From assembly GCA_020426005.1 (NCBI GenBank), contig JAGQQW010000001.1, positions 32,909-96,908 on the forward strand: a stretch of 64,000 nt of DNA, in the 5' to 3' direction. This DNA comes from Planctomycetota bacterium (GTDB lineage: Bacteria > Planctomycetota > UBA1135 > GCA-002748355). Shown here in pieces: positions 1 to 64,000 of the stretch. The first letter of the stretch is position 1; every line of letters begins with the position of its first letter. The position numbers and the translations under genes are program-made. The notes beneath the pieces are model-generated. The model ran no database searches. It was given only the letters and a program-made list of their open reading frames with translations, and was not told where the DNA came from.

Positions 1-489
1 GACCTTTCCGAGCTTCGGATTGAGAGCGACGATGCGATCGACGTTGGTCTTGGGGTTGCCGCGAAGTTCGCGCTCGGCGATCTTCCAGAGGCTGTCCCCG
101 TCCTTGATGACGTACTCGCGCGTCACCGTCGTCGCGGGGCCTTGTGGGTCATCGACGTGGACCGCCGGGGGGACGTTCTTCTCGATATCGAGGGTCTCGA
201 ACGAGCCCTTGCGTTCCTCCGACGGCGCGGGCGGCTGATCCCTTCGCACGGGTTGCAGCTTGTGCTCCGGCCCGTCGATCACGGGTGCTTTCGCGACCAC
301 GCCGGCCGACTCCTGCCAGCCCGTCGACTTCCTCGTATCCGGCGGAACCGGCCGGACGCCCTCACGGAGCTTCGCACGCTCGAACTCGGGAACCGTCGTC
401 CCGTCCTTGCCGAAGATGCCGACGCCGACGATCAGCGCACAGAGTACGAACAGGGCCAACAGCCCATACCGTTCGACGTTACCCATTCT
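1..489 (-). CDS. LysM domain-containing membrane protein (partial, C-terminus runs off the window start)
   Basis: Reverse-strand translation from the ATG at 489: MGNVERYGLLALFVLCALIVGVGIFG (N-terminal TM), ending in YVIKDGDSLWKIAERELRGNPKTNVDRIVALNPKLG, a typical LysM motif. It is not in the ORF track because no stop falls inside the window. It lies immediately downstream of ftsW on the same strand. Confidence 0.6.
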
Positions 490-538
490 CCTACCCTCCT
501 CCGATCGAAATCGGCGAGCCCTCCCGGCTCGAATGCCC

Positions 539-1651
539 TCATGCCAGGGAATCCGGAACTTCGTCGCACCGCCTGCGCGAAGACCCGGTGCCACCCCGAG
601 CGATGTTCAAGAGAATACCGACTGACGCGAGCGCGAACACCAGATTCGTGCCGCCCGACGACAGGAACGGCAAGTCGATCCCCTTCTCGGGAACGGTGAA
701 CGTCACCCCGAGTACGTTGATGCATGCCTGGAGCACGATCGTGACCCCGAGCCCGAGAGCGACGAGGAAGCGCCACGGCGTGCCCGATCCCAGCGCGATC
801 TGCACGACGGCCACGAAGAACAGGACGAAGAGCAGCAGCACGATCACGGATCCGACGAGACCGAGTTCGTTGCCGACGATGGCGAGCACGAAGTCGTTGC
901 GCGCCTCGGGCAACCAACCCATCTTCATCCAGCCGGCACCGATCCCCACACCGCCGAGCGCACCTTCGGCGAACGACTCGAGACCGCGGCCGATCTGGAA
1001 GCCCGGCATTCCCGACGAGAACTCGGCCATGCGGCTACGCGAATGCCCGAAGAACTGCAGGACGAAGACGAACGCCGTGATCGCCGTCGCCGCGAGCACG
1101 AGGACGTGCCGCAGACGAATCCCGCCGCAGAGCACGAGCATGCCCGCGATCGCGATCACGAAGAACGCATGGCCGATGTCCGGCTGTGATAGCAGTGCGA
1201 GCGACCCCGCGACGGGGACCGCGATGACGGGCAACACACCGCGAAAGAAGCTGTCTCGCAGCGCCTTGCGACGCTCGATCATCTCGGCGGTCGCGAGCAC
1301 GACGAGGATCTTGACCAACTCGGCCGGCTGGAAGCGAAAGCCGCCGAACTCGACCCAGCGGCTCGCGCCCTTGGTGGCGCCGCCGAGCACATGCGGCAAC
1401 AAGCACGAAAAGACCGCGGTCGCATAGAGCGGCAAGACGAACTTGCGTAGGGAGTCCAGTCGAATGCGGAAGCAGACGAAGAGCGCGACGAGGCCCATCA
1501 GGATGCGCATCGCGCGACTTTCGAGCGCCGCGACGAAGCCGAGCGACGGACCGTCGATCGTCGCGCTCATCAAAAGGCCGACGCCGAGCAACCCGCACAC
1601 CGCGAACAACATGGCCTCACGCCAGAAACGTCGTGCTGCCGCCTCGTTCAT
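539..1651 (-). CDS. ftsW: SEDS-family peptidoglycan glycosyltransferase FtsW/RodA
   Basis: A 370-aa polytopic membrane protein with SEDS-like conserved stretches (PSEFAKI-like ELVKILVVL, GGTNLVFALASVGILLN). It sits as the last gene of the dcw cluster directly after mraY, and 370 aa is typical for FtsW. Confidence 0.85.
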   Translation of the reverse strand: MNEAAARRFWREAMLFAVCGLLGVGLLMSATIDGPSLGFVAALESRAMRILMGLVALFVCFRIRLDSLRKFVLPLYATAVFSCLLPHVLGGATKGASRWVEFGGFRFQPAELVKILVVLATAEMIERRKALRDSFFRGVLPVIAVPVAGSLALLSQPDIGHAFFVIAIAGMLVLCGGIRLRHVLVLAATAITAFVFVLQFFGHSRSRMAEFSSGMPGFQIGRGLESFAEGALGGVGIGAGWMKMGWLPEARNDFVLAIVGNELGLVGSVIVLLLFVLFFVAVVQIALGSGTPWRFLVALGLGVTIVLQACINVLGVTFTVPEKGIDLPFLSSGGTNLVFALASVGILLNIARGGTGSSRRRCDEVPDSLA

Positions 1652-1667
1652 GCTGCGATCGCCTCCC

Positions 1668-2786
1668 TTACCGCACCTTGAACAAGGCTACAGACAACAC
1701 CGCCAACAAGACACCGATGATCCAGAACCGGACGACGATTCGTGTCTCCGGCGTTCCGTTCAGCTGAAACGCGTGATGGATCGGCGCACAGCGGAAGATG
1801 CGCTTGCCCCGCAGTTTGAACGAAGCGACCTGGAGGATGACGCTCATGGCCTCGGCAACGAAGACGCCTCCGGCGACGACGAGGAGGAGTTCCATGCGAC
1901 TCGCGAATGCGGTGTACCCGAGAAGTGCGCCGAAGCCGAGACTGCCGACATCCCCCATGAAGACCTGAGCCGGCGCCGCGTTGAACCACAAGAAGCCGAG
2001 TGCGGCCCCGACGAGGCCAGCAACCACGACCGCGAGCTCGAGGCATCCGGGGACGTAGCGCACGAAGAAGCGCGATGCGAGCTCTTCGGTTCCCACGACG
2101 TTGCAGGCGACGGTCAACGCGATCCCCGTGATCGCGAGGCATCCCGCGGCGAGACCATCCATCCCGTCGGTCAAGTTGACGGCGTTGGCACTCCCGCAGA
2201 TCACGAGCCATGCGAGCCCACAGAACGCGATCCCGCCGAGCGGCAACGACAGATCCTTTGCGAACGGTAGGAGCAGGACTTCGATTTCGTCGCCCCCGTG
2301 CGTCGAGCCTGGAGCCCACACGAACTCACGAAGCGTGATCGCGACCGCGATGACGAGGAGCGACAACAGGGCGAGCTTCAGCTTCCCGTTGATCCCGTGT
2401 TTCGTCGCGTGGTGCTGCTTGACGTGATCGTCGAGGTAGCCGATCGCAGTCGCGACCACGAAGACGACGAGCGCGAGAATGACGATCGGGACGTCGAGTC
2501 GCGCCCAGAGCACCGAGGCACCGAATATGGCGCCGAACGTGAGGATCCCCCCCATCGTCGGTGTGCCCGCCTTTCCTTCGGGCACGATCGCGCGCCGCTC
2601 GTCCCCCATCTTGGCGACGTTTTCACCGAGTCGCCGGCGACCGAGCATTGCCAAGAATCGCGGACCTACGAGGAGACACGCGAGGAACGCGGTCACGAAT
2701 GCCGCCGCCATACGAAACGACGGGTAACGCACGAGATACGGGAAGCCGTGCGCCTCGTTCAGCCACCGAAAGAGCTCGTAGAGCAT
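1668..2786 (-). CDS. mraY: Phospho-N-acetylmuramoyl-pentapeptide transferase MraY
   Basis: A 372-aa protein with the MraY signature blocks (NAVNLTDGMDGLAAG, VFMGDVGSLGFGALLG, HHAFQLNG). It sits between murF and ftsW in the dcw cluster. Confidence 0.95.
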   Translation of the reverse strand: MLYELFRWLNEAHGFPYLVRYPSFRMAAAFVTAFLACLLVGPRFLAMLGRRRLGENVAKMGDERRAIVPEGKAGTPTMGGILTFGAIFGASVLWARLDVPIVILALVVFVVATAIGYLDDHVKQHHATKHGINGKLKLALLSLLVIAVAITLREFVWAPGSTHGGDEIEVLLLPFAKDLSLPLGGIAFCGLAWLVICGSANAVNLTDGMDGLAAGCLAITGIALTVACNVVGTEELASRFFVRYVPGCLELAVVVAGLVGAALGFLWFNAAPAQVFMGDVGSLGFGALLGYTAFASRMELLLVVAGGVFVAEAMSVILQVASFKLRGKRIFRCAPIHHAFQLNGTPETRIVVRFWIIGVLLAVLSVALFKVR

Positions 2787-2805
2787 CTCGTCGCCGGCCG
2801 CGCCG

Positions 2806-4224
2806 TCAGCCCGCGGCGCCGGTCATCGCATCGACCGCACGATCGAGGGCAACAGCTCGAGACCCTTTGAACAGCACGAAATCACCTGCACCGAAGAGCG
2901 CCGGCAATTCGGGGATCAACGCATCGACGTCCTCGAACAGGACGATCGGTTTGCCGGTCTCCTCGTGGAACGCCCGCGCAGCGCACGCGGCGAGCGAGCC
3001 GACCGCAACGAGGAGATCGACCCTGCCTGCCGCGGCGACACCGGACTCTTCGTGGATCGCACGTGCTTGCTCTCCGAGTTCGCGCATATCTCCCAGCACG
3101 AGCACACGCCGCTTCACGTGGCGAATGCGATCGAGCACGGAGAGTGCTGCGAGCAACGACTCGGGATTGGCGTTGTAGCTGTCATCGAGGATCTGCACGC
3201 CGCCCGCACCGACCTTGGATTCGAGTCGACGAGGCGTCGGTCTTACGTGCGCGGCGCGCTCGACGAGTGCCGCGATCGCGCCGGGAGCATCTCCCTCGAT
3301 CGCGACTCCGATGGCGAGCACCGCGAGAAAGTTGCGGACATCGTGCAAGCCCGGCCTCCGCAAGACGGCACTTCCGAGGTGATGGCCGAGGACCTCGACG
3401 TCGAACGAGATCGCGAGCTGACCGTCGATGACGAGTGTTCGCAACGAGGTCGAGTGGACCGAAGCGCGGTGCGTCACTCCGAAGGTCACCGTACGTCGCC
3501 CACCGGCAGCTTCGCGCAAGCGCGCGATGTTCGCATCGTCGGCGTTGAGCACGACGATCGACTCGGGTCGCGACCCGGCGATGATCGCGGTCTTCTCCTG
3601 CAAGACGCCATCGACGGTTCCGAGCCCCTCGAGGTGTCCGCGGCCGACGAGCGTGATCACGACGATGTCGGGGTCGGCGATTCTCGTCAGCGAAGCGATC
3701 TCGCCAGGCGCGTTGGTTCCGATCTCGCAAACGACGAACTCGGTCTCGTCGCGCGCACGCAGCAACGTCATCGGCACGCCGATGTCGTTGTTGAACGACT
3801 TCTCGCTGACGACGATCTCGCGGTCCTGGAAGAGCGTCGCGGCGATCTCCTTCGTCGTCGTCTTGCCACAACTCCCGGTGATGCCGATCACCTTGCCCGG
3901 CAGTCGCGCACGATGCGCCCGCGCGAGATCTTGGAGCGCCGCTCGCGTATCGCGCACGACGACGGCGAACGAAGTACCCAGATCGATCTGCGGATCGAGC
4001 TCTTCGACGACGACACCGGCTGCGCCATTCGCGAGCGCAGTCACGACGTGGTCGTGGCCATCGTGATTCGGCCCGCGCAACGCGATGAAGAGCGTGTCCA
4101 CGACCGCACCCCGACTGTCCGTCGACACCGCCTTGGCCAGCCCCGTTCCGCGAAGCTCACCTTGGCAGGCGTTAGCAACGAATTCGGCGGTGAACCCCGC
4201 CGCTCGCGTCAGCGATGCAACCAT
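2806..4224 (-). CDS. murF: UDP-N-acetylmuramoyl-tripeptide--D-alanyl-D-alanine ligase MurF
   Basis: A 472-aa protein with the Mur ligase ATP-binding P-loop GITGSCGKTTTKE and the TDSR motif near the N-terminus. It follows murE in the dcw cluster. Confidence 0.9.
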   Translation of the reverse strand: MVASLTRAAGFTAEFVANACQGELRGTGLAKAVSTDSRGAVVDTLFIALRGPNHDGHDHVVTALANGAAGVVVEELDPQIDLGTSFAVVVRDTRAALQDLARAHRARLPGKVIGITGSCGKTTTKEIAATLFQDREIVVSEKSFNNDIGVPMTLLRARDETEFVVCEIGTNAPGEIASLTRIADPDIVVITLVGRGHLEGLGTVDGVLQEKTAIIAGSRPESIVVLNADDANIARLREAAGGRRTVTFGVTHRASVHSTSLRTLVIDGQLAISFDVEVLGHHLGSAVLRRPGLHDVRNFLAVLAIGVAIEGDAPGAIAALVERAAHVRPTPRRLESKVGAGGVQILDDSYNANPESLLAALSVLDRIRHVKRRVLVLGDMRELGEQARAIHEESGVAAAGRVDLLVAVGSLAACAARAFHEETGKPIVLFEDVDALIPELPALFGAGDFVLFKGSRAVALDRAVDAMTGAAG

Positions 4225-5876
4225 TCGAGTGCGACCTCGCGATCATCGAAAGCGTGCAAGGTCGTACCGATGAGTTGACCGCTCTCGTGACCCTTGCCGG
4301 CGATCACGATCGTATCGAGCTGTTCGGCAGAATCGAGGGCATGCCAGATCGCCTGTCGGCGGTCGTCGCACACGTCCACGAGCGCGGTGCTGGACTCGAG
4401 CCCGCTGATCCCGGCGAGGATCTCTTCGAGAATCCCGCGCGGATCTTCGCGTCGCGGGTTGTCGTGCGTGACGACCACGTGATCGGCGAGGGTGGCGGCG
4501 ATCTGCCCCATCTTTCCGCGCTTGCCACGATCTCGTTCCCCGCCACAGCCGAACACGACGCGCAGCGATCCGCGCGTCATCGGCCGGAGGGACTTGAGTA
4601 CCTGCTCGAGCGCATCGGGTGTGTGCGCGTAGTCGAGAAGGACGCGGAAGCGCTCGAATCCGGGCACGCTCTCGAGGCGACCTCGCACCGGCTTCGCGCG
4701 AGCCATCGCGGCACCGACGCGGAGCGGGCCGACACCGAGCGCGATCGCCGTCGCCATCGCAGCGAGCGCGTTGCGAGCGTTGTGGGTTCCGATCAACGGA
4801 AGTTCGACGTCGACGTGTCCATCGCGCGTCACGAACCGCATGCGCGTGCCAAAAGTCGTCTCGCGAAGAACCTCGCCGCGCACGTGCGTACCGTGCGGCG
4901 GCAATGCGTCGGGATGCGCAGAACCGAGTGCCCAAGTCGTCACGCGATGCGCGGGATCGATCGCGTCCCGGATCGGCAACGCGCTCGAATCGTCTGCAGG
5001 CACGACGGCGAGCTTGCCCGGCGCGAGCGAGGAGAACAGCCGCGCCTTCGCCCGCCCGTACTCCTCCATCGTGCCGTGGTAGTCGAGATGGTCGCGCGAG
5101 AGGTTCGTGAAGACCGCGGCTTCGAAGTGCACCGCGTCCGTTCGACCTTGATCGAGCGCATGCGAGCTGACTTCGATCACCGCGTGCTTGCAGCCGCGAT
5201 CGACCATCGCGCGCAAGAGTCGCTGGAGTTCGATCGGACCAGGAGTCGTGTTGGTCGCGGGCAAGACGTGTTCTCGTCCGTCGGGCTTGGGACCGAGGCG
5301 ATATTCGATCGTGCCGAGCGAACCGACGGGACGTCCATCGTCTTCGAGGCAAATGCGCAAGAGGTCCGCAACGGTCGTCTTGCCGTTGGTCCCGGTGACA
5401 CCGATCACGTGCAGATGTGTCGACGGCTCGCCATAGAAGCGCGCAGCGACGGCGCCCGCGGCACGGCGCACGTCGGGAACGACGAAGCACGGCACGGCGA
5501 CGGGCAACGGCCGTTCGGCGACGACCGCAACGGCACCTCGACCGACCGCTTCGGTCGCGAAGCGCGCCCCGTCCGCCTCGTGGCCAGGAACCGCAAAGAA
5601 GATCGCACCGCTCGTGACTCGTCCCGAGTGATCGCAGATCGAGGTCACCCCTTCGTTGCGGAATCGAACGACATCGAGCGCGGCGTGCGCCTCGAGCAGT
5701 GCTCGCAGGGCTTCGAGATCCGGCAGCAATTCGCCGACGCTCGCGATGCGATTCGCTTCGCCCGTCGATGCGGCCCGGGCAGAAGGCAGTTCGCCGATCG
5801 GTTGCACGCGCAACGTGCGCCCCGAAGGCATCCTGCGCTCGTGCGCATGTCCGTTCTCATCGCCGTTCGAAGTCAT
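4209..5876 (-). CDS. murE: UDP-N-acetylmuramoyl-L-alanyl-D-glutamate--2,6-diaminopimelate ligase MurE
   Basis: Mur ligase P-loop GVTGTNGKTT and the DNPR motif (HDNPRREDP). The ORF-track frame extends to 5972, but the first approximately 30 residues are Arg-rich. The internal Met (MTSNGDE...) just upstream of the conserved N-terminal domain is the likelier start, so the start is uncertain by about 50 aa. Confidence 0.85.
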   Translation of the reverse strand: MTSNGDENGHAHERRMPSGRTLRVQPIGELPSARAASTGEANRIASVGELLPDLEALRALLEAHAALDVVRFRNEGVTSICDHSGRVTSGAIFFAVPGHEADGARFATEAVGRGAVAVVAERPLPVAVPCFVVPDVRRAAGAVAARFYGEPSTHLHVIGVTGTNGKTTVADLLRICLEDDGRPVGSLGTIEYRLGPKPDGREHVLPATNTTPGPIELQRLLRAMVDRGCKHAVIEVSSHALDQGRTDAVHFEAAVFTNLSRDHLDYHGTMEEYGRAKARLFSSLAPGKLAVVPADDSSALPIRDAIDPAHRVTTWALGSAHPDALPPHGTHVRGEVLRETTFGTRMRFVTRDGHVDVELPLIGTHNARNALAAMATAIALGVGPLRVGAAMARAKPVRGRLESVPGFERFRVLLDYAHTPDALEQVLKSLRPMTRGSLRVVFGCGGERDRGKRGKMGQIAATLADHVVVTHDNPRREDPRGILEEILAGISGLESSTALVDVCDDRRQAIWHALDSAEQLDTIVIAGKGHESGQLIGTTLHAFDDREVALEWLHR

Positions 5877-5955
5877 GACATCGGTGACCCGCTGAGTCGC
5901 AGTAAGCGCACGCTGCGGCCTTTGTTTGCGCACCCATCCGCGCAGACCCGACAAC

Positions 5956-7869
5956 CTACCGAAACCGACCATCGCTCTCCCCTCTCTCCTCGACGGGACG
6001 TGCGACGTCCCGACTCGTGTGGCTTTGCTTGACGTAGGCCATCAGGTCCCGCACCGCAGGAGCAGCATACGTTCCACCGTAAAACTTCCGAACGTTGCGC
6101 TTCATGAGAACCGCCATCGAAAGCCACCTCGGATCGTGTGCAGGCGCGAATCCCACGAAGCTCGCGTTGGAAACCTGCCTGCGCTCGTTGATCGTCGTCC
6201 CCGTCTTTCCGGCGAGCCAACCGTCCATGTCCGGGCCGCTCAGCTCGCGTGCCGTTCCGCGAGGATCGGTAACGACGTGGACGAGCGTGCTGCGAATCCA
6301 CGAAACCGTCCGCTCGGACAGGATGCGCTCACCTGGCCCTGCACGTTCGCCGGCGCGTGCGACGAGGCGCATCCGGAAGTCGTGTCCGGTCACGAGACTC
6401 GCGAACGCCCTGGCGAAACTGATCGGATAGATCTCGAGCTGATATCCGAAGCTGAGCGACGGGCCCGTGTAGACCTCGTAGTCCGCCTTGTTCTCGAAGT
6501 TCCTCGTCGTCGGGAGTTTGCCAGGCCGCGGGCTTCCATCCGCGAGCAGAGGCAGCGGCAGTCCGAGTTCCGGTGCCTCTCCGAGCCGAAACAGATCGAG
6601 CAGTTCGCGATGGAACGGCGCTCCACCGAGCATGCCGACCTTCACTGCCCCGATGTTGCTCGACTGGATCAGGATGTCTTCGAGCCGGCAAGCACCGACG
6701 GCATGATCATCCTTGATGATGCGCGACCGGCGCGCGTGCTTGGGAACGATGCGCCACGTCTTGCCACCATCTTCGCCACAGACGAACGGCTGGCCCGGCG
6801 ACACGATCCCACGCTCGAGCGCGAGCCCGAGCACGAGTGGCTTGATGACAGAACCGGGCTCGACGCGCGCCCAATGCGTCATCGGCCAATCGCGGTCACC
6901 CGAGACTCGGAACTCGGGATCGAACGTCGGCGAACCGGCGAGTGCGAGCACGTCTCCACTGCGCAAGTCGACGAGCAGGATCATCCCCCACTCGGCTTCG
7001 GCGTCGGTCACCGCGCGATGAATCGCATCGAACGCGACTTCTTGAAACCGCGAATCGAGCGTCGTGACGATGCGCTCGGGCGCGAAGTCGTCGGCAAACG
7101 GCGCAGGCTCGAGGTCGCGCAGATAGCGCTTACCGCGTGCATTGCGCAACTCGCGCACGGTCGTCGCCTTGCCGGGAACGAGCGCGGGAAGCGCTTCGAG
7201 CCCGATCGCGCGATCATCACCGTCGGATTCACCGACGAGGGCACCGACGACGTGCGCGGCGGCACGACCGAGTGGATAGACGCGGTTCCAGCGTGAGACG
7301 AACCGAAACCGGAATCGGCAGCCGTCGTATCGCGCGCGGCCGAGCTCTTCGAAGGCGCGCAGCGCAGCGGTATCGCCGACGTCGCCCGCGACTTCGCGCT
7401 TCCAGTAATACTGCCACGGGCCACGCGTCTCACGACGCACGTCGGCTCGCTGCCACAAGTCGCGACGGAAGTCGTCGCCCGGCATGCGCAGCGCCTCGAG
7501 CACCCCCTCGCGCTCGGATCCGGACACGTGCCGATCCAACTCGAGACATGCGAGTATGCGATTCGCGAGCTCGAGTGGCAGATCGGCATTGCCGTAGCAC
7601 TCGACCTCGACATCGTACGAGAGCACCGAGCGCGCGAGCACCGCACCATGGCGATCCACGATGGTGCCTCGCGGCGCGTTCTGACGGACGGTGCGTTGCC
7701 CGTGCACGCGGCCCGGATCTGGCGATCGGCGTCCGTCAGCGTGTGCGACGAAGACCCGCCACCCGGCGAGCGCGAGCAAGAGCGAGACGACAGCGACGAC
7801 GGTAACGAAGACCCGCTCGCTCACTTCTTCGAAGACGGGACCACGCGGCTGCATCGACCTACGGATCAT
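5956..7869 (-). CDS. ftsI: Peptidoglycan D,D-transpeptidase FtsI (class B penicillin-binding protein)
   Basis: A single N-terminal TM (VFVTVVAVVSLLLALAGW) followed by a PBP dimerisation domain and a transpeptidase domain with SxxK (SVIKP), SxN (SSN) and KTG (KTGTT) motifs. The start is refined to the internal MIRRS, 5 nt after the ftsL stop. Confidence 0.85.
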   Translation of the reverse strand: MIRRSMQPRGPVFEEVSERVFVTVVAVVSLLLALAGWRVFVAHADGRRSPDPGRVHGQRTVRQNAPRGTIVDRHGAVLARSVLSYDVEVECYGNADLPLELANRILACLELDRHVSGSEREGVLEALRMPGDDFRRDLWQRADVRRETRGPWQYYWKREVAGDVGDTAALRAFEELGRARYDGCRFRFRFVSRWNRVYPLGRAAAHVVGALVGESDGDDRAIGLEALPALVPGKATTVRELRNARGKRYLRDLEPAPFADDFAPERIVTTLDSRFQEVAFDAIHRAVTDAEAEWGMILLVDLRSGDVLALAGSPTFDPEFRVSGDRDWPMTHWARVEPGSVIKPLVLGLALERGIVSPGQPFVCGEDGGKTWRIVPKHARRSRIIKDDHAVGACRLEDILIQSSNIGAVKVGMLGGAPFHRELLDLFRLGEAPELGLPLPLLADGSPRPGKLPTTRNFENKADYEVYTGPSLSFGYQLEIYPISFARAFASLVTGHDFRMRLVARAGERAGPGERILSERTVSWIRSTLVHVVTDPRGTARELSGPDMDGWLAGKTGTTINERRQVSNASFVGFAPAHDPRWLSMAVLMKRNVRKFYGGTYAAPAVRDLMAYVKQSHTSRDVARPVEERGESDGRFR

Positions 7870-7876
7870 CGCCGGG

Positions 7877-8119
7877 TCAATCTCGCGTCTTGCGGGCCTG
7901 CGCGTCGGCAGTCGAAGCCTCGAGGACCTCGGTACGACGCAACCACGCGAGACGACGCTCACAGCGTGCGCGCTCGGCGACGACATAGTTGGCATCGGCC
8001 TGCAACGCACTGAGGCGTGCACGCAGATGCAGGGTCCGGGTCCGAAGGGCGACCACCAGGAGACACACGACCAGGCAGAGGAAGAGCGCGATGAACGCGC
8101 CTCCCCACCTCATCGCCAT
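7877..8119 (-). CDS. ftsL: Cell division protein FtsL-like small bitopic membrane protein
   Basis: About 80 aa (MAMRWGGAFIALFLCLVVCLLVVAL then a coiled-coil-like tail) between rsmH and ftsI. Position and topology match FtsL, but there is no sequence-level family evidence. The upstream part of the 155-aa track ORF is Arg/Gly-rich and overlaps rsmH. Confidence 0.5.
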   Translation of the reverse strand: MAMRWGGAFIALFLCLVVCLLVVALRTRTLHLRARLSALQADANYVVAERARCERRLAWLRRTEVLEASTADAQARKTRD

Positions 8120-9108
8120 GCCTCCTGGCGACCTACCGGGGGATCGGAATCGGCCGTCTTCGCGGCCACTCGGAGCTTCGCGCTCCGACTGCGGGGATTG
8201 CTCTGCAGCTCCTCGGGGCCCGCGGTGACGGGCTTCTTCGTGATTCGCTGCATGTTCTCCCTGACGAACGTCTTCACCAGACGATCCTCCAAGCTGTGGA
8301 ACGAGATCACGACCAGGCGACCCCCGACGCGGAGCGCACGGCATGCTGCCGCGAGCCCCGCCTCGAGGACCTCCAGCTCTCTGTTGGTCGCGATTCGCAA
8401 CGCTTGGAAGACACGCGTCGCCGGATGAATCCGTCCACTACGCGCCGAGGGTGGCACCGCTCGAACCACCAACTCGGCCAGCTCCCCACCAGTCGTGGGA
8501 AGCAACTGACGTTTCCGCTCTTCGCAGATCGCTTGCGCGATCCGTCTCCAGAAGCGCTCTTCGCCGTACTCCCGGAACCAACGACCGAGTTCCTTCTCCG
8601 GAGTCGTCCGGAGCAGGTCCAAGGCAGTCGGTCCAGAAGTCTGGTCGTAACGCATGTCGAGAGAGGTCGAAGAACGGAAGGACAACCCCCTCCCGGGGTC
8701 GTCCATCTGATGCGAGCCGAAGCCCAGATCCGCGAGAACTCGATCGACAGAGTCGATACCGAGCCCTCGAAGGACCTCGTCCAAATCGGCGTAGCTCGCG
8801 TGACGAAGCTCCACTCTCGGGGCGACCCCTGCTAGAGCTTGCTCTGCGGCGGCGATCGCGGACGCGTCCCGGTCGAGACCGATCAACGTTCCACGAGCGC
8901 CGAGTTGCTCGGCAATCCCGATCGCATGGCCACCCATGCCGACCGTCGCGTCCACGACGGTCTGCCCCTCCTCGAGAGCGAGGGCTTCGATGACTTCCTT
9001 GAAAAGAACAGGTGTGTGGGGCGGCAACCCCGAATGTCCGTGTTCGCCTGACTCGTTCACGCGACGTCGCGCAGCGCCAGGCCGGGCCAGGAAGGGAGAG
9101 AGAGCCAC
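8110..9108 (-). CDS. rsmH: 16S rRNA (cytosine1402-N4)-methyltransferase RsmH (MraW)
   Basis: A 332-aa protein starting HTPVLFKEVIEAL with VVDATVGMGGHA SAM-binding motifs, located directly downstream of mraZ. Confidence 0.9.
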   Translation of the reverse strand: MALSPFLARPGAARRRVNESGEHGHSGLPPHTPVLFKEVIEALALEEGQTVVDATVGMGGHAIGIAEQLGARGTLIGLDRDASAIAAAEQALAGVAPRVELRHASYADLDEVLRGLGIDSVDRVLADLGFGSHQMDDPGRGLSFRSSTSLDMRYDQTSGPTALDLLRTTPEKELGRWFREYGEERFWRRIAQAICEERKRQLLPTTGGELAELVVRAVPPSARSGRIHPATRVFQALRIATNRELEVLEAGLAAACRALRVGGRLVVISFHSLEDRLVKTFVRENMQRITKKPVTAGPEELQSNPRSRSAKLRVAAKTADSDPPVGRQEAWR

Positions 9109-9151
9109 GAGCCCTCTCCCCCCCGGAGAAGATCGATGCAGTGCGAGTGCA

Positions 9152-9619
9152 TCACACCGGGCCCTCTTCTCCGCTGAGGATGGCTTCCAGATCCTCCTGC
9201 CAATTCGCTGTCTTGGCCTCGTAGGCCTTGTGCACTTCGGTCGCCCAGAGCTCGATGCGCTTGAGGACGCCGACGCAGGTCAGGCTGTCCCCGATCTTCG
9301 CGAACTCGCGCAGTCGATCCGGGATCGCGATGCGACCCTGCGCATCGAGCTTGACGCGCTCGGCGAGGCCGAAGAACCAGCGCTGCACCGCGCGCGTCTT
9401 CGCGTCGACCTTCTCCGAGCACTTGAGAATGCGTTGTTGGCGACGCCACTCGGGTTCGTCGAGCAGCCAGAGGCAGCCATCGACACCGGGCGTCAGCCAG
9501 AAGCTCGTGAGCGTGCGCGTGTACCCGTCGCCGTCTTCCTTCTCTTCCAGGAATTGCTTCGGAAAGAAGGCGCGCCCTTTCGGGTCGACTTTCACCTCTT
9601 TGCTTCCGAAGGCTTCCAT
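9152..9619 (-). CDS. mraZ: Transcriptional regulator MraZ
   Basis: A 155-aa protein with the duplicated MraZ fold (the FxGxxxxxxDxKGRxxxP-type repeats KVDPKGRAFFP and LDAQGRIAIP). It is the first gene of the dcw cluster. Confidence 0.9.
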   Translation of the reverse strand: MEAFGSKEVKVDPKGRAFFPKQFLEEKEDGDGYTRTLTSFWLTPGVDGCLWLLDEPEWRRQQRILKCSEKVDAKTRAVQRWFFGLAERVKLDAQGRIAIPDRLREFAKIGDSLTCVGVLKRIELWATEVHKAYEAKTANWQEDLEAILSGEEGPV

Positions 9620-9798
9620 GCATCGCTCTGGAGGAAAATGGACACTGCATGAACGTGTTCAGGACCTGCTCGATACCTGCTCTCGACATGCTCACTCACT
9701 TCACCTGCGCAACTGTATCGCTCACCACCTCCGAGTCAAGCTGTCACGGCAATCTCACTCGCGATCCATAACCTTGGCATTTAGAAGCAGTTATGAAC

Positions 9799-9822
9799 AG
9801 GTTTTCCACAAACCGTGGAAAA
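9799..9822. promoter_or_regulatory. Near-perfect inverted repeat GTTTTCCAC-aaacc-GTGGAAAAC in the mraZ and Gfo/Idh/MocA divergent promoter region
   Basis: Read directly: ggttttccac aaacc gtggaaaac is a 9-bp perfect IR with a 5-nt spacer, and it is AT-rich relative to its surroundings. It lies about 180 bp upstream of the mraZ start and about 135 bp upstream of the plus-strand oxidoreductase start. Confidence 0.3.
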
Positions 9823-9956
9823 CTCCTCAGAAGGGCAGCCAGCAGATCGCCACGCTCCGGCGACATGATTCACCGCAATCCGTTGCAAACCCTCAACTTA
9901 GCATTTGCGAATGCGCGCGCTCGCTTCCGTGACGCCGTGGCCCTACACCCCTTGCC

Positions 9957-11150
9957 ATGACCGGGACCCTCGATGTCGCCCTGATCGGGCAGCGCTTCAT
10001 GGGGCGCGCGCACAGCAATGCGTGGCGCCAGGTCGCGCCCTTCTTCGCCCCCCCGCTCCACCCGTTCCTCCACACGATCGCCGGCCGCGACCCGAAGGAC
10101 CTCGAGTCCTTTGCCAAGCAGTGGGGATGGACGCACTGGACGACTCGCTGGCAGGACCTCGCCGAGGATCCCGAGATCGATCTCGTCGACATCGGCACCC
10201 CCAACGACGTGCACAAGGAGCAGGCGATCGCGATGCTCGAAGCCGGCAAGCACGTCGCCTGTGAGAAACCGCTCGCGGGCACGCTCGACGATGCGCGCGC
10301 GATGCGCGACGCGGCCAAGAAGGCGCGTCGCAAGTCGAAGACGTTCGTCTGGTTCAACTATCGTCGCTGCCCCGCGATCGGTTTCGCGCGCAAGCTCGTG
10401 CAGCAAGGCCGCCTCGGAAAGATCCTTCACGTGCGCGCGAAGTACCTGCAGAGCTGGGGCTTCGCCGATACGCCTTTGCTGTGGCGCTTCGAGAAGAAGC
10501 GCGCTGGCTCCGGCGCCCACGGCGACCTCAATGCGCACTCGATCGACCTCGCGCGCTTCTTGACCGGTGAAGAGATCGTGTCGGTCGAGGGCGCGATCGC
10601 GCAGACCTTCTACAAGGAGCGCGCGCTACTCGGCGACGCTGCGCAACTCGGTGGCAAGAGTAAGAAGACCAAGAAGGCGCAGGCGATGGGCAAGAGCACC
10701 GTCGACGATGCGCTGCTCTTCCTCGCGCGTTTTGCGGGCGGCGCGGTCGCGAGCTTCGAGGCCACGCGTTGCGCTCACGGCCACGAGAATCGCAACACGA
10801 TCGAGCTCAACGGCGAGAAGGGCTCGGTCCGCTTCGACTTCGAGGACATGAACGTGCTCGAGCTCTTCGACGCCGAAGTCGACGCCGCCACGCGCGGCTG
10901 GCGCCGCATCATGTGCACGACCGCGGACGCTCATCCGTATGCAGGCAACTGGTGGCCTTCGGCGCACGTGATCGGCTACGAGCACGGCTTCGTCAACATG
11001 GCCGCCGACATCCTCCGCGTCCTCGGCGGACAAGAGCCCGAGCTTCCGTTGCCGGACTTCGCCGATGCGTACGAAGTGCAGCGCGTGCTCGAAGCCGCGC
11101 AGATCGCGGCGAAGCAAGGCGGCCGCATCCCGCTGCGTGAAGTGAAGTAA
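9957..11150 (+). CDS. Gfo/Idh/MocA family NAD(P)-dependent oxidoreductase
   Basis: A 397-aa protein with an N-terminal Rossmann region (LDVALIGQRFMGRAHSNAW) and the EKP motif (ACEKPLAG) typical of Gfo/Idh/MocA dehydrogenases. Confidence 0.85.
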   Translation: MTGTLDVALIGQRFMGRAHSNAWRQVAPFFAPPLHPFLHTIAGRDPKDLESFAKQWGWTHWTTRWQDLAEDPEIDLVDIGTPNDVHKEQAIAMLEAGKHVACEKPLAGTLDDARAMRDAAKKARRKSKTFVWFNYRRCPAIGFARKLVQQGRLGKILHVRAKYLQSWGFADTPLLWRFEKKRAGSGAHGDLNAHSIDLARFLTGEEIVSVEGAIAQTFYKERALLGDAAQLGGKSKKTKKAQAMGKSTVDDALLFLARFAGGAVASFEATRCAHGHENRNTIELNGEKGSVRFDFEDMNVLELFDAEVDAATRGWRRIMCTTADAHPYAGNWWPSAHVIGYEHGFVNMAADILRVLGGQEPELPLPDFADAYEVQRVLEAAQIAAKQGGRIPLREVK

Positions 11151-11225
11151 CCGGAAGGAAATGGGGCGCGAGCGCCCTGAAGCAGCGACGCGCACGCGGA
11201 GCGACGCAAGGCACGAAGCCAAGCG

Positions 11226-12017
11226 ATGGACGATCTCTCGAATTTGCCGGAGCACGCACTGCTCGAGCGCCTCTTCGCCGCGCTGCATGCGATCGAGTCC
11301 GCGCATGCCGCGGGCCAAGACGACGCACAGCGCGCAAGGCAATCCGCTGCGCTCGCACTCGTCCAACAGGTGTGTGACCTCGGTGCGCTCCGCAGCTTCT
11401 CACCTCTGCCCACCATCGCGACGATGCTGCGCGGCGAACTCGACGCACGCGCGATCACGTCGATGCTCGTCCCGGTCGAACGCGCACTCGACAAGAAACT
11501 GCGGGACGAGGACTTCCTGATCGCCGCCGACGACTGGTCGCGCGACGTCCGCACGATGCCGCTGCGCCTCGTCGCCGACAGCTTGCGATCGTCGTTCAAC
11601 GTCGGCGGCCTGTTCCGCACGGGCGAGTGCTTCGGCATCGAAGAACTCGTGCTCTGCGGCTACAGCGCCGACCCGAGCGATGCACGCGTCTGCAAGGCGA
11701 CACTCGGCACGCACGAGCACGTCGCGTGGCGACGCGAGCGGCGCATCGAGGACGCACTCGCATCGTGCCGCGCAGAGGCTCGTCTCACGATCGCCCTGGA
11801 GAGCGATACCGCTTTTCCCGCACTCGAAGAGATCGACATCTCGTGGCCGTGCGCGCTCTTCGTCGGCAACGAACGCCATGGCTTGCCGATGTCGTTCTGC
11901 GACCGGGTCGACGCGCGTGCGCGCATTCCGCTCTTCGGCCGCAAGAACTCCCTCAACGTCGTGTCGGCGACCGCGATCGCGCTCGAACAACTGCGGCGGC
12001 GCTACGAGGCTCGTTGA
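11226..12017 (+). CDS. TrmH/SpoU-family RNA 2'-O-methyltransferase
   Basis: A 263-aa protein with the SPOUT C-terminal domain motifs (NVGGLFRTGECFG, VGNERHGL, NSLNVSVATAIAL). Confidence 0.85.
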   Translation: MDDLSNLPEHALLERLFAALHAIESAHAAGQDDAQRARQSAALALVQQVCDLGALRSFSPLPTIATMLRGELDARAITSMLVPVERALDKKLRDEDFLIAADDWSRDVRTMPLRLVADSLRSSFNVGGLFRTGECFGIEELVLCGYSADPSDARVCKATLGTHEHVAWRRERRIEDALASCRAEARLTIALESDTAFPALEEIDISWPCALFVGNERHGLPMSFCDRVDARARIPLFGRKNSLNVVSATAIALEQLRRRYEAR

Positions 12018-12020
12018 TCG

Positions 12021-13379
12021 TCAGCGTTTCCGCGCTTTGCTCCCGGCGCCCCACAGCGGCTCGACGAGCTGTGCATCCCAGGTCTGGAAGCGCTCGGCCA
12101 TCCGCGTGACGAGTTCGGCATTGTCCTCAGCGATGTCGCGCGTCTCACCGATGTCGCCTTCGAGATCGTAGAGCGCGAACGCGGCGTCACGCTTCGGACG
12201 ATGAAGCTTGTAGCGCCCGCGGCGCAGCGCGCCTTCGCCCGACGAACCTCCCGCACGCCAGAACAGGTCCCGCGTGAGCGGCTCCGTACGCGTGCCCAGG
12301 AGCCACGGAGACACGTCCGTGCCGTCGAGCTTCCACTCGGGATCGACCTCACCACCGCCGAGCGTGACGAAGGTCGGCAACAGATCGAGCGAGATCACAG
12401 GCACCTCGAGCACGCTACCTTTCTCGATGTGCCCTGGGTAGCGCATCGCGAGGGGGACGCGGATGCCGCCTTCGAGCAGCATGCCCTTGCGTCCACGCAG
12501 CGGCGTGTTGATCGCGCCGGTCTGCGTTTGCCCACCGTTGTCGTTGGTGAAGACGACGAGCGTCTTGGTGTCGAGGTCGTGCTCGCGGAGCGCAGCGAGG
12601 ATCTTGCCGACATTGTCGTCGAGCGAACGCACGAGCCCCGCGTACTTGCGTCGACGCTCGTTCTCGATGTCGCTGAGCAGCTCGTAGTCCTCGTCCTTGG
12701 GTTGCAGCGGCCCGTGCGGGGACGTGAACGACACGAAGAGGAAGAACGGCTCGCCCTCGCGCTTCGCTTCCTCCTCGATGAACCGCACGGCAGCATCGCC
12801 GAGTCGATCGGTGACATAGCCGCCCTCGTCGGTCGCCTTGCCGTTTTCCTGCAGAACCCTGTGCGGCGTCGGCTTTGCCATCGGCACGTAGGGGCGCGAA
12901 CCCTGCAAGAGGCCGTAGAACCAATCGAAGCCCCGTCGGTTCGGATGGTAGGCAGGCTCGTAGCCGAGATGCCACTTCCCGACAAGGCCGGTTCGATAGC
13001 CGAGCGCATGCATGCGATCCGCAACGGTCTGTTCACTCAGCGGCAATCCGAGCTTGGAACCTGGCGGCAAGTTGCTCTCGTGACCGAAGCGCTGCTGATA
13101 ACGCCCGGTCAAGATCCCCGCGCGCGACGGCGAACACACACAACCCGACATGTAGGCCTGGGTGCACGTGACACCGTCCTTCGCGATCGAATCGATGTGC
13201 GGCGTGCGCCGCGCGAGCTCGGGCGCGGGCTTTCGCTGGAAGCCGAAGTCGGCGTAGCCCGCATCGTCGGAATAGAGCACGACGATGTTCGGACGCCCGT
13301 CCGGCTGGCTCTCCTGTGCACCGACGGGCACGGCGCTGAACACGAGCAAGAACGAGAGAGCGGTGCATGCGCTTGCCAT
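12021..13379 (-). CDS. Sulfatase (formylglycine-dependent arylsulfatase family), secreted
   Basis: The signal peptide MASACTALSFLLVFSAVPVGAQE is followed by the sulfatase signature CSPSRAGILTGR (C-x-P-x-R) and GKWHLG. The start is refined to an internal ATG at 13379 because the upstream 63 aa of the track ORF are Arg-rich with no signal peptide logic. Confidence 0.9.
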   Translation of the reverse strand: MASACTALSFLLVFSAVPVGAQESQPDGRPNIVVLYSDDAGYADFGFQRKPAPELARRTPHIDSIAKDGVTCTQAYMSGCVCSPSRAGILTGRYQQRFGHESNLPPGSKLGLPLSEQTVADRMHALGYRTGLVGKWHLGYEPAYHPNRRGFDWFYGLLQGSRPYVPMAKPTPHRVLQENGKATDEGGYVTDRLGDAAVRFIEEEAKREGEPFFLFVSFTSPHGPLQPKDEDYELLSDIENERRRKYAGLVRSLDDNVGKILAALREHDLDTKTLVVFTNDNGGQTQTGAINTPLRGRKGMLLEGGIRVPLAMRYPGHIEKGSVLEVPVISLDLLPTFVTLGGGEVDPEWKLDGTDVSPWLLGTRTEPLTRDLFWRAGGSSGEGALRRGRYKLHRPKRDAAFALYDLEGDIGETRDIAEDNAELVTRMAERFQTWDAQLVEPLWGAGSKARKR

Positions 13380-13437
13380 GCGCCTGACGATACGCGGCCA
13401 CGCTGCCGCGCAGTTGCGCAAACGGACGGTAATCCGA

Positions 13438-15612
13438 TCAACGAGCGAGTTCGGACGCCGCACGCGCGAATGCAGCCTGATCCACCGAGAGGCGACAGTG
13501 CGCCGGCTCGCCATCGACACCAACGATGACGGACTTGCCGCTACCTCGTACTCGAACAAATCGATCACCGCGCCTCAGTTCGACGCCCAGCTCGTAGGGC
13601 CCTGCTCGGAGCAAGGACAATCGGGCGAGACCTTCGCCCGACAGGAGTGCGGATCTGCTCGTTGGCTCCTCGCCATACGTCGCGTAGAGCCGGTGGGCCT
13701 TGACGATGATCGTCTCTTCGCGCCACGCACGATCCGCGCGAACCCATGCCGTTACATCGCTCGGGAATTCGCCGATCCCCGAGACCTCGACCGCGAACTC
13801 GATGGGATCGTCGAGCGTCAAGGTCGCAGGGCCAGCGACCTGACGGAACACAGTGCGACACTCATCCTGAGTTCGCACCGTCACATCGACGACCGGACGT
13901 GACGTCACGAGCCACAAGCGACCGGACAGGAACGGGACGGCGTACAGCTCACCGTCTACTGCGGGCGGAAGGAACGTGGCGAGCCCCCGGCGTACGGGTT
14001 CGCCACCAGGGCGGACGACGGTCAACTCGTGCACGACGACGCGTCCGAGCAAATCGACACGCAGTGTTTGCACGAGTGGCGCCTCCGCGATGACGATCTC
14101 GTGGTCCGTGTAGACGCGTTCGCCCGTAGCCGTCACAACGACCTCGAGTGCACAGCGCCCGGGCGATACCGCGGCCCAATGGAAGCCATCACCGCGAACC
14201 GCACCATTCAGGACGAGTCCATCGGGCGTCGCCAGTCGGCACGACAAAGCCTTGCTGGCTCCCACCGGTCGATTCAGGACTTCTACGTCGACGGTGACGC
14301 CATGCACCGCGTTCACGACGATCGCTGCTCCAGGAACGAACTCACGTGGAGCGATTGGGCAACAGCCCTCGACCACCGCCGCGAGACGCAAAGAAGCACT
14401 CGAGGTGACATCGCCATGCACGACGAAGCGCCCTTCGCCGACAGGCGTGATCAAGATTCGTTCGTCGACGCTCCAGCCCTCACGCAGGTCGTGCGCGGAA
14501 GGCCTCGCTTCCACGCGAAGGTCGACCTTGTGGTCCGGATGCTCACCATCTTCGGTCACGCGTACGGTAGCAATCGTTCGAAGCGGCTGGAAAAGGACTC
14601 GCCCGACGTCGTAATCACGACCTCGCGACAATGGCAGGAGTGGCATTGCCTGGAAGAACGAGTCGTTCCGCATGAATAGCAATCTCAGCTCACCGCGCGG
14701 AGCGCGATCGATCAGGAGTCGACTCACGGCGACGGAGAACTTTCCACTGGCATCGGTCTCGAAACGAACTTGCGTGCCCATCGACGCGAGAATGCAGTCG
14801 GCCTCGGAACACGGAACTCCATCCAACACTGCAGTGCCACGGATCACGGCAGAATCGCGCGACACGTCGAGGTCGACCACGACCTCCTCGCCACCGCGGA
14901 CCGGCCCTTTGATCTGTCGAATCGCATCGAGGAAACCGGGAGCGTGCGCGTTGCACCACCAACTCTGGTGCAGTCCGACGCGTGAAAACTCCGCGTAGTC
15001 GGTTCCCGACGAAATCCTCTCGAACTGCCGGTCGCGCCCAGAGGGATCGACAAACCGAACGTGCGCTCTAGGAATCCCTCGCCCCAGGGCATCGACCATG
15101 CGCACCTTGATGGAGCCGTGCGGCGGGAGAACGAAATCGACTCGATCCGCACGATCGAGATCGACTTCCTTCGCTAGAGAATCGAAGCCGAGAAGCTCGG
15201 GAACCAGACGAAGCTTGCCGTGCTCGTCAACATCGAGATTCGCGCGCTCGAGGCGGAGCTCGCCGCGCTCGTCGGTCACGAACGACGATGTGAACACACC
15301 GCTGGGCGCGGGGATCACTTCGATCTTGCATCCTGCAACCGCGCGAGCATCCGCATCACGAACCGTCACGAGTAGCGTGTGCCGCGCTCTGCCTGCAGGT
15401 TCGCGCGTGGCACGCCTGGATTCGGACTTCGTGCCATCGATTGCCTTCTCGACCGATGGCGCAACCTCCTTCTCGGGTCGGATACGGACCGACCTGCCCG
15501 ATTGCATGTCGTCGGTACGAACAGGCGACCGATCAGCGAACAACACGGACCATGTCGCCAACAGAACGAAGCAACTGATCACGGACAGCCATGTGAGTCG
15601 CAACGCCTTCAT
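13438..15612 (-). CDS. Large secreted hypothetical protein with repeated carboxypeptidase-regulatory-like or Ig-like beta-sandwich segments
   Basis: A 724-aa protein with N-terminal signal peptide MKALRLTWLSVISCFVLLATWSVLFA. It contains several segments of the type VxVxDxxGxPxxGAxV...TDxxGxFxL that recur in the two paralogs at 29.5-33.5 kb. It has no recognisable catalytic motif. Confidence 0.6.
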   Translation of the reverse strand: MKALRLTWLSVISCFVLLATWSVLFADRSPVRTDDMQSGRSVRIRPEKEVAPSVEKAIDGTKSESRRATREPAGRARHTLLVTVRDADARAVAGCKIEVIPAPSGVFTSSFVTDERGELRLERANLDVDEHGKLRLVPELLGFDSLAKEVDLDRADRVDFVLPPHGSIKVRMVDALGRGIPRAHVRFVDPSGRDRQFERISSGTDYAEFSRVGLHQSWWCNAHAPGFLDAIRQIKGPVRGGEEVVVDLDVSRDSAVIRGTAVLDGVPCSEADCILASMGTQVRFETDASGKFSVAVSRLLIDRAPRGELRLLFMRNDSFFQAMPLLPLSRGRDYDVGRVLFQPLRTIATVRVTEDGEHPDHKVDLRVEARPSAHDLREGWSVDERILITPVGEGRFVVHGDVTSSASLRLAAVVEGCCPIAPREFVPGAAIVVNAVHGVTVDVEVLNRPVGASKALSCRLATPDGLVLNGAVRGDGFHWAAVSPGRCALEVVVTATGERVYTDHEIVIAEAPLVQTLRVDLLGRVVVHELTVVRPGGEPVRRGLATFLPPAVDGELYAVPFLSGRLWLVTSRPVVDVTVRTQDECRTVFRQVAGPATLTLDDPIEFAVEVSGIGEFPSDVTAWVRADRAWREETIIVKAHRLYATYGEEPTSRSALLSGEGLARLSLLRAGPYELGVELRRGDRFVRVRGSGKSVIVGVDGEPAHCRLSVDQAAFARAASELAR

Positions 15613-15799
15613 ACCTACTCCGACATGGGAATCGGACGCGCGTCCTGTTCTCGAGAGTGGGGCTCTTCATCGGGGCCAAAGAGAAGCGCGCCGCAAACGC
15701 CTGAAAGCACGCGATGCATCCTCTGAATGGCCAGGATATCCGTAGCCTCGCTAAATCAGCAACCCGCGCCGAACCCGCCGCGCGGCTATCCTGCGCCGC

Positions 15800-16186
15800 A
15801 TGTCACAAGAGAACTCCCTCCACAACCGAGCCGTTTGGTTCGACATCCCGGTCGCCGATCTCGATCGCGCCGACTCGTTCTACGCCGCTGTCCTTGCATG
15901 CAGCGTCGACCGCGTGTCGATGCCCGGCATGAGCTTTTCGGTCCTCGAGCATGACAAGGGCAACGGCGGCTGCCTCGTCCAGAAGCCCGACGAAGTCGCC
16001 TCGGACCGGGGCATCCTCGTCTACTTCAACGCGGAGGGCAGGATTCGCGACGCGGTCGCCAAAGCGCGCGAACACGGCGGCGAAGTCGTCGAGGACACGC
16101 ACTCGATCGGCCCGCACGGCTTCCGCGCGATCGTGCGCGACAGCGAAGGCAATCGCATCGCGCTGCACTCCGAGAGCGACGCCTGA
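15800..16186 (+). CDS. VOC (glyoxalase/bleomycin-resistance/dioxygenase) family protein
   Basis: A 128-aa protein. WFDIPVADLDRADSFY and the C-terminal GFRAIVRDSEGNRIALH are typical of small VOC-fold proteins. It lies 85 bp upstream of the FAD oxidoreductase on the same strand. Confidence 0.75.
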   Translation: MSQENSLHNRAVWFDIPVADLDRADSFYAAVLACSVDRVSMPGMSFSVLEHDKGNGGCLVQKPDEVASDRGILVYFNAEGRIRDAVAKAREHGGEVVEDTHSIGPHGFRAIVRDSEGNRIALHSESDA

Positions 16187-16271
16187 GTCGCAGCGGACGC
16201 GGGCACGAGCACTTACGAGATCTTCACCGAGGAGAATCCCTCGACGCGAACAGCGACGCTAGCGTGCTGAC

Positions 16272-17552
16272 ATGGCGAGCGAGCAGGACAGCTTCGACGT
16301 CGTGATCGTGGGTGCGGGGATCCAAGGCCTTGCGCAAGCACTCTCGGCCGCGAAACGCGGCCATCGCGTGCTCGTGCTCGAACGCACGAAGCGCGCACTC
16401 GGCGCGAGCGTCCGCAACTTCGGCATGATCTGGCCGATCGGGCAACCACTCGGCGTGCGCCTCGAACTCGCACTCGCGAGCAGACGATGCTGGCTCGAGT
16501 TCGCGCGCGCAGCCAAGCTGCCACTTCGTGAATGCGGATCGCTCTTCGTTGCGACGCAGGACGACGAGACCGAAGCGATGGAGTCGTTCGTGAACACGAT
16601 GCAAGGCTCCGGACTCGAACTCCGTTTTCTGTCGCGCACGGAATGCAAACGCGCCTCCCCCCTCGTGCGCGAGGACCGAGTGATTGGAGGCATGTCGAGC
16701 GACACCGAGGCGAACATCGACCCTTGGCACGCGCTCGCGTGCCTCGCGCACTGGCTCGAGGAATCCCATGGAGTTCGGTTCTCGTTCCAAGAAGCCGTGA
16801 CGCACGTCGAGACGGATCGCGTCGAGACGTCACGCGCACGATCGATTCGCACGTCACGCACGATCGTGTGCGAAGGGCTCACAGCGACGAAGCTCTTCCC
16901 CGAAGCGTTCGACGACGCGTCGCTACTCCCGTGCCGTCTGCAGATGCTGCGCACGGCGCCGCTCGGGAGCGACATGGGGCCGATGCTCGCGACCGGGCTC
17001 ACGCTGCGTCACTATCCGTCCTTCGCGCTCGGCATCGCACGCGCCGAGGACTCCGGACTCGCCGCGTTCGATCGCAGAATACGCAGCGAGCTGCCGGCGC
17101 TCGACCGCTTCGGCATTCACGTCATGGTCTCGCAGGACCACGAAGGGCGCCTCGTCCTCGGCGACTCGCACGTCTACGGCGATGCGGCACTCGAGCCCTT
17201 TCGATCCGAGCGCATCGACGAACTCGTCCTCGCCGAACTCGACGCGCGCTTCTCGATTCGCGCACTTCGGATCGAAGAACGTTGGCAAGGTCGCTACCTC
17301 AAGCGAACGGGGCATGGCGTCTTCGTGCACGACCCGATGCGGAACGTGCGCATCGTCAACGGCCTCGGAGGCAACGGCATGACGCTGAGCTTCGGCATCG
17401 CCGAGACGATGTGGAACGACTGGAGCGATGCAGATCTGCTTTCGGGACTCGCGGACCCGGAGCCGCTCGAAGGGACAGCGCCGCGCATCGAATCGCGCGG
17501 GGAGCTTCACGACGATCTTCACACGCAGCCCGGGCGAACCTTCACGACGTGA
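16272..17552 (+). CDS. FAD-dependent oxidoreductase (DAO family, resembles the TIGR03364 clade associated with aminophosphonate catabolism)
   Basis: A 426-aa protein with an N-terminal dinucleotide-binding motif DVVIVGAGIQGLAQAL. Its overall layout matches DadA, SoxB and ThiO-like amine oxidases. The assignment to the TIGR03364 clade is from memory of that family and was not checked against a database. Confidence 0.85.
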   Translation: MASEQDSFDVVIVGAGIQGLAQALSAAKRGHRVLVLERTKRALGASVRNFGMIWPIGQPLGVRLELALASRRCWLEFARAAKLPLRECGSLFVATQDDETEAMESFVNTMQGSGLELRFLSRTECKRASPLVREDRVIGGMSSDTEANIDPWHALACLAHWLEESHGVRFSFQEAVTHVETDRVETSRARSIRTSRTIVCEGLTATKLFPEAFDDASLLPCRLQMLRTAPLGSDMGPMLATGLTLRHYPSFALGIARAEDSGLAAFDRRIRSELPALDRFGIHVMVSQDHEGRLVLGDSHVYGDAALEPFRSERIDELVLAELDARFSIRALRIEERWQGRYLKRTGHGVFVHDPMRNVRIVNGLGGNGMTLSFGIAETMWNDWSDADLLSGLADPEPLEGTAPRIESRGELHDDLHTQPGRTFTT

Positions 17553-17589
17553 CACGACCCTGCGACGAGTGAACCTCGTCGTCCCGGCA

Positions 17590-18876
17590 ATGCGCAGCTG
17601 GCTCTCGAATCGCAGCCGCGGAACGTTCGCTGCCTACTGCATCGTCGCGGCGTTCGGGACGTACTTCTGCATGTACGCGTTCCGCAAGCCGTTCACGGCC
17701 GGAACCTTCGAAGGCGCACCGGCCTTCGGACTCGCATGGAAGACCGTCCTGATCACGGCGCAAGTCGCGGGTTACACGCTATCCAAGTTCGTCGGCATCC
17801 GCGTCGTCTCGGCGATGTCGCCCGCGAAGCGCGCCCTCGCGATCGTCGGCCTGATCGCGGTTGCCGCAGTGGCGCTCGCACTCTTCGCGATCACACCACG
17901 CCCGTGGAACGCGGCATTCTTGTTCGTCAACGGGTTGCCACTCGGAATGGTCTTCGGCCTCGTCATGGGTTTCCTCGAGGGGCGTCGACAGACCGAAGCG
18001 CTCACCGCGGGCCTGTGCGCGAGCTTCATCCTCTCGTCAGGAGTCGTGAAGTCGGTCGGGCGTGACCTGATCGTCCACCGCGGAGTCGAAGAAGCCTGGA
18101 TGCCGGTCCTCACCGGCGCACTCTTCTTCGTGCCGCTGATCCTGTTCGTCTTCCTGTTGGCGCAGATCCCGCCGCCAGACGAAGGAGACCTCGAACACCG
18201 CAGTGCACGGAACCCGATGACGACCATCGACCGTCGCGAGTTCTTCAGGCGACACGCACCCGGTCTGATCGGTCTCGTCGCGGTCTATCTCTTCTTGACG
18301 ATCGTCCGCAGCGTGCGCGACGACTTCGCGGTCGAGATCTGGCGTGACCTCGGCACGACGGGTAAGCCATCGATCTTCGCGTCGACCGAATTGATGGTGA
18401 CCATCGTCGTGCTCGCAATCAGTGGCGCGGCATTCTTGATCCAGTCGAACCGTCGCGCGTTCTTCGGCTCACTCGCGACGATGTGGATCTGCTTCGTCGC
18501 GACGATCGCGCTCGTGCTCTTGCGCAGAAGTGGAGCGCTCGGTCCGTTCGCGTTCATGGTGTTGAGCGGCGCTGCGGTCTACGTACCCTACGTATCGTTT
18601 CACACGACGGTCTTCGAACGCCTGCTCGCCGTGCTGCGTGAACGCGCCAACATCGGATACTTGATGTATCTCGCGGACGCGTTCGGTTACCTCGGCTACG
18701 TGATCGTCATGGTGCTGAGGAACTCGTGGAGCGGAAGCGTTGATTTCTTACGGTGGTTCGAACTCGTTCTGATCGCGCTCACTGCTGCGTCGCTCGCCGT
18801 CACACTCCTGGTCGCGCGTTACTTTTCCGGCCAATTGCGAACCAACGCACCACCCCTTCGAGTCGGAGCAGAATGA
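17590..18876 (+). CDS. Polytopic integral membrane protein (putative transporter), family unknown
   Basis: About 429 aa with at least 10 hydrophobic helices. The start is refined to MRSWLSNRS at 17590 because the upstream part of the track ORF overlaps the FAD gene end and is Arg-rich. Its stop overlaps the next start (ATGA), indicating translational coupling with the HD-domain gene. Confidence 0.65.
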   Translation: MRSWLSNRSRGTFAAYCIVAAFGTYFCMYAFRKPFTAGTFEGAPAFGLAWKTVLITAQVAGYTLSKFVGIRVVSAMSPAKRALAIVGLIAVAAVALALFAITPRPWNAAFLFVNGLPLGMVFGLVMGFLEGRRQTEALTAGLCASFILSSGVVKSVGRDLIVHRGVEEAWMPVLTGALFFVPLILFVFLLAQIPPPDEGDLEHRSARNPMTTIDRREFFRRHAPGLIGLVAVYLFLTIVRSVRDDFAVEIWRDLGTTGKPSIFASTELMVTIVVLAISGAAFLIQSNRRAFFGSLATMWICFVATIALVLLRRSGALGPFAFMVLSGAAVYVPYVSFHTTVFERLLAVLRERANIGYLMYLADAFGYLGYVIVMVLRNSWSGSVDFLRWFELVLIALTAASLAVTLLVARYFSGQLRTNAPPLRVGAE

Positions 18877-19430
18877 ACACGATGCATGTGGATTCGATTC
18901 TCGATCTGTTGCGGGACAACGGCTCGTGCGCCTACCTCGGCGAGCAGGTGACGCAACTCGAGCACGCGTTACAGTGCGCGACTCTCGCCGAGGAGGCAGG
19001 AGAATCCTTGCCGCTGGTCCTCGCATGCTTGTTGCACGATGTCGGACACCTCGTGCGCCTCGGAACCGAGGATCGCAACGCAGGTGACGACGGGCACGAA
19101 GGCATCGGCGCACGGTTGCTCGCGAGGTGCTTGCCGCCCGGCGTGACCGAGCCGATTCGCCTGCACGTGTCTGCGAAACGGTATCTCGTCGCGAACGATC
19201 CCAGTTATCGCACGAACCTCAGCGAAGCATCGATGTACAGCCTCGAAGCTCAGGGCGGCGCGATGTCGGCGGCGGAGTGCGCTCAGTTCGAAGCCGAACC
19301 GCATGCCGACGACGCCGTGCGGCTACGCCGCTACGACGAACGCGGCAAGACTCCAGGTTTCGCGACGCTACCGCTCGAACACTTCGAGCCGTTCATCCAC
19401 GCACTCGCCTCGACCATGCAACCGGAGTGA
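18873..19430 (+). CDS. PhnZ-like HD-domain protein (putative mixed-valent diiron C-P bond-cleaving oxygenase, TIGR03276-like)
   Basis: 186 aa from MNTMHVD. AYLGEQVTQLEHALQCATLAEEAG...LVLACLLHDVGH closely matches my memory of the conserved N-terminal block of PhnZ (YIGE.V.QLEH.LQ.A..A...GA...L..AALLHD.GH), and later VSAKRYLVA also matches. The start is refined to an ATGA overlap with the upstream gene. Confidence 0.8.
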   Translation: MNTMHVDSILDLLRDNGSCAYLGEQVTQLEHALQCATLAEEAGESLPLVLACLLHDVGHLVRLGTEDRNAGDDGHEGIGARLLARCLPPGVTEPIRLHVSAKRYLVANDPSYRTNLSEASMYSLEAQGGAMSAAECAQFEAEPHADDAVRLRRYDERGKTPGFATLPLEHFEPFIHALASTMQPE

Positions 19431-19434
19431 CCCC

Positions 19435-20496
19435 ATGCGCTCACTCGTGTTCCGCGGTACGCAGGAGCAAGCGTTCGAACTCACCGAACACGATGCACCG
19501 GAGCCCTCCGCAGGCGAAGTCCTCGTGGACATCGAGTGCACTACGATCTGCGGCAGCGACCTACACACGATCACCGGTCGACGCGTAGCGAAGCTACCGA
19601 TCGTTCTCGGTCACGAAATCGTCGGTACCGTGAGCGCACTCGGTCCGGATGCACCGCGGACGATCGATGGTCGCGAACTCTCCGCGCAGGACCACATCGT
19701 ATGGTCCCTGGTCGTCGCGTGTGGAGCGTGCGATCCGTGTCGGCGCCGCCACGAAGAGCGCTGTGCAAAGCGTTTCAAGTATGGCCACGAAAGCACGAAC
19801 GACGCACCGTGCAGCGGTGGACTCTCGGATCGCTGCTTGTTGAGGCACGGCACCGCGATCGCGCACGTGCCCGAAGGACTCGACGACCGCGTCGCCGCGA
19901 GCACAGCGTGCGCGGGGGCAACCGCCGCTGCCGTCCTGCGACGGCTCGGCAACATCGAGAGGGACAGTGTCGTCGTCTTCGGCTGTGGATTGCTCGGCTT
20001 GTGTGCAATCGATTCCGCCAAGCGCGCGGGCGCGTCCCGTGTCATCGCGGTCGATGTCGACGGCGACCGCCTCGCGCGCGCAACGAAGTTCGGAGCCGAC
20101 GCGATGATCTTCGGCAACGATCCGGACGACACTCGTACTGGCCTGAGCGCACTTCTCCCCGCCGGTGCAGACGTCGCGATCGAAGCGTCGGGTTCGAGCA
20201 CCGCCGCCACCATCGCACTCGCCTGTCTTGCACTCGGAGGCCGCGCGGCCTTCGTCGGTTCGGTCTTCCCCTCCGATCCGATTTCGATCGTTCCCGAAGA
20301 CCTCGTGCGTCGACGGCTCACGGTCTTCGGACAGCACAACTACGAGCCGCGCGACCTTCTCTCCGCGCTCGCGATGATGCGGCAGAGCTCGGCTCCATAC
20401 GCCGAGTGCTTCACAGATCCGATACCGCTCGCGGATGTCGGTCCGGTCTTGGCATCGGGAACTCCGTCTGCGCTGCGTATCGCCGTGCGTCCGTGA
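19435..20496 (+). CDS. Zinc-dependent alcohol dehydrogenase family (MDR) protein
   Basis: About 353 aa from MRSLVFRG with a GroES-like domain carrying catalytic Zn ligands (CGSDLH, GHEIVG), structural Zn cysteines (CGACDPCRRRHEERC) and the Rossmann motif VVFGCGLLG. The start is 4 nt after the HD gene stop. Confidence 0.85.
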   Translation: MRSLVFRGTQEQAFELTEHDAPEPSAGEVLVDIECTTICGSDLHTITGRRVAKLPIVLGHEIVGTVSALGPDAPRTIDGRELSAQDHIVWSLVVACGACDPCRRRHEERCAKRFKYGHESTNDAPCSGGLSDRCLLRHGTAIAHVPEGLDDRVAASTACAGATAAAVLRRLGNIERDSVVVFGCGLLGLCAIDSAKRAGASRVIAVDVDGDRLARATKFGADAMIFGNDPDDTRTGLSALLPAGADVAIEASGSSTAATIALACLALGGRAAFVGSVFPSDPISIVPEDLVRRRLTVFGQHNYEPRDLLSALAMMRQSSAPYAECFTDPIPLADVGPVLASGTPSALRIAVRP

Positions 20497-20514
20497 CTCG
20501 ACGGCGGGGCGAAC

Positions 20515-21858
20515 TCAGCGGAGCTTGCCGCGTAGCTCGTCCAACGTCGTGCCGAACTCGTCTAGGACCTTCTGCGGAAACTCGGCACCGAGTCCGGTGA
20601 ACCGATTCCGCGCTTCGAAGATGCGGTCGTTCTCGACCAGTGCGCACGTCAACCGCGAGGACCACAGTCGATAGTCGTCCTCTGTGAGATTCTCGTTCGT
20701 GACCCGAACGAGGATATGGAACACGTCTTTCCGATTCTGCGCGAGGACTTCTGAGAGCGGGCGCTTCGTCACCCGAGCGATCCGCTCCAAACACTGCCAA
20801 GCGCGCAGGGGCACTCGCGTGTCGGAGAGCTTCGACTCAGCGCACTCGATCGCGAACGAGAGGAGGCAACGTTCGGCCTCGGGTCGCTCCTCCAGGTAGC
20901 GAATGTAAAACTCATAGGCCATCGGGGAGTCCACAATGACCGCACGGCACCGATCGAACCAAGTCCGCGCTTCGCGTTCGTCCATGTCCAACACGTTGGC
21001 CATGGACAACATGGCCAACGGTACGACGTAGGCCGTAGGGTCCTTGGCATACAAATCCGACCATAGCTTGGCTGCAAATCTGTCGCCCGCAACGTCTCGT
21101 TTCTTGCCCGCCGTCAGCATGACCTGGCCCGCTCGCAGCGCTCGCACACACCAGTTCGACACACGCTCGTCGTTGAGCTTGGCAACGACCGCATCCAGCA
21201 ATGCACACATCTCGGCTTGCTGCTTCGCATTGGAGCGGACGGGGATCCGCGCAGGTTGTTGGAACGAGAAGTGCGCCACGTATTCTCGTAACAACCCTGG
21301 GCGTTTCAAGGCATTGGTCCACGCTTCGACGTACGCGTCGAGATCTGTCTCCAGGCTCAACTCGAACCGTATCCAGAACTCCGCAGCCCGAAGGCTCATC
21401 GTGACGACCGGGTCACGAGCTGCCGTGGTGGTCGCAACCCGTGTCGCGTAGTCGACAGCATCCCGCATCGTCTCGCGGTCGCCGAGATTCCAAGCAGCCT
21501 TCGCGTAGATCGCTGCCACGACAGAGTCGACACAACCGCTCTCCACCACGCGTTGGCACTTCCGGAGGACGTCTTCGTACTCGGTGGATCCCAGCCACAA
21601 GCCCCAACTCGAGATGAGCTCGATCACGTCTACGTTCCACTTCGAATCGCGATCGCCATTGCGGACAAAGTCGCGCGTGAAGGCATCTCGGAGCAGGGCG
21701 CTTTGCAGTTGACGATAGTCTCTCATCCGCACACCGAAGAGCGGCGGCTCGAGCGGAACCGATTGCGATTCGCCTTCCTGCGCAGTGAGCGATCCAAAGC
21801 CCACGAAGAAGGACGAAAGGAGCAGAACCAGTCTTGGGAGTCGATCGGCTTCGAGCAT
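20515..21858 (-). CDS. Secreted alpha-helical hypothetical protein
   Basis: A signal peptide (MLEADRLPRLVLLLSSFFVGFGSLTAQE) begins at an internal ATG, and the upstream 63 aa of the track ORF are Arg-rich. About 447 aa with helical composition and no recognisable motif. Confidence 0.55.
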   Translation of the reverse strand: MLEADRLPRLVLLLSSFFVGFGSLTAQEGESQSVPLEPPLFGVRMRDYRQLQSALLRDAFTRDFVRNGDRDSKWNVDVIELISSWGLWLGSTEYEDVLRKCQRVVESGCVDSVVAAIYAKAAWNLGDRETMRDAVDYATRVATTTAARDPVVTMSLRAAEFWIRFELSLETDLDAYVEAWTNALKRPGLLREYVAHFSFQQPARIPVRSNAKQQAEMCALLDAVVAKLNDERVSNWCVRALRAGQVMLTAGKKRDVAGDRFAAKLWSDLYAKDPTAYVVPLAMLSMANVLDMDEREARTWFDRCRAVIVDSPMAYEFYIRYLEERPEAERCLLSFAIECAESKLSDTRVPLRAWQCLERIARVTKRPLSEVLAQNRKDVFHILVRVTNENLTEDDYRLWSSRLTCALVENDRIFEARNRFTGLGAEFPQKVLDEFGTTLDELRGKLR

Positions 21859-22085
21859 GAGAAGTGGGTGCACTTGGCTGCACGACTGTAGACCGTGACA
21901 GGACATCTCGCGAGCCGCGCTGCTGGTGTGCGTTCGAGAGAATGCTGCGGGCTGCCACCGAGGAGGCCGCTCATGACATCGGCGCGTCAACTCGTCCCTT
22001 GCTCCGGGCGTGAGTTCTCCTGCGCCAAGAACGACACTACGTGGCACTCCGTTCGCTCGAATCGACGGACATACCGGAGTCCACC

Positions 22086-23765
22086 ATGAAGAAGCACGTA
22101 CTCGTCGTCATTCACGGCGTGGGTGATGCATCACCTGGGTCGAGCATCATGGACGTCAGCCGGGGACTTGCCGCGAAAGGTGTGTCCGGCTGTCGAGCGG
22201 ATCTGGTTCTCGATGGAGTGCAGTACCCGCGGATCCTTCTCGAGGGTAGCCCGATCGCGGAACTCGTCGAAGTCAACTGGTCGGACATCGCGCGACCGAA
22301 GCGCAACGCATTCGGCCTCGTTCACTACTTCGCCAAGATCATCGTGGCGATGCTCGACGTCGCGATTCGAAACCCCGAGCCGCCACCGAGCGATACACAG
22401 GACGAGCCGCCACCGCCTCCACAGAGCCAGCGATGGCTTGCAAGAGCGTACCGCGCAAGCTTCGAGGCACTGTTCTTCTACTGCATCGTTCCACCGCTCG
22501 TGACGATGCTCTGGATGAGCCTGCAACCGATGCAGACATGGACCGTGGTCGCGATCGGGCTCCTCGGGGCACTCGTCCTCGCGGCGATGACGCTCTATCT
22601 GTCGAAGAGTTTCCGAGGCAAGTTCTGGTTCGGATGGCTCTGGGCACTCGCGCTGATCCTCGGGACCGTCCTGGTCGTGACGGACAGACTCTCGCTGGAA
22701 GCGAGCGTCCGGTTCTCGACGATCGCCTATCTCGGGAGCCAAGTGCTGACGGGCACACTGCTCTTGGCCGCGCTGCTGGAAATCCATATGCAAGCGTGGT
22801 CGGCGCAGCAACGCATCGCCCGCATGGGCCTACTCTACTTGCCGTTCTTCGCGATGTCGGCGATCGGAGCACTTGCGTGGGCGATCGCACTCTGGGCAGT
22901 CAAAGCGGCCAACTCGACGGCAGGAGCCTTCGACCAGTGGCAAGACCTCTACGCATCGACGCTCGACTCTTACGGCTACGACCTCGCGTGGATCGAACTC
23001 ACGTTCGCACTCTTGGTCGGCTGCATTGCCATCGGCGTACTCATCGTCGCCCTGCGGTATTCCCTTCTCGCAAAGCGGTCTCGCTCCGGGGCGGGCCAGT
23101 GGGCACGCGACGCGGTCCAGTACGTGCTCGCTGCTGGGGCAGCGCTCTTCGCAGCGCTATCGATCGTGTACGCAGTCTCCGCGATCTCATCCTGGCGAAG
23201 CGGCTGGAACTCGTCGGCCCTCGTCATCTACAGCTGGTCGGCCCTCCGCTTCGTGCCCTATCTGCCGGTACTTCTGGGCCCGGTCGCCATCGCGTTCGAC
23301 GTGATCGTGGACGTGTTGTTCTATGTCGATCCGCGAGATGAGATCTCCACCGCCTCGCGACTACAGCGACGCGTGCAGCCCGCGATCGAGTACGCAAAGA
23401 CGAGAGGGGATGCTCCGGTACTCGTCGCAGGACACAGCCAGGGCTCCGTGATCGCGCTGGACGTTCTGGGACAAGACGTCAAGGACGACGGGAACGATGG
23501 CACGTTCTTGATCACGGCGGGCTCGCCGATCCACTCGCTGTACGAGTCGTTTCTCGGCAGCAGCCCCGGTGGCCGTGCAAAGAATCGCAGAGCACAGTTT
23601 CGAACGCCCACCCGGTGGATCAACCTCGTTCGCAATGGCGACTACGTCGGCGGCGAACAGAACAAGTCGAACGTCATCGAAGAGAATCTCGGCGTCGGCG
23701 GCCACACCGGATACTGGAAGAATCCGAATCTCTGGGATCGCGTCCTGGCAGCAATGCCGAGCTGA
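22086..23765 (+). CDS. Membrane-embedded alpha/beta-hydrolase-like protein with HGxGD and GHSQG motifs split by a multi-TM insertion
   Basis: The start is refined to MKKHVLVVIHGVGD (an oxyanion-hole-like HG motif). This is followed by roughly 8 hydrophobic helices, then the nucleophile-elbow motif VLVAGHSQGSVIAL and a C-terminal GGHTGYW (a possible catalytic His). Confidence 0.6.
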   Translation: MKKHVLVVIHGVGDASPGSSIMDVSRGLAAKGVSGCRADLVLDGVQYPRILLEGSPIAELVEVNWSDIARPKRNAFGLVHYFAKIIVAMLDVAIRNPEPPPSDTQDEPPPPPQSQRWLARAYRASFEALFFYCIVPPLVTMLWMSLQPMQTWTVVAIGLLGALVLAAMTLYLSKSFRGKFWFGWLWALALILGTVLVVTDRLSLEASVRFSTIAYLGSQVLTGTLLLAALLEIHMQAWSAQQRIARMGLLYLPFFAMSAIGALAWAIALWAVKAANSTAGAFDQWQDLYASTLDSYGYDLAWIELTFALLVGCIAIGVLIVALRYSLLAKRSRSGAGQWARDAVQYVLAAGAALFAALSIVYAVSAISSWRSGWNSSALVIYSWSALRFVPYLPVLLGPVAIAFDVIVDVLFYVDPRDEISTASRLQRRVQPAIEYAKTRGDAPVLVAGHSQGSVIALDVLGQDVKDDGNDGTFLITAGSPIHSLYESFLGSSPGGRAKNRRAQFRTPTRWINLVRNGDYVGGEQNKSNVIEENLGVGGHTGYWKNPNLWDRVLAAMPS

Positions 23766-23843
23766 CTCGTCCAGAACGCGATCCGCGGCCGGACCCGATC
23801 CACCGCAACGAGTCGCGGGATCTCGGTCCGGCCCGTCGGACCT

Positions 23844-26186
23844 TCAGCGCACGCCGCGGATCTCGACGTCGTCGACGTAGTAGTAGTCGCTACGCGCGCT
23901 CATGTTGCCCTGGAAGCGCACCACCGTCGTCGCGCTCGTGCTGTTCAGCGGGAACTCGTAGCGGTGGTAGTTGTTGTCGTCCTCACCGTTGACGAAGGTG
24001 CGCAGCGTCGTGAACGTCGCGCCGCCGTCGGTGCTGACTGCGACCGTCGCGGTGTCGTTGTTCTCGAACGAACGGAGCTTGGCCCAGAAGATCAGCTTGG
24101 CATTCGTGACGCCGGTCATGTCCAGCTGGCGCTGTGCATAACTCGACGAACGCATCTGGATGTGCCAACGACCGCTGTGCGCGCTGCTGCGCGTCGTCAG
24201 CGAGACGTCACCTGCACCACGCCAGATGTCCGACCAACCAGTGCCGCCGCTGCCGCTGCCGGACTCGATGTCGTCGAACGCGATCTGGATTTCGGTGCCT
24301 CCACCCGAGTTGACGACGACCTGCATCGTGTCACTCGACGAAAGCGCACCGTCGTTGCCGGTGAGGCGCAGGACGTACGTTCCCGCTGCACTGAACGACG
24401 CGGTCGTATCGATCGCACTCGCGTTGCCGAAGGTCACCGTGCCGGGGCCGCTATCGACACTCCACGTCGTCGTCACGAACCCCGGAGGATTCGGGAGACC
24501 GTCGTCGGTGACGGTTCCGTCGAGGCTCGCGGTCGCGGGCAACGTGATCGTGCGGTTCGGACCCGCATCGACGACCGGCGCCTGGTTCTGTTGCGACGAG
24601 ACGACGATGTAGTTGATGCGCGTGCGCGTGTTGCTGCCGTTCGTGTTCGACGCGGTCAACGCGACCGTGTAGGTGCCGGCGACCGAATACGTGTGCGACG
24701 GGTTCTGCGCACTCGACGTGCCACCATCGCCGAACGTCCAACTCCACGACGTTGGGCTTCCGGTCGATTGATCGGTGAACTGAACGCTGAGCGGCACGGT
24801 GCCGCTCGTCGGCGTGCCGACGAACTCCGCGGTCGGTGGATTGTTGTTGTTGCCGAGCGCTTGCGTCACCGCCTGGAAGAGGTTGATGCGACCGTGACCG
24901 AACGTGTTGTCCACACCACTCGTGCCAAGGTCGTCGCAGCTGCCCTTGAGGATCGCTTCGACCTGGTTCGGCGTCAGCGACGGATTGGCGGACCACACCA
25001 TCGCGCAGAGGCCGGCAGTCAGCGGCGTCGAGAAGCTCGTTCCCGACGTGTAGACGTAGGACGTATCGCTTGCCGAACTCGACGTCGCGACACTCGTGCC
25101 CGGCGCAACGACGTCGACGAACGTGCCGTAGGCCGAGAAGCTCGAAAGCGCATCGGCCGAGTCGGTCGCGCCGACGACGATGAGGTCGTCGTTGTCGCGA
25201 TTGCCGAACGTCAGGTTGCGCGAGTCGTTTCCGGCTGCCCAGATCAACAGACCACCGATCGACTTGATGTACGTTGCGGTCGTCAGGTTGGAACTGCTAT
25301 CGGCGCCGCTGTAGCTCACGCTCGCGACCTTGCTGCCGTTCTCGACCGCGGTGCGCGCCGCGTGCTGCAACGTGCTCATCGATGCGCTACCGGTCGACAC
25401 GTTCGACACGCGCAGCATGCGGTGCGAGAGGTTCCATCCGACGCCGGCGACACCCTTGCCGTTGTTGCCGTTGGCCGCGGCACAGCCAGTCGTCTGGGTG
25501 CCATGCGAGTGCACGGGACCGATCTGACCACCGTTGGATTCCCAGACGCGATCGACGGCGTTGTAGCCCTCGAGCCGGTGGAGTTGCAGGTCCTCGTGCG
25601 TCGTGAGCACGCCGGTGTCACAGATGCCCACGCTGACACTCGAGTTGCCGGTATGGAGATTCCACGCGGCTTCGGACTGCATGTTCTGGTGTTGCCACTG
25701 CGCCGAGAAGAACGTGTCGTTGGGCGTCACGACCGGATACAGCGTCCAGTCGGGCTCCGCGTACTCGAAACCGCCCGTAGCCATCAGCTTCGTCGCGACT
25801 TCGCGCTCGTCACTGTTCGGTGGAACCCGGATCAGGTACTCGTCCGTTTGCGCGACGTACTCGACGAGCGGGTAGACCGCGAGCGCTTCGAGCGCTTCTT
25901 TGCGTTGCGCACGCGCGGATGCCGCTTCGTCGGGCGCGATCGCGGCGGCGTTGACTTGGCGCGGACGCACGATCATGCGTCCGGAGAACTCCTTCTCACC
26001 CTTCACTTCAGCGAAGGCGAAGCGCGGATCGATCGGAGCCGGAAGACGAACGTCCTCGCCATTGCCCTCCTGATCGGAGCGCGCATCGAGCGTTTGCGAC
26101 GACGGGTCCTGACCCGTCTGCGCACAACCCGAAAAGGCCGCGATCAGAAGTAACGAGGAAACTGCGAGAGTGAGGCGTTTTTCCAT
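23844..26186 (-). CDS. Secreted subtilisin-like serine protease (peptidase S8) with C-terminal PKD-like domains, probable lipoprotein
   Basis: Signal peptide with lipobox (MEKRLTLAVSSLLLIAAFSGC). S8 catalytic triad blocks are present: DTG (GICDTGV), HGT (HSHGTQTTG) and GTSFSTP. It carries at least one PKD-like repeat (NPSHTYSVAGTYTVALTASN) and a beta-rich C-terminal domain. Confidence 0.9.
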   Translation of the reverse strand: MEKRLTLAVSSLLLIAAFSGCAQTGQDPSSQTLDARSDQEGNGEDVRLPAPIDPRFAFAEVKGEKEFSGRMIVRPRQVNAAAIAPDEAASARAQRKEALEALAVYPLVEYVAQTDEYLIRVPPNSDEREVATKLMATGGFEYAEPDWTLYPVVTPNDTFFSAQWQHQNMQSEAAWNLHTGNSSVSVGICDTGVLTTHEDLQLHRLEGYNAVDRVWESNGGQIGPVHSHGTQTTGCAAANGNNGKGVAGVGWNLSHRMLRVSNVSTGSASMSTLQHAARTAVENGSKVASVSYSGADSSSNLTTATYIKSIGGLLIWAAGNDSRNLTFGNRDNDDLIVVGATDSADALSSFSAYGTFVDVVAPGTSVATSSSASDTSYVYTSGTSFSTPLTAGLCAMVWSANPSLTPNQVEAILKGSCDDLGTSGVDNTFGHGRINLFQAVTQALGNNNNPPTAEFVGTPTSGTVPLSVQFTDQSTGSPTSWSWTFGDGGTSSAQNPSHTYSVAGTYTVALTASNTNGSNTRTRINYIVVSSQQNQAPVVDAGPNRTITLPATASLDGTVTDDGLPNPPGFVTTTWSVDSGPGTVTFGNASAIDTTASFSAAGTYVLRLTGNDGALSSSDTMQVVVNSGGGTEIQIAFDDIESGSGSGGTGWSDIWRGAGDVSLTTRSSAHSGRWHIQMRSSSYAQRQLDMTGVTNAKLIFWAKLRSFENNDTATVAVSTDGGATFTTLRTFVNGEDDNNYHRYEFPLNSTSATTVVRFQGNMSARSDYYYVDDVEIRGVR

Positions 26187-26291
26187 GCGGCGCAACGTAG
26201 CGGCCCGATGCAGCGCTGGGAAGCACCCCCGCGAGACGTATGGATCGCCATGCGCTCGAACGCATTCAGACGGAAGACCATGGCGCCGCAA

Positions 26292-26345
26292 GTCGCCCGA
26301 GTCGCCCGAGTCGCCCGAGTCGCCCGAGCAGCCCGAGCAGCCCGA
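26292..26345. repeat. 9-bp tandem repeat x6 (GTCGCCCGA x4 then GCAGCCCGA x2)
   Basis: Read directly: gtcgcccga gtcgcccga gtcgcccga gtcgcccga gcagcccga gcagcccga. It lies between the ydeI-like stop (26346) and the S8 protease start (26186), that is 106-160 bp upstream of the protease start codon. Confidence 0.8.
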
Positions 26346-26939
26346 TCAGCAGTTCCGGTATTTGTCGTTGAGCCCCACGCCTTGCTCGATCATCGGCAGG
26401 ATCTTCTCGATGCGGGAGAGCTTGGTCGCTTCTCGCTTGGCACTCGCGACATGTTCGGCGTACTCGCGTTGCTTGCCGGGGGTCATCGTGGCGAAGGCCT
26501 TCTGCGCAGCCTTGCGTTTGGCGAGCGCCATCGCCAACTCAGTCGGGACCTCGACCGCCTTGCCGCGAGACGGCGCCAGCTCCTTGCCGGCGCGCTGGTT
26601 CTCGATCGCCCGCGCGACGTAGTCGCGGACTCGCAGCACAACGACGTCCTTGGGGCTGTGGAAGCGCCACTGACGCATCGCCTTCGTCTTGTCCTGCGCC
26701 ACGTGCAAGACGCCGTCCGGATCCTCGAGGAAGACCCCCTGGTGGAACCACAGGGACACGTGCTGCTTGAATGCCCCGAGCCCGACGACGTTCTTCGTGC
26801 CGAAGCCGTAACTCGGAGCTCCCCACTTGATCGACTCCTCGAGTTCGGTCGAGGCGAGGATCTTGCGCAGCTTCTCGAGCACGGGACGCCAATCTTCGTT
26901 CTGGGACAAATACTCGTCGACGGACTTCGCGCGCGGCAT
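26346..26939 (-). CDS. YdeI/OmpD-associated family protein (DUF1801/DUF1905-like)
   Basis: 197 aa from MPRAKSVDEYLSQNEDWRPVLEKLRKIL with C-terminal KQREYAEHVASAKREATKLSRIEKILPMIEQG, which matches the YdeI-like family. The preceding 355 aa of the track ORF are Arg/Asp-rich antisense noise and were discarded. Confidence 0.7.
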   Translation of the reverse strand: MPRAKSVDEYLSQNEDWRPVLEKLRKILASTELEESIKWGAPSYGFGTKNVVGLGAFKQHVSLWFHQGVFLEDPDGVLHVAQDKTKAMRQWRFHSPKDVVVLRVRDYVARAIENQRAGKELAPSRGKAVEVPTELAMALAKRKAAQKAFATMTPGKQREYAEHVASAKREATKLSRIEKILPMIEQGVGLNDKYRNC

Positions 26940-27089
26940 GTGGTGGTCTCCCGGTAGCGTGTCGGTGTGGTCAGGGCATCCCGCAAGAAACCGGCTCGTG
27001 CTCGGTCTTGCAAGGCCCCGGGGACGGTCTCGCGGTTTCCTCGCTTCGGCCTCGCAGCTACGATCACGCGTTTCGACCGGAGTTGGACG

Positions 27090-28136
27090 ATGCCGCGACC
27101 CGTCTGTCTGTTCACCGGCCAATGGGCCGATCTCCCGCTCGAAGTGCTCGCGAAGAAGGCGAAGGCCTTCGGCTACGACGGCCTCGAACTCGCGTGCTGG
27201 GGCGATCACTTCGAAGTCCATCGCGCGCTCGACGAAGACGGTTACTGCGAAGCACTCTGGAAGACGCTGACCTCGAATGGCCTGCACTCGTTCGCGATCA
27301 GTGCCCACCTCGTCGGCCAAGCGGTCTGCGACCCGATCGACGCGCGGCACCAGGCGATCCTGCCGCCCGAGGTCTGGGGTGATGGCGACCCCGAGGGCGT
27401 ACGCCAGCGCGCGGCCGAAGAGATGAAAGCGACTGCGCGCGCGGCGTCGCGCTTCTTCGAAGCAGCTCCGAACGACGTGAAGGCGCAGCTCGCGCGCAGC
27501 AACGGGCGCCGCGTCGTCAACGGGTTCACGGGCAGCTCGATCTGGCATCTCCTCTATTCGTTCCCCCCGGTGCAGAAGGGACAGATCGAAGCCGGCTTCG
27601 CGGACTTCGCGAATCGTTGGAAGTCGATCCTCGACGTCTTCGACGAAGTCGACGTCTCCTTCGCACTCGAAGTGCATCCGACGGAGATCGCGTTCGACAT
27701 CGTGACGACACGGCGCGCGATCGCGGCGATCGACGGGCATGCGCGCTTCGGCTTCAACTTCGACCCGTCGCACCTCGGCTATCAGAACGTCGACTATCTC
27801 GCGTTTCTGCGTGAGTTCGGCGACCGAATCTTCAACGTGCACGTCAAGGACGTTTGGTGGAGCGAGCGCCCGACGCCGATCGGCACGTTCGGTGGACACA
27901 CCGATTTCGGTGTCGACGGTCGTGCATGGGACTTCCGGAGTCCTGGCCGCGGCCGCGTCGACTTCGAGGCATTGATCCGCGTGCTTGGTTCGATCGACTA
28001 CCAAGGCCCCCTCACCGTCGAATGGGAAGACCCCAACATGGATCGTGAGTTCGGTGCGACGGAAGCCGCCGCATTCGTGCGTCGCCTGGACTTCCCGCGC
28101 AGCGAGATCGCCTTCGACGACGCGTTCTCCGATTGA
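27090..28136 (+). CDS. Sugar phosphate isomerase/epimerase (xylose-isomerase-like TIM barrel)
   Basis: About 348 aa from [12 protein letters not shown]. It contains GYDGLEL, the FALEVHPTE glutamate motif, FNFDPSHL and TVEWED, which are typical of AP-endonuclease-2/xylose-isomerase-like TIM barrels. Confidence 0.85.
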
Positions 28137-28192
28137 GCGGCACGCAGACTCCTCGTCCTTCCCCCACCACCTCTCGGTAGCTCGACGAATTC

Positions 28193-29506
28193 ATGAAGAC
28201 CAAGCTCTCGGTCATGATGTTCCTGCAGTACGCGATCTGGGGCGCTTGGCTCCCGCTGCTGTGGCCCTTCCTCAACGGGCATCGCGGTTTCACAGGTACT
28301 GAGATCGGCCACATGTTCGCGGTCGGGGCAGTCGGTGCAATCGTTGCGCCGTTCATCGCTGGACAGATCGCAGACCGCTATTTCAACACCGAGAAGTTCT
28401 TGGGGCTCAGTCACCTCATCGGTGCAGGGCTCGTGTGGTTCCTCGCCACGACGGAGACGTACTCCGGCTTCCTCTGGCTGAGTCTCGCGTACTCCCTCGT
28501 GTACTCGCCGACGCTTCCACTCACCAACTCCCTCGCATTCCACCACCTCGAGGATCGCGACCGTGACTTCGGCCGTGTGCGTGTTTGGGGAACCGTCGGC
28601 TGGATCGTTGCCGGCATCCTGATCGGCCAGTTCCTGTATCACTTCCATACGCCCACTGAAGCGGCGTTCTCGGAGGCCGTAGCCCAGAACCTGACGAGCG
28701 CCACGGACTTCAAAGGCTTCACGGATGCCGCGTACCAAGCCGGCATGGGCAATGCCTTCAAGCTCAGCGCAATCCTGGGTGTCGTGATGGGCCTCTACTG
28801 CCTCTTGGTGCTGCCGAAGACGCCTCCGACGAAGGGCAAGGAAGCAAACGCGACAATGGAAGCCCTGAAAGAAGTCCGGCGGCAACCCTTGCTCACGCTC
28901 TTCTTGCTTGCGGTGCCGGTGAGCTGCATCCACCAGTTCTACTTCGTGCACACTTCGGGCTTCCTCGGCACCGTGCAGTCCAGCGCAACCGAGGCGATCA
29001 ATAAAGTGTTCGGTGTCGGAGGTGGCGGGCTCATGACGATCGGGCAGATCAGTGAAGTCGCCGTTCTCGCCGCGATTCCCCTCGTCGCCAAGGACTGGTC
29101 CCGCAAGACACTGCTCGCGATCGGCCTGCTCGCTTACGCAGGCCGCATGGCTCTCTTCGCGCATGCTGCCGACAGCGTCCCGCTCGTCATGCTCGGCCTC
29201 GCGCTCCACGGATTGTGCTTCGGTTGCTTCATCTTCGTCGCGTTCATGATCGTCGACGAAGAAACGACGAAGGACGTGCGCGCGAGCGCGCAGAGCCTCT
29301 TCAATCTCGTCATCATCGGGATCGGGATCATCGTCGGGAGCATGATCGCGGGTGACATTGCCGAGCGGTACATGGTCGACAACAAGGTCACGGACTACAC
29401 CGGCCTCTTCTCGTGGCCCATGTGGGCCGCGCTCGCGTGCTTCGTGCTCCTGATGCTGTTCTATCCCAACGGTCGCAAGCCGGCGCCACAGTCCTCGACC
29501 CCCTGA
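28193..29506 (+). CDS. MFS transporter, nucleoside:H+ symporter-like (NHS/MFS_1_like) subfamily
   Basis: A 437-aa protein with 12 predicted TM helices and an N-terminus (MMFLQYAIWGAWLPLLW) characteristic of the NHS-like MFS group. Confidence 0.85.
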   Translation: MKTKLSVMMFLQYAIWGAWLPLLWPFLNGHRGFTGTEIGHMFAVGAVGAIVAPFIAGQIADRYFNTEKFLGLSHLIGAGLVWFLATTETYSGFLWLSLAYSLVYSPTLPLTNSLAFHHLEDRDRDFGRVRVWGTVGWIVAGILIGQFLYHFHTPTEAAFSEAVAQNLTSATDFKGFTDAAYQAGMGNAFKLSAILGVVMGLYCLLVLPKTPPTKGKEANATMEALKEVRRQPLLTLFLLAVPVSCIHQFYFVHTSGFLGTVQSSATEAINKVFGVGGGGLMTIGQISEVAVLAAIPLVAKDWSRKTLLAIGLLAYAGRMALFAHAADSVPLVMLGLALHGLCFGCFIFVAFMIVDEETTKDVRASAQSLFNLVIIGIGIIVGSMIAGDIAERYMVDNKVTDYTGLFSWPMWAALACFVLLMLFYPNGRKPAPQSSTP

Positions 29507-29513
29507 TGCATCC

Positions 29514-31442
29514 ATGAAACTGCAGTCTTCCTTCGTCACCGCTGCTCGAATCGCGTTAGCATGGTCGCTGATCGCGGGCTCCGTCAGCATTGCACGGGAC
29601 TCGAAGCTCTCTGGAAGCGCGAACCAGGTCGATGCTGCGCGCACGACGCTGCGAGGATCACTGCGCGACGCAGCGGGTGCCGTCGTCGAAGGCGCAACCG
29701 TCGAAGCGTGGTATTCGCCGCGGCTGTCGGATTCGATGCCGTTCACGTCCGGCATCGAAGATGTGGTCACCACGAAGACCGACGATAGAGGACACTTCAG
29801 GCTCACCCTTCTTCGCGGAACCGTCTACAGCGTCGCCGCCTATTGGACGACGCCTGATGGCGAACATCGTCAATCGTCCATCGTGGACACCATGGGTGAC
29901 CGCGTTCTGTCCCTCGAACAATCCGAGGAAGCGTCTGGGCAGAGATTGGACGTGCGCGTACGGGGCGATCGGGTCGTTTTCGGAGTCCGAGGTGAGCTGC
30001 GTGCCACGGTCTTCGTAGACGCTGCCAACTCTCGACGGATCGCAACGAAGCCCATCGTCGGCACGGATCCGGTTCTGTTCGACGTTCCGTTCACGGCCGA
30101 GCATAGCGTCGTCAAGGTCTTGCTCGAGGATGCAATAGGTCCGATCAGCATCCACGCCCAACGCATGCCAAAGACGCGGAAAAACTTCGACATCCGAGTG
30201 CTGCTCACGCTCCCAACTGGCCCGCCGGTCCACTTTCGAGTCGTCGACACGGCTGGCAAACCGATCGCCAGCGCCACTCTCGTGAGCCGCGCGCGCTTGA
30301 CGGAATCGGCGCCGTGGCGACCGCACGCGACGACCGATGAGGACGGCCGCGCCACATTGAGATCGATCGCGGACTTCGACAAGCATTGGGTCGTGTGCGC
30401 TCGTGCAACGGGATACCGCGATGCGATCGCGTTCCGCAATGTCACGTCGGGGCAAGTCGGGGGGCAAACGATCACGGATTGGGACATCGACCGCACCATC
30501 GTTCTGACGATGACACCTGGCCCTCCCGTAATCGGTCGTATCTTGGATGAGCACGGTCGCGGCGTTCCGGGTGTGCCCGTCGCCGCGACGTACGACATTA
30601 CGAAGCCTCACGGCATGGGAAGGACTTGCACCGTGACGTCGACGGATCACGAGGGGAGGTTCCGCTACGAGCCAGCCGCCAACACCGACTCACTGAGACT
30701 CGTTGCTGTCCTACCTCCCGCCGAGCATTCTCGACTGACGCGCGACGCCGTCGCCTGCCCATCGCCACGAATCGACCTCGTTGCACCAGGACCGAACGAT
30801 GACGGTCGAACTCCCGTGGTCGACTTCGGAACGGCGACTTTGCGAACGATTCAAATTCGGGGCCCGGGAGGTCAACCAGCACCTGGCGCAGCAATCGTCA
30901 CGCTCAGCGACCGGTTCGACTCGCTCGTGGACGCGATGGCGAGATCGCCCCGCGCGGACAAGCGTGGTTACGTCGCGTTCTATTCGTTCGGTGGACCGAT
31001 GGCGAAGACTCCGCGGGACAACTCGGATGTCTCTCCTCACGAGTCGGTGTTCGCGATCCTCGAAGGCATTGGTTGGAGCGAGATCCGCAGAAGTGAAACG
31101 GCGAGTTCTGCGACTACCAGAATCCAACTCGAGCCCTTCACACGGCGAGAAGTCGTCGTCGTGGACGAAGAACGCCGACCGGTCGCCGGCGTCTGGACGA
31201 ATGCCAATGTCTCCATGCGATCCGGCGAAAGAGATGCGACCTTGCAGCACTTTCTTGTAGGCGCCAGCTTCTTGGGATTGCGACAGAAGAGCGACAGCGA
31301 TGGCCGCATGGTCCTGTGGTCGGTCGACCGACCTGGCATGCTGTACCGCATGCGCTTCCAACCGCCTGACCGAAACTACCGCATCGTCGAGTGCGAGCTG
31401 CCACCACCCAGCGAGGACTGGCTCATCACCCTGACTCGCTGA
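29514..31442 (+). CDS. Secreted protein with multiple carboxypeptidase-regulatory-like domains (paralog 1)
   Basis: A 642-aa protein with a signal peptide. It has repeated VxGxVxDxxGxPVxGAxV...TTDxxGxxRL modules and is collinear with and similar to the next gene. Confidence 0.65.
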   Translation: MKLQSSFVTAARIALAWSLIAGSVSIARDSKLSGSANQVDAARTTLRGSLRDAAGAVVEGATVEAWYSPRLSDSMPFTSGIEDVVTTKTDDRGHFRLTLLRGTVYSVAAYWTTPDGEHRQSSIVDTMGDRVLSLEQSEEASGQRLDVRVRGDRVVFGVRGELRATVFVDAANSRRIATKPIVGTDPVLFDVPFTAEHSVVKVLLEDAIGPISIHAQRMPKTRKNFDIRVLLTLPTGPPVHFRVVDTAGKPIASATLVSRARLTESAPWRPHATTDEDGRATLRSIADFDKHWVVCARATGYRDAIAFRNVTSGQVGGQTITDWDIDRTIVLTMTPGPPVIGRILDEHGRGVPGVPVAATYDITKPHGMGRTCTVTSTDHEGRFRYEPAANTDSLRLVAVLPPAEHSRLTRDAVACPSPRIDLVAPGPNDDGRTPVVDFGTATLRTIQIRGPGGQPAPGAAIVTLSDRFDSLVDAMARSPRADKRGYVAFYSFGGPMAKTPRDNSDVSPHESVFAILEGIGWSEIRRSETASSATTRIQLEPFTRREVVVVDEERRPVAGVWTNANVSMRSGERDATLQHFLVGASFLGLRQKSDSDGRMVLWSVDRPGMLYRMRFQPPDRNYRIVECELPPPSEDWLITLTR

Positions 31443-31466
31443 TCCGAGCGCGATCGGCTGCGGGCC

Positions 31467-33473
31467 TTGCCGGTCTCCACGACGACTGGCACGATGCCAG
31501 CGCACGACATCATGAGATTGCCCCCCTTCATCGCCATCGCCGCTCGGATCGCGTTCGCCATTTGGATCGCCGGGCCCGGCGTTCTCGTCGCCCAGGACGT
31601 CGAGAAGGACGTCGCAGAGCAGAACACCGCCGAGCATGCACCGCTCCAACGCGAGCGACTGCGTGGGTCGCTGCGCGATGAGGCCGGGAACGCGATCGAA
31701 GGCGCGAACATCGAAGCGTGGTATGCACCGGTGGCATCCGAAGCGGTGCTGTTCGGAATCGAGGACATCGTCACCACGAAGACCGACGCGCGGGGTCGGT
31801 TCGAACTGTCGCTCCTGCGCGGCGCGGTCTACAGCATCGTCGGCTATTGGAAGGACGCGGAAGGTATCGCCCGTCAATCCATGGTGACGACCTCGACGGG
31901 CGATCGACTCGTGACGCTCGAACCTGCAGAAGAAGTCACGAGCGGTGCTCAGGTCGATGTCGTCGTCACCGGCGATCGCGAGGCGTACGGCATTCTCGGT
32001 AAACTCCGCGCGACCGTCTATTGCGACGGAGCCAACTGGCGGCGCTTCGCGACCAAGCCCATCGACGGAGACGAGCCTGTACGCTTCGAAGTGCCGTTCA
32101 CCGGCGATCGCGGTCGGATCAAGATCGTCGTCGAGGATGATCGAGGACCGATCCACATCAACACGATGTTCTTGCGCAAGCAGACCAAAGTCTGGAAATC
32201 GACCGTCGACCTCCCGAAGGGGCCCACAGTCGACGTGCACGTCACCGACAAGGACGGAAAGGCGATCTCGGGTGCGCAGATCCAATGTCCCCAGAGCGCC
32301 TGGGGTTCGTCCCCCTGGCGCACGCATGCCGTGACGGACGACGAGGGGCGCGCTTCGATCACGACGATCGAACAGTTCGACCAGCAATGGACGATGCGTG
32401 TGCGCGCGCCAGGCTATATCGAAGCCTACGCGTTTCGCAGCAGCGGCCAGGGTCACCTCTGCGGCAAGCCGTGCACCGAGTGGGCCGCCGACAAGCCGAT
32501 CGAGTTCACCCTCGAATCCGGGGAACCGCTCGTCGGCACCGTCCTCGACGAGAACGGCAAAGGTCTACCGGGTATTCCCGTCGCGATGAGCTACGACGTC
32601 TCGCTCATGGTGCAACCCAACTCGTATCGAGGGCTCGGCAGCACGGCGATGCTCGCGACGACCGACGAGGAGGGCAAGTATCGATTCGGCGGTGTCGGCA
32701 AGCCCGATTCTCTGCGCCTCGTTGCAGCGCTGCCGCCCGCAATCCTCGCGCGGCTCTCGAAGAACTCCGACGTCGTGCCGGCATCGTGGGTCGAACTCGA
32801 TCCGTCCCGAGCGGGATCGAAGAGCGAGGTCGCGACTCTCGATTTCTCGAAGGCTGCGATTCGCGTGTTCTCGATTCGCAAGCCTGGCGGGACCCCGGCG
32901 CGCGGCGCGGCGATCGTGTCGTTGACCGACCACTCGGATTCGGTCAAAGAAGCGATCGAACGCGCTCCACGCGCCGACAAGCGCGGCCGTGTCGCGCTCT
33001 TCGTGTTCGCAGAACCCAAGTCGAACCCCCTGATCAATTTGTTCAAGCGATCTTCGGCGCGCTCCGAGTTCGCGATCCTCGAGGGCGAGGGATGGAAGGA
33101 GCTTCGCGCGAGCGATCTCGCGCAGGAGGCTGGAAAGGAAGGCGAACCGATCCTCCTCGAACTCGAGCCATTCACCGAACGCAACGTTCTCGTCGTTGAT
33201 GGCGACGGCAAACCAATCGCCGGTGTCACCTCGAACATCGGCGGATCCTCGTGGTCCGGCAGCGGAGCGATGATCGACTTCGCTCGAGCCGCAAATGCGA
33301 TTGGGTTGGCCCAGAAGAGCGATGACCAGGGTCGCATGCGACTCTGGTCCATCGACGTGCCCAACATGCAGCACCGGATCCGGTTCCACGCACAGGCGAA
33401 GACCAACCGCAATCAGGTCGTACTCCAGCTTCCGTCCCCGGGCGAGGAATGGACCGTGACGATCGCGAAGTAA
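31467..33473 (+). CDS. Secreted protein with multiple carboxypeptidase-regulatory-like domains (paralog 2, tandem duplicate)
   Basis: A 668-aa protein. Long blocks align with the upstream gene (for example LRGSLRDxAGxxxEGAxxEAWYxP...GIEDxVTTKTDxRGxFxLxLLRGxVYSxxxYW and LRATVxxDxANxRRxATKPIxG), so the two are clearly tandem paralogs. Confidence 0.65.
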   Translation: MPVSTTTGTMPAHDIMRLPPFIAIAARIAFAIWIAGPGVLVAQDVEKDVAEQNTAEHAPLQRERLRGSLRDEAGNAIEGANIEAWYAPVASEAVLFGIEDIVTTKTDARGRFELSLLRGAVYSIVGYWKDAEGIARQSMVTTSTGDRLVTLEPAEEVTSGAQVDVVVTGDREAYGILGKLRATVYCDGANWRRFATKPIDGDEPVRFEVPFTGDRGRIKIVVEDDRGPIHINTMFLRKQTKVWKSTVDLPKGPTVDVHVTDKDGKAISGAQIQCPQSAWGSSPWRTHAVTDDEGRASITTIEQFDQQWTMRVRAPGYIEAYAFRSSGQGHLCGKPCTEWAADKPIEFTLESGEPLVGTVLDENGKGLPGIPVAMSYDVSLMVQPNSYRGLGSTAMLATTDEEGKYRFGGVGKPDSLRLVAALPPAILARLSKNSDVVPASWVELDPSRAGSKSEVATLDFSKAAIRVFSIRKPGGTPARGAAIVSLTDHSDSVKEAIERAPRADKRGRVALFVFAEPKSNPLINLFKRSSARSEFAILEGEGWKELRASDLAQEAGKEGEPILLELEPFTERNVLVVDGDGKPIAGVTSNIGGSSWSGSGAMIDFARAANAIGLAQKSDDQGRMRLWSIDVPNMQHRIRFHAQAKTNRNQVVLQLPSPGEEWTVTIAK

Positions 33474-33497
33474 CGCGCGACACGGACCACGAGTTCT

Positions 33498-34895
33498 TCA
33501 GAGCAACCGGCCGGCGAGTTCGGCCAGGTCCGAGCGCTCGCCCTTCTCGAGGAGCACGTGGCCGTACAGCTCCTGCCCGTGCATGCGCGCGATCACGTGG
33601 CTGAGGCCGTTGGACAACGCATCGAGATAGGGCTGATCGATCTGCCGGATATCACCGGTCAAGACGATCTTCGTGCCCTCCCCCGCTCGCGTCAGCACGG
33701 TCTTCACTTCGTGTGGCGTCAAGTTCTGCGCCTCGTCGACGATGAAGTACGCGCCGTGCAGGCTGCGCCCACGCAGATAGGCGAGCGGCGTCAATACGAG
33801 ACGATCGCTCTCTTGCAACTTCGCGAGCGTGCGCGCCTGATCCTCCCCGGGAGACAGCTGGCCGCGGATCACAGCGAGGTTGTCGCGGAGCGGCTGCATG
33901 TACGGATCGATCTTGGACTGCACGTCCCCCGGCAAGAAACCGAGGTCACGATTGCTGAGCGGAACGATCGGACGGGCGAGCAGGATCTGTCGATACCGTG
34001 CATGACACTCGAGGGCTGCCGCGAGCGCGAGCAGCGTCTTGCCCGTTCCTGCCGTACCGACGAGCGTCACGAGTCGAATCGAATCATCGAGCAGCATGCG
34101 CAGCGCGAAGGTCTGCTCGGCATTTCGAGGCCGAACCCCGTAGGCCTGTAGCTTGGGAGGTATGCGCACGAAGGCATCCTCCTGCGGTGCATACCCGGCG
34201 AGCACCGACTTGCTCCCGCTTCGGAGGATGAAGTTCTCGTTGGGCTGCGGATCATCGACGGCAGCGAGTCGGGTGCGCGTGACTTTGTGCGGAGCTTCGA
34301 AGAAGCCATCCAGAACGCCGGGTTCGAGATCGTCGATGATGCGTCTTCCCGACCACAACAGGTCGGGCCGTCGCACCTTGTCGGCTTCGTAGTCCTGGGC
34401 GACGAGGCCAAGGGACTTGGCTTTGACGCGAAGGTTCGAGTCCTTGGACACGAGGATGACCGAGCGATCGGGCGCGGTCTTCTTCATCCAGAGCGCGGTC
34501 GCGAGGATGCGGTGGTCCGCGATGTTCTCGGTAAAGGCCCCATCGAGTAGGTCGTACGCATCGCGCAGGACCACGACGCGGAGGTTGCCGAGCCCTTCGC
34601 CGAGCGGCACGCCTTCGGTCGCGAGAAAGTCCCCCGTCATCGCGTCGAGGTCGCGCAAGCACTCCCGCGCTTGGAAGTGAATCTCTTCCGATCCGCGCTT
34701 GAAGCGATCGAGTTCTTCGAGCACGACGATCGGCAGTACGACATCGTTCTCCTCGAACGTGCGCAGGCAGCGGCAGTCGTGCAGGATGACGTTGGTATCG
34801 AGTACGAAGATCTTTCCAGGCACGCCTCGATCATCGCGTGAGGCGCGCGGGACCGACACCGGAAACGAAAAACGGCCGCCCGAGGGCGGCCGCAT
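33498..34895 (-). CDS. PhoH-like ATPase with N-terminal PIN domain (YlaK-type)
   Basis: An N-terminal PIN region (IFVLDTNVILHD) and a C-terminal PhoH P-loop ATPase (VTLVGTAGTGKT, DEAQN). The exact start is uncertain, and a GTG about 25 codons into the track ORF is possible. Confidence 0.85.
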   Translation of the reverse strand: MRPPSGGRFSFPVSVPRASRDDRGVPGKIFVLDTNVILHDCRCLRTFEENDVVLPIVVLEELDRFKRGSEEIHFQARECLRDLDAMTGDFLATEGVPLGEGLGNLRVVVLRDAYDLLDGAFTENIADHRILATALWMKKTAPDRSVILVSKDSNLRVKAKSLGLVAQDYEADKVRRPDLLWSGRRIIDDLEPGVLDGFFEAPHKVTRTRLAAVDDPQPNENFILRSGSKSVLAGYAPQEDAFVRIPPKLQAYGVRPRNAEQTFALRMLLDDSIRLVTLVGTAGTGKTLLALAAALECHARYRQILLARPIVPLSNRDLGFLPGDVQSKIDPYMQPLRDNLAVIRGQLSPGEDQARTLAKLQESDRLVLTPLAYLRGRSLHGAYFIVDEAQNLTPHEVKTVLTRAGEGTKIVLTGDIRQIDQPYLDALSNGLSHVIARMHGQELYGHVLLEKGERSDLAELAGRLL

Positions 34896-34939
34896 TTCTT
34901 CACGTTCGTGGTCGAACGTGCTTCAGGAGTTCTTGGAAC

Positions 34940-36037
34940 TCACTGGCGCGAGCTGGGGCACTGACCCTTCGTGCTGCTGCACTCGGTCTTCGCGCCACTG
35001 CACTCGCTCTTCTTTTCGCTGCAGCATTCGCTCTTGGTGCTCTTCTCGCTGCAGCATTCGGTCTTCTCGCTGCTGCATTCGGACTTCTCGCCTTCGCCAC
35101 AGCACTCGCCCTTCATGGCAGCGCCCATCGTCGTGGTCATCGTGCCGAGGAGCTTGCTCGCGGCCGTCATGTAGTTGCAGGTCGCTTCGCAAGCGCCCTT
35201 CGTGACTTCGCATGCCTGCATGACTTCGGCGTTGCGCGCCATCAGGCCACCCTTCGGGCAGAGCAGCTTGGCGGAACCGGCCTTGAGCAGAGCGGCTTCC
35301 TTCTGGAGGTTGCCGACGACGAGCGGCATCGGGTCGATCTTGTTCTTGGCGAGCACGGCCTGGAGTTCGGCCATCTTCGCGAGCGAATCCTTGCACTTGC
35401 CGAACGCGGCGAGTTCTTCACCGGCCTTGCCCCACGACTTGCAGAGCGATTCCGACGCGGTGACCGGGCAGCCTTGCTTGGCGACCTTTTCGCCTTCCGG
35501 GCACTCGACGCACTCGGAGCACTCGGCCTTCTTGGCGACCGTGGCGGCCTTCTCGCCTTCGCTGCAGGAGCTGTCGCAGTCCTTCTTGGCGCCTTCGGCC
35601 ATGCAGCACTCGCTCGCTGCGGCGGTGATCAGCTTCATCGAAGCGGTGACTTCACCGTTGAGGGCTGCGAGCTGCTTGACCATCGCGAGCTGCTCGGCGG
35701 CGTCCTTGCGGAAACCTTCGGGCGCCTTGCCATTGACCATGCCTTCGAGCTTCGCGATCGAAGCGGCATAGAGACGGTCGAGCGTCTCCATCGTGTCCGG
35801 CATGCGCTTGCCCATCGGGCAGAGCTTGGACATTCCGACCATGGCCTGAGCGACTTCCTTCTGTGCCGTCGCGTCGAGCTTCTGGTAGGCCTTGACCAGG
35901 GCGTTCTGGGGACCGGTCGTGCATTCCTGAGCGGCGCTGCACGTCTCGGCTTTCTGTGCCTTGGAGTACGGGCACTCTTGCGCGAACGAAGTCGTGGCAA
36001 GGCCCAGAGAGATGGCAACCGTAAGAATCGTCTTCAC
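34940..36037 (-). CDS. Secreted cysteine-rich, Lys/Ala/Glu-rich helical protein (putative metal-binding)
   Basis: The true start is the GTG at 36037, preceded by GAAGGAG at correct RBS spacing. The signal peptide is VKTILTVAISLGLATTSFAQE. The mature protein (about 345 aa) has about 34 Cys in CxxC, CxxxC and CC arrangements (ECCMAEGAKKDCDSSCSEGEK, ECSECVECPEGEK, ACEVTKGACEATC) and a metallothionein-like tail with ECCSEK repeats (ECCGEGEKSECSSEKTECCSEKSTKSECCSEKKSEC). The 300-aa N-terminal extension in the 672-aa track ORF is Arg-rich and was rejected. Confidence 0.6.
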   Translation of the reverse strand: MKTILTVAISLGLATTSFAQECPYSKAQKAETCSAAQECTTGPQNALVKAYQKLDATAQKEVAQAMVGMSKLCPMGKRMPDTMETLDRLYAASIAKLEGMVNGKAPEGFRKDAAEQLAMVKQLAALNGEVTASMKLITAAASECCMAEGAKKDCDSSCSEGEKAATVAKKAECSECVECPEGEKVAKQGCPVTASESLCKSWGKAGEELAAFGKCKDSLAKMAELQAVLAKNKIDPMPLVVGNLQKEAALLKAGSAKLLCPKGGLMARNAEVMQACEVTKGACEATCNYMTAASKLLGTMTTTMGAAMKGECCGEGEKSECSSEKTECCSEKSTKSECCSEKKSECSGAKTECSSTKGQCPSSRQ

Positions 36038-36132
36038 GTGATCGATCTCCTTCGATGATCGGGGTTCGTTTTGCGTGAGTCTACGCAGCGATGCAGCCCT
36101 TGTGGGCGCAAATTGAGCGAGAAAGAGCCTGG

Positions 36133-37608
36133 TTACGAGCGCAACTCGATGTCGTTCCGCGGGTTTTTTCGACCACGGGGAGCGGCGAGGTGGAGTTCTT
36201 CCGTGGTGAAGAGCCGCAGCCCCGCGAAGAGCCAGGCCGGCGCCGTCCATTGCAGGAGCAGGCGATCGAAACGACTCACGAGCTCGTGCTCGAGATCGTT
36301 CTCGGGAACGAGAAACAGCGATGCGAACGCCGCCAGGAGCCCGAGCGCGACGAAGGCCCCGAGAGCGTGCTGCCGTGCGGCGTACTTGCCGCGGCTGGCG
36401 AACGCGAGCACGGTCACCCCCCACAGGAGCGCGAATTTGCGGACATCGAACGCGACGCCCAGACCGCCGAACAGCATGCGTGGAAGGTCGCCCAGCCGCG
36501 CCACAACGCGCCCGAGACCGCCGTCGACGACCGCGTCCATGGATCCCGAAACCGACACGAGCAGAAGTGCCGCACCGAGCAGGGACCCGACCGTTCCCGC
36601 GATGATGGCGGTTCGAAGCGTGCGGCGCCCAGCGGGAACCAGGTCCAGAGCGACTCGCAGTAGGATCACGACGAGCGGCGCACATGCGACGAGCACGATG
36701 CGTCCCGTTGCCATGGGGATCGCGTGTGCACGCACCGCCGCAACGAGTCCGCAGCTGATTCCGGTGAGGACAGAGCCGAGCACTACTCCATTCTTCGGTA
36801 GGGCATGGACGCCGACGACGAGCGCGAGCCAGGCGTAGACGGTTCCCTCGGGCTTGAGCATCGGGAGCCCGGCGACACTCACGCAGAAGAGCAAGGTCTG
36901 CCACGGTGTGGCTCGTGCGCTGCCCGGAGCGACCGCCAGCGCGGATCCGACTCCGCACAAGAAGAGCGCGACGATCAGTTCTGCGTACCCAGAATCGACG
37001 TTGCCTGCTCCGGTTCCGATGAACCCCGGGAGCACGAAGAACGATGCCGCCATCAGGATGGCTGCCGGGCGTCTCAGCGCGCGTTCGAGCGCTCCGAAGA
37101 CCCCGACCACGAGCACGACGAACAGCAAGGGAAAGACGAAGCGCGCGGCTTCGAGACCGACGAGACGCGTCAAGTCCGCGAGCACGAGCGGTTGGAGGAG
37201 CGGGTACTCGCGCGCAGGTGAGTAGACCCCGAGTTGCGTGAAGAACGGCTGGAAGTAGCCGCCGTCACTCAGCCGTATCGCTCGAAGCTCCCACGCGACT
37301 CTCCCGTCCCATTCGCGCGGGCCGGTCGTGGCCAGCGCGATCCCGATCGGGACGAGGACGACGGCCGCGAGCACGAGACAACCGACGAGCGTGTGCTTGC
37401 TCATGCTCGGCGATCGCATGGACTCTCGATTGGGTGCGCGCGTCCTGAAGAACGCGAGGACAGCAGGAGTCACAGCCGCGATCGCCAGGAGCGCTGGTCG
37501 CGCCATACCGGGTAGGTCGATTCCGATCGCGAGGAACGCGTGCACGACCAGTCCGTACGTGACCAGCGAAGCCAGACAACCGAGCAAGACGAAGCTCGCC
37601 CGCGTCAC
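36133..37608 (-). CDS. Polytopic integral membrane protein (about 12 TM), possible GT-C-fold glycosyltransferase or polymerase/ligase-like
   Basis: A 491-aa protein that is almost entirely hydrophobic helices. Its start codon overlaps the stop of the upstream 144-aa gene (ATGA). It is the last gene of the glycosyltransferase operon. The family assignment is not supported by motifs. Confidence 0.55.
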   Translation of the reverse strand: MTRASFVLLGCLASLVTYGLVVHAFLAIGIDLPGMARPALLAIAAVTPAVLAFFRTRAPNRESMRSPSMSKHTLVGCLVLAAVVLVPIGIALATTGPREWDGRVAWELRAIRLSDGGYFQPFFTQLGVYSPAREYPLLQPLVLADLTRLVGLEAARFVFPLLFVVLVVGVFGALERALRRPAAILMAASFFVLPGFIGTGAGNVDSGYAELIVALFLCGVGSALAVAPGSARATPWQTLLFCVSVAGLPMLKPEGTVYAWLALVVGVHALPKNGVVLGSVLTGISCGLVAAVRAHAIPMATGRIVLVACAPLVVILLRVALDLVPAGRRTLRTAIIAGTVGSLLGAALLLVSVSGSMDAVVDGGLGRVVARLGDLPRMLFGGLGVAFDVRKFALLWGVTVLAFASRGKYAARQHALGAFVALGLLAAFASLFLVPENDLEHELVSRFDRLLLQWTAPAWLFAGLRLFTTEELHLAAPRGRKNPRNDIELRS

Positions 37609-38039
37609 GGCACGATCTCCATGGACAGGCTCTCGCGAGTCGCGATGAGCACCACGCGACCGGTCTTGCCTTCGAACGAACCTCTCGCGACGGGGCGCCC
37701 GAGCAGCTGGGTCTCGGACCCTGGTATCCCTCCGGCGACATCGGCATCGAAGAGAAGGCGATCACCGATCGAAGCGACGACGTGCTCGATCGGTCCTTGC
37801 CACGTTCCACGCCATAGAACGACCGCGTCGCTCGGCGTATTCGCTTCGATCCATTCGACGATCCGCAGCTCGTCGGGCCACGTGCGACCGAGGTGATACC
37901 CCGCGGCGCCGAGTTGCTCGAACTCGCGTACTTGAGCGAGGCGTTTCCCCCATGTCGCATGTGGAATTCGCGCCAGCGAGAACGCGAACGACGCGATGAC
38001 GAGGACCCAGGCAACACGCGGAGTCCACGGCGCCTTCAT
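37605..38039 (-). CDS. Small bitopic protein with one N-terminal TM and a periplasmic domain
   Basis: A 144-aa protein: MKAPWTPRVAWVLVIASFAFSLA then a soluble domain. Its stop overlaps the next start, and its own start overlaps the GT4 stop, so it is translationally coupled within the operon. Confidence 0.5.
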   Translation of the reverse strand: MKAPWTPRVAWVLVIASFAFSLARIPHATWGKRLAQVREFEQLGAAGYHLGRTWPDELRIVEWIEANTPSDAVVLWRGTWQGPIEHVVASIGDRLLFDADVAGGIPGSETQLLGRPVARGSFEGKTGRVVLIATRESLSMEIVP

Positions 38040-39229
38040 TGCCCGAAGCTGCCCTGCACGACGTGGAGGTAGATCGCCTCGAGACGGTCAGCGACCGTAT
38101 CGAGGGAGTGATGGACGGCGACCGACGATCGAGCCCTTGCGCCCATCCACGACGCTCGCCCACGCTCCGCGAACATCCACGTGAGCGCGTCCCGGATCGG
38201 CGAAGGCTCGGGCTCGACGGTGACTCCTCCGCCATCGTCGGTCAAGGCCTGCAAGTGGCACGCATCGGTGACCAGCAGCGGCAAACCCGCGGCAGCCGCT
38301 TCGAGCGGTGCAACGGGCAACCCCTCGCTCCGGGACGTGAGACAGAAGACATCCGATGCGGCGAACGCGCGACGCCGCCCCTCATCGTCGACGAGGCCGA
38401 GGAAGCGCACACGCGGTCGATCGCCGGCCATCAACCCGCACGTCGTGGCGAGACTCAGGATGCGCTCGCGCTCGCCAGGATCGCACGGACCGGCGACGAG
38501 CAACACGAGATCGTTCCACAGAGCGTACGACATGCCTTGGATCAGCAAATCCAGACCTTTGAGCGGAGTCACGCGGCCCAGATAGAGGAGCACGCGTTCA
38601 TCCGTCAACCCGAGCGCTTCGCGCGCTTCATATCGCTCGGCACTGTGGATGCGCTCCGCGAGTTCGATGCCGTTCGGCACCATGAATATCCGATTCTCTC
38701 GCGCCCCTTGTTCGAGGTAGTCGTCCCGCTCCTTCTCGTTCATCGCATGCAGAGCTTCGGCCGCACCGAGGACACGATGCTCGATGAGCGGCAAGAAGAG
38801 CTTCTTCCGCCGCCCTTTCACTTCGAGTCGCACGGGACACAGCGCGCCCTCTGCCGAGTAGACGTACGGTACCTTCGCCTTGTTCGCGGCGCTCCGCACG
38901 TAGTCACCGAGTAGCGTCAGACCGAGATTGCTGAGCACGAGGTCCGCGCCGCTCATGGCGCCGAGCATCGGTCGCCGGATCGCCTTCATGCCGTACGGAG
39001 GCACTCGCTGCCACGGCCAAGTCCGAACCATGCGCACGAGGTACGGTCCTTCCTCGAACCAGCGATCGACCGGACGCTCTCCCTCGAAGCCGAGATTGCT
39101 CGTCACGACGCGGATCTCGTGGCCGCGCTCAGCGAGCTTCTGCGTCATGCGACGCGCATGCGTGACCGAGCCCCCATAGCGCGGGTGCCAGAACGGAAGC
39201 ACACGTACGATCCGCAGCCGTCTCACCAT
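38036..39229 (-). CDS. Glycosyltransferase family 4 (GT-B fold)
   Basis: A 397-aa protein with the C-terminal GT4 signature (FCLTSRSEGLPVAPLEAAAAGLPLLVTD, the E-x7-E region). Confidence 0.85.
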   Translation of the reverse strand: MVRRLRIVRVLPFWHPRYGGSVTHARRMTQKLAERGHEIRVVTSNLGFEGERPVDRWFEEGPYLVRMVRTWPWQRVPPYGMKAIRRPMLGAMSGADLVLSNLGLTLLGDYVRSAANKAKVPYVYSAEGALCPVRLEVKGRRKKLFLPLIEHRVLGAAEALHAMNEKERDDYLEQGARENRIFMVPNGIELAERIHSAERYEAREALGLTDERVLLYLGRVTPLKGLDLLIQGMSYALWNDLVLLVAGPCDPGERERILSLATTCGLMAGDRPRVRFLGLVDDEGRRRAFAASDVFCLTSRSEGLPVAPLEAAAAGLPLLVTDACHLQALTDDGGGVTVEPEPSPIRDALTWMFAERGRASWMGARARSSVAVHHSLDTVADRLEAIYLHVVQGSFGQ

Positions 39230-40050
39230 GACTGCAGGTGCGTCTTTCGAAAGAGCCAGTAGACGAAGCCGGATGGCATCCGCAGAAGGCCGCGCTCGAT
39301 CGCGATGCGAACCCGATCACCGATCGAACGCGCGTCACTCCAATAGCGGTCCTTGATCGCGAGCGTGTCGGCAAGAGTCGCGCGCAAACGTGTGCGCTTG
39401 CTCGCGTTCGCGTGAAGGCGGTAGTCGAGCAGGGCTTCGGAGAGATTGCAGAAGCGACCGCCGCGATGCGCGAGGCGCGACCAGAGTTCGTAGTCTTCGC
39501 AGACCCGAGTCGCGGATTCGTCGTAGCCGCCAGCCTCGACGATCGAAGTCTTGCGGGCCATCACACTCGGGTGCGCGATCGGATTGAAACGCGGCAACGC
39601 TGCGAGGATCGCCTCGTGTGTGGTCGGATAGCCGCGCATCCCCGCCGGACGCCCGTTGCCATCGATCACGCGAATCGCCGAACCGACGATGTCGACGTCC
39701 GGATTTGCTTGTAGGAAGTCGACCTGCCGTTCGAGGCGCGATGCGTAACTCACATCATCGCCGTCATGCATCGCAACGAAAGCACCGCGCGCGAGCGCCA
39801 AACCACGGTTGCGGGCTGCGGCCATCGAACTCTTCTCGGGATGAACGAGATGCCGAATGCGCTCGTCGTCGAACTCCTCGACCGTCGCACGCGCCGCGAT
39901 CTCGCTCACGTCTTCGAGGATCAACAACTCGAAGTCTCGTAGGGTCTGCTCGACGATGCTGCGAATCGCAACACGCAAGACGAGAGGGTCCGCACGCCAG
40001 ATCGGCATGAGCACGGAGACTCGCGGCTCCCTCACACCGTGCGCGCTCAC
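39223..40050 (-). CDS. Glycosyltransferase family 2
   Basis: GT-A motifs are present: VSVLMPIWRAD (the VSVIIPTYN equivalent), DGDD (the DxD motif) and LEDVSE. The start is refined to the GTG at 40050, which overlaps the stop of the upstream GT gene as GTGA. The 370-aa track ORF would overlap that gene by about 290 nt with Arg-rich sequence. Confidence 0.8.
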   Translation of the reverse strand: MSAHGVREPRVSVLMPIWRADPLVLRVAIRSIVEQTLRDFELLILEDVSEIAARATVEEFDDERIRHLVHPEKSSMAAARNRGLALARGAFVAMHDGDDVSYASRLERQVDFLQANPDVDIVGSAIRVIDGNGRPAGMRGYPTTHEAILAALPRFNPIAHPSVMARKTSIVEAGGYDESATRVCEDYELWSRLAHRGGRFCNLSEALLDYRLHANASKRTRLRATLADTLAIKDRYWSDARSIGDRVRIAIERGLLRMPSGFVYWLFRKTHLQSW

Positions 40051-41327
40051 CGAACGACAGCTCCCTGTAGTTCGGAGCTCCGCGTGGTCGTTTTCAAGAT
40101 GCCACGCCACAGTTCGGCAACGCGCATCGTCGTCCAATTCTCGCGAACGGAGGCATTCGCCGACTGTCCCACGCGATCTCTCGTCTCCTGCGAGACGACG
40201 AGTCGCGCGAGAGCTCGATACCAATCGTCCTGCGATTCGCACGTGAATCCCGTTTCGCCGGAAACGATGCAACGCGCATAGTCTCCGCATGCAGTTGCGA
40301 CGAGCGGGCGTTCGACGATCGCGGCTTCGAGCCACTTGAGCGCGCTCTTCGATGTATCGAAGTCCACGTGGCGCAGCGGTGCGAGGTGGATCGCGACGTC
40401 ACGAAGCGCCTTCGCATAGCGACTCGTCTCCACGAGAGCCATGCGCTCGATCCTGCTCCCGTGCTTCGCGAGCAGCGACGGAACGGCAACCGGCCCGACG
40501 AGGCGCAACAGGACATCCGGGAACTCCGTGAGCACACGGTCGAGCGCGGGCGCGACACTCGCGAACGCCTCGTCATGGGTCGGCGTACCCGAGAAGAAAC
40601 CGATGCGGATGCGTCCGTCGCTGCGCGCCTCGCGAATCGCCGCGTCCGCGGCTTCGAGCATGGCTCGCGACACGACGTTGGGAACGATGGTCGTCACAGC
40701 GCGCGGAAAGCGCGCACGCACAGCGTCGTCGATTCCCGGCGTCGACACGATCACGTGGTCACAGATCTCGATCGTCTCCCCGATGCGCCGGGCATGATCC
40801 GTCGCCCATTGCCGTTCGAACGCGCGTTCGCAGCTACCGGCATCGAGTTCTGCAGCGTGCGTCGCATCGAAGAGCAAGTCGTCGATATCGAAGAGCACCG
40901 GAATGCCGAGTTGGTGCGCATCCTCGACGAACGAACGGACACGAGCGTCAGACGGCACTCGCTGGAGCACGACGGCACGCGACGTCGACAACCACGCTTC
41001 GGGGCTTCGCGCCGGGAAGCACAGCAAGTCCGCCGACATATCGATGTGCGCGAGGGCCTCGATTGCGTGATCGCATCGATAGCGCCTCGTGCCCCCGGGA
41101 CAGGCCGACACGAACAGCACGTCGCGCTGTTGGTGCGGATCGCTCACCGGACGTTCGTGATCGTCGCACAAGCGCGAGTTGTAGATGCGCAAGCGCGCGA
41201 GCGCGGGCCGCACGCCTTCGCCACGCACCGCGGCGAAGAACTTACGCGTGAGTTCGATCGCGCCTTCGTGGCGAATCGCCGAGCCGAGCGCGAGCAACGG
41301 TGCGAGCTTCGAGCGTTGCTCCCCCAC
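40047..41327 (-). CDS. Glycosyltransferase, GT-B fold (group 1 / GT4-like)
   Basis: A 426-aa protein with C-terminal ATACGDYARCIVSGETGF, typical of the group-1 glycosyltransferase C-domain. Confidence 0.8.
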   Translation of the reverse strand: MGEQRSKLAPLLALGSAIRHEGAIELTRKFFAAVRGEGVRPALARLRIYNSRLCDDHERPVSDPHQQRDVLFVSACPGGTRRYRCDHAIEALAHIDMSADLLCFPARSPEAWLSTSRAVVLQRVPSDARVRSFVEDAHQLGIPVLFDIDDLLFDATHAAELDAGSCERAFERQWATDHARRIGETIEICDHVIVSTPGIDDAVRARFPRAVTTIVPNVVSRAMLEAADAAIREARSDGRIRIGFFSGTPTHDEAFASVAPALDRVLTEFPDVLLRLVGPVAVPSLLAKHGSRIERMALVETSRYAKALRDVAIHLAPLRHVDFDTSKSALKWLEAAIVERPLVATACGDYARCIVSGETGFTCESQDDWYRALARLVVSQETRDRVGQSANASVRENWTTMRVAELWRGILKTTTRSSELQGAVVR

Positions 41328-41336
41328 CGTGAGCGC

Positions 41337-42506
41337 TCACCGATCCGAGAACGCGCGAACCGTCCTGACGACGTACTCGATCTCGTCGCGGCGAAGCGTC
41401 GGGAAGATCGGAAGTGCGAGCGTCTCGCGTGCAGCGGCTTCGGACACGGGGAAGTCGCCTTCTCGATGACCGAGACTGCGATAGCACTCCTGCATGTGCA
41501 AGGAGAGCGGGTAGTAGATCTCGGTGCCGACGCCGTTCTCCGAGAGCCAGGATCGCAGTTCGTCCCGTCGTCCATCGGACACGCGAACGACGAACTGGTT
41601 GTAGATGTGCGAGGGATCGACCACCGTCGGCAGAGTCAGCAAAGGACCCGAGTCCGATGGCGTGCCATCCGCGTTCGCGGCGAGTTCGGCGTCGACGAAG
41701 AGTTCGCGATAGAGCGCCGCGTTGTCGCGCCGTGCCTGATGCGCAGCGTCGAGTTCGGGAAGGCGCACTCGAAGCAGCGCCGCTTGGAGAGCGTCGATGC
41801 GGAAGTTGCCGCCGATCTCCTTGTGGTAGTAGCGCGGACTCATTCCATGCCCGCGCAGGATCGCGAGACGCTCCGCGATGGCAGCATCGCCCGTCGTCAC
41901 GAGACCCGCGTCGCCCAGTGCCCCGAGGTTCTTCGTCGGATAGAAGGAGAAGCAGCCCATCGTGCCCATCGACCCGGCGCGGCGCCCCCGCCACTCGGCT
42001 CCGATCGCTTGCGCAGCATCCTCGATCACGTGCACACCGCGCTGCGCGGCGAGTTCCTCGATCTCGGTCATGTCACAGCACTGACCGAAGAGGTGTACGG
42101 GAATCAACGCCTTCGTGTTCGGGCCGATACAGGGCTCGAGGAGCGCTGCCGTCACGTTGAACGTTCGCGGGTCGATGTCGCAGAACACCGGTTTGGCTCC
42201 GAGGCGCGATACGGCGCCGGCGGTCGCGAAGAACGTGAACGTCGGCAGCACCACCTCGTCGCCGGGTCCGACGTCGAGCGCCATCAGGGCGACGAGCAAC
42301 GCATCCGAACCCGAAGAAACCCCGACCGCGTGCGCCGAACCGCAGTACTCGGCACATTCGGCTTCGAGCGCTTCGACTTCGGGACCGAGGATGTAGCGCC
42401 CACTCGTGAGAACGCTGTCGAACACCTCGCGCATGCGCGCGAAGACGGCCTCCTGGCCGCGGGTCGTGTCGAGGAGTGGAACGCTGGTGACGGCCGTCGT
42501 GCTCAT
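41337..42506 (-). CDS. DegT/DnrJ/EryC1/StrS-family PLP-dependent sugar aminotransferase
   Basis: Carries GDEVVLPTFTFFATAGAV, FSFYPTKNLGALGDAGLVTT (the PLP-lysine region) and a C-terminal GVGTEIYYPLSLH. The start is refined to MSTTAVTSVPLLD. Confidence 0.9.
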   Translation of the reverse strand: MSTTAVTSVPLLDTTRGQEAVFARMREVFDSVLTSGRYILGPEVEALEAECAEYCGSAHAVGVSSGSDALLVALMALDVGPGDEVVLPTFTFFATAGAVSRLGAKPVFCDIDPRTFNVTAALLEPCIGPNTKALIPVHLFGQCCDMTEIEELAAQRGVHVIEDAAQAIGAEWRGRRAGSMGTMGCFSFYPTKNLGALGDAGLVTTGDAAIAERLAILRGHGMSPRYYHKEIGGNFRIDALQAALLRVRLPELDAAHQARRDNAALYRELFVDAELAANADGTPSDSGPLLTLPTVVDPSHIYNQFVVRVSDGRRDELRSWLSENGVGTEIYYPLSLHMQECYRSLGHREGDFPVSEAAARETLALPIFPTLRRDEIEYVVRTVRAFSDR

Positions 42507-42651
42507 GTGGATCTCGGAAGGCCTGCAGGACGAGCGGAGCATAGCAGCATGGCCTCGGAGTTACGGTACGCACGAATTGCGCGTTTTGCCCGCCTGCAGT
42601 GTTGACGCGTGCACGCGTCGACGCTCCGCGCCGCGTCCGTGATCCACCGTG

Positions 42652-43197
42652 TCAGTCGAGAATGTCGCCGAGCTGCGTCTTGAGCCGCTCCAGGCTGTCC
42701 TCGCTGAGTTCCGGGGCACCGAGTCGCAGGCGCTTGTTCTCGTCGCGCGGGTGCTTGAAGACGAGATCCCCACGCGCGCCACCTGCTTGGCGCACCGGCT
42801 TCAGGATCTTCTTGCGCGTCAACATCAACGCGATGACGTAACGCAGCGCTTCGACCTCTTCGCGATCGTCGTCCAGCAGGCCGAGGAAAAGCTGATGCAT
42901 CGCGGCGATGTCGACGACGTTCTGGTCGGCTTTGTTCTCACTCCGCCGCGTACGCCAGTAGATCCCTTCCGCAGCACCGCCCCAGCATGCGTCACAGGAA
43001 TCACGCCGTACGAGGACGGGCGACGCATCCTCACCCTCGGTCGAGACGTGCAACGTCGACCAGTATTCTTGTCCGGGCAAGAACGGTGCATTGCACGCAT
43101 GGCAGTGTTTTGCGGTCTGGGCAATGTGCCATTCCCCATGCTGTTCGCGAGCTGCGCCTTCGCGAGCTGTATCTTCGCGTTCTACGGCTTCACCCAA
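42652..43197 (-). CDS. Hypothetical protein with N-terminal CxxC...CxxC zinc-ribbon-like motif
   Basis: A 181-aa protein with CHACNAPF ... CDACWGG spaced about 45 aa apart and a helical C-terminal half. No family was recognised. Confidence 0.45.
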   Translation of the reverse strand: MGEAVEREDTAREGAAREQHGEWHIAQTAKHCHACNAPFLPGQEYWSTLHVSTEGEDASPVLVRRDSCDACWGGAAEGIYWRTRRSENKADQNVVDIAAMHQLFLGLLDDDREEVEALRYVIALMLTRKKILKPVRQAGGARGDLVFKHPRDENKRLRLGAPELSEDSLERLKTQLGDILD

Positions 43198-43228
43198 TGT
43201 TCGTTCTCCCTGTGCCCTTCGATGCGAC

Positions 43229-44179
43229 TCACTGCCCGCGAGAGCTGCCGTCGAGCCACTCCCGCCAGCGCGACACGCTCGACCCGTAGTCCCGCCCCGT
43301 CAAGTCTCGCAACGCTTCGATCGCGGCCGAGATCTCGCTGCCGCGATCCCCGCTCATGACTTGCTCCAGTCGATCCACGAGCGCGCGTACCTGGTCGACG
43401 GCGCCTGCGTCCGCGAGCGCGAGGAGCGCACGCCCGCGCACCCAGGCATCTCGGTCGTCGTTCGCCAACTGCCATGCGCGCGCGACGAACGCGCTCTTGT
43501 CGGAACGGTCTTTCGCGAGGACTCCGAGCGCGCGGATTGCGGTCCCGCGCTGTTGCCAGTCCGGATGCGCGAGACAGCGCTCGAGCAGCGCCTCGCTTGC
43601 CGGATCGGGACCGAGTTCTGCCAGAAAGGCGAGCACCTCGCGTTTGGACGGTTCATTGCCTTCATCGTACTCGTGCATCAGATCCTGGCGCAGGGCGGCA
43701 GGGTCGTGTGCTTCGAGCAAGTATTTGGCAAGTGAGCGCAGCTGCGTGCGGCGGTCCCTGAGCAGGTAGACGAAGATCGCGCGGCGCCCGGTCGGACCGA
43801 GTTCGGCGAGTTCGCGGCGGGCGCGGTAGAGCGGGTAGTTGCGATTCTTCTCGAGCGTTCCGGCGCGCTCTGGCACGACTCCGCTCGCCTGCCAACGATC
43901 CGCGTCGGCGACGGCCATCGTGACCATCCACTTGGCGATCCAGGGTGCGGCGCGCGGCTCTTTGGTGAGCAGTGCTTGCCGTGCGTCGCTGTAGGCAGCG
44001 TCGGAAACACCGAATTGCTGCTGCAAGGCTTCGAGGTCTTTCTCGCAGCGATCGAGCACGGCGCGGTCCTCGAGGATCGGGCGCGATGGATCGCTGGCGT
44101 TCTTGGGCCCGGTGGCACAGGCGCCGAGCAAAGCAAGGACGGCGAACCAGTTCCGATGGCTGAGTTTTTCGACACGCAT
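43229..44179 (-). CDS. HEAT-repeat lipoprotein
   Basis: The start is refined to MRVEKLSHRNWFAVLALLGACATG (lipobox LLGAC). The C-terminal half has HEAT/PBS-lyase-like repeats (DWQQRGTAIRALGVLA, DAWVRGRALLALADAG). Confidence 0.6.
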   Translation of the reverse strand: MRVEKLSHRNWFAVLALLGACATGPKNASDPSRPILEDRAVLDRCEKDLEALQQQFGVSDAAYSDARQALLTKEPRAAPWIAKWMVTMAVADADRWQASGVVPERAGTLEKNRNYPLYRARRELAELGPTGRRAIFVYLLRDRRTQLRSLAKYLLEAHDPAALRQDLMHEYDEGNEPSKREVLAFLAELGPDPASEALLERCLAHPDWQQRGTAIRALGVLAKDRSDKSAFVARAWQLANDDRDAWVRGRALLALADAGAVDQVRALVDRLEQVMSGDRGSEISAAIEALRDLTGRDYGSSVSRWREWLDGSSRGQ

Positions 44180-44225
44180 GACGGGACATGTTGGCAAGAG
44201 GCGCCTCAGGAGGCAAAACGCTTCC

Positions 44226-45365
44226 ATGCAGCACACCCTCGAAGTCGTGGCGAATCGCCGTCAACGCCGAGAGTTCCTCCGTCTTCCTCGCCGCTACGAG
44301 AGCCGGATACAGCACTTCGTGCCGCCGCTGATCCACGAGCAGGCGAAGCTCCTCGATACCAAGAGGCATCCGTTCTACCACCATGCGGATGCACGATTCT
44401 GGCTCGCGCGGAACCAAGACGGACAGGCATGCGGACGCATTTCGGCCGTTGTCGACCGTGAGAGCCTCGCCTTTCACCACGACGAGACCGGCGTATTCGG
44501 GCACATCCTTGCGGATGACGAGGAGGTTGCGCACGTTCTGCTCGAGGCGGCCCGCGAGTACCTGCGTGAGCAGGGTATGCGGCGCATGCGCGGGCCGATC
44601 GAACTGTCGACCAACTACACGTGCGGACTGCAAGTCGGCGGCTTCGATATCCAGCCACGCATCGACATCCCGCAACACCCACCCGAACTCCAAGGGTTTC
44701 TCGAACGTGACGGCCTGGAGAAGGGCAAAGACCTCCTGTGCTTCGAAGTGCGCAGGGACAACATCGACATGTCGCGACTCGAACGCGGCAACCGCGTCGC
44801 GCAAAGGCGTACGAAAGCGACGATTCGCAATCTCGATCGTCGGCGCTGGAACGAAGAACTCGATCGGATCCACGAGCTCTACGTGCAGTGTTGGGAAAAC
44901 AACTACGCCTTCGCGCCAATGACCCGCGACGAGTTCTTCCACGTCGCCAAAGGCTTTCGGCAGATCTATGTCGACGGCCTCTGCCAAATCGCCGAGATCG
45001 ACGGACGCACCGTCGGTTTCATCCTCGGTCTTCCGGACATCAACGTCGGGATTCGGGCATGCAACGGACGTCTGTTTCCGTTCGGATTCATCCGCTTCCT
45101 GCGAGCAGTCCGGAAGACACCGCGCTTCCGCGTCCTCACCCTAGGCGTGTTGCCCGAGTACCGCGGGCGCGGGCTCGACGCGTTCCTCATCACGAACCAC
45201 ATTCAAATGTCCGTGCCGACCGGCTACTCCGACGCCGAACTCTCGTGGGTCCTCGAAGACAACCTAGCGATGATCAAGCCACTCCAAGAAATGGCAGCCG
45301 CCGAAACGATCCGCCTGCGCCTCTACGAGCAAGAACTCCGATCCAACAGCCCGAAAGGCGCATGA
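44226..45365 (+). CDS. GNAT-fold acyltransferase-like protein (C-terminal GNAT motif A; family not resolved, possibly FemAB-like or N-acyltransferase)
   Basis: About 380 aa from MQHTLEV. The C-terminal LGVLPEYRGRGLDAFLI is a classical GNAT motif A (R/Q-x-x-G-x-G/A). The long N-terminal region has no recognised motif. Confidence 0.55.
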   Translation: MQHTLEVVANRRQRREFLRLPRRYESRIQHFVPPLIHEQAKLLDTKRHPFYHHADARFWLARNQDGQACGRISAVVDRESLAFHHDETGVFGHILADDEEVAHVLLEAAREYLREQGMRRMRGPIELSTNYTCGLQVGGFDIQPRIDIPQHPPELQGFLERDGLEKGKDLLCFEVRRDNIDMSRLERGNRVAQRRTKATIRNLDRRRWNEELDRIHELYVQCWENNYAFAPMTRDEFFHVAKGFRQIYVDGLCQIAEIDGRTVGFILGLPDINVGIRACNGRLFPFGFIRFLRAVRKTPRFRVLTLGVLPEYRGRGLDAFLITNHIQMSVPTGYSDAELSWVLEDNLAMIKPLQEMAAAETIRLRLYEQELRSNSPKGA

Positions 45366-45379
45366 AAGGTGCCAGGGTC

Positions 45380-45493
45380 GTTTCGCGGTACTTTCCCGCA
45401 TGTTTTGTCCCTGGCACGTTTCGCGGTACTTTCCCGCGTGTTTTGTCCCTGGCACGTTTCGCGGTACTTTCGCGCGTGTTTTGTCCCTGGCAC
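45380..45493. repeat. 38-bp tandem direct repeat x3 (plus partial 4th copy) in a convergent intergenic region
   Basis: Read directly: gtttcgcggtactttcccgc[a/g]tgttttgtccctggcac occurs three times head-to-tail with 1-2 substitutions. Each unit contains a CGCGG...CCGCG mini-palindrome. A 9-bp inverted copy of the unit end (gtgccaggg) lies immediately upstream at 45370-45378. Confidence 0.85.
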
Positions 45494-45535
45494 GTTTCGT
45501 GCGGTTCGAGATTGTTCCGGTGCCGGTGCGGACGG

Positions 45536-46567
45536 TCAGAAGAGGTCGCTGTCGCCTAGGCAATACGACCAGTTGGAGGCGAGCCACTCTTGGGTGAGGC
45601 CGCTCGTCCAGTCGCGGCTGCCCAGCTTGCGCTCGAACCAGTTCTTCGAGGGATGAAGCTCGAACCCTAGGGATCGGAAGTGGGTGCCGGCGAAGAGATC
45701 TGGATTCTCCACGGTCATCAGACTGCGGCATGCGTTTGCGGCGGCAAGATCTTCCGCGGAAGCGATGAGGGCGTTCAGCGTTGTCTCGTCCCCGGGTGCG
45801 ACGAGGAGGTCTCCGATCGTCGCGGCGTCGGGGACGAGGGAACCGCTCGTCCGAACGACCGCAAGGCCAGCGAGACTGTCGGCGGAATGCGCGACCAAGA
45901 CGTGATACCGATTCGGCGCGTCGGGACCGTAACGCCACGACAGGTAGCGAGCGTCCTTGATCGTGACGCAGGAATAGGACACGCCGACACGTGCGAAGAG
46001 CGCATCGAGGGCCTCCGCATCGTGGGACCAGTCGACTGGGCGCACTTCGATGCCACCGCGGGACTCGCTTGCCGAGCCTGTGACGAGCGACGGCTCGATG
46101 TCGCGCATGAGGAACTCGACCGAGCGCACGAGGCCATAGCCGAGATAGCGCTCGCCGATGCGCCACGCAGCCCGAACGGGGTAGCCGAAGCCGAGATGGT
46201 CTTCTCGACCACCGAAGCGCTCGAAGTAGCGCTCGGCGACCTCGAGGAACAGGCCGCGCTTTCGAAGCCCCTTCCGATACGCGGGATGGACCATCGAATC
46301 GACGGCGTGGAAGAACGATAGCTCTCTCCCTTCGGGACCGCGCACGCGCATCGGAATCCCCGCGTATTGGCAGGCAACCGTTCCATCGTCGTCGACACCG
46401 ATCAGGATGCGATGCCCGGCTGGGTTCAGCTCATACAGCCAGCGCCAGTGTGCAAGCCCTCGATCGACGTAACCCTCGGTCCACGATTCCGAGAACGTCG
46501 TGTTGAACGTCGCGAGGATGTTCCCCTCGTCACCCGGACGATATTCGCGAAACTCGATCTCACCCAT
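45536..46567 (-). CDS. Two-domain GNAT-family N-acetyltransferase (paralog A)
   Basis: A 343-aa protein. The N-terminal domain has HPAYRKGLRKRGL (GNAT motif A-like). The C-terminus YCLGDSDLF is shared with the neighbouring paralog. Confidence 0.65.
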   Translation of the reverse strand: MGEIEFREYRPGDEGNILATFNTTFSESWTEGYVDRGLAHWRWLYELNPAGHRILIGVDDDGTVACQYAGIPMRVRGPEGRELSFFHAVDSMVHPAYRKGLRKRGLFLEVAERYFERFGGREDHLGFGYPVRAAWRIGERYLGYGLVRSVEFLMRDIEPSLVTGSASESRGGIEVRPVDWSHDAEALDALFARVGVSYSCVTIKDARYLSWRYGPDAPNRYHVLVAHSADSLAGLAVVRTSGSLVPDAATIGDLLVAPGDETTLNALIASAEDLAAANACRSLMTVENPDLFAGTHFRSLGFELHPSKNWFERKLGSRDWTSGLTQEWLASNWSYCLGDSDLF

Positions 46568-46594
46568 ACGGCCCTCATCGACAGAACCCGCGAT

Positions 46595-47638
46595 TTACAC
46601 GAGGTCGCTGTCACCGAGCGTGTGGTACCAGCGATCGCGCAACCAACGCACGTGCGGTACGAACGTGTTCATCACCAGGAAGTGACTCGGCGGACCAACC
46701 AAGAATCCGAGACGCTGCCAGCGCAAGAACCGAGGATCCGGCTGTGGAAAGTGCGCGAGGAGGACAGGCAAACCGAGCTCGCGCGTCCTCGCATCCAGCG
46801 CAGCGAGCAGCGATCGCTCGGCATCCTCGTCCACGGCGGGCACGACCCAATCGACGCAGATCGACCCGTGCACGGCGTAGACTCCCGTTCGCCGCACTCC
46901 AATCCCGCGAACTGCACCCGAACCAGCATCCCGCGCGACGAACATCTCGTACTCGTTCTGCGGATGCGAAGCGTAGCGCCACGCGAACCACTCCCCGTCA
47001 CGCACGAGCCCGAAGCGCTGCTCCGCTTCGCACAGCGCCCAGGCTGCCTCTCCGGCCTCGCGCATCCCGCGGGCATCCGTGACGATTTCGACTCGTATGT
47101 CTGCTGCCGGCTGGATCGTCACGATGCCTGGCGCGACGACCTCGCGGAACAGGATGTCCATGTCGCGCACCATTTCGGACGCGAGGTAGCGCTGGGCGAT
47201 CCGCCAGATCGGGAACGGGTACCCATAGAGCAACTCATGACCATGATCGCCGTGCACACCATCTTCGGCGCGAGGCCCGCAATAGAGGTCGTGAAGTCGC
47301 TGCGCGAGGTGGATTACGAGACCCGGACGCCCGAGTGCTCGCCGGTATTCGGGAAGCACGAAGGCGTCGACGATCAGGCCGATCGTCGCTAGGCGGTCCG
47401 TCTTGGATTCGTCGACGGCACGCATCGGAACACACGCGTATTGACCGACGACGCGGCCATCGACGGCTGCGACGGTGATCTCGGGTCGACCGATGGGATT
47501 GTTCTCGAAGAGCCATCGCCAGTACGGCACATCCCGCGGCGGAACGCCGTCCTGTGATGGGAAGATCGCATTCCAGCCTTCGACGATCGATGCTTCGTCA
47601 CCAGGCTGGTAGCTTCGAATCTCGGGGCGTTCGGACAT
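46595..47638 (-). CDS. Two-domain GNAT-family N-acetyltransferase (paralog B)
   Basis: About 347 aa from MSERPEIRSYQPGDE with LPEYRRALGRPGL motif A and C-terminus YHTLGDSDLV. It is collinear with the upstream paralog, which begins MGEIEFREYRPGDE. Confidence 0.65.
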   Translation of the reverse strand: MSERPEIRSYQPGDEASIVEGWNAIFPSQDGVPPRDVPYWRWLFENNPIGRPEITVAAVDGRVVGQYACVPMRAVDESKTDRLATIGLIVDAFVLPEYRRALGRPGLVIHLAQRLHDLYCGPRAEDGVHGDHGHELLYGYPFPIWRIAQRYLASEMVRDMDILFREVVAPGIVTIQPAADIRVEIVTDARGMREAGEAAWALCEAEQRFGLVRDGEWFAWRYASHPQNEYEMFVARDAGSGAVRGIGVRRTGVYAVHGSICVDWVVPAVDEDAERSLLAALDARTRELGLPVLLAHFPQPDPRFLRWQRLGFLVGPPSHFLVMNTFVPHVRWLRDRWYHTLGDSDLV

Positions 47639-48521
47639 GGCGGCGACAAGAACTGGCGACGACGACAGCAGCGATAGAGAGACCGTGCACGGTGTCGTGC
47701 CACGGCAAGTCGATACGAGCGACCATGAAAGCACCGCGGACGAGCCGACTCCAGAAGGCAAATCGCGGTGGCGGTTGGCGTTGCCCGCGCTTCTCTTTGC
47801 CGGCGGCTTCGCTGCCGTGCTCGTGACGCTGCATGCGACTGGAGTCCTGGATCGTGTCTATGACCGCGATGCGTTGCGCCAATCGGTGGCACGACAGGGT
47901 GCACTCGCGCCGCTCTTCTACCTGCTCTTCTTGGTGTGCCGGCCGTTCACACTCCTACCGAGCACGTTGTTCGCACCGGTCGCCTACGCACTCTTCGGAA
48001 TCGTCGAGGGCGCGCTCCTCAAGGCGTGCGGTGAGAGCATCGGCGCAACCCTCGCGATGCTCGCGTCCCGTCATGGGCTGCGGTCGTCTCTGACGCGGGC
48101 CATGGAGCCACACGGGGACGATCCGAGCCGCTTCGCGCGCTTCGGCAGACGACTCGGTCGCATGCTCGAGCACCGCGGACTGCGCACGGTGCTCGCGTTG
48201 CGCCTCAATCTCTTGATCCCGTTCGACGTCGTCAACTACGGACTCGGACTGACCCGCGTGCGTGTTTGGACGTTCTTCGGAGCAACGCTCGTCGGAATCC
48301 TTCCAGGCACGTTCCTCTACGTCGCTCTCGCCGGAGGAGCACTGGAAGGTCAAGCCTGGATGATCGCGTTCTCGCTCGCCGCACTCGCCGTCATGGTCTG
48401 GCTGTCGATCCCGCTCGCGCGCGAACTTCTCGGCACGCGCGAATCACCACGAACGCAAGAACGAATCGAAACTGTCGAGCGCCTCGACGACGAACCCGAA
48501 CACCGTTCCGGCCGTCGGTGA
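47637..48521 (+). CDS. DedA/TVP38/TMEM64 (SNARE-associated) family membrane protein
   Basis: The conserved core LFYLLFLVCRPFTLLPSTLFAPVAYALFG and the following G-rich helices match the DedA family. The true start is probably downstream of the track start: DedA proteins are about 200-250 aa, and the first about 45 aa are acidic with no TM. Confidence 0.7.
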   Translation: MAATRTGDDDSSDRETVHGVVPRQVDTSDHESTADEPTPEGKSRWRLALPALLFAGGFAAVLVTLHATGVLDRVYDRDALRQSVARQGALAPLFYLLFLVCRPFTLLPSTLFAPVAYALFGIVEGALLKACGESIGATLAMLASRHGLRSSLTRAMEPHGDDPSRFARFGRRLGRMLEHRGLRTVLALRLNLLIPFDVVNYGLGLTRVRVWTFFGATLVGILPGTFLYVALAGGALEGQAWMIAFSLAALAVMVWLSIPLARELLGTRESPRTQERIETVERLDDEPEHRSGRR

Positions 48522-50498
48522 CAAAACGAGCGAGCCCTCGGTTTCGATCCGGTGTCCGAAGTCCGTATTCGTGCCTCGCAGCGTTTGTTCGCCGACGAGC
48601 GCCGCGATGTCCTTCGTGGTCGGGAGGACGAGTTTCGGTTCGGCTTCCTCCTCCGTTGGCTCTTCCGCCTTTTCGCCCTCCTTCTGAGGTTCACCCGCGA
48701 TGGCGACCTGTTGGACGGCCACGGCACGGCCCATGAACATCAGCGGCAGCAGCGCGTCGATTGCTGCCGCACGATCGACGATCGCCTTCCAGTCGAACCA
48801 GGCCTCGAGGAAGCAGTTCTGGCCCTTCGGGAACTTGTCGGCAAAACCCGCGCGGGTCGCGATCGACTTGCCTGCTTCGACGTCCCGCTTCAACTTCCGT
48901 AGCGTACGCGGATTGCAACCGACGGCGAGACGCGAACCAACGCGCACTGCAGACAGGAACCCACCACCGAAGAGCGCCTTCAGGATCATCGTCTCTTCCT
49001 GATTGCCCATCCGCATTCCACCGCCCGGCTTCACGAACAGATCCTTCAGGTCGACATAGGGCACGGCGTCCTGCCCTTTGCCGAGCGTCTTGACCTCGAG
49101 CTGTCGGCCCGCCAACGGAATCGCTGCCGCGAACTGCGAGAACGCAGTCACGACCGCTCGGGCAGCGTCGTCACCTTGCGGACTCGGAACCATGAAACAG
49201 AATTCGGGCGCGAGCACGCCGGGTGCGGGCGGAAGGATGACCGCGGTGATCTCGTTGACACCCTCGAGGCCCTTGGATGCATCGGCAGGCTGCAGCCCGA
49301 GCGTCTGACGGAAACCCGCGAAGAACGCGTCCATCTCCATCTTGGCGCCGAAGGCTTCTGCCATGCTCGACAGCCAACGCGTCATCATCGCGTCGTCCAT
49401 GGTCAAGCGTGTCACTGCCAGCGCATTGCTCGGCACGGTATCGGCGACATCGCCGAGGCTCTTGCCATTGCCGCGGAGCGCACGGAACCCGCTGTCTCCC
49501 TCGATCCCGATGTCATCGCTATCGAGAATCTCACGGAGCCCGCCGTCCTTGCCGCGAATCAACAGCGACGACAGCCCGCGCCATCCGAGAACGCCAGCGG
49601 CCTTCATCTCTTTGGCCTCACGCTCTCGCATTCCGTGTTCCGGCGACTTCACGTTCTCGTCGAAGCGCAGGACACCACGAGCCAGGATCTGATCTCCTTC
49701 CCGCAGTTGGGGTTCGCGGTACTGCAACAAGTCCGGTGCATCACGGCGAAGTGAGACGAGTTCGGCAAGCGCACTCGCGACGCCGTTGTCCGTCTTCGTG
49801 ATCTGCTCGGACTCCGTCGACGTGTACCACGACGACAGGTGAACCGCCCCCATTCGAGCGCGCCGGAGCAGATATGCGCACTTGCGGTAGCCCCAACCCT
49901 GATTGTGCTCGTTCTCCGTGTGAACCGAGAATTTCGTGACGGCGAGTGGCGACTCCGGTACTTGGACCCGCTGTTTTTCGAGAGGGTCGCATCCAGCGAC
50001 CTCGCGTGCACGCGACAGGATCTGAAAGAAACCGTTCTCGAATCCGCGCAAGGATTCGCCGCTCGCTCCCGCCCCAGTGAAGAGCAGTCTCGGCTGCGGC
50101 CTCGACGATCGTCCGGCAACGAACACCAACGATCCTGCGACACCGCCATCGAAGTCGCACGCCCAGTCATAGAGTCGTGGCAACGACTCCGCGAAAGCCT
50201 TGGCCGCACCGTTTTGACTCCCCGCAAAACGGAACACCCCTTGGACCTTCGGGTGCGACCAAAAGGAGACCCACGGCAAGTCGCGCGCCGATTCGACGAA
50301 CACCTTCAACGGAGCCAGTTCGACGCTCACCAAAGTCTTGCCAGCTGGCAGCGATCGCGTCGCGGCGCTTCCCGCTGCGCGTGATGGACCAGTCTCGACG
50401 TCTTGACCTTGGGCTCTCGGACCTGCGGAAACCGCGATGAGGGGAATCGTCAACCAGAAGGCTGGACGCATCAGGATGCAACGAATGGTGGAACGCAT
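48444..50498 (-). CDS. Secreted hypothetical protein
   Basis: A 684-aa protein with signal peptide MRSTIRCILMRPAFWLTIPLIAVSAGPRAQG and no recognised motifs. Its 3' end overlaps the convergent DedA gene by about 78 nt. Confidence 0.5.
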   Translation of the reverse strand: MRSTIRCILMRPAFWLTIPLIAVSAGPRAQGQDVETGPSRAAGSAATRSLPAGKTLVSVELAPLKVFVESARDLPWVSFWSHPKVQGVFRFAGSQNGAAKAFAESLPRLYDWACDFDGGVAGSLVFVAGRSSRPQPRLLFTGAGASGESLRGFENGFFQILSRAREVAGCDPLEKQRVQVPESPLAVTKFSVHTENEHNQGWGYRKCAYLLRRARMGAVHLSSWYTSTESEQITKTDNGVASALAELVSLRRDAPDLLQYREPQLREGDQILARGVLRFDENVKSPEHGMREREAKEMKAAGVLGWRGLSSLLIRGKDGGLREILDSDDIGIEGDSGFRALRGNGKSLGDVADTVPSNALAVTRLTMDDAMMTRWLSSMAEAFGAKMEMDAFFAGFRQTLGLQPADASKGLEGVNEITAVILPPAPGVLAPEFCFMVPSPQGDDAARAVVTAFSQFAAAIPLAGRQLEVKTLGKGQDAVPYVDLKDLFVKPGGGMRMGNQEETMILKALFGGGFLSAVRVGSRLAVGCNPRTLRKLKRDVEAGKSIATRAGFADKFPKGQNCFLEAWFDWKAIVDRAAAIDALLPLMFMGRAVAVQQVAIAGEPQKEGEKAEEPTEEEAEPKLVLPTTKDIAALVGEQTLRGTNTDFGHRIETEGSLVLSPTAGTVFGFVVEALDSFDSFLRSW

Positions 50499-50564
50499 TG
50501 GGGTGTCATGTAGGTCGAAAGAGATTCGTTGCGACGCAGGGCCGCCAAAAATCGAAGAATGCGA

Positions 50565-51428
50565 TCAGCAGTTCGCCTTGCGACGACCCAAACGCCCGAG
50601 CGCGGGGATCGCCGACAACAACAGCTTACTCATACGCTTCGCAGCCTTGGCTCCCTCGGACACGACCTCGTCGTGATTCGGCACGTCCTCGGTCACGCCG
50701 GCAGCGTTGTTCGTGATCAAGGACATCGCCGCAACACGGCACCCCATCGCGTGCAACGCAATCGCCTCCGGGACCGTCGACATGCCGACAGCATCCGCAC
50801 CGACGAGACTGAGCATGCGAATCTCCGCCGGCGTCTCGTAGGACGGCCCCATCATCTGTGCATACACGCCTTCGGCGAGCGGCTTCGGCGACGCACTCTG
50901 CAAGATCTTGCGAGCGGTCTCCGAGTAGACGCGCGACATCGGTGGGAATCGCGGCCCGAGGCATTCGTGATGATCACCGAGCAACACGTTGGTGCCGGTC
51001 ATGTTGATGTGATCGGTCAGCAACATGAGCGTGCCCGGCGCCAGATCCTTTCGGATGCCGCCCGCAGCATTCGTCAACAAGAAGTTGGACGTACCGAAGA
51101 GTGCTAGCGTGCGCACGGCGCGCACGACCTCCCAAACGTGATGGCCCTCGTAGAGATGGACACGCCCCGTGAGGCAATGCACGAGCGTGTCCCCGACGCG
51201 GCCCTGAATGAGTTCGCCACCATGGCCTCGAACACGAGTTCGTGGGAACTCCGGCATGTCGTTGAACGAGATCACGATCGGATCTTCGAGGTGTTCCGCG
51301 AAGTCCTTGAGCCCACTCCCTAGGACAATGCCGAGCCGTGCGGGTTTCAGGCCCGCGACCTCGAGCCGATAGGCCGCACTCCGTAACCGCTGAACCTCGC
51401 CTTCGATGTTGTGATCGCCACTGTTCAT
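50565..51428 (-). CDS. Purine nucleoside phosphorylase (PNP/MTAP family, trimeric PunA-type)
   Basis: From MNSGDHNIEGE. It carries GSGLKDF (phosphate-binding), TGRVHLYEGHHVWEV (compare the GRFHMYEGY block of trimeric PNPs) and MSTVPEAI. The upstream 60 aa of the track ORF were discarded. Confidence 0.85.
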   Translation of the reverse strand: MNSGDHNIEGEVQRLRSAAYRLEVAGLKPARLGIVLGSGLKDFAEHLEDPIVISFNDMPEFPRTRVRGHGGELIQGRVGDTLVHCLTGRVHLYEGHHVWEVVRAVRTLALFGTSNFLLTNAAGGIRKDLAPGTLMLLTDHINMTGTNVLLGDHHECLGPRFPPMSRVYSETARKILQSASPKPLAEGVYAQMMGPSYETPAEIRMLSLVGADAVGMSTVPEAIALHAMGCRVAAMSLITNNAAGVTEDVPNHDEVVSEGAKAAKRMSKLLLSAIPALGRLGRRKANC

Positions 51429-51447
51429 ACTGCGGATCGTAGCGACA

Positions 51448-51912
51448 TCACGGTCGTCGAACGACAGTCGACGTGCCGAGCATCGTCGCATGGAGGTGCG
51501 CCACCGAGAGGCCCCAGACGGCAGCAGTCGTCCACAAATACAGCCGATGACGGTCGTAAAAGCGGCGTGCATCCAGCACGTTTCCTGCACTGGCGTCGAG
51601 GAGCGCATCGAGCCACGGATGCAGCACGAACAGGGCGATCTGCGCGAGGGTCAGCAACGCGAGGATCACGATCGAGCGCCGTACGCGGTCCATCTTCGCG
51701 CGATGCGAGATCACGTCGAACCACAGGAGCACGATGACGACAGCTCCGAGGAGGTTCCATGACGAGGTCACGTCGCGGGTCACGAAACCCTGGGCGCGAT
51801 GCGATCCGAGAATGCGCTGACCGGTCGGCACGACCACGAGTGCGTAGAACGTCAGGCCACCGAACCAAACCGCGAACAGCGAGAACAGGGTCGTGCGAAA
51901 CCAACGGTACAT
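51448..51912 (-). CDS. Small integral membrane protein (4 TM), unknown function
   Basis: A 154-aa protein with four hydrophobic segments, lying between nupC and the PNP gene in the same operon. Confidence 0.5.
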   Translation of the reverse strand: MYRWFRTTLFSLFAVWFGGLTFYALVVVPTGQRILGSHRAQGFVTRDVTSSWNLLGAVVIVLLWFDVISHRAKMDRVRRSIVILALLTLAQIALFVLHPWLDALLDASAGNVLDARRFYDRHRLYLWTTAAVWGLSVAHLHATMLGTSTVVRRP

Positions 51913-51928
51913 ACGAACGATCTCGCGC

Positions 51929-53200
51929 TCAGAAATCCAACAGCACCCCGGCGACGCACGCAGTCATCCAACTCGCGATCGCCCCTCCGAACATCGCACG
52001 GACTCCGAGCTTGGAAAGATCGCTGCGGCGTTCTGGTACGAGCGCTGCGATCCCACCGATCTGGATCGCGATCGATGCGAAGTTTGCGAAGCCGCACAGG
52101 GCGTACGTCGCGATCGCCGTGCTGCGCGCGGACAGAGTCGCCTGCATCGAATCGCTCGTGAGCTGCTGATACGCGACGAGTTCGGTGACGGCGATCTTGT
52201 AACCGAGGAGTTCACCGACCGGCACGATGTCCTTCCATTCGACGCCGAGCAAGAACGCGAATGGCGCAAAAATCCACCCGAGGATGCGCTGTAGCGACAG
52301 CGGTGTCGCCAGGTCGAACAGCGACGAGATCCCTTCGAGCGCCCAGTTCGCGACAGCGATCAGTGACAAGAACGCGATCAACATCGCCGCGACGTTCAGG
52401 GCGAGGCTGAGCCCGTCGGTGGCACCGGTCGCTGCAGCTTCGACGACGTTGGAGGATGTCTTCTCGAGATTGACTCGAACGGTTCCGTACGTCTCGCTCT
52501 CCTCGGTCTCCGGCACGAGGAGCTTGGCGACGACGAGCGCAGCCGGCGCCGACATGACACTCGCAACGAGCAGGTGGCCCGGATCGACGCCGAATCCTGC
52601 GTACAACGCGAACACGCCACCCGCGATGGTCGCGAATCCTCCCGTCATGACGGCCATGAGTTCGGACTGCGTCATCCGCGCGAGGAACGGCCTTACGAGA
52701 AGCGGCGCCTCGGTCTGCCCGACGAAGATGTTGGAAGCGACGGACAAGGACTCCGAGCCCGACGTCTTCATCGTCCGCACCATGCACCATGCAATGCCCT
52801 TGACGATGAGCGACATGATGCCGAGGTGATAGATCACGGCCATGAACGCCGAGAAGAAGATGATCGTCGGCAGCACTTGGAACGCGAACAAGAAGCCACC
52901 CTTGACGACATCCGGTGGCATCCCTTTGAGATGCTCGAGGACGACCTCCTGCTTCGCCATGAACCCGAAGAGGAACTCGCTACCGGCGAGCGACATGTCG
53001 AGGAAGGACTTGACGCCGTGGCCGGTACTGTCGAGGAACGCGCGACCCCGCTCCCATGACAAGAACAAGAGTCCGAACCCGAACTGCACGACGAGCCCGA
53101 CTGCGATCGTCTGCCACTTCACTGCGGATCGCTTCTTCGAAATCGCCCAACAGATCGCGAGGAATGCGAAGAGACCGAAGAGGGACAGGAGTCGGTACAA
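51929..53200 (-). CDS. nupC: Concentrative nucleoside transporter, NupC/CNT family
   Basis: CNT-family blocks are present (GQTEAPLLVRPFL, ATIAGGVFALYAGFGV, ALCGFANFASIAIQIGG). The start is a TTG at about 53200 preceded by GAGG. The 507-aa track ORF has an 85-aa Arg/Ser-rich N-terminal extension that was rejected. Confidence 0.8.
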   Translation of the reverse strand: MYRLLSLFGLFAFLAICWAISKKRSAVKWQTIAVGLVVQFGFGLLFLSWERGRAFLDSTGHGVKSFLDMSLAGSEFLFGFMAKQEVVLEHLKGMPPDVVKGGFLFAFQVLPTIIFFSAFMAVIYHLGIMSLIVKGIAWCMVRTMKTSGSESLSVASNIFVGQTEAPLLVRPFLARMTQSELMAVMTGGFATIAGGVFALYAGFGVDPGHLLVASVMSAPAALVVAKLLVPETEESETYGTVRVNLEKTSSNVVEAAATGATDGLSLALNVAAMLIAFLSLIAVANWALEGISSLFDLATPLSLQRILGWIFAPFAFLLGVEWKDIVPVGELLGYKIAVTELVAYQQLTSDSMQATLSARSTAIATYALCGFANFASIAIQIGGIAALVPERRSDLSKLGVRAMFGGAIASWMTACVAGVLLDF

Positions 53201-53294
53201 GAGGGACCTCGTTACGGACGGAGGCGAACACGAGCAGGGCGCGACGATAGCGCGGTGTCGCCTCGGAATCTGCGGTGCGCCGCCGATCGCCGGA

Positions 53295-54620
53295 TCAAGC
53301 GATGTGTTCGAGCACGAGTTGGCGCCCCGCGGTGCCGCCGACGGACTCGCTCGCGGGTCCGGATCGAGCGTCGATCGTCCATGCTCGTGCGAGGTCCGCC
53401 GGCTGTTCCCCCTGCCGCAGCGTGCCGTAGACGCGAGCCAACACGTCTCCACGGCGTACGGTCGCCCCCACGTGGCGTTCGATCACGATTCCTGCTGCGG
53501 GATCGAGAACGTCGTGGGCTCGTGCCCGCCCTGCCCCGCGTGACAGAGCCGCTTGCGCGAGCATCATCGGGTCCAGGTCGACGACCGTGCCCGCGTTGTC
53601 CGCAATCACGTCCTGCACGACACTCGTACTCGGCAGTACACGCGTCGGCTCCAAGACGACTCTCGGGTCACCACCTTGCACTTCGACGAACCGTCGAAAG
53701 CGATCCAGGGCGGAGCCATCGTCGAGCGCGGTTGCAGCGCGCGAGCGGGCAGCGCTGCGGTCCTCGTCGATGCCACCGGACACGAGCATCGACGCGGCGA
53801 GGTCCAGGGTGAGACGACGCACGTCGACGGGTCCGCGACCGTGCAAGCATTCGATCGCTTCGAGCACTTCGAGTGCGTTGCCGATCGCATTCCCGAGCGG
53901 AACATCCATGTCGGTCACGAGCGCCTCGGTCGCGCATCCGAGGGCCTGGGCAACCTCGACGAGGGATTGCGCGAGCACACGCGCCGACGCGAGATCCTTC
54001 ATGAAGGCCCCACGCCCACACTTGACGTCGAGCACGAGTCCGTCGAGCCCCTCGGCAAGCTTCTTGGACAGAATCGACGCAGTGATCCACGGCACGCACT
54101 CGACCGTCGCCGTGATATCACGCAGTGCGTAGATACGCCGGTCGGCAGGCGCGAGCCAAGGGCCCGCCGATGCCATCGCGAACCCGACCGAATCGATCGT
54201 AGCCTCGAACTCGTCGATCGCCAAATCAGTGCGCAGACCGGGAATGCTCTCGAGCTTGTCGATCGTGCCGCCCGTGTGCCCGAGGCCGCGACCGGAGATC
54301 ATCGGCACGCGTCCGCCGCACGCAGCGACGAGCGGAGCCAGAACGAGACTGATCTTGTCGCCGACCCCACCGGTCGAGTGCTTGTCGAGCGACGGACCTA
54401 CTGCGCGTTCGAGGATGCGACCGGAATCACGCATCGCCATCGTCCACGCGACGGTCTCCTCGCGTGTGCTCCCTTGCAAGAGTCCCGCCATCAACAGTGC
54501 GCCGAGCTGACCGTCCGAGATCGAACCGTCGACGACGGCTCGCACGATGTCCGCGATCTCCGTCGCGGCGAGTTCGCGACCATCGCGCTTGGCCGCGATC
54601 CACTCAGCGGGACGCGTCAC
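53295..54620 (-). CDS. pdp: Thymidine/pyrimidine-nucleoside phosphorylase
   Basis: Carries KRDGRELAATEIADIV, DKHSTGGVGDKISLVLAP and GRGLGHTGGTIDKLESIPG, the canonical DeoA/Pdp motifs. A GTG start at about 54620 overlaps the cdd stop. Confidence 0.9.
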   Translation of the reverse strand: MTRPAEWIAAKRDGRELAATEIADIVRAVVDGSISDGQLGALLMAGLLQGSTREETVAWTMAMRDSGRILERAVGPSLDKHSTGGVGDKISLVLAPLVAACGGRVPMISGRGLGHTGGTIDKLESIPGLRTDLAIDEFEATIDSVGFAMASAGPWLAPADRRIYALRDITATVECVPWITASILSKKLAEGLDGLVLDVKCGRGAFMKDLASARVLAQSLVEVAQALGCATEALVTDMDVPLGNAIGNALEVLEAIECLHGRGPVDVRRLTLDLAASMLVSGGIDEDRSAARSRAATALDDGSALDRFRRFVEVQGGDPRVVLEPTRVLPSTSVVQDVIADNAGTVVDLDPMMLAQAALSRGAGRARAHDVLDPAAGIVIERHVGATVRRGDVLARVYGTLRQGEQPADLARAWTIDARSGPASESVGGTAGRQLVLEHIA

Positions 54621-55048
54621 GCTTCGTGGCCGAGTCGAAACGCGCGGGGCAAGAGCGCACCGAGCGTCGTCACGAGGACCTCGTCGGTGTCGCACCCGAG
54701 ATAGACAGGTAGGTCATCGCCGGCGAACTCGGCGAGCACCTGCCGGCACGCACCGCAAGGAGTGCTCGGCTCGCTCGTGCGCGTGAAGATCGCGATGGCA
54801 GCAATCGATCGCGCGCCCATCGCAATCGCACGAAACACCGCGACCCGCTCGGCACAGATCGTCAATCCGTAGCTCGAGTTCTCGACGTTGCATCCAGTCA
54901 GCAGTTCGCCAGTGGAGGTTCTAGCGGCAGCGCCGACCGAGAATCCGGAGAACGGCGCATAGGCGAAGTCTGCAGCGACACGCGCCGCATCGAGCATGGC
55001 GACAGCCTCATCGTCGAGTTGGTGACGCGCGCGCTTCTCCATCGTCAC
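54617..55048 (-). CDS. cdd: Cytidine deaminase
   Basis: A 143-aa protein with zinc-binding CAERVAV (the H/C-A-E motif) and PCGACRQVLAEF. Confidence 0.9.
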   Translation of the reverse strand: MTMEKRARHQLDDEAVAMLDAARVAADFAYAPFSGFSVGAAARTSTGELLTGCNVENSSYGLTICAERVAVFRAIAMGARSIAAIAIFTRTSEPSTPCGACRQVLAEFAGDDLPVYLGCDTDEVLVTTLGALLPRAFRLGHEA

Positions 55049-55621
55049 TCACCCGCTCGTGGCTCCACCCTCGTGCAGGGTCGAGCCGGCTTGCAATCGT
55101 TGCGCCTCGGCATCCGCGCTCCAGATCGCGATGTGCGGCAACTCCCGATACTTGCCGTCGAAATCGAGGCCGTACCCGATCACGAACTCGTCGGGGATCT
55201 CGAAGCCGACGCCACGCAACTCGACGTCGACGACTCGACGCGACGGCTTCGAGAGCAACGTCCAGACATCGATCGAGCGGGCACCGCGCGTTCGCAGCAA
55301 CTCGTCGAGGTAGCGCACGGTGCGCCCCGTATCGACGATGTCCTCGAGCAGCACGATGTCACGGCCACGGACGTCGACGTTCAGATCGCGAACGAGTTCG
55401 TGCCTGCCGGTCGATTGCGTTCCTTCGTACGAACGCACGCGCACGGGCTCGTAGTCGCTTCCCGCCCTTCCGAGCGCACGGAGCAAGCCCTGCGCAAAGG
55501 TCCTCGCACCATCGAGCACGACGACGAAGAGCGGGTCGTCGTACGCACCGCGCAGGTCGGCTGCGAGCTCACGAATGCGATTCCGGATACGCGTTTCGTC
55601 GATCAGGATGCGAAAGGACAT
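55049..55621 (-). CDS. hpt: Hypoxanthine-guanine phosphoribosyltransferase
   Basis: From MSFRILIDETRIRNRIREL. The PRPP-binding motif VLLEDIVDTGRT and the overall 190-aa length match HGPRT. Confidence 0.9.
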   Translation of the reverse strand: MSFRILIDETRIRNRIRELAADLRGAYDDPLFVVVLDGARTFAQGLLRALGRAGSDYEPVRVRSYEGTQSTGRHELVRDLNVDVRGRDIVLLEDIVDTGRTVRYLDELLRTRGARSIDVWTLLSKPSRRVVDVELRGVGFEIPDEFVIGYGLDFDGKYRELPHIAIWSADAEAQRLQAGSTLHEGGATSG

Positions 55622-55677
55622 CGCGACATGTTGCATCGAAGTCGCCGCGGTGCCAACCAGAACACGCCGTACGTGGC

Positions 55678-55713
55678 GAGGGCCCTTCGAGTCCACAGAC
55701 TCGAAGGGCCCTC
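55678..55713. terminator. Perfect 16-bp stem / 4-nt loop hairpin (GAGGGCCCTTCGAGTC-caca-GACTCGAAGGGCCCTC)
   Basis: Read directly. It lies in the 133-bp gap between the PKD-protein gene stop (55755) and the hpt start (55621) on the same strand. It is GC-rich and has no U-tract, as is usual in high-GC genomes. Confidence 0.6.
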
Positions 55714-55754
55714 GAAGCGTCACTCACTCCGTAAGAGCGAGCAATCGCGATCGA

Positions 55755-57569
55755 TCAGTTGGAGAGGCCGACGAACCACTCGGTGCCGTTCGTCATGCCG
55801 TAGACCGTGTTCGTGAAGTCGAACGCCGCGCCCTGCCAGTTGACCATGACCCCCGTGAGGTTCGAGTCGTTCGGGATCGGCAGCGGGACGATGCCAGTCC
55901 CGTTCGGGACGATTACCGTCAGCGGAATCGGCGGCAGGATGAGCAGGTTGCCGAACGGAGTCGGGATCGGAGCCGGGGTACGGCCCGCGCCGAGCATGAG
56001 GATGCCAGCCTGCGCACCCGAGAAGACGGCCTTCATGTCGAGGTTCGGCGTCGTGCCGAGAACCGGCGGCGCATCGCAGGTCAGCGACGGGACCGCGACG
56101 TTACCGGCGACGTGAACGAAGACGCGAGCGAGCGTGCCGGTCGAGGGGTTGACGACGCCCTGGCCCATGTTGGTGCGCGGGTCGGAGTTCATCCACAGAC
56201 GCTGCAGCGAGATCGGCTGGCCGAGCACGGTCGAAGCGTGCGGACCCGTGCCGTAGGAGTTGCGCATCGACGACGCGGCGGTCGAGGCGTGGCAAGCACC
56301 GAAGACGCCGAACCACTCGCCCTTCTTGACGAGGACCGGCGGAACCGCCTTGAGGACGGTGTTGGCAGGGCCCGTCTGGAAGAACTTGACGTCGGCTGCG
56401 GTCGCCGTGAAGGCTCCGGTCGGCGGCGTCGCGAGGACGTAGCAGACGACGGTCTGGTCCGTTTCCGGAGTCGTGTAGTCGTTCGGCGTTTCGAAACCCG
56501 TCACGACGAAGTCGACCGGCGCGACGAAGTGATAGCCACGGATGCCCGCGGTCGCGCTGTACGTGCTGGAGTACGGCGGCACGTCGATCGGCGCCGGGGC
56601 CGGGACGTTGGTCGAGCCCACACCGTAATCGACGGTCGTGGCCTTCGACGGGTTCAAGCGGATGAACTTCTGGAACGTGACCTTGGACGGCGGATTGACG
56701 CCATCAGTCGTCTCGAGCGTGACGTCGAAGTACTGGTCGTAGCCAGTGGCCGTGAACGTGTACGACGGGTTCTGCACCGTCGAGTCGATGATGTTGTCGT
56801 TGTTGAAGTCCCATTTCCACGACGTGACGGGGCCCGACGACGAGTAGGTCGTGTCGGTGAACTGAACCGTCAGCGGGCTCGTGCCGGAAGTCGGCGTCGC
56901 CGTGAAGCTCGAGTAGAGACCGGCGGCCGGGATCCAGGTGATCTCGGCGGCGCAGGCGTAGCCATTCGTGCTCGCGGTGAAACCCGCGCCAACGGCTTGG
57001 CCAGCAGGACCGTAGACACGGCTACCCTTGAGCGGGCTCGTCGAGTCGCCCGCCATCGCGCCCGTGAAGGTGCCGGTGATCGTCGAGGTCGAAAGGCGTT
57101 CCCAGTCGAAGACGAGAGGACCGGCGGTCGGATCGAACAGGTACGGCGTCGTCAGGACGAGGTCGTAGCACCAGTCCGCCGCGGCCGCGACGTTGAAGTT
57201 GACGGTGCCGTTGTTGAGGACCGTGACGGTCTTCGCCGGAATCATGTTGTTCGCGTACGTTGTCGTGATCGCGTTCCAGGCGACTGGGCACTGGGACAGC
57301 TTGATCGTGACGTTCGTCATCGAACCACCGGCGCAAGCACCGGTGCTGCGGAAGCGCAGCTTCTGGATCAGGACGGGATAGTTCGCCGAGATGTGCGAGC
57401 CGTCATAGATGAACTGGACGTGCTCGGCGTTTGCCGACGACGATCCGAACGGGAAGACGTTGCCGGAATACGTTGCCGGCAGCGGGTTCGGCATCGTTTC
57501 GGTGGTTTGCGCCCCAAGGGCAGTCGTCAGACCAACGGCCAAAACGGGGGCCAGAAAGAGAGTTCGCAT
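55755..57569 (-). CDS. Secreted PKD-domain protein
   Basis: The signal peptide MRTLFLAPVLAVGLTTALGAQT starts at an internal ATG. A PKD repeat (TSGTSPLTVQFTDTTYSSSGPVTSWKWDFNNDNIIDSTVQNPSYTFTATG) is present and the composition is beta-rich. Confidence 0.6.
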   Translation of the reverse strand: MRTLFLAPVLAVGLTTALGAQTTETMPNPLPATYSGNVFPFGSSSANAEHVQFIYDGSHISANYPVLIQKLRFRSTGACAGGSMTNVTIKLSQCPVAWNAITTTYANNMIPAKTVTVLNNGTVNFNVAAAADWCYDLVLTTPYLFDPTAGPLVFDWERLSTSTITGTFTGAMAGDSTSPLKGSRVYGPAGQAVGAGFTASTNGYACAAEITWIPAAGLYSSFTATPTSGTSPLTVQFTDTTYSSSGPVTSWKWDFNNDNIIDSTVQNPSYTFTATGYDQYFDVTLETTDGVNPPSKVTFQKFIRLNPSKATTVDYGVGSTNVPAPAPIDVPPYSSTYSATAGIRGYHFVAPVDFVVTGFETPNDYTTPETDQTVVCYVLATPPTGAFTATAADVKFFQTGPANTVLKAVPPVLVKKGEWFGVFGACHASTAASSMRNSYGTGPHASTVLGQPISLQRLWMNSDPRTNMGQGVVNPSTGTLARVFVHVAGNVAVPSLTCDAPPVLGTTPNLDMKAVFSGAQAGILMLGAGRTPAPIPTPFGNLLILPPIPLTVIVPNGTGIVPLPIPNDSNLTGVMVNWQGAAFDFTNTVYGMTNGTEWFVGLSN

Positions 57570-57783
57570 TCGCGCGTGCTCCGAGAAGAAGAGTAGGGAG
57601 GAAGGGCAGGTAAAGCCCAACTGAAGGTACTCTACTACGAATGCAGATCGTCGGCCAACAGGGCCATTTCGAGGCTTTTCGCTGCTCGATTCGCATGGAC
57701 TGCGTTCACGTGGTGCCCACCAGCCGCCCGTTTGCGACAACGAGTCGCAGCTGCACCGCCCGCGACGGTGCATCCCCGCGTTG

Positions 57784-59313
57784 TCAAGGCTGAATCACGA
57801 CTCTGGCGGCGTCGCTCGCGAGCACAGCGACGGAAGCGAACGCCACGATCGCGTGGTCGAGCGGGACGGGAGCTGTCGGCGCGAGCACGCCGGAGTTGAG
57901 CACGAAAGCCATGGATCCGCGCCCGTTCGCATCGAGTGTCCCGCGCGCTCCGGGCAGCCACGGTGCGTTCGGAGTCCCCAGGGTCGCGAGGAAATACCAA
58001 TCCGGGTTGAGCGGCACGTGCAAAGAGCCGAACGAGAAGCCCGGGACCGTTCCACTCGCCGATCCCGTCCCGACGTAGATTGCACCGGCTGCCGCAGGCC
58101 CCATCAGGATGCGCAGCTCTTGCTTGCCTCCAACCAGCGAGGACACTTCCGACCACGCCGGAGCACCCCACGTGACGGCCTCGGTGTTGGCACGTGCATA
58201 GAGCGTCGCGAACGCGAACGCCCCCATGTCGATGCGACTACCATCGAGATCCTTCTTCGCGGGATCACCGCGATCGACACAAACCGAACCATGGTCCAAG
58301 TGGAAATCGCCGTTCGTAGCATCGACGAACGACGGGTCCGCATCGATGTTGGTGCCACCTGCACCGCCTTGGACATTGCAGTACGTCAAGACTGTCGACG
58401 CACTCGCTTCGCTTGCTGTGCCGCCGCGCAGGATCGAATCACGGACAATCGCCGAACCCCAGATCGAAGCACCGTCGGAACTGCTACCTACAAGCGTGTT
58501 CCCGAAGAACGTGCACGACTCCACGCGCGTGGAAGCCGACGCGGTGAAGATCCCACCGCCAGTCGCTGCGTAGATCCCGGCGGCGATGTGATTGCGCACG
58601 AACAGGCAGCGTTGCACGACGACGTTCGCCGTGTTCGAGATGTAGAGCCCCCCACCCTTGCGACCGGTCAGGACGACGAAGTTCTCGACGAAGACGCTAT
58701 TCGTGATCGAGACGTTTCCAGTGGAGACGTACACACCTGCACCAGAGCCGCGTGAGACTCGGTTGTTCGCGATGACGCAGGACTCGATTGTCGGTGCACC
58801 GTAGATCCCACCACCGTTGCTGACATTCGCGACGTTCCCGTGAATGGAACATCGACGCAGAATCGGGTTGCCGCCGATGCCACCCCCGAAGCGCCCGAAG
58901 TTCCTCGTGACGATGCAGTCCTCGACCGTCGGTGTCGCACCGGAGGCCAGGATGCCTCCTGGACCGGTCGACGAGTTGCCGCCCGTGACGGTGAATCCAA
59001 TCAATCGTGCCGCGGCTGTTTGCCCAGAGGCGAAGCGCACGACTGGCGCCGCACCGCCACCATCCAAGATCGTCTTCGTCGCCCCCTGAATACCAATGAC
59101 CGGAATGTCCTTGCCGGCGAAGTCGATCTGCTCGACGTACGTGCCCGGCATGACGAGAACACGGTCGCTCGGACCAGCGACACGAATGGCGGCAGCAATG
59201 CTTCCAGTCGGCGGAACGATGATGTCCGTCGCGTGTGCGCGGACGGTGAACGTGGCCAAGCCAGCGGCGAGCCAAACGCTCGTGGACCTCGATAGGCGGT
59301 TGGGAGGATTCAT
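57784..59313 (-). CDS. Secreted right-handed parallel beta-helix repeat protein
   Basis: A 509-aa protein with a signal peptide and repeated GGGIY/GGG...N..I..N turns (NSVFVENFV, GGLYISNTANVVVQRCLFVRN, IAAGIYAATGGGIF), typical of pectate-lyase-like beta-helices. Confidence 0.65.
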   Translation of the reverse strand: MNPPNRLSRSTSVWLAAGLATFTVRAHATDIIVPPTGSIAAAIRVAGPSDRVLVMPGTYVEQIDFAGKDIPVIGIQGATKTILDGGGAAPVVRFASGQTAAARLIGFTVTGGNSSTGPGGILASGATPTVEDCIVTRNFGRFGGGIGGNPILRRCSIHGNVANVSNGGGIYGAPTIESCVIANNRVSRGSGAGVYVSTGNVSITNSVFVENFVVLTGRKGGGLYISNTANVVVQRCLFVRNHIAAGIYAATGGGIFTASASTRVESCTFFGNTLVGSSSDGASIWGSAIVRDSILRGGTASEASASTVLTYCNVQGGAGGTNIDADPSFVDATNGDFHLDHGSVCVDRGDPAKKDLDGSRIDMGAFAFATLYARANTEAVTWGAPAWSEVSSLVGGKQELRILMGPAAAGAIYVGTGSASGTVPGFSFGSLHVPLNPDWYFLATLGTPNAPWLPGARGTLDANGRGSMAFVLNSGVLAPTAPVPLDHAIVAFASVAVLASDAARVVIQP

Positions 59314-59475
59314 GCCCCGCCAGCTTGCAATGCGCGTACCTCACAACACCCGATGCTCATGAGCTCGACCGGAAGCACGATGAGAGTGCGACTCGGGCTC
59401 GTTGTCGAACTCGTCGCGACGAGAGTTCGTGCAAGATCTACGAACCCATGTAAGCCTTGCACTGCGAATCGTGGT

Positions 59476-59506
59476 CGTACGAATCACGGGCCGTACGAAT
59501 CACGGG
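59476..59506. promoter_or_regulatory. Direct repeats CGTACGAATCACGGG x2 within a cluster of four CGAATC(A/G)(C/T)G motifs
   Basis: Read directly: cgaatcgtgg ... cgtacgaatcacggg c cgtacgaatcacggg aaat cgaatcgtgc, spanning about 59465-59520. It overlaps the 3' end of the MBL gene and lies 150-200 bp upstream of the beta-helix gene start. Confidence 0.35.
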
Positions 59507-61329
59507 AAATCGAATCGTGCGGCATTCGACGTCGCAGGAACGAGACTGCCACCCGCGAAACTGAGAAGGAAGTGCGCGAAGTAACCGGTCTTGCCCGTCA
59601 ACCCAGGCGGTACCGGGATGCGAATGCCCTTCTCGCCGCTCGTCGGCAAGATCGAAACGAAACCGGGAATCTCGAAGCTGGCCGTGAACAGCGCATCCAG
59701 ACTCAGCGGCACGATCGTCGATCCGATACGGATCCCCTGATTCCCGAAACTCAACGCCGCGACATCGATCGCACCAGCGGACGAGAACCCGCTCGCGAGG
59801 GTATGCAACGCACGCCCGGTGCTCAACGGGTTCGGGACGACTTCGACGTGCGCGCCGAGTGGCCACGTCGTGGCGTCGACCGAGTTAATCGCACCCGGAC
59901 TGCCGAAGTCGACCGCGTATCGCCGAGTCGCCGCCGCGAAGTTGCTCGCGATCGTAGGGCCCAGCGCGTCGATGCGCTCGGCGGCGACGCCGCTCGATCC
60001 GGGAAACCCCGTCGAATACGAAAGCGTATCGAGCGTCGTCGTTCCGACGGACAGGCGCAACGTGTCGTAGGCACTGCCGAGCGAGAAACTCTTGTAGGGC
60101 AACGCGTGCCCCCACGTGATTCCTCCGTTCTTGGACGTGATCCCGTTGACCACGACGGTGAACGCTTCTCCTGGCATGAGGCGGTAGGGCGTTGCGAGTG
60201 TCGCGAAGCCGAGGTTGCCCTCGATCTTGACCCCGTCCAGGCACAGAGCTCGTGGGGATCGATTCGAGAACTCGAGATACTGCCCGCGACTCGCGGTCGG
60301 CGCTCGCATCAACTCGGAGATGACGAGCTCTCCAGGAGACGGCTTCGAGGCGAACGGCACGGACTCATCCGTGTAGATGTCGTATCCATCCCCGCGTTGG
60401 GAAACGACGCGGTACCGAAACCCATCGGTCGTGATCGTCGTCGTACCCGATTGCGTGTAGCCCTCGTAGCCGTAGCCCTCGGTCGTATCGAGGAAGAGCC
60501 GGGACTCGAACTTGGTGTTGAGCCGATTGATCGTCGAAGTCGAGGGGTGATAGAACGGATTCTGCGTGCCATTGGAACCAACGGCGACTTCGGGATCGAG
60601 GAGCCCAACGAGGGACGCATTGGATGAGGTCGAGCTACCGTGGTGGTCGGCCTTGTAGACGTCGACATCACCGCACGCCGCTGCGACTTTCGATTCGCAG
60701 TCGTAGGTGTTGTTCCCACCGCCGGTGAGGTCGCCGCCGAGCCACATCGAAAAGTCGCCGTACTCGATACGGAGAACGACGGACGCGGCATTCTCTTGTT
60801 GGTAGGTATTGCGGATCGGAAGTTGTGACGACAGTCCGAGCACGTTGCCGTCGAACGCGAGAACGCGTGCGATCGCACCGCCACCAAGATCGAGCACTTG
60901 CCCGGTGCTGACGACGCGTCGTCTCGTGCCAGCTGCATTGACGTAGGCGCGATACTCCGCGATCGATGGTTCATCGCGAGTTCCACGATCCCAGACATGG
61001 TCGACAGGTAGACCCGCGAAGACCTCGGGCATGCCTCCCATGTGGTCGATGTGATAGTGCGACAACACGACGTGCGTGAGGCGCGTCACGCCGAGACGCT
61101 TCAGTTCGGGAATGACGCGTGCCACGCCTTGGCCGGTCGGCCCGGCATCGACGAGGAGCGCAATCCCGCTCGGGCCGACGACGATGGTCGCATCGCCTTG
61201 CCCCACGTCGACGAACACGACACGAAGGCCGACCGGCGGCGCCCATGGATTCTGCGCACGAACGGACCCGAAGGCGCAAAGCAAACAAGCAGTCAAGTGG
61301 ACGATTTGGCGTCGTAGGTGCACGTACAT
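59500..61329 (-). CDS. Secreted MBL-fold metallo-hydrolase (ComEC-C-terminal-like) with a lamin tail domain
   Basis: The signal peptide is followed by metallo-beta-lactamase motifs (VVLSHYHIDHMGG, ADHHGS), then an LTD-like segment (ELVISELMRAPTASRGQYLEFSN) and a beta-rich C-terminus. Confidence 0.8.
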   Translation of the reverse strand: MYVHLRRQIVHLTACLLCAFGSVRAQNPWAPPVGLRVVFVDVGQGDATIVVGPSGIALLVDAGPTGQGVARVIPELKRLGVTRLTHVVLSHYHIDHMGGMPEVFAGLPVDHVWDRGTRDEPSIAEYRAYVNAAGTRRRVVSTGQVLDLGGGAIARVLAFDGNVLGLSSQLPIRNTYQQENAASVVLRIEYGDFSMWLGGDLTGGGNNTYDCESKVAAACGDVDVYKADHHGSSTSSNASLVGLLDPEVAVGSNGTQNPFYHPSTSTINRLNTKFESRLFLDTTEGYGYEGYTQSGTTTITTDGFRYRVVSQRGDGYDIYTDESVPFASKPSPGELVISELMRAPTASRGQYLEFSNRSPRALCLDGVKIEGNLGFATLATPYRLMPGEAFTVVVNGITSKNGGITWGHALPYKSFSLGSAYDTLRLSVGTTTLDTLSYSTGFPGSSGVAAERIDALGPTIASNFAAATRRYAVDFGSPGAINSVDATTWPLGAHVEVVPNPLSTGRALHTLASGFSSAGAIDVAALSFGNQGIRIGSTIVPLSLDALFTASFEIPGFVSILPTSGEKGIRIPVPPGLTGKTGYFAHFLLSFAGGSLVPATSNAARFDFP

Positions 61330-61417
61330 GAGGGCTCGTCGAGCGGCGGAGAGAAACGAGCCCCCATGCTACCAGTGCTCGCAGATCACCGGACGATCGC
61401 GACGCCCTCGCGCGGCA

Positions 61418-61431
61418 CGTCGCGATCGCGA
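61418..61431. other. Perfect 14-bp palindrome GTCGCGATCGCGAC at the flotillin stop codon
   Basis: Read directly. It overlaps the last codons and stop of the flotillin gene. A second imperfect hairpin (GGGCTCGT-n16-ACGAGCCC at 61332-61363) lies just upstream of the MBL gene start. Confidence 0.4.
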
Positions 61432-63021
61432 CTACTGCGACGCGGAGTCGTCCGTGCCCACGGTCGAATCGGTGGCGCTGGGCTCATCGCCAGAACCAGC
61501 GTCCGCCTCTTTGTTTCCGGCGGCGAACTTGGCGAAGTACTCGGGAAGCTCGACGCCACCGATGTCCTTCATCATGTGCATCATCGGTGGCAGCGAACCG
61601 GCCAGGTTGCGCAAGAAGCCAGAGGTCGCGCCGGCACCACCATCCTTGCCGCCACCGTCCCAGACGACGATCTTGTCGAACTTGATGTTGGCGATCGCCG
61701 TAGCAGCGGTTTCGGCGAGCTTGTCGAGATGTTCGAGCATCAGCATTTGGAACGCCGACTGTGAATCTCCACACGCGTCGACGATGCGGCGCAAGCCCTC
61801 GCCCTTTTGCGCCAGGATCTCGTACTGCCCTTTCGCCTCGGCTTGCAACTTGGCGAAAATCGCTGCCGCCTCGCCTTCGGCTTCGATACGACGCCTTTGA
61901 GCGTTCGCCTCTGCGTCCACGATGGTCATGGCCTTCTCGGCCTTGGAAACCGCCTCGAGTTCGGCGCGCTTCTCGGCTTCGATCTTCTCGGCCTGAGCGA
62001 GAGCGGTCTTGGCCTCGGCTCGGTACTGCGCTTCCTTCACGGCCGCCTCGGCCTCGCGATAGCGGCTCTCCCCTTCGAGATAGGCAGCGGCTTCGCGAAC
62101 TCGCAGGCTGGCGTTCGTCTCGGCGATCTTGGCCTTCGAAGAGTTCTCACCCTCGACGGCGATCGCGTTGGCCTCGGCCACACGGATACGCATCTCACGC
62201 TCGCTGTCCTTGATCGCAGCTTCTCGTTCGAACTCCGCGGCTTTCTCGCCAACCGTGCGCTCGCGTGTGAGATCGGCGACCTTGATCGCGCGATCGCGTT
62301 CTGCCTCGGTCGTGCCGATATCACGTTCGCGCGCGGCGATCGCGACTTCGACGGCTCGCTCGCGCTCGGCGTTGGCAACACCGATGGCGCCCTTCTTCTC
62401 TTGTTGCGAGACGTCGATCGTCGCTTGCTGAATCGCCTCTGCGGCCGCCTTCCGTCCGATCGCTTCGATGTAGCCCGACTCGTCGGTGATGTCCTTGATG
62501 TTGACGTTGATCAAGACGAGTCCGATCTTCTTCAGTTCGGGCTCGAGTGACATCTGGATCTTCTCGAGGAAGACGTCGCGGTCGCGGTTGATCTCTTCGA
62601 TCTTCATCGAGGCGATCACTTGGCGAAGTTGACCGAAGATGATGTCCTCGGCTTGCTTGATGATTTCCCGTGTGTCGAGCCCTAGCAGGCGGACCGAAGC
62701 GTTGTTCATCGTCTCGGCATCGATTCCGACAGCGACGGTGAATACACTCGGTACCGAAACACGAATGTTCTCGATCGATAGCGCTCCCTGAAGTGGGATC
62801 TCGATCTGAACCGGATCGAGCGACAAGAAGTCATAGCTCTGCAAGAGCGGCCAGACGAACGCGCCGCCACCGTGCAGTGCCCGGGACGCGCGTCCCGACG
62901 ACGTGCGACCATAGATGATGAGGATCTTGTTACTCGGGCAGCGCTTGTAGCGCCGAGCAACGACCAGGATCAGTCCGACGAAAACGAGGACGAGTGCGAG
63001 CGCGATGAGTGGCCATGCCAT
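61432..63021 (-). CDS. Flotillin-like SPFH/Band-7 protein (FloT/YuaG-type)
   Basis: From MAWPLIALALVLVFVGLILVVARRYKR (N-terminal membrane anchor). It has an SPFH domain followed by a long Ala/Glu-rich flotillin coiled-coil (EAERDRAIKVA, AEANAIAVEGE) and a C-terminal acidic tail. Confidence 0.9.
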   Translation of the reverse strand: MAWPLIALALVLVFVGLILVVARRYKRCPSNKILIIYGRTSSGRASRALHGGGAFVWPLLQSYDFLSLDPVQIEIPLQGALSIENIRVSVPSVFTVAVGIDAETMNNASVRLLGLDTREIIKQAEDIIFGQLRQVIASMKIEEINRDRDVFLEKIQMSLEPELKKIGLVLINVNIKDITDESGYIEAIGRKAAAEAIQQATIDVSQQEKKGAIGVANAERERAVEVAIAARERDIGTTEAERDRAIKVADLTRERTVGEKAAEFEREAAIKDSEREMRIRVAEANAIAVEGENSSKAKIAETNASLRVREAAAYLEGESRYREAEAAVKEAQYRAEAKTALAQAEKIEAEKRAELEAVSKAEKAMTIVDAEANAQRRRIEAEGEAAAIFAKLQAEAKGQYEILAQKGEGLRRIVDACGDSQSAFQMLMLEHLDKLAETAATAIANIKFDKIVVWDGGGKDGGAGATSGFLRNLAGSLPPMMHMMKDIGGVELPEYFAKFAAGNKEADAGSGDEPSATDSTVGTDDSASQ

Positions 63022-63181
63022 ATCGCTCCCGTTGACCAAACTCGTCGTGCTTTGCGCCGTCGTGCTCTTGGTCGCTGTGACGATCGACGCCGCGTTTGTT
63101 GCCCCCGTGCGTATCGCAAGGAGCGGTTCGAACAAAGCAATCATGGGTAGGTGCTCCGTTGTGGATCAGAATCGTGGGGCA

Positions 63182-63763
63182 TCAAATCGCTTCGACTTCG
63201 ACCGTGTCGGCCGAAATCAGGGACACGATCTTGCAGTTCGACCCCGTCGCGAGCGTGTCCCCGTTGGTGACCGCAGCAAACTCGACACTCCGGCCCGCGA
63301 CGGACGCCGTGATCTTCCCTTTGCCGCTCGCACCACCTGGGATGCGCAGATAGACCTGGGCAATCGTGCCAATGGCGAGATTGGGATCGAAGTTTCCAGA
63401 TTCATCCAAGCGGCGAAACATGCGCATGACACTCGCGATCAACAACATGACCGTTGTTCCCGCGGCGAGAGCCGCGACCGCTGTCAATGCGGGGTGCCAG
63501 CCTGCGCCCGTTCCGGCCCAGCCGACGAGGCCGAAAAAGGTCAGGAAGCCCGCGACCGCACGAATCGACAGCACATTGAGTGAGCCATCACCGTCACCGT
63601 CGGTATCGAAATCGGCATCCGTGTCGACGTCCATGTCGCCGCCCAGACCGAAGAGCGACAATCCGAACTGGACCAGCAACATGCCCCCGCCAGCGGTCGC
63701 ACAGGCGAGATAGGCGTGCACCATGGACCAGTGCGTCAGTTGGTCTTTGAACCAGTCCCACAT
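63182..63763 (-). CDS. NfeD-family membrane protein (flotillin/stomatin operon partner, YuaF-like)
   Basis: A 193-aa protein with N-terminal TM helices and a C-terminal OB-fold-like segment (GTIAQVYLRIPGGASGKGKITASVAGRSVEFAAV), located directly upstream of the flotillin gene. Confidence 0.8.
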   Translation of the reverse strand: MWDWFKDQLTHWSMVHAYLACATAGGGMLLVQFGLSLFGLGGDMDVDTDADFDTDGDGDGSLNVLSIRAVAGFLTFFGLVGWAGTGAGWHPALTAVAALAAGTTVMLLIASVMRMFRRLDESGNFDPNLAIGTIAQVYLRIPGGASGKGKITASVAGRSVEFAAVTNGDTLATGSNCKIVSLISADTVEVEAI

Positions 63764-64000
63764 GATTGATTGTTCCGAGTTCGCAGTACCGTAACGACTT
63801 CGCGGAGAACAAGCGATTCGTAGTCCGCGCCATCGCCGCAGTGCGACAACAATGACTACGAAGAACGAGCGACTTATGCAGAAGAAGGCTTGCAGTCGTC
63901 GAAAAAGTCTGTGACCGCGCTGGCTTCTCGTGTCGCGCGCTCACCGGCTCGGACACGCAGCGAGCGTCGCGAGTCCAGGTGCGTGTCGCGCGCTGACCGA

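Follow-up and report, generated by a model that had tools for sequence, protein, structure and literature searches.

The locus at positions 15800-20496 of the window (the whole 64-kb stretch of DNA that was analysed) is a compact operon that harvests phosphorus from small natural phosphonates. With a probability of roughly 0.6, we read it as a planctomycete-type modular operon scavenging two-carbon phosphonates, with one importer, three parallel entry enzymes and an aldehyde hydrolase encoded elsewhere. A preliminary description of this DNA had proposed a phosphonate-catabolic gene set, which is supported, and a new route through the HD-domain enzyme, which is unsupported. The enzyme families of the operon are now mostly characterised and the DUF5690 transporter family is unstudied; the sole odd feature is the missing hydrolase that is normally paired with two of the enzymes.

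We propose that an MFS importer, DUF5690, brings phosphonates in and that three entry enzymes work side by side, each on natural phosphonates of its own, their substrates being those expected by homology to the characterised PbfD, PbfG and PhnZ. The HD oxygenase would directly cleave pre-formed (R)-1-hydroxy-2-aminoethylphosphonate (HAEP), or a closely similar 1-hydroxy compound, yielding glycine and phosphate. This branch would require no PhnY*-type hydroxylase and would be the only one to reach phosphate with genes of the operon. PbfD would oxidise 2-aminoethylphosphonate (AEP) and N-methyl-AEP, and PbfG would oxidise 2-hydroxyethylphosphonate (HEP), both to phosphonoacetaldehyde, whose further use would need PhnX, a PhnX-like HAD or PhnY/PhnA. 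We assume that the gene for the phosphonoacetaldehyde hydrolase most likely lies in another part of the genome, outside the window.

Operon layout and the DUF5690 transporter

Five ORFs lie on the plus strand with junctions of 85 bp, 37 bp, an ATGA overlap and 4 bp; the five co-directional genes and junction sizes given in the preliminary description matched the re-examined ORFs exactly. The first gene (15800-16186) codes for a VOC/glyoxalase-fold protein of 128 aa with weak Pfam matches (PF00903/PF18029; Glyoxalase_6, 27.6 bits; Glyoxalase, 27.0 bits). It had been counted as part of the operon, but it is missing from the syntenic closest relative, L001, and its single homologue among 166 related loci lies 5 kb from the cluster on the opposite strand (L106). 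The VOC protein is thus not a conserved member of the cluster, and probably not a functional one.

The third gene (17590-18876), 37 bp downstream of the FAD oxidoreductase gene, codes for a membrane protein of 428 aa that matches PF18943 (DUF5690) with 460.5 bits and has no match in NCBIfam. Its AF2 model (pLDDT 88.6, pTM 0.88) is all-helical, with a 12-helix MFS fold, and yielded 330 PDB structural matches at E<=1e-3, MFS transporters first. The best fold matches were the G6PT1/SLC37A4 glucose-6-phosphate transporters (TM about 0.63-0.68, 19-20% identity). The modelled fold agrees with the earlier suggestion that the membrane protein is the importer, the best matches being organophosphate transporters of the G6PT/SLC37 type, and the protein is very probably the importer, with C2 phosphonates as the cargo predicted from gene context. 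GlpT and UhpT are organophosphate:phosphate antiporter-type MFS transporters. DUF5690 has the 12-helix fold in common with the SLC37/G6PT transporters of this type (TM about 0.65) but forms a separate Pfam family without a characterised member.

Modules around DUF5690 in related loci

Gene neighbourhoods were compared in the 166 related loci, with a strict subset of 23 independently sampled DUF5690 loci, from metagenomes or genomes, having at least 4.5 kb on each side. In all 23, DUF5690 adjoins at least one of PbfD, PbfG, HD or a PhnX-like HAD, in line with the beyond-chance co-occurrence anticipated for the gene set. The sets were HAD+HD+PbfD+PbfG, PbfG alone and HAD+PbfD (four loci each), HAD+PbfD+PbfG (three), HD alone, HAD+HD+PbfD and HAD+PbfG (two each), and HD+PbfG and HAD alone (one each). 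PbfD was accompanied by a PhnX-like HAD in 13/13 cases (Fisher p=5e-4). PbfG was associated neither with HAD (p=0.66) nor with HD (p=1.0), and HD was not associated with PbfD (p=0.67). Across the 166 loci, DUF5690 is the hub around which the PbfD+PhnX-like HAD pair, PbfG and HD assort as separate modules. The single pathway envisaged in the preliminary description does not fit these statistics, which reveal three independent modules and tie PbfD to HAD rather than to HD.

DUF5690+PbfG without a nearby C-P-cleaving gene recurs in four loci (L106, L109, L135 and L155), indicating that the aldehyde-consuming enzyme is commonly encoded elsewhere, as also noted for PbfG clusters (PMC13576164). In L001, PbfD, DUF5690, HD and PbfG follow one another as they do in the window, and their ORFs are intact (54-71% identity), which argues that the arrangement is maintained. 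This bears on the possibility that the cluster is decaying, a PhnX-like gene having been lost and PbfD and PbfG being functionless remnants beside a working transporter-HD pair. Such a pair is a viable minimal unit, since DUF5690-HD pairs without the other enzymes exist in L045, L077, L110 and L142. However, none of the four ORFs in the window is disrupted, the spacing between them is short and their catalytic residues are retained. In L001 the same genes, in the same order, are also uninterrupted although the proteins have diverged by 29-46%, and six-frame scans detected no HAD remnant; we regard decay as very unlikely.

Two predicted C2-acting enzymes and the missing hydrolase

The FAD oxidase of 426 aa (16272-17552), which follows the VOC gene after an 85-bp gap, scored 368.1 bits against TIGR03364 (cutoff 285.1) and 171.6 bits against DAO. 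Its N terminus carries the dinucleotide motif GAGIQG (VGAGIQG, residues 13-19; GxGxxG FAD-binding), and of 37 columns with a conservation of 95% or more across 47 PbfD homologues it keeps 36, the single change being a K-to-R substitution common to L001. HMM searches agreed with the families named beforehand for this protein, the HD protein and the dehydrogenase (TIGR03364, TIGR03276 and, at a score just under its cutoff, TIGR03366), but the description of TIGR03364 and TIGR03366 as uncharacterised no longer holds. The TIGR03364 family has been identified as PbfD, an oxidase that acts on AEP and N-methyl-AEP at C2 and yields phosphonoacetaldehyde (Zangelmi et al. 2023, PMC10590968), a function proven in vitro for enzymes including one from a planctomycete. 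The enzyme in the window is accordingly of PbfD type, and its predicted reaction, by analogy, is AEP or N-methyl-AEP + O2 to phosphonoacetaldehyde, NH3 or methylamine, and H2O2.

The Zn-dependent medium-chain dehydrogenase of 353 aa (19435-20496), encoded 4 bp downstream of the HD gene, scored 324.2 bits against TIGR03366, 4 bits under the cutoff of 328.1. The next family, threonine dehydrogenase, scored 122.9 bits, making TIGR03366 the nearest family by far. C39, H60 and C159 (catalytic Zn), as well as S41, R50, H118 and N302, fall in columns invariant in 44/44 homologues, and the structural four-Cys Zn motif CGACDPC...C is present. These residues match Cys45/His66/Cys166 (Zn) and Ser47/Arg56/His124/Asn298 (predicted HEP-binding; PMC13576164, section 2.8) of C. 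protaetiae PbfG when its numbering is mapped by sequence spacing rather than by alignment of that protein. The pf00107 ADH of such clusters has been characterised as PbfG, which interconverts HEP and phosphonoacetaldehyde (Piazza et al. 2026, PMC13576164), and the dehydrogenase in the window is by analogy predicted to catalyse HEP + NAD+ <-> phosphonoacetaldehyde + NADH. It is of the same pf00107 type as the published enzymes, with threonine dehydrogenases as the nearest characterised relatives, and has the predicted Zn-ligand and HEP-binding positions conserved. It differs from them in its score below the TIGR03366 cutoff and in its divergence: the enzymes of the window and L001 are the most divergent PbfG members in the sample, keeping 36/41 and 35/41 conserved columns, respectively. 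PbfG clusters have been reported in Planctomycetota, and some contain phnZ (Figure 2b of PMC13576164). The published clusters hold phnX or phnY-phnA, whereas the operon in the window has neither.

No PhnY*/TauD, PhyH, PhnW, PhnX-like HAD, PhnA or C-P lyase was found by Pfam searches of the 45 window ORFs or six-frame HMM searches of the whole window, and relaxing the threshold to E<=10 brought up no HAD match there. This bears out the absence of PhnY*, PhnW, PhnX, PhnA and C-P lyase noted at the outset. The operon is like the PbfD-PhnX (HpnW-PhnX) pathway in its TIGR03364 oxidase, which scores above the curated cutoff, and in having no PhnW; the HpnW-PhnX operons of Achromobacter likewise have a TIGR03276 HD protein ('PhnHD') next to them, an association already regarded as puzzling (PMC11203657). 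It differs in that the PhnX-like HAD, which accompanies PbfD in all 13 complete sampled loci, is absent here and from L001. The transporter differs as well, being MFS here, whereas L004, the one proteobacterial PbfD-HAD-HD locus in the sample, has PhnD/PhnE ABC-transporter genes.

It is unusual for PbfD to lack a neighbouring PhnX-like HAD (counting loci with sufficient flanks, 0/13 in the strict DUF5690 set and 1/22 in a looser set). The non-truncated HAD-less PbfD loci found (the window, L001, L039, L070 and L152) all carry HD, which hints that HD might compensate, with a hand-estimated, non-significant p of about 0.12 (one-sided). HD could thus have taken over the job of PhnX by oxidative cleavage of phosphonoacetaldehyde (or its hydrate/enol) or of HEP, which, if true, would give the HD diiron oxygenases a new class of substrate. 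Phosphonoacetaldehyde is the predicted product of both PbfD and PbfG, and apart from HD the operon offers no candidate for C-P cleavage. Nevertheless, this takeover appears highly improbable: enzymes of the PhnZ family reportedly show high specificity for (R)-alpha-hydroxyphosphonates (PMC10574752), the HD protein of the window is unchanged in all 36/36 family-conserved columns, and HD and HAD co-occur rather than exclude each other, HAD being present in 6/7 HD+ loci with PbfD or PbfG.

The HD-domain oxygenase and the source of its substrate

The HD protein of 185 aa (18873-19430), whose ATG overlaps the TGA of the membrane-protein gene as ATGA, barely passed the TIGR03276 cutoff (214.7 versus 214.6 bits). 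Its PDB sequence matches were TmpB (6npa, 5e-35) and PhnZ (4mlm, 7e-29), to both of which the PhnZ-type motifs noted earlier align. H31, H55, D56, H75, H98 and D155 align with PhnZ H34, H58, D59, H80, H104 and D161, so that all six His/Asp diiron ligands, in the numbering that we take to be that of the 2013/2014 PNAS papers, are kept. Y21 and E24, invariant in an alignment of 27 sequences, correspond to PhnZ Y24 and E27, and K102, S120, S123, Q127 and R152 to PhnZ K108, S126, T129, Q133 and R158; in the PhnZ structure, these are presumably substrate-loop (Y24/E27) and phosphonate-contact positions, E27 binding the 2-amino group of the substrate. The H...HD...H...H...D motif is an identifier of HD oxygenases, among which a 'fifth histidine' has also been described (PMC11203657); this residue corresponds to H59, part of the GH motif that follows HD, and is invariant in 27/27 aligned homologues. 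Judged by its sequence, the protein is a genuine member of the PhnZ/TmpB family of mixed-valent diiron oxygenases and lacks none of the ligands. It has the diiron motif, the fifth histidine and the Tyr24/Glu27-aligned and phosphonate-contact positions in common with the enzymes of the PhnY*/PhnZ, TmpA/TmpB and GmPhnY*/GmPhnZ1 systems, as well as significant sequence matches to solved TmpB and PhnZ. By analogy, it is predicted to convert HAEP, in the (R) form, or a close 1-hydroxyphosphonate, with O2 to glycine and phosphate. It scored far under the cutoffs of 300 for NF049941 (TmpB, 167.5 bits) and NF052439 (PhnZ1, 137.1 bits). Since it fails to reach equivalog level with any of the three characterised specificity models, its substrate stays a prediction.

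In the preliminary description, a flavoenzyme or dehydrogenase was to make or process the 1-hydroxy- or 1-oxo-phosphonate substrate. Both families act at C2 and lead to phosphonoacetaldehyde; neither makes such a compound, so there is no obvious feed to the HD oxygenase. In the most chemically coherent form of that idea, which dispenses with PhnX, the PbfD-like oxidase would deaminate HAEP to 1-hydroxy-2-oxoethylphosphonate, the ADH would reduce this to 1,2-dihydroxyethylphosphonate or otherwise reshape C2, and HD would cleave the resulting 1-hydroxyphosphonate. The presence of HD in every non-truncated HAD-less PbfD locus and the divergence of the ADH are in its favour, as is a DUF5690::SDR fusion adjoining an HD gene in L085, where a further dehydrogenase type, unrelated to the first, lies next to HD. 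Yet the E27-aligned position, which we take to bind the 2-amino group, is kept, arguing that HAEP is taken directly and that a serial detour would be pointless. The oxidase and the ADH retain, respectively, nearly all family columns and all predicted HEP-binding residues, and HD is associated with neither PbfD nor PbfG. HAEP was the substrate proposed in the original TIGR03364 annotation (quoted in PMC10590968), but characterised PbfD is reported to be active only on AEP, N-methyl-AEP and N-ethyl-AEP, and PbfD1 also on N,N-dimethyl-AEP, although HAEP derivatives had been prepared for use in the specificity assays (PMC10590968). We therefore consider the serial route unlikely.

The 1-hydroxy substrate might instead be made in an ordinary two-step oxidative pathway, in which a distant PhnY*-like (PhyH) or TmpA-like (TauD/GBBH) Fe/2OG dioxygenase hydroxylates AEP. 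PhyH-type dioxygenases lie beside DUF5690 or HD in L110, L128, L137 and L074 and are fused to HD in L047, indicating that some members of the HD clade of the window have a hydroxylase partner. However, neither the window nor L001 has a TauD/GBBH-type or PhyH-type gene, whereas the PhnY*/PhnZ and TmpA/TmpB pathways have an adjacent Fe(II)/2OG hydroxylase making the 1-hydroxy substrate. Hydroxylase-linked or fused HDs belong mostly to other clades, where the genes are adjacent or fused, and AEP would already be consumed by the PbfD of the same operon. A distant hydroxylase thus seems improbable.

Earlier published work had drawn attention to the question of an orphan TIGR03276 protein beside HpnW/PbfD-PhnX operons (PMC11203657). 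Our preferred reading, direct cleavage of a pre-formed substrate, agrees with the position of the HD protein in a large tree clade without a TauD-type hydroxylase within 6 kb. Moreover, 23/80 genome loci are stand-alone HD genes without a recurrent neighbour. Both observations are consistent with an environmentally supplied 1-hydroxyphosphonate as the substrate.

Operon anatomy and enzyme families

Analysis of the ORFs of the window confirmed, exactly, the five plus-strand genes of the preliminary description (15800 to 20496) and all of their junctions. A VOC gene (15800 to 16186), with only weak glyoxalase-family matches, is followed after 85 bp by an FAD oxidoreductase of the PbfD type (16272 to 17552; TIGR03364, 368.1 bits, cutoff 285.1) and, after a further 37 bp, by a membrane protein (17590 to 18876) that matched PF18943, DUF5690, at 460.5 bits and no NCBIfam family. 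The ATG of the HD gene (18873 to 19430; TIGR03276, 214.7 bits, cutoff 214.6) overlaps the membrane-protein TGA in the sequence ATGA, and 4 bp separate it from a Zn-dependent alcohol dehydrogenase (ADH; 19435 to 20496), for which the second-best family, threonine dehydrogenase, scored 122.9 bits. The three TIGR families had been named in the preliminary description, correctly by profile scores, TIGR03366 for the ADH lying just under its cutoff (324.2 versus 328.1 bits). For DUF5690, an alternative start at ATG-17428 gives a longer ORF overlapping the oxidase gene; homologues and the Pfam match start near 17590. A scan of positions 15500 to 20800 yielded 0 promoter-like sites; for terminator-like sites, the frequency was that expected from shuffled sequences.

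The VOC gene is not counted as part of the system. It is absent from L001 (ENA ERZ794926, NODE_1658), the closest syntenic relative of the window, and its one homologue among 166 related loci (63% identity; L106, 16477 to 16854, minus strand) is not adjacent to the cluster, a distance of about 5 kb separating it from a DUF5690-PbfG pair on the opposite strand. A role as a pathway member, e.g., as a FosA-like protein or an isomerase, was rejected as unsupported, the gene not being conserved with the cluster.

Natural phosphonates such as 2-aminoethylphosphonate (AEP), N-methyl-AEP, 2-hydroxyethylphosphonate (HEP), and 1-hydroxy-2-aminoethylphosphonate (HAEP) form a sizeable pool of phosphorus, and Planctomycetota are major biomass degraders. 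The partner families of HD, initially regarded as proposed but uncharacterized, have been characterized since the TIGRFAM notes, as PbfD (TIGR03364; PMC10590968) and PbfG (PMC13576164). PbfD enzymes of Acinetobacter and of the planctomycete Mariniblastus use O2 to oxidize N-methyl-AEP and AEP at C2, yielding phosphonoacetaldehyde (PAA), which is then hydrolyzed by PhnX (PMC10590968). PbfG, the pf00107 ADH recurrent in such clusters, interconverts HEP and PAA as an efficient, NAD-dependent dehydrogenase, with the equilibrium on the HEP side unless PhnX pulls the reaction; it is known from Planctomycetota, and phnZ is found in some of the clusters (PMC13576164, September 2026, Figure 2b). The window oxidase retains 36 of 37 conserved PbfD columns. 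The ADH retains the catalytic Cys/His/Cys and the structural four-Cys site, and its S41, R50, H118, and N302 correspond to the predicted HEP-binding residues Ser47, Arg56, His124, and Asn298 of PbfG (PMC13576164, section 2.8). All of these zinc and HEP-binding positions are in columns invariant in 44 of 44 homologues; even so, no family members are more divergent than the ADHs of the window and L001. A function of the ADH as a PbfF-like HAEP racemase was ruled out, as PbfF belongs to pfam02826 and has a different fold (PMC12366243).

Judged by its sequence, the HD protein is a complete enzyme of the PhnZ/TmpB family. It matched the solved structures of TmpB (6npa, 5e-35) and PhnZ (4mlm, 7e-29), and H31, H55, D56, H75, H98, and D155 align with the six iron ligands of PhnZ, the presence of which had been set beforehand as a test. 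Y21 and E24 correspond in the alignment to Y24 and E27 of PhnZ; K102, S120, S123, Q127, and R152 align with PhnZ residues that we take to be phosphonate contacts; and the protein retains each of the 36 columns that show at least 95% conservation among 109 homologues. H59 is the "fifth histidine," a hallmark of the TIGR03276 clade (PMC11203657). Compared with TmpB and GmPhnZ1, the protein is a non-equivalog (167 versus 300 bits and 137 versus 300 bits, respectively). Separately, the HD protein of L001 (P0001, L001 7646 to 8203) has Glu in place of the last iron-ligand Asp (D155 in the window, Asp in ~90% of homologues) and Met in place of the conserved Lys four residues past that position.

The predicted DUF5690 transporter and its partner modules

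We know of no characterized member of the DUF5690 family, and we found no discussion of it in a phosphonate context in the literature, the only mention found being unrelated. The model of the window protein is all-helical, with 12 transmembrane segments (pLDDT 88.6), and its best structural matches were the glucose-6-phosphate transporters G6PT1/SLC37A4 (TM about 0.65), with other MFS transporters coming next. To avoid sampling bias, we used a DUF5690-anchored sample composed of three individual neighborhoods and 80 metagenome loci. The cluster of Rhodopirellula baltica SH1 (L084, 5151 to 10244; BX119912.1, ~3.07 Mb) reads PbfG and an HTH/cupin regulator, both on the minus strand, then DUF5690-PbfD-HAD, where HAD denotes a PhnX-like PAA hydrolase. 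Locus L086 reads PhoD-PbfD-HAD-DUF5690-PbfG, and HD is absent from both.

In all 23 of the DUF5690-sampled loci with at least 4.5 kb on each side, DUF5690 was flanked by one or more of the four enzyme genes, in line with the co-occurrence of these families across genomes that had been put forward in the preliminary description. The combinations were HAD+HD+PbfD+PbfG, PbfG alone, and HAD+PbfD (four loci each); HAD+PbfD+PbfG (three); HD alone, HAD+HD+PbfD, and HAD+PbfG (two each); and HD+PbfG and HAD alone (one each). HAD accompanied PbfD in 13/13 cases (Fisher P = 5e-4) and in 21/22 of a looser set (P = 3e-6). No dependence was seen between PbfG and HAD (P = 0.66) or HD (P = 1.0), nor between HD and PbfD (P = 0.67). 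The picture is one of a transporter that serves as the hub, with PbfD+HAD, PbfG, and HD as three modules that assort independently.

The strongest new prediction of the analysis is that DUF5690 is an MFS phosphonate importer. As a hub for interchangeable phosphonate-entry modules, this domain of unknown function would gain a concrete, testable function, and the model planctomycete R. baltica is tractable for testing it. In that organism an insertion sequence (DDE transposase) is found immediately downstream of the cluster. A gene of ~480 codons, labeled a class-III-like aminotransferase from the appearance of its sequence, is located beside DUF5690 in five loci (L060, L116, L143 [7443 to 8891], L151, and L157) and could be a candidate alternative AEP transaminase module.

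Fate of phosphonoacetaldehyde and role of the HD oxygenase

The window PbfD has no HAD partner, and neither has that of L001, in which gene order is identical and downstream synteny is conserved, with protein identities of 65% (PbfD), 71% (DUF5690), 63% (HD), and 54% (PbfG). Decay of the cluster is a very improbable account of this arrangement. The two PbfDs form their own branch of the tree; the other nontruncated HAD-less PbfD loci (L039, L070, and L152) are scattered, each with HD. The HAD-less PbfDs as a single clade were ruled out, as they are scattered save for the window-L001 pair and several are contig truncations. HAD was always there at PbfD loci devoid of HD. When both samples were pooled, HAD was present:absent at ~25:5 PbfD loci with HD versus 15:0 without HD (hand calculation, P ~ 0.12, one-sided); a link of HD to HAD-less PbfD is suggestive at most. 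The presence of HD did not predict absence of HAD, as functional replacement of HAD by HD would have it, among the DUF5690-sampled loci with a PAA-producing enzyme, where HAD was present/absent in 6/1 HD-positive versus 9/4 HD-negative loci (P = 0.61).

The gene anatomy, the family assignments, the retained residues, the fold of the transporter, and the modular pattern of co-occurrence were established directly; the enzyme substrates, the transporter cargo, and the distal hydrolase are inferred. The most likely reading of the locus, with a probability of roughly 0.6, is that of a modular operon that works as follows. DUF5690 would import small anionic C2 phosphonates. PbfD would convert AEP and N-methyl-AEP, and PbfG would convert HEP, to PAA, which would be hydrolyzed by a PhnX-type enzyme encoded elsewhere. 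HD would directly cleave preformed (R)-HAEP, a natural product, to glycine and phosphate, in parallel to the role of the PbfA lyase of PhnWX clusters. The recurrent DUF5690-PbfG pairs with no C-P-cleaving gene nearby evidently depend likewise on a PhnX-type enzyme elsewhere, and many organisms with these dehydrogenases carry separate hydrolytic AEP-degradation clusters (PMC13576164). The operon of the preliminary description is real and serves phosphonate utilization, but rather than a new pathway the locus is a recombination of modules now largely understood. If this mundane explanation is true, orphan TIGR03276 oxygenases are over-interpreted by metagenomic surveys in which phnZ serves as a marker of the PhnY*/PhnZ AEP pathway.

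The idea initially put forward was a serial, hydroxylase-independent route in which flavin and NAD enzymes, instead of PhnY*, prepare the HD substrate. We regard it as improbable, and it is very improbable that HD has gained a PAA- or HEP-cleaving activity that replaces PhnX. Both proposals are disfavored because the known chemistry of PbfD and PbfG takes place at C2, PhnZ enzymes reportedly prefer (R)-alpha-hydroxyphosphonates (PMC10574752), and conserved family residues are kept in all three window enzymes; they keep a small probability because the hydrolase-less arrangement is conserved across two diverged genomes. It is unlikely that the lineage of the window and L001 has dispensed with a PhnX-type hydrolase, with the PhnZ-like diiron oxygenase as the sole C-P cleaver of its PbfD/PbfG operon. 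If it had, an undescribed link would lead from PAA or HEP, or from HAEP via flavin and NAD steps, to a substrate that HD can cleave, and the commonest natural phosphonates would have a hydroxylase-independent oxidative route served by a new MFS importer family, DUF5690. A 2024 paper on Achromobacter described an orphan TIGR03276 protein, PhnHD, beside HpnW(PbfD)-PhnX operons in organisms without PhnY*, called its role a conundrum, and raised as one idea that the oxidase supplies its substrate (PMC11203657). The present locus, where PbfD and PbfG accompany a PhnZ-like enzyme in the absence of PhnX, represents a clean natural test case for the true substrate of hydroxylase-less TIGR03276 oxygenases and for the fate of PAA in a PhnX-less variant.

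Neither HMMs from related loci, run over every frame of the 64-kb window, nor Pfam searches of 45 ORFs revealed a PhnX-like HAD, a hydroxylase of the TauD/GBBH or PhyH type, or any remnant of these, in agreement with the initial view that the window holds no PhnY*-type enzyme. That such a hydroxylase is encoded at a distance and acts with HD is improbable in our estimation. We compared 80 genome loci with an HD homologue, whose neighbors were classified by BLAST and later by HMMs. Where a TauD/GBBH-type hydroxylase adjoins HD or is fused with it, the HDs fall into clades of their own; TmpB belongs to one of these, and another is linked to a different MFS transporter. In the tree, the window HD belongs to a large clade without such a partner, which includes a planctomycete-rich group embedded in DUF5690/PbfD/PbfG/HAD clusters, a group whose genes come last in C-P lyase or PhnDE operons, and 23 genes that stand alone and have no recurrent neighbor. 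Only five loci had a PhyH-type (PhnY*-like) dioxygenase next to HD or fused with it.

PhyH-like genes beside DUF5690 or HD were noted at L110 (11260 to 12102), L128 (139 to 1101), L137 (7587 to 8621), and L074 (7616 to 8566), indicating that a hydroxylase partner does exist for some HDs of this clade, which otherwise lacks one. Single-ORF fusions of a TauD/GBBH-like hydroxylase to HD occur in actinobacterial loci (L016, 8951 to 10540; L037, L076, L027, and L053), and a PhyH-type dioxygenase is fused to HD in L047 (3917 to 5368); these bacterial fusions are counterparts of the fused fungal PhoF enzyme. In L085, HD (6149 to 6718, minus strand) is divergent from a DUF5690::SDR fusion (7001 to 9070; P0130, 689 residues, SDR C-terminal), which places another dehydrogenase type, unrelated to the first, next to HD and DUF5690.

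Genomic surroundings

Pfam scans of the flanks gave genes without relation to phosphonates: upstream, a dcw cell wall cluster, a GFO/IDH oxidoreductase, a SpoU methylase, a sulfatase, and a large protein with a CarboxypepD_reg domain; downstream, two unknown proteins, an S8-PKD peptidase, a xylose-isomerase-like protein, and a nucleoside symporter. Two large ORFs abutting the 3′ end of the operon (20515 to 22047, minus strand; 22041 to 23765, plus strand) are not conserved in L001. Like three others, all on the minus strand (36133 to 37608, 48444 to 50498, and 55755 to 57773), they encode 490 to 690 residues, have coding-like GC3, and match no Pfam family at E ≤ 1e-4. The remainder of the window contains glycosyltransferase and nucleoside-salvage genes, the latter grouped at 50565 to 55723 on the minus strand (PNP/UDP-type phosphorylase, Na+-dependent concentrative nucleoside transporter, cytidine deaminase, and phosphoribosyltransferase), with a separate Nuc_H_symport MFS gene at 28193 to 29506. 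The dcw cluster (539 to 9619, minus strand) has Pfam matches to mraZ, rsmH (MraW), a PBP transpeptidase, two Mur ligases, mraY, and ftsW/rodA, which indicates that the organism makes peptidoglycan.
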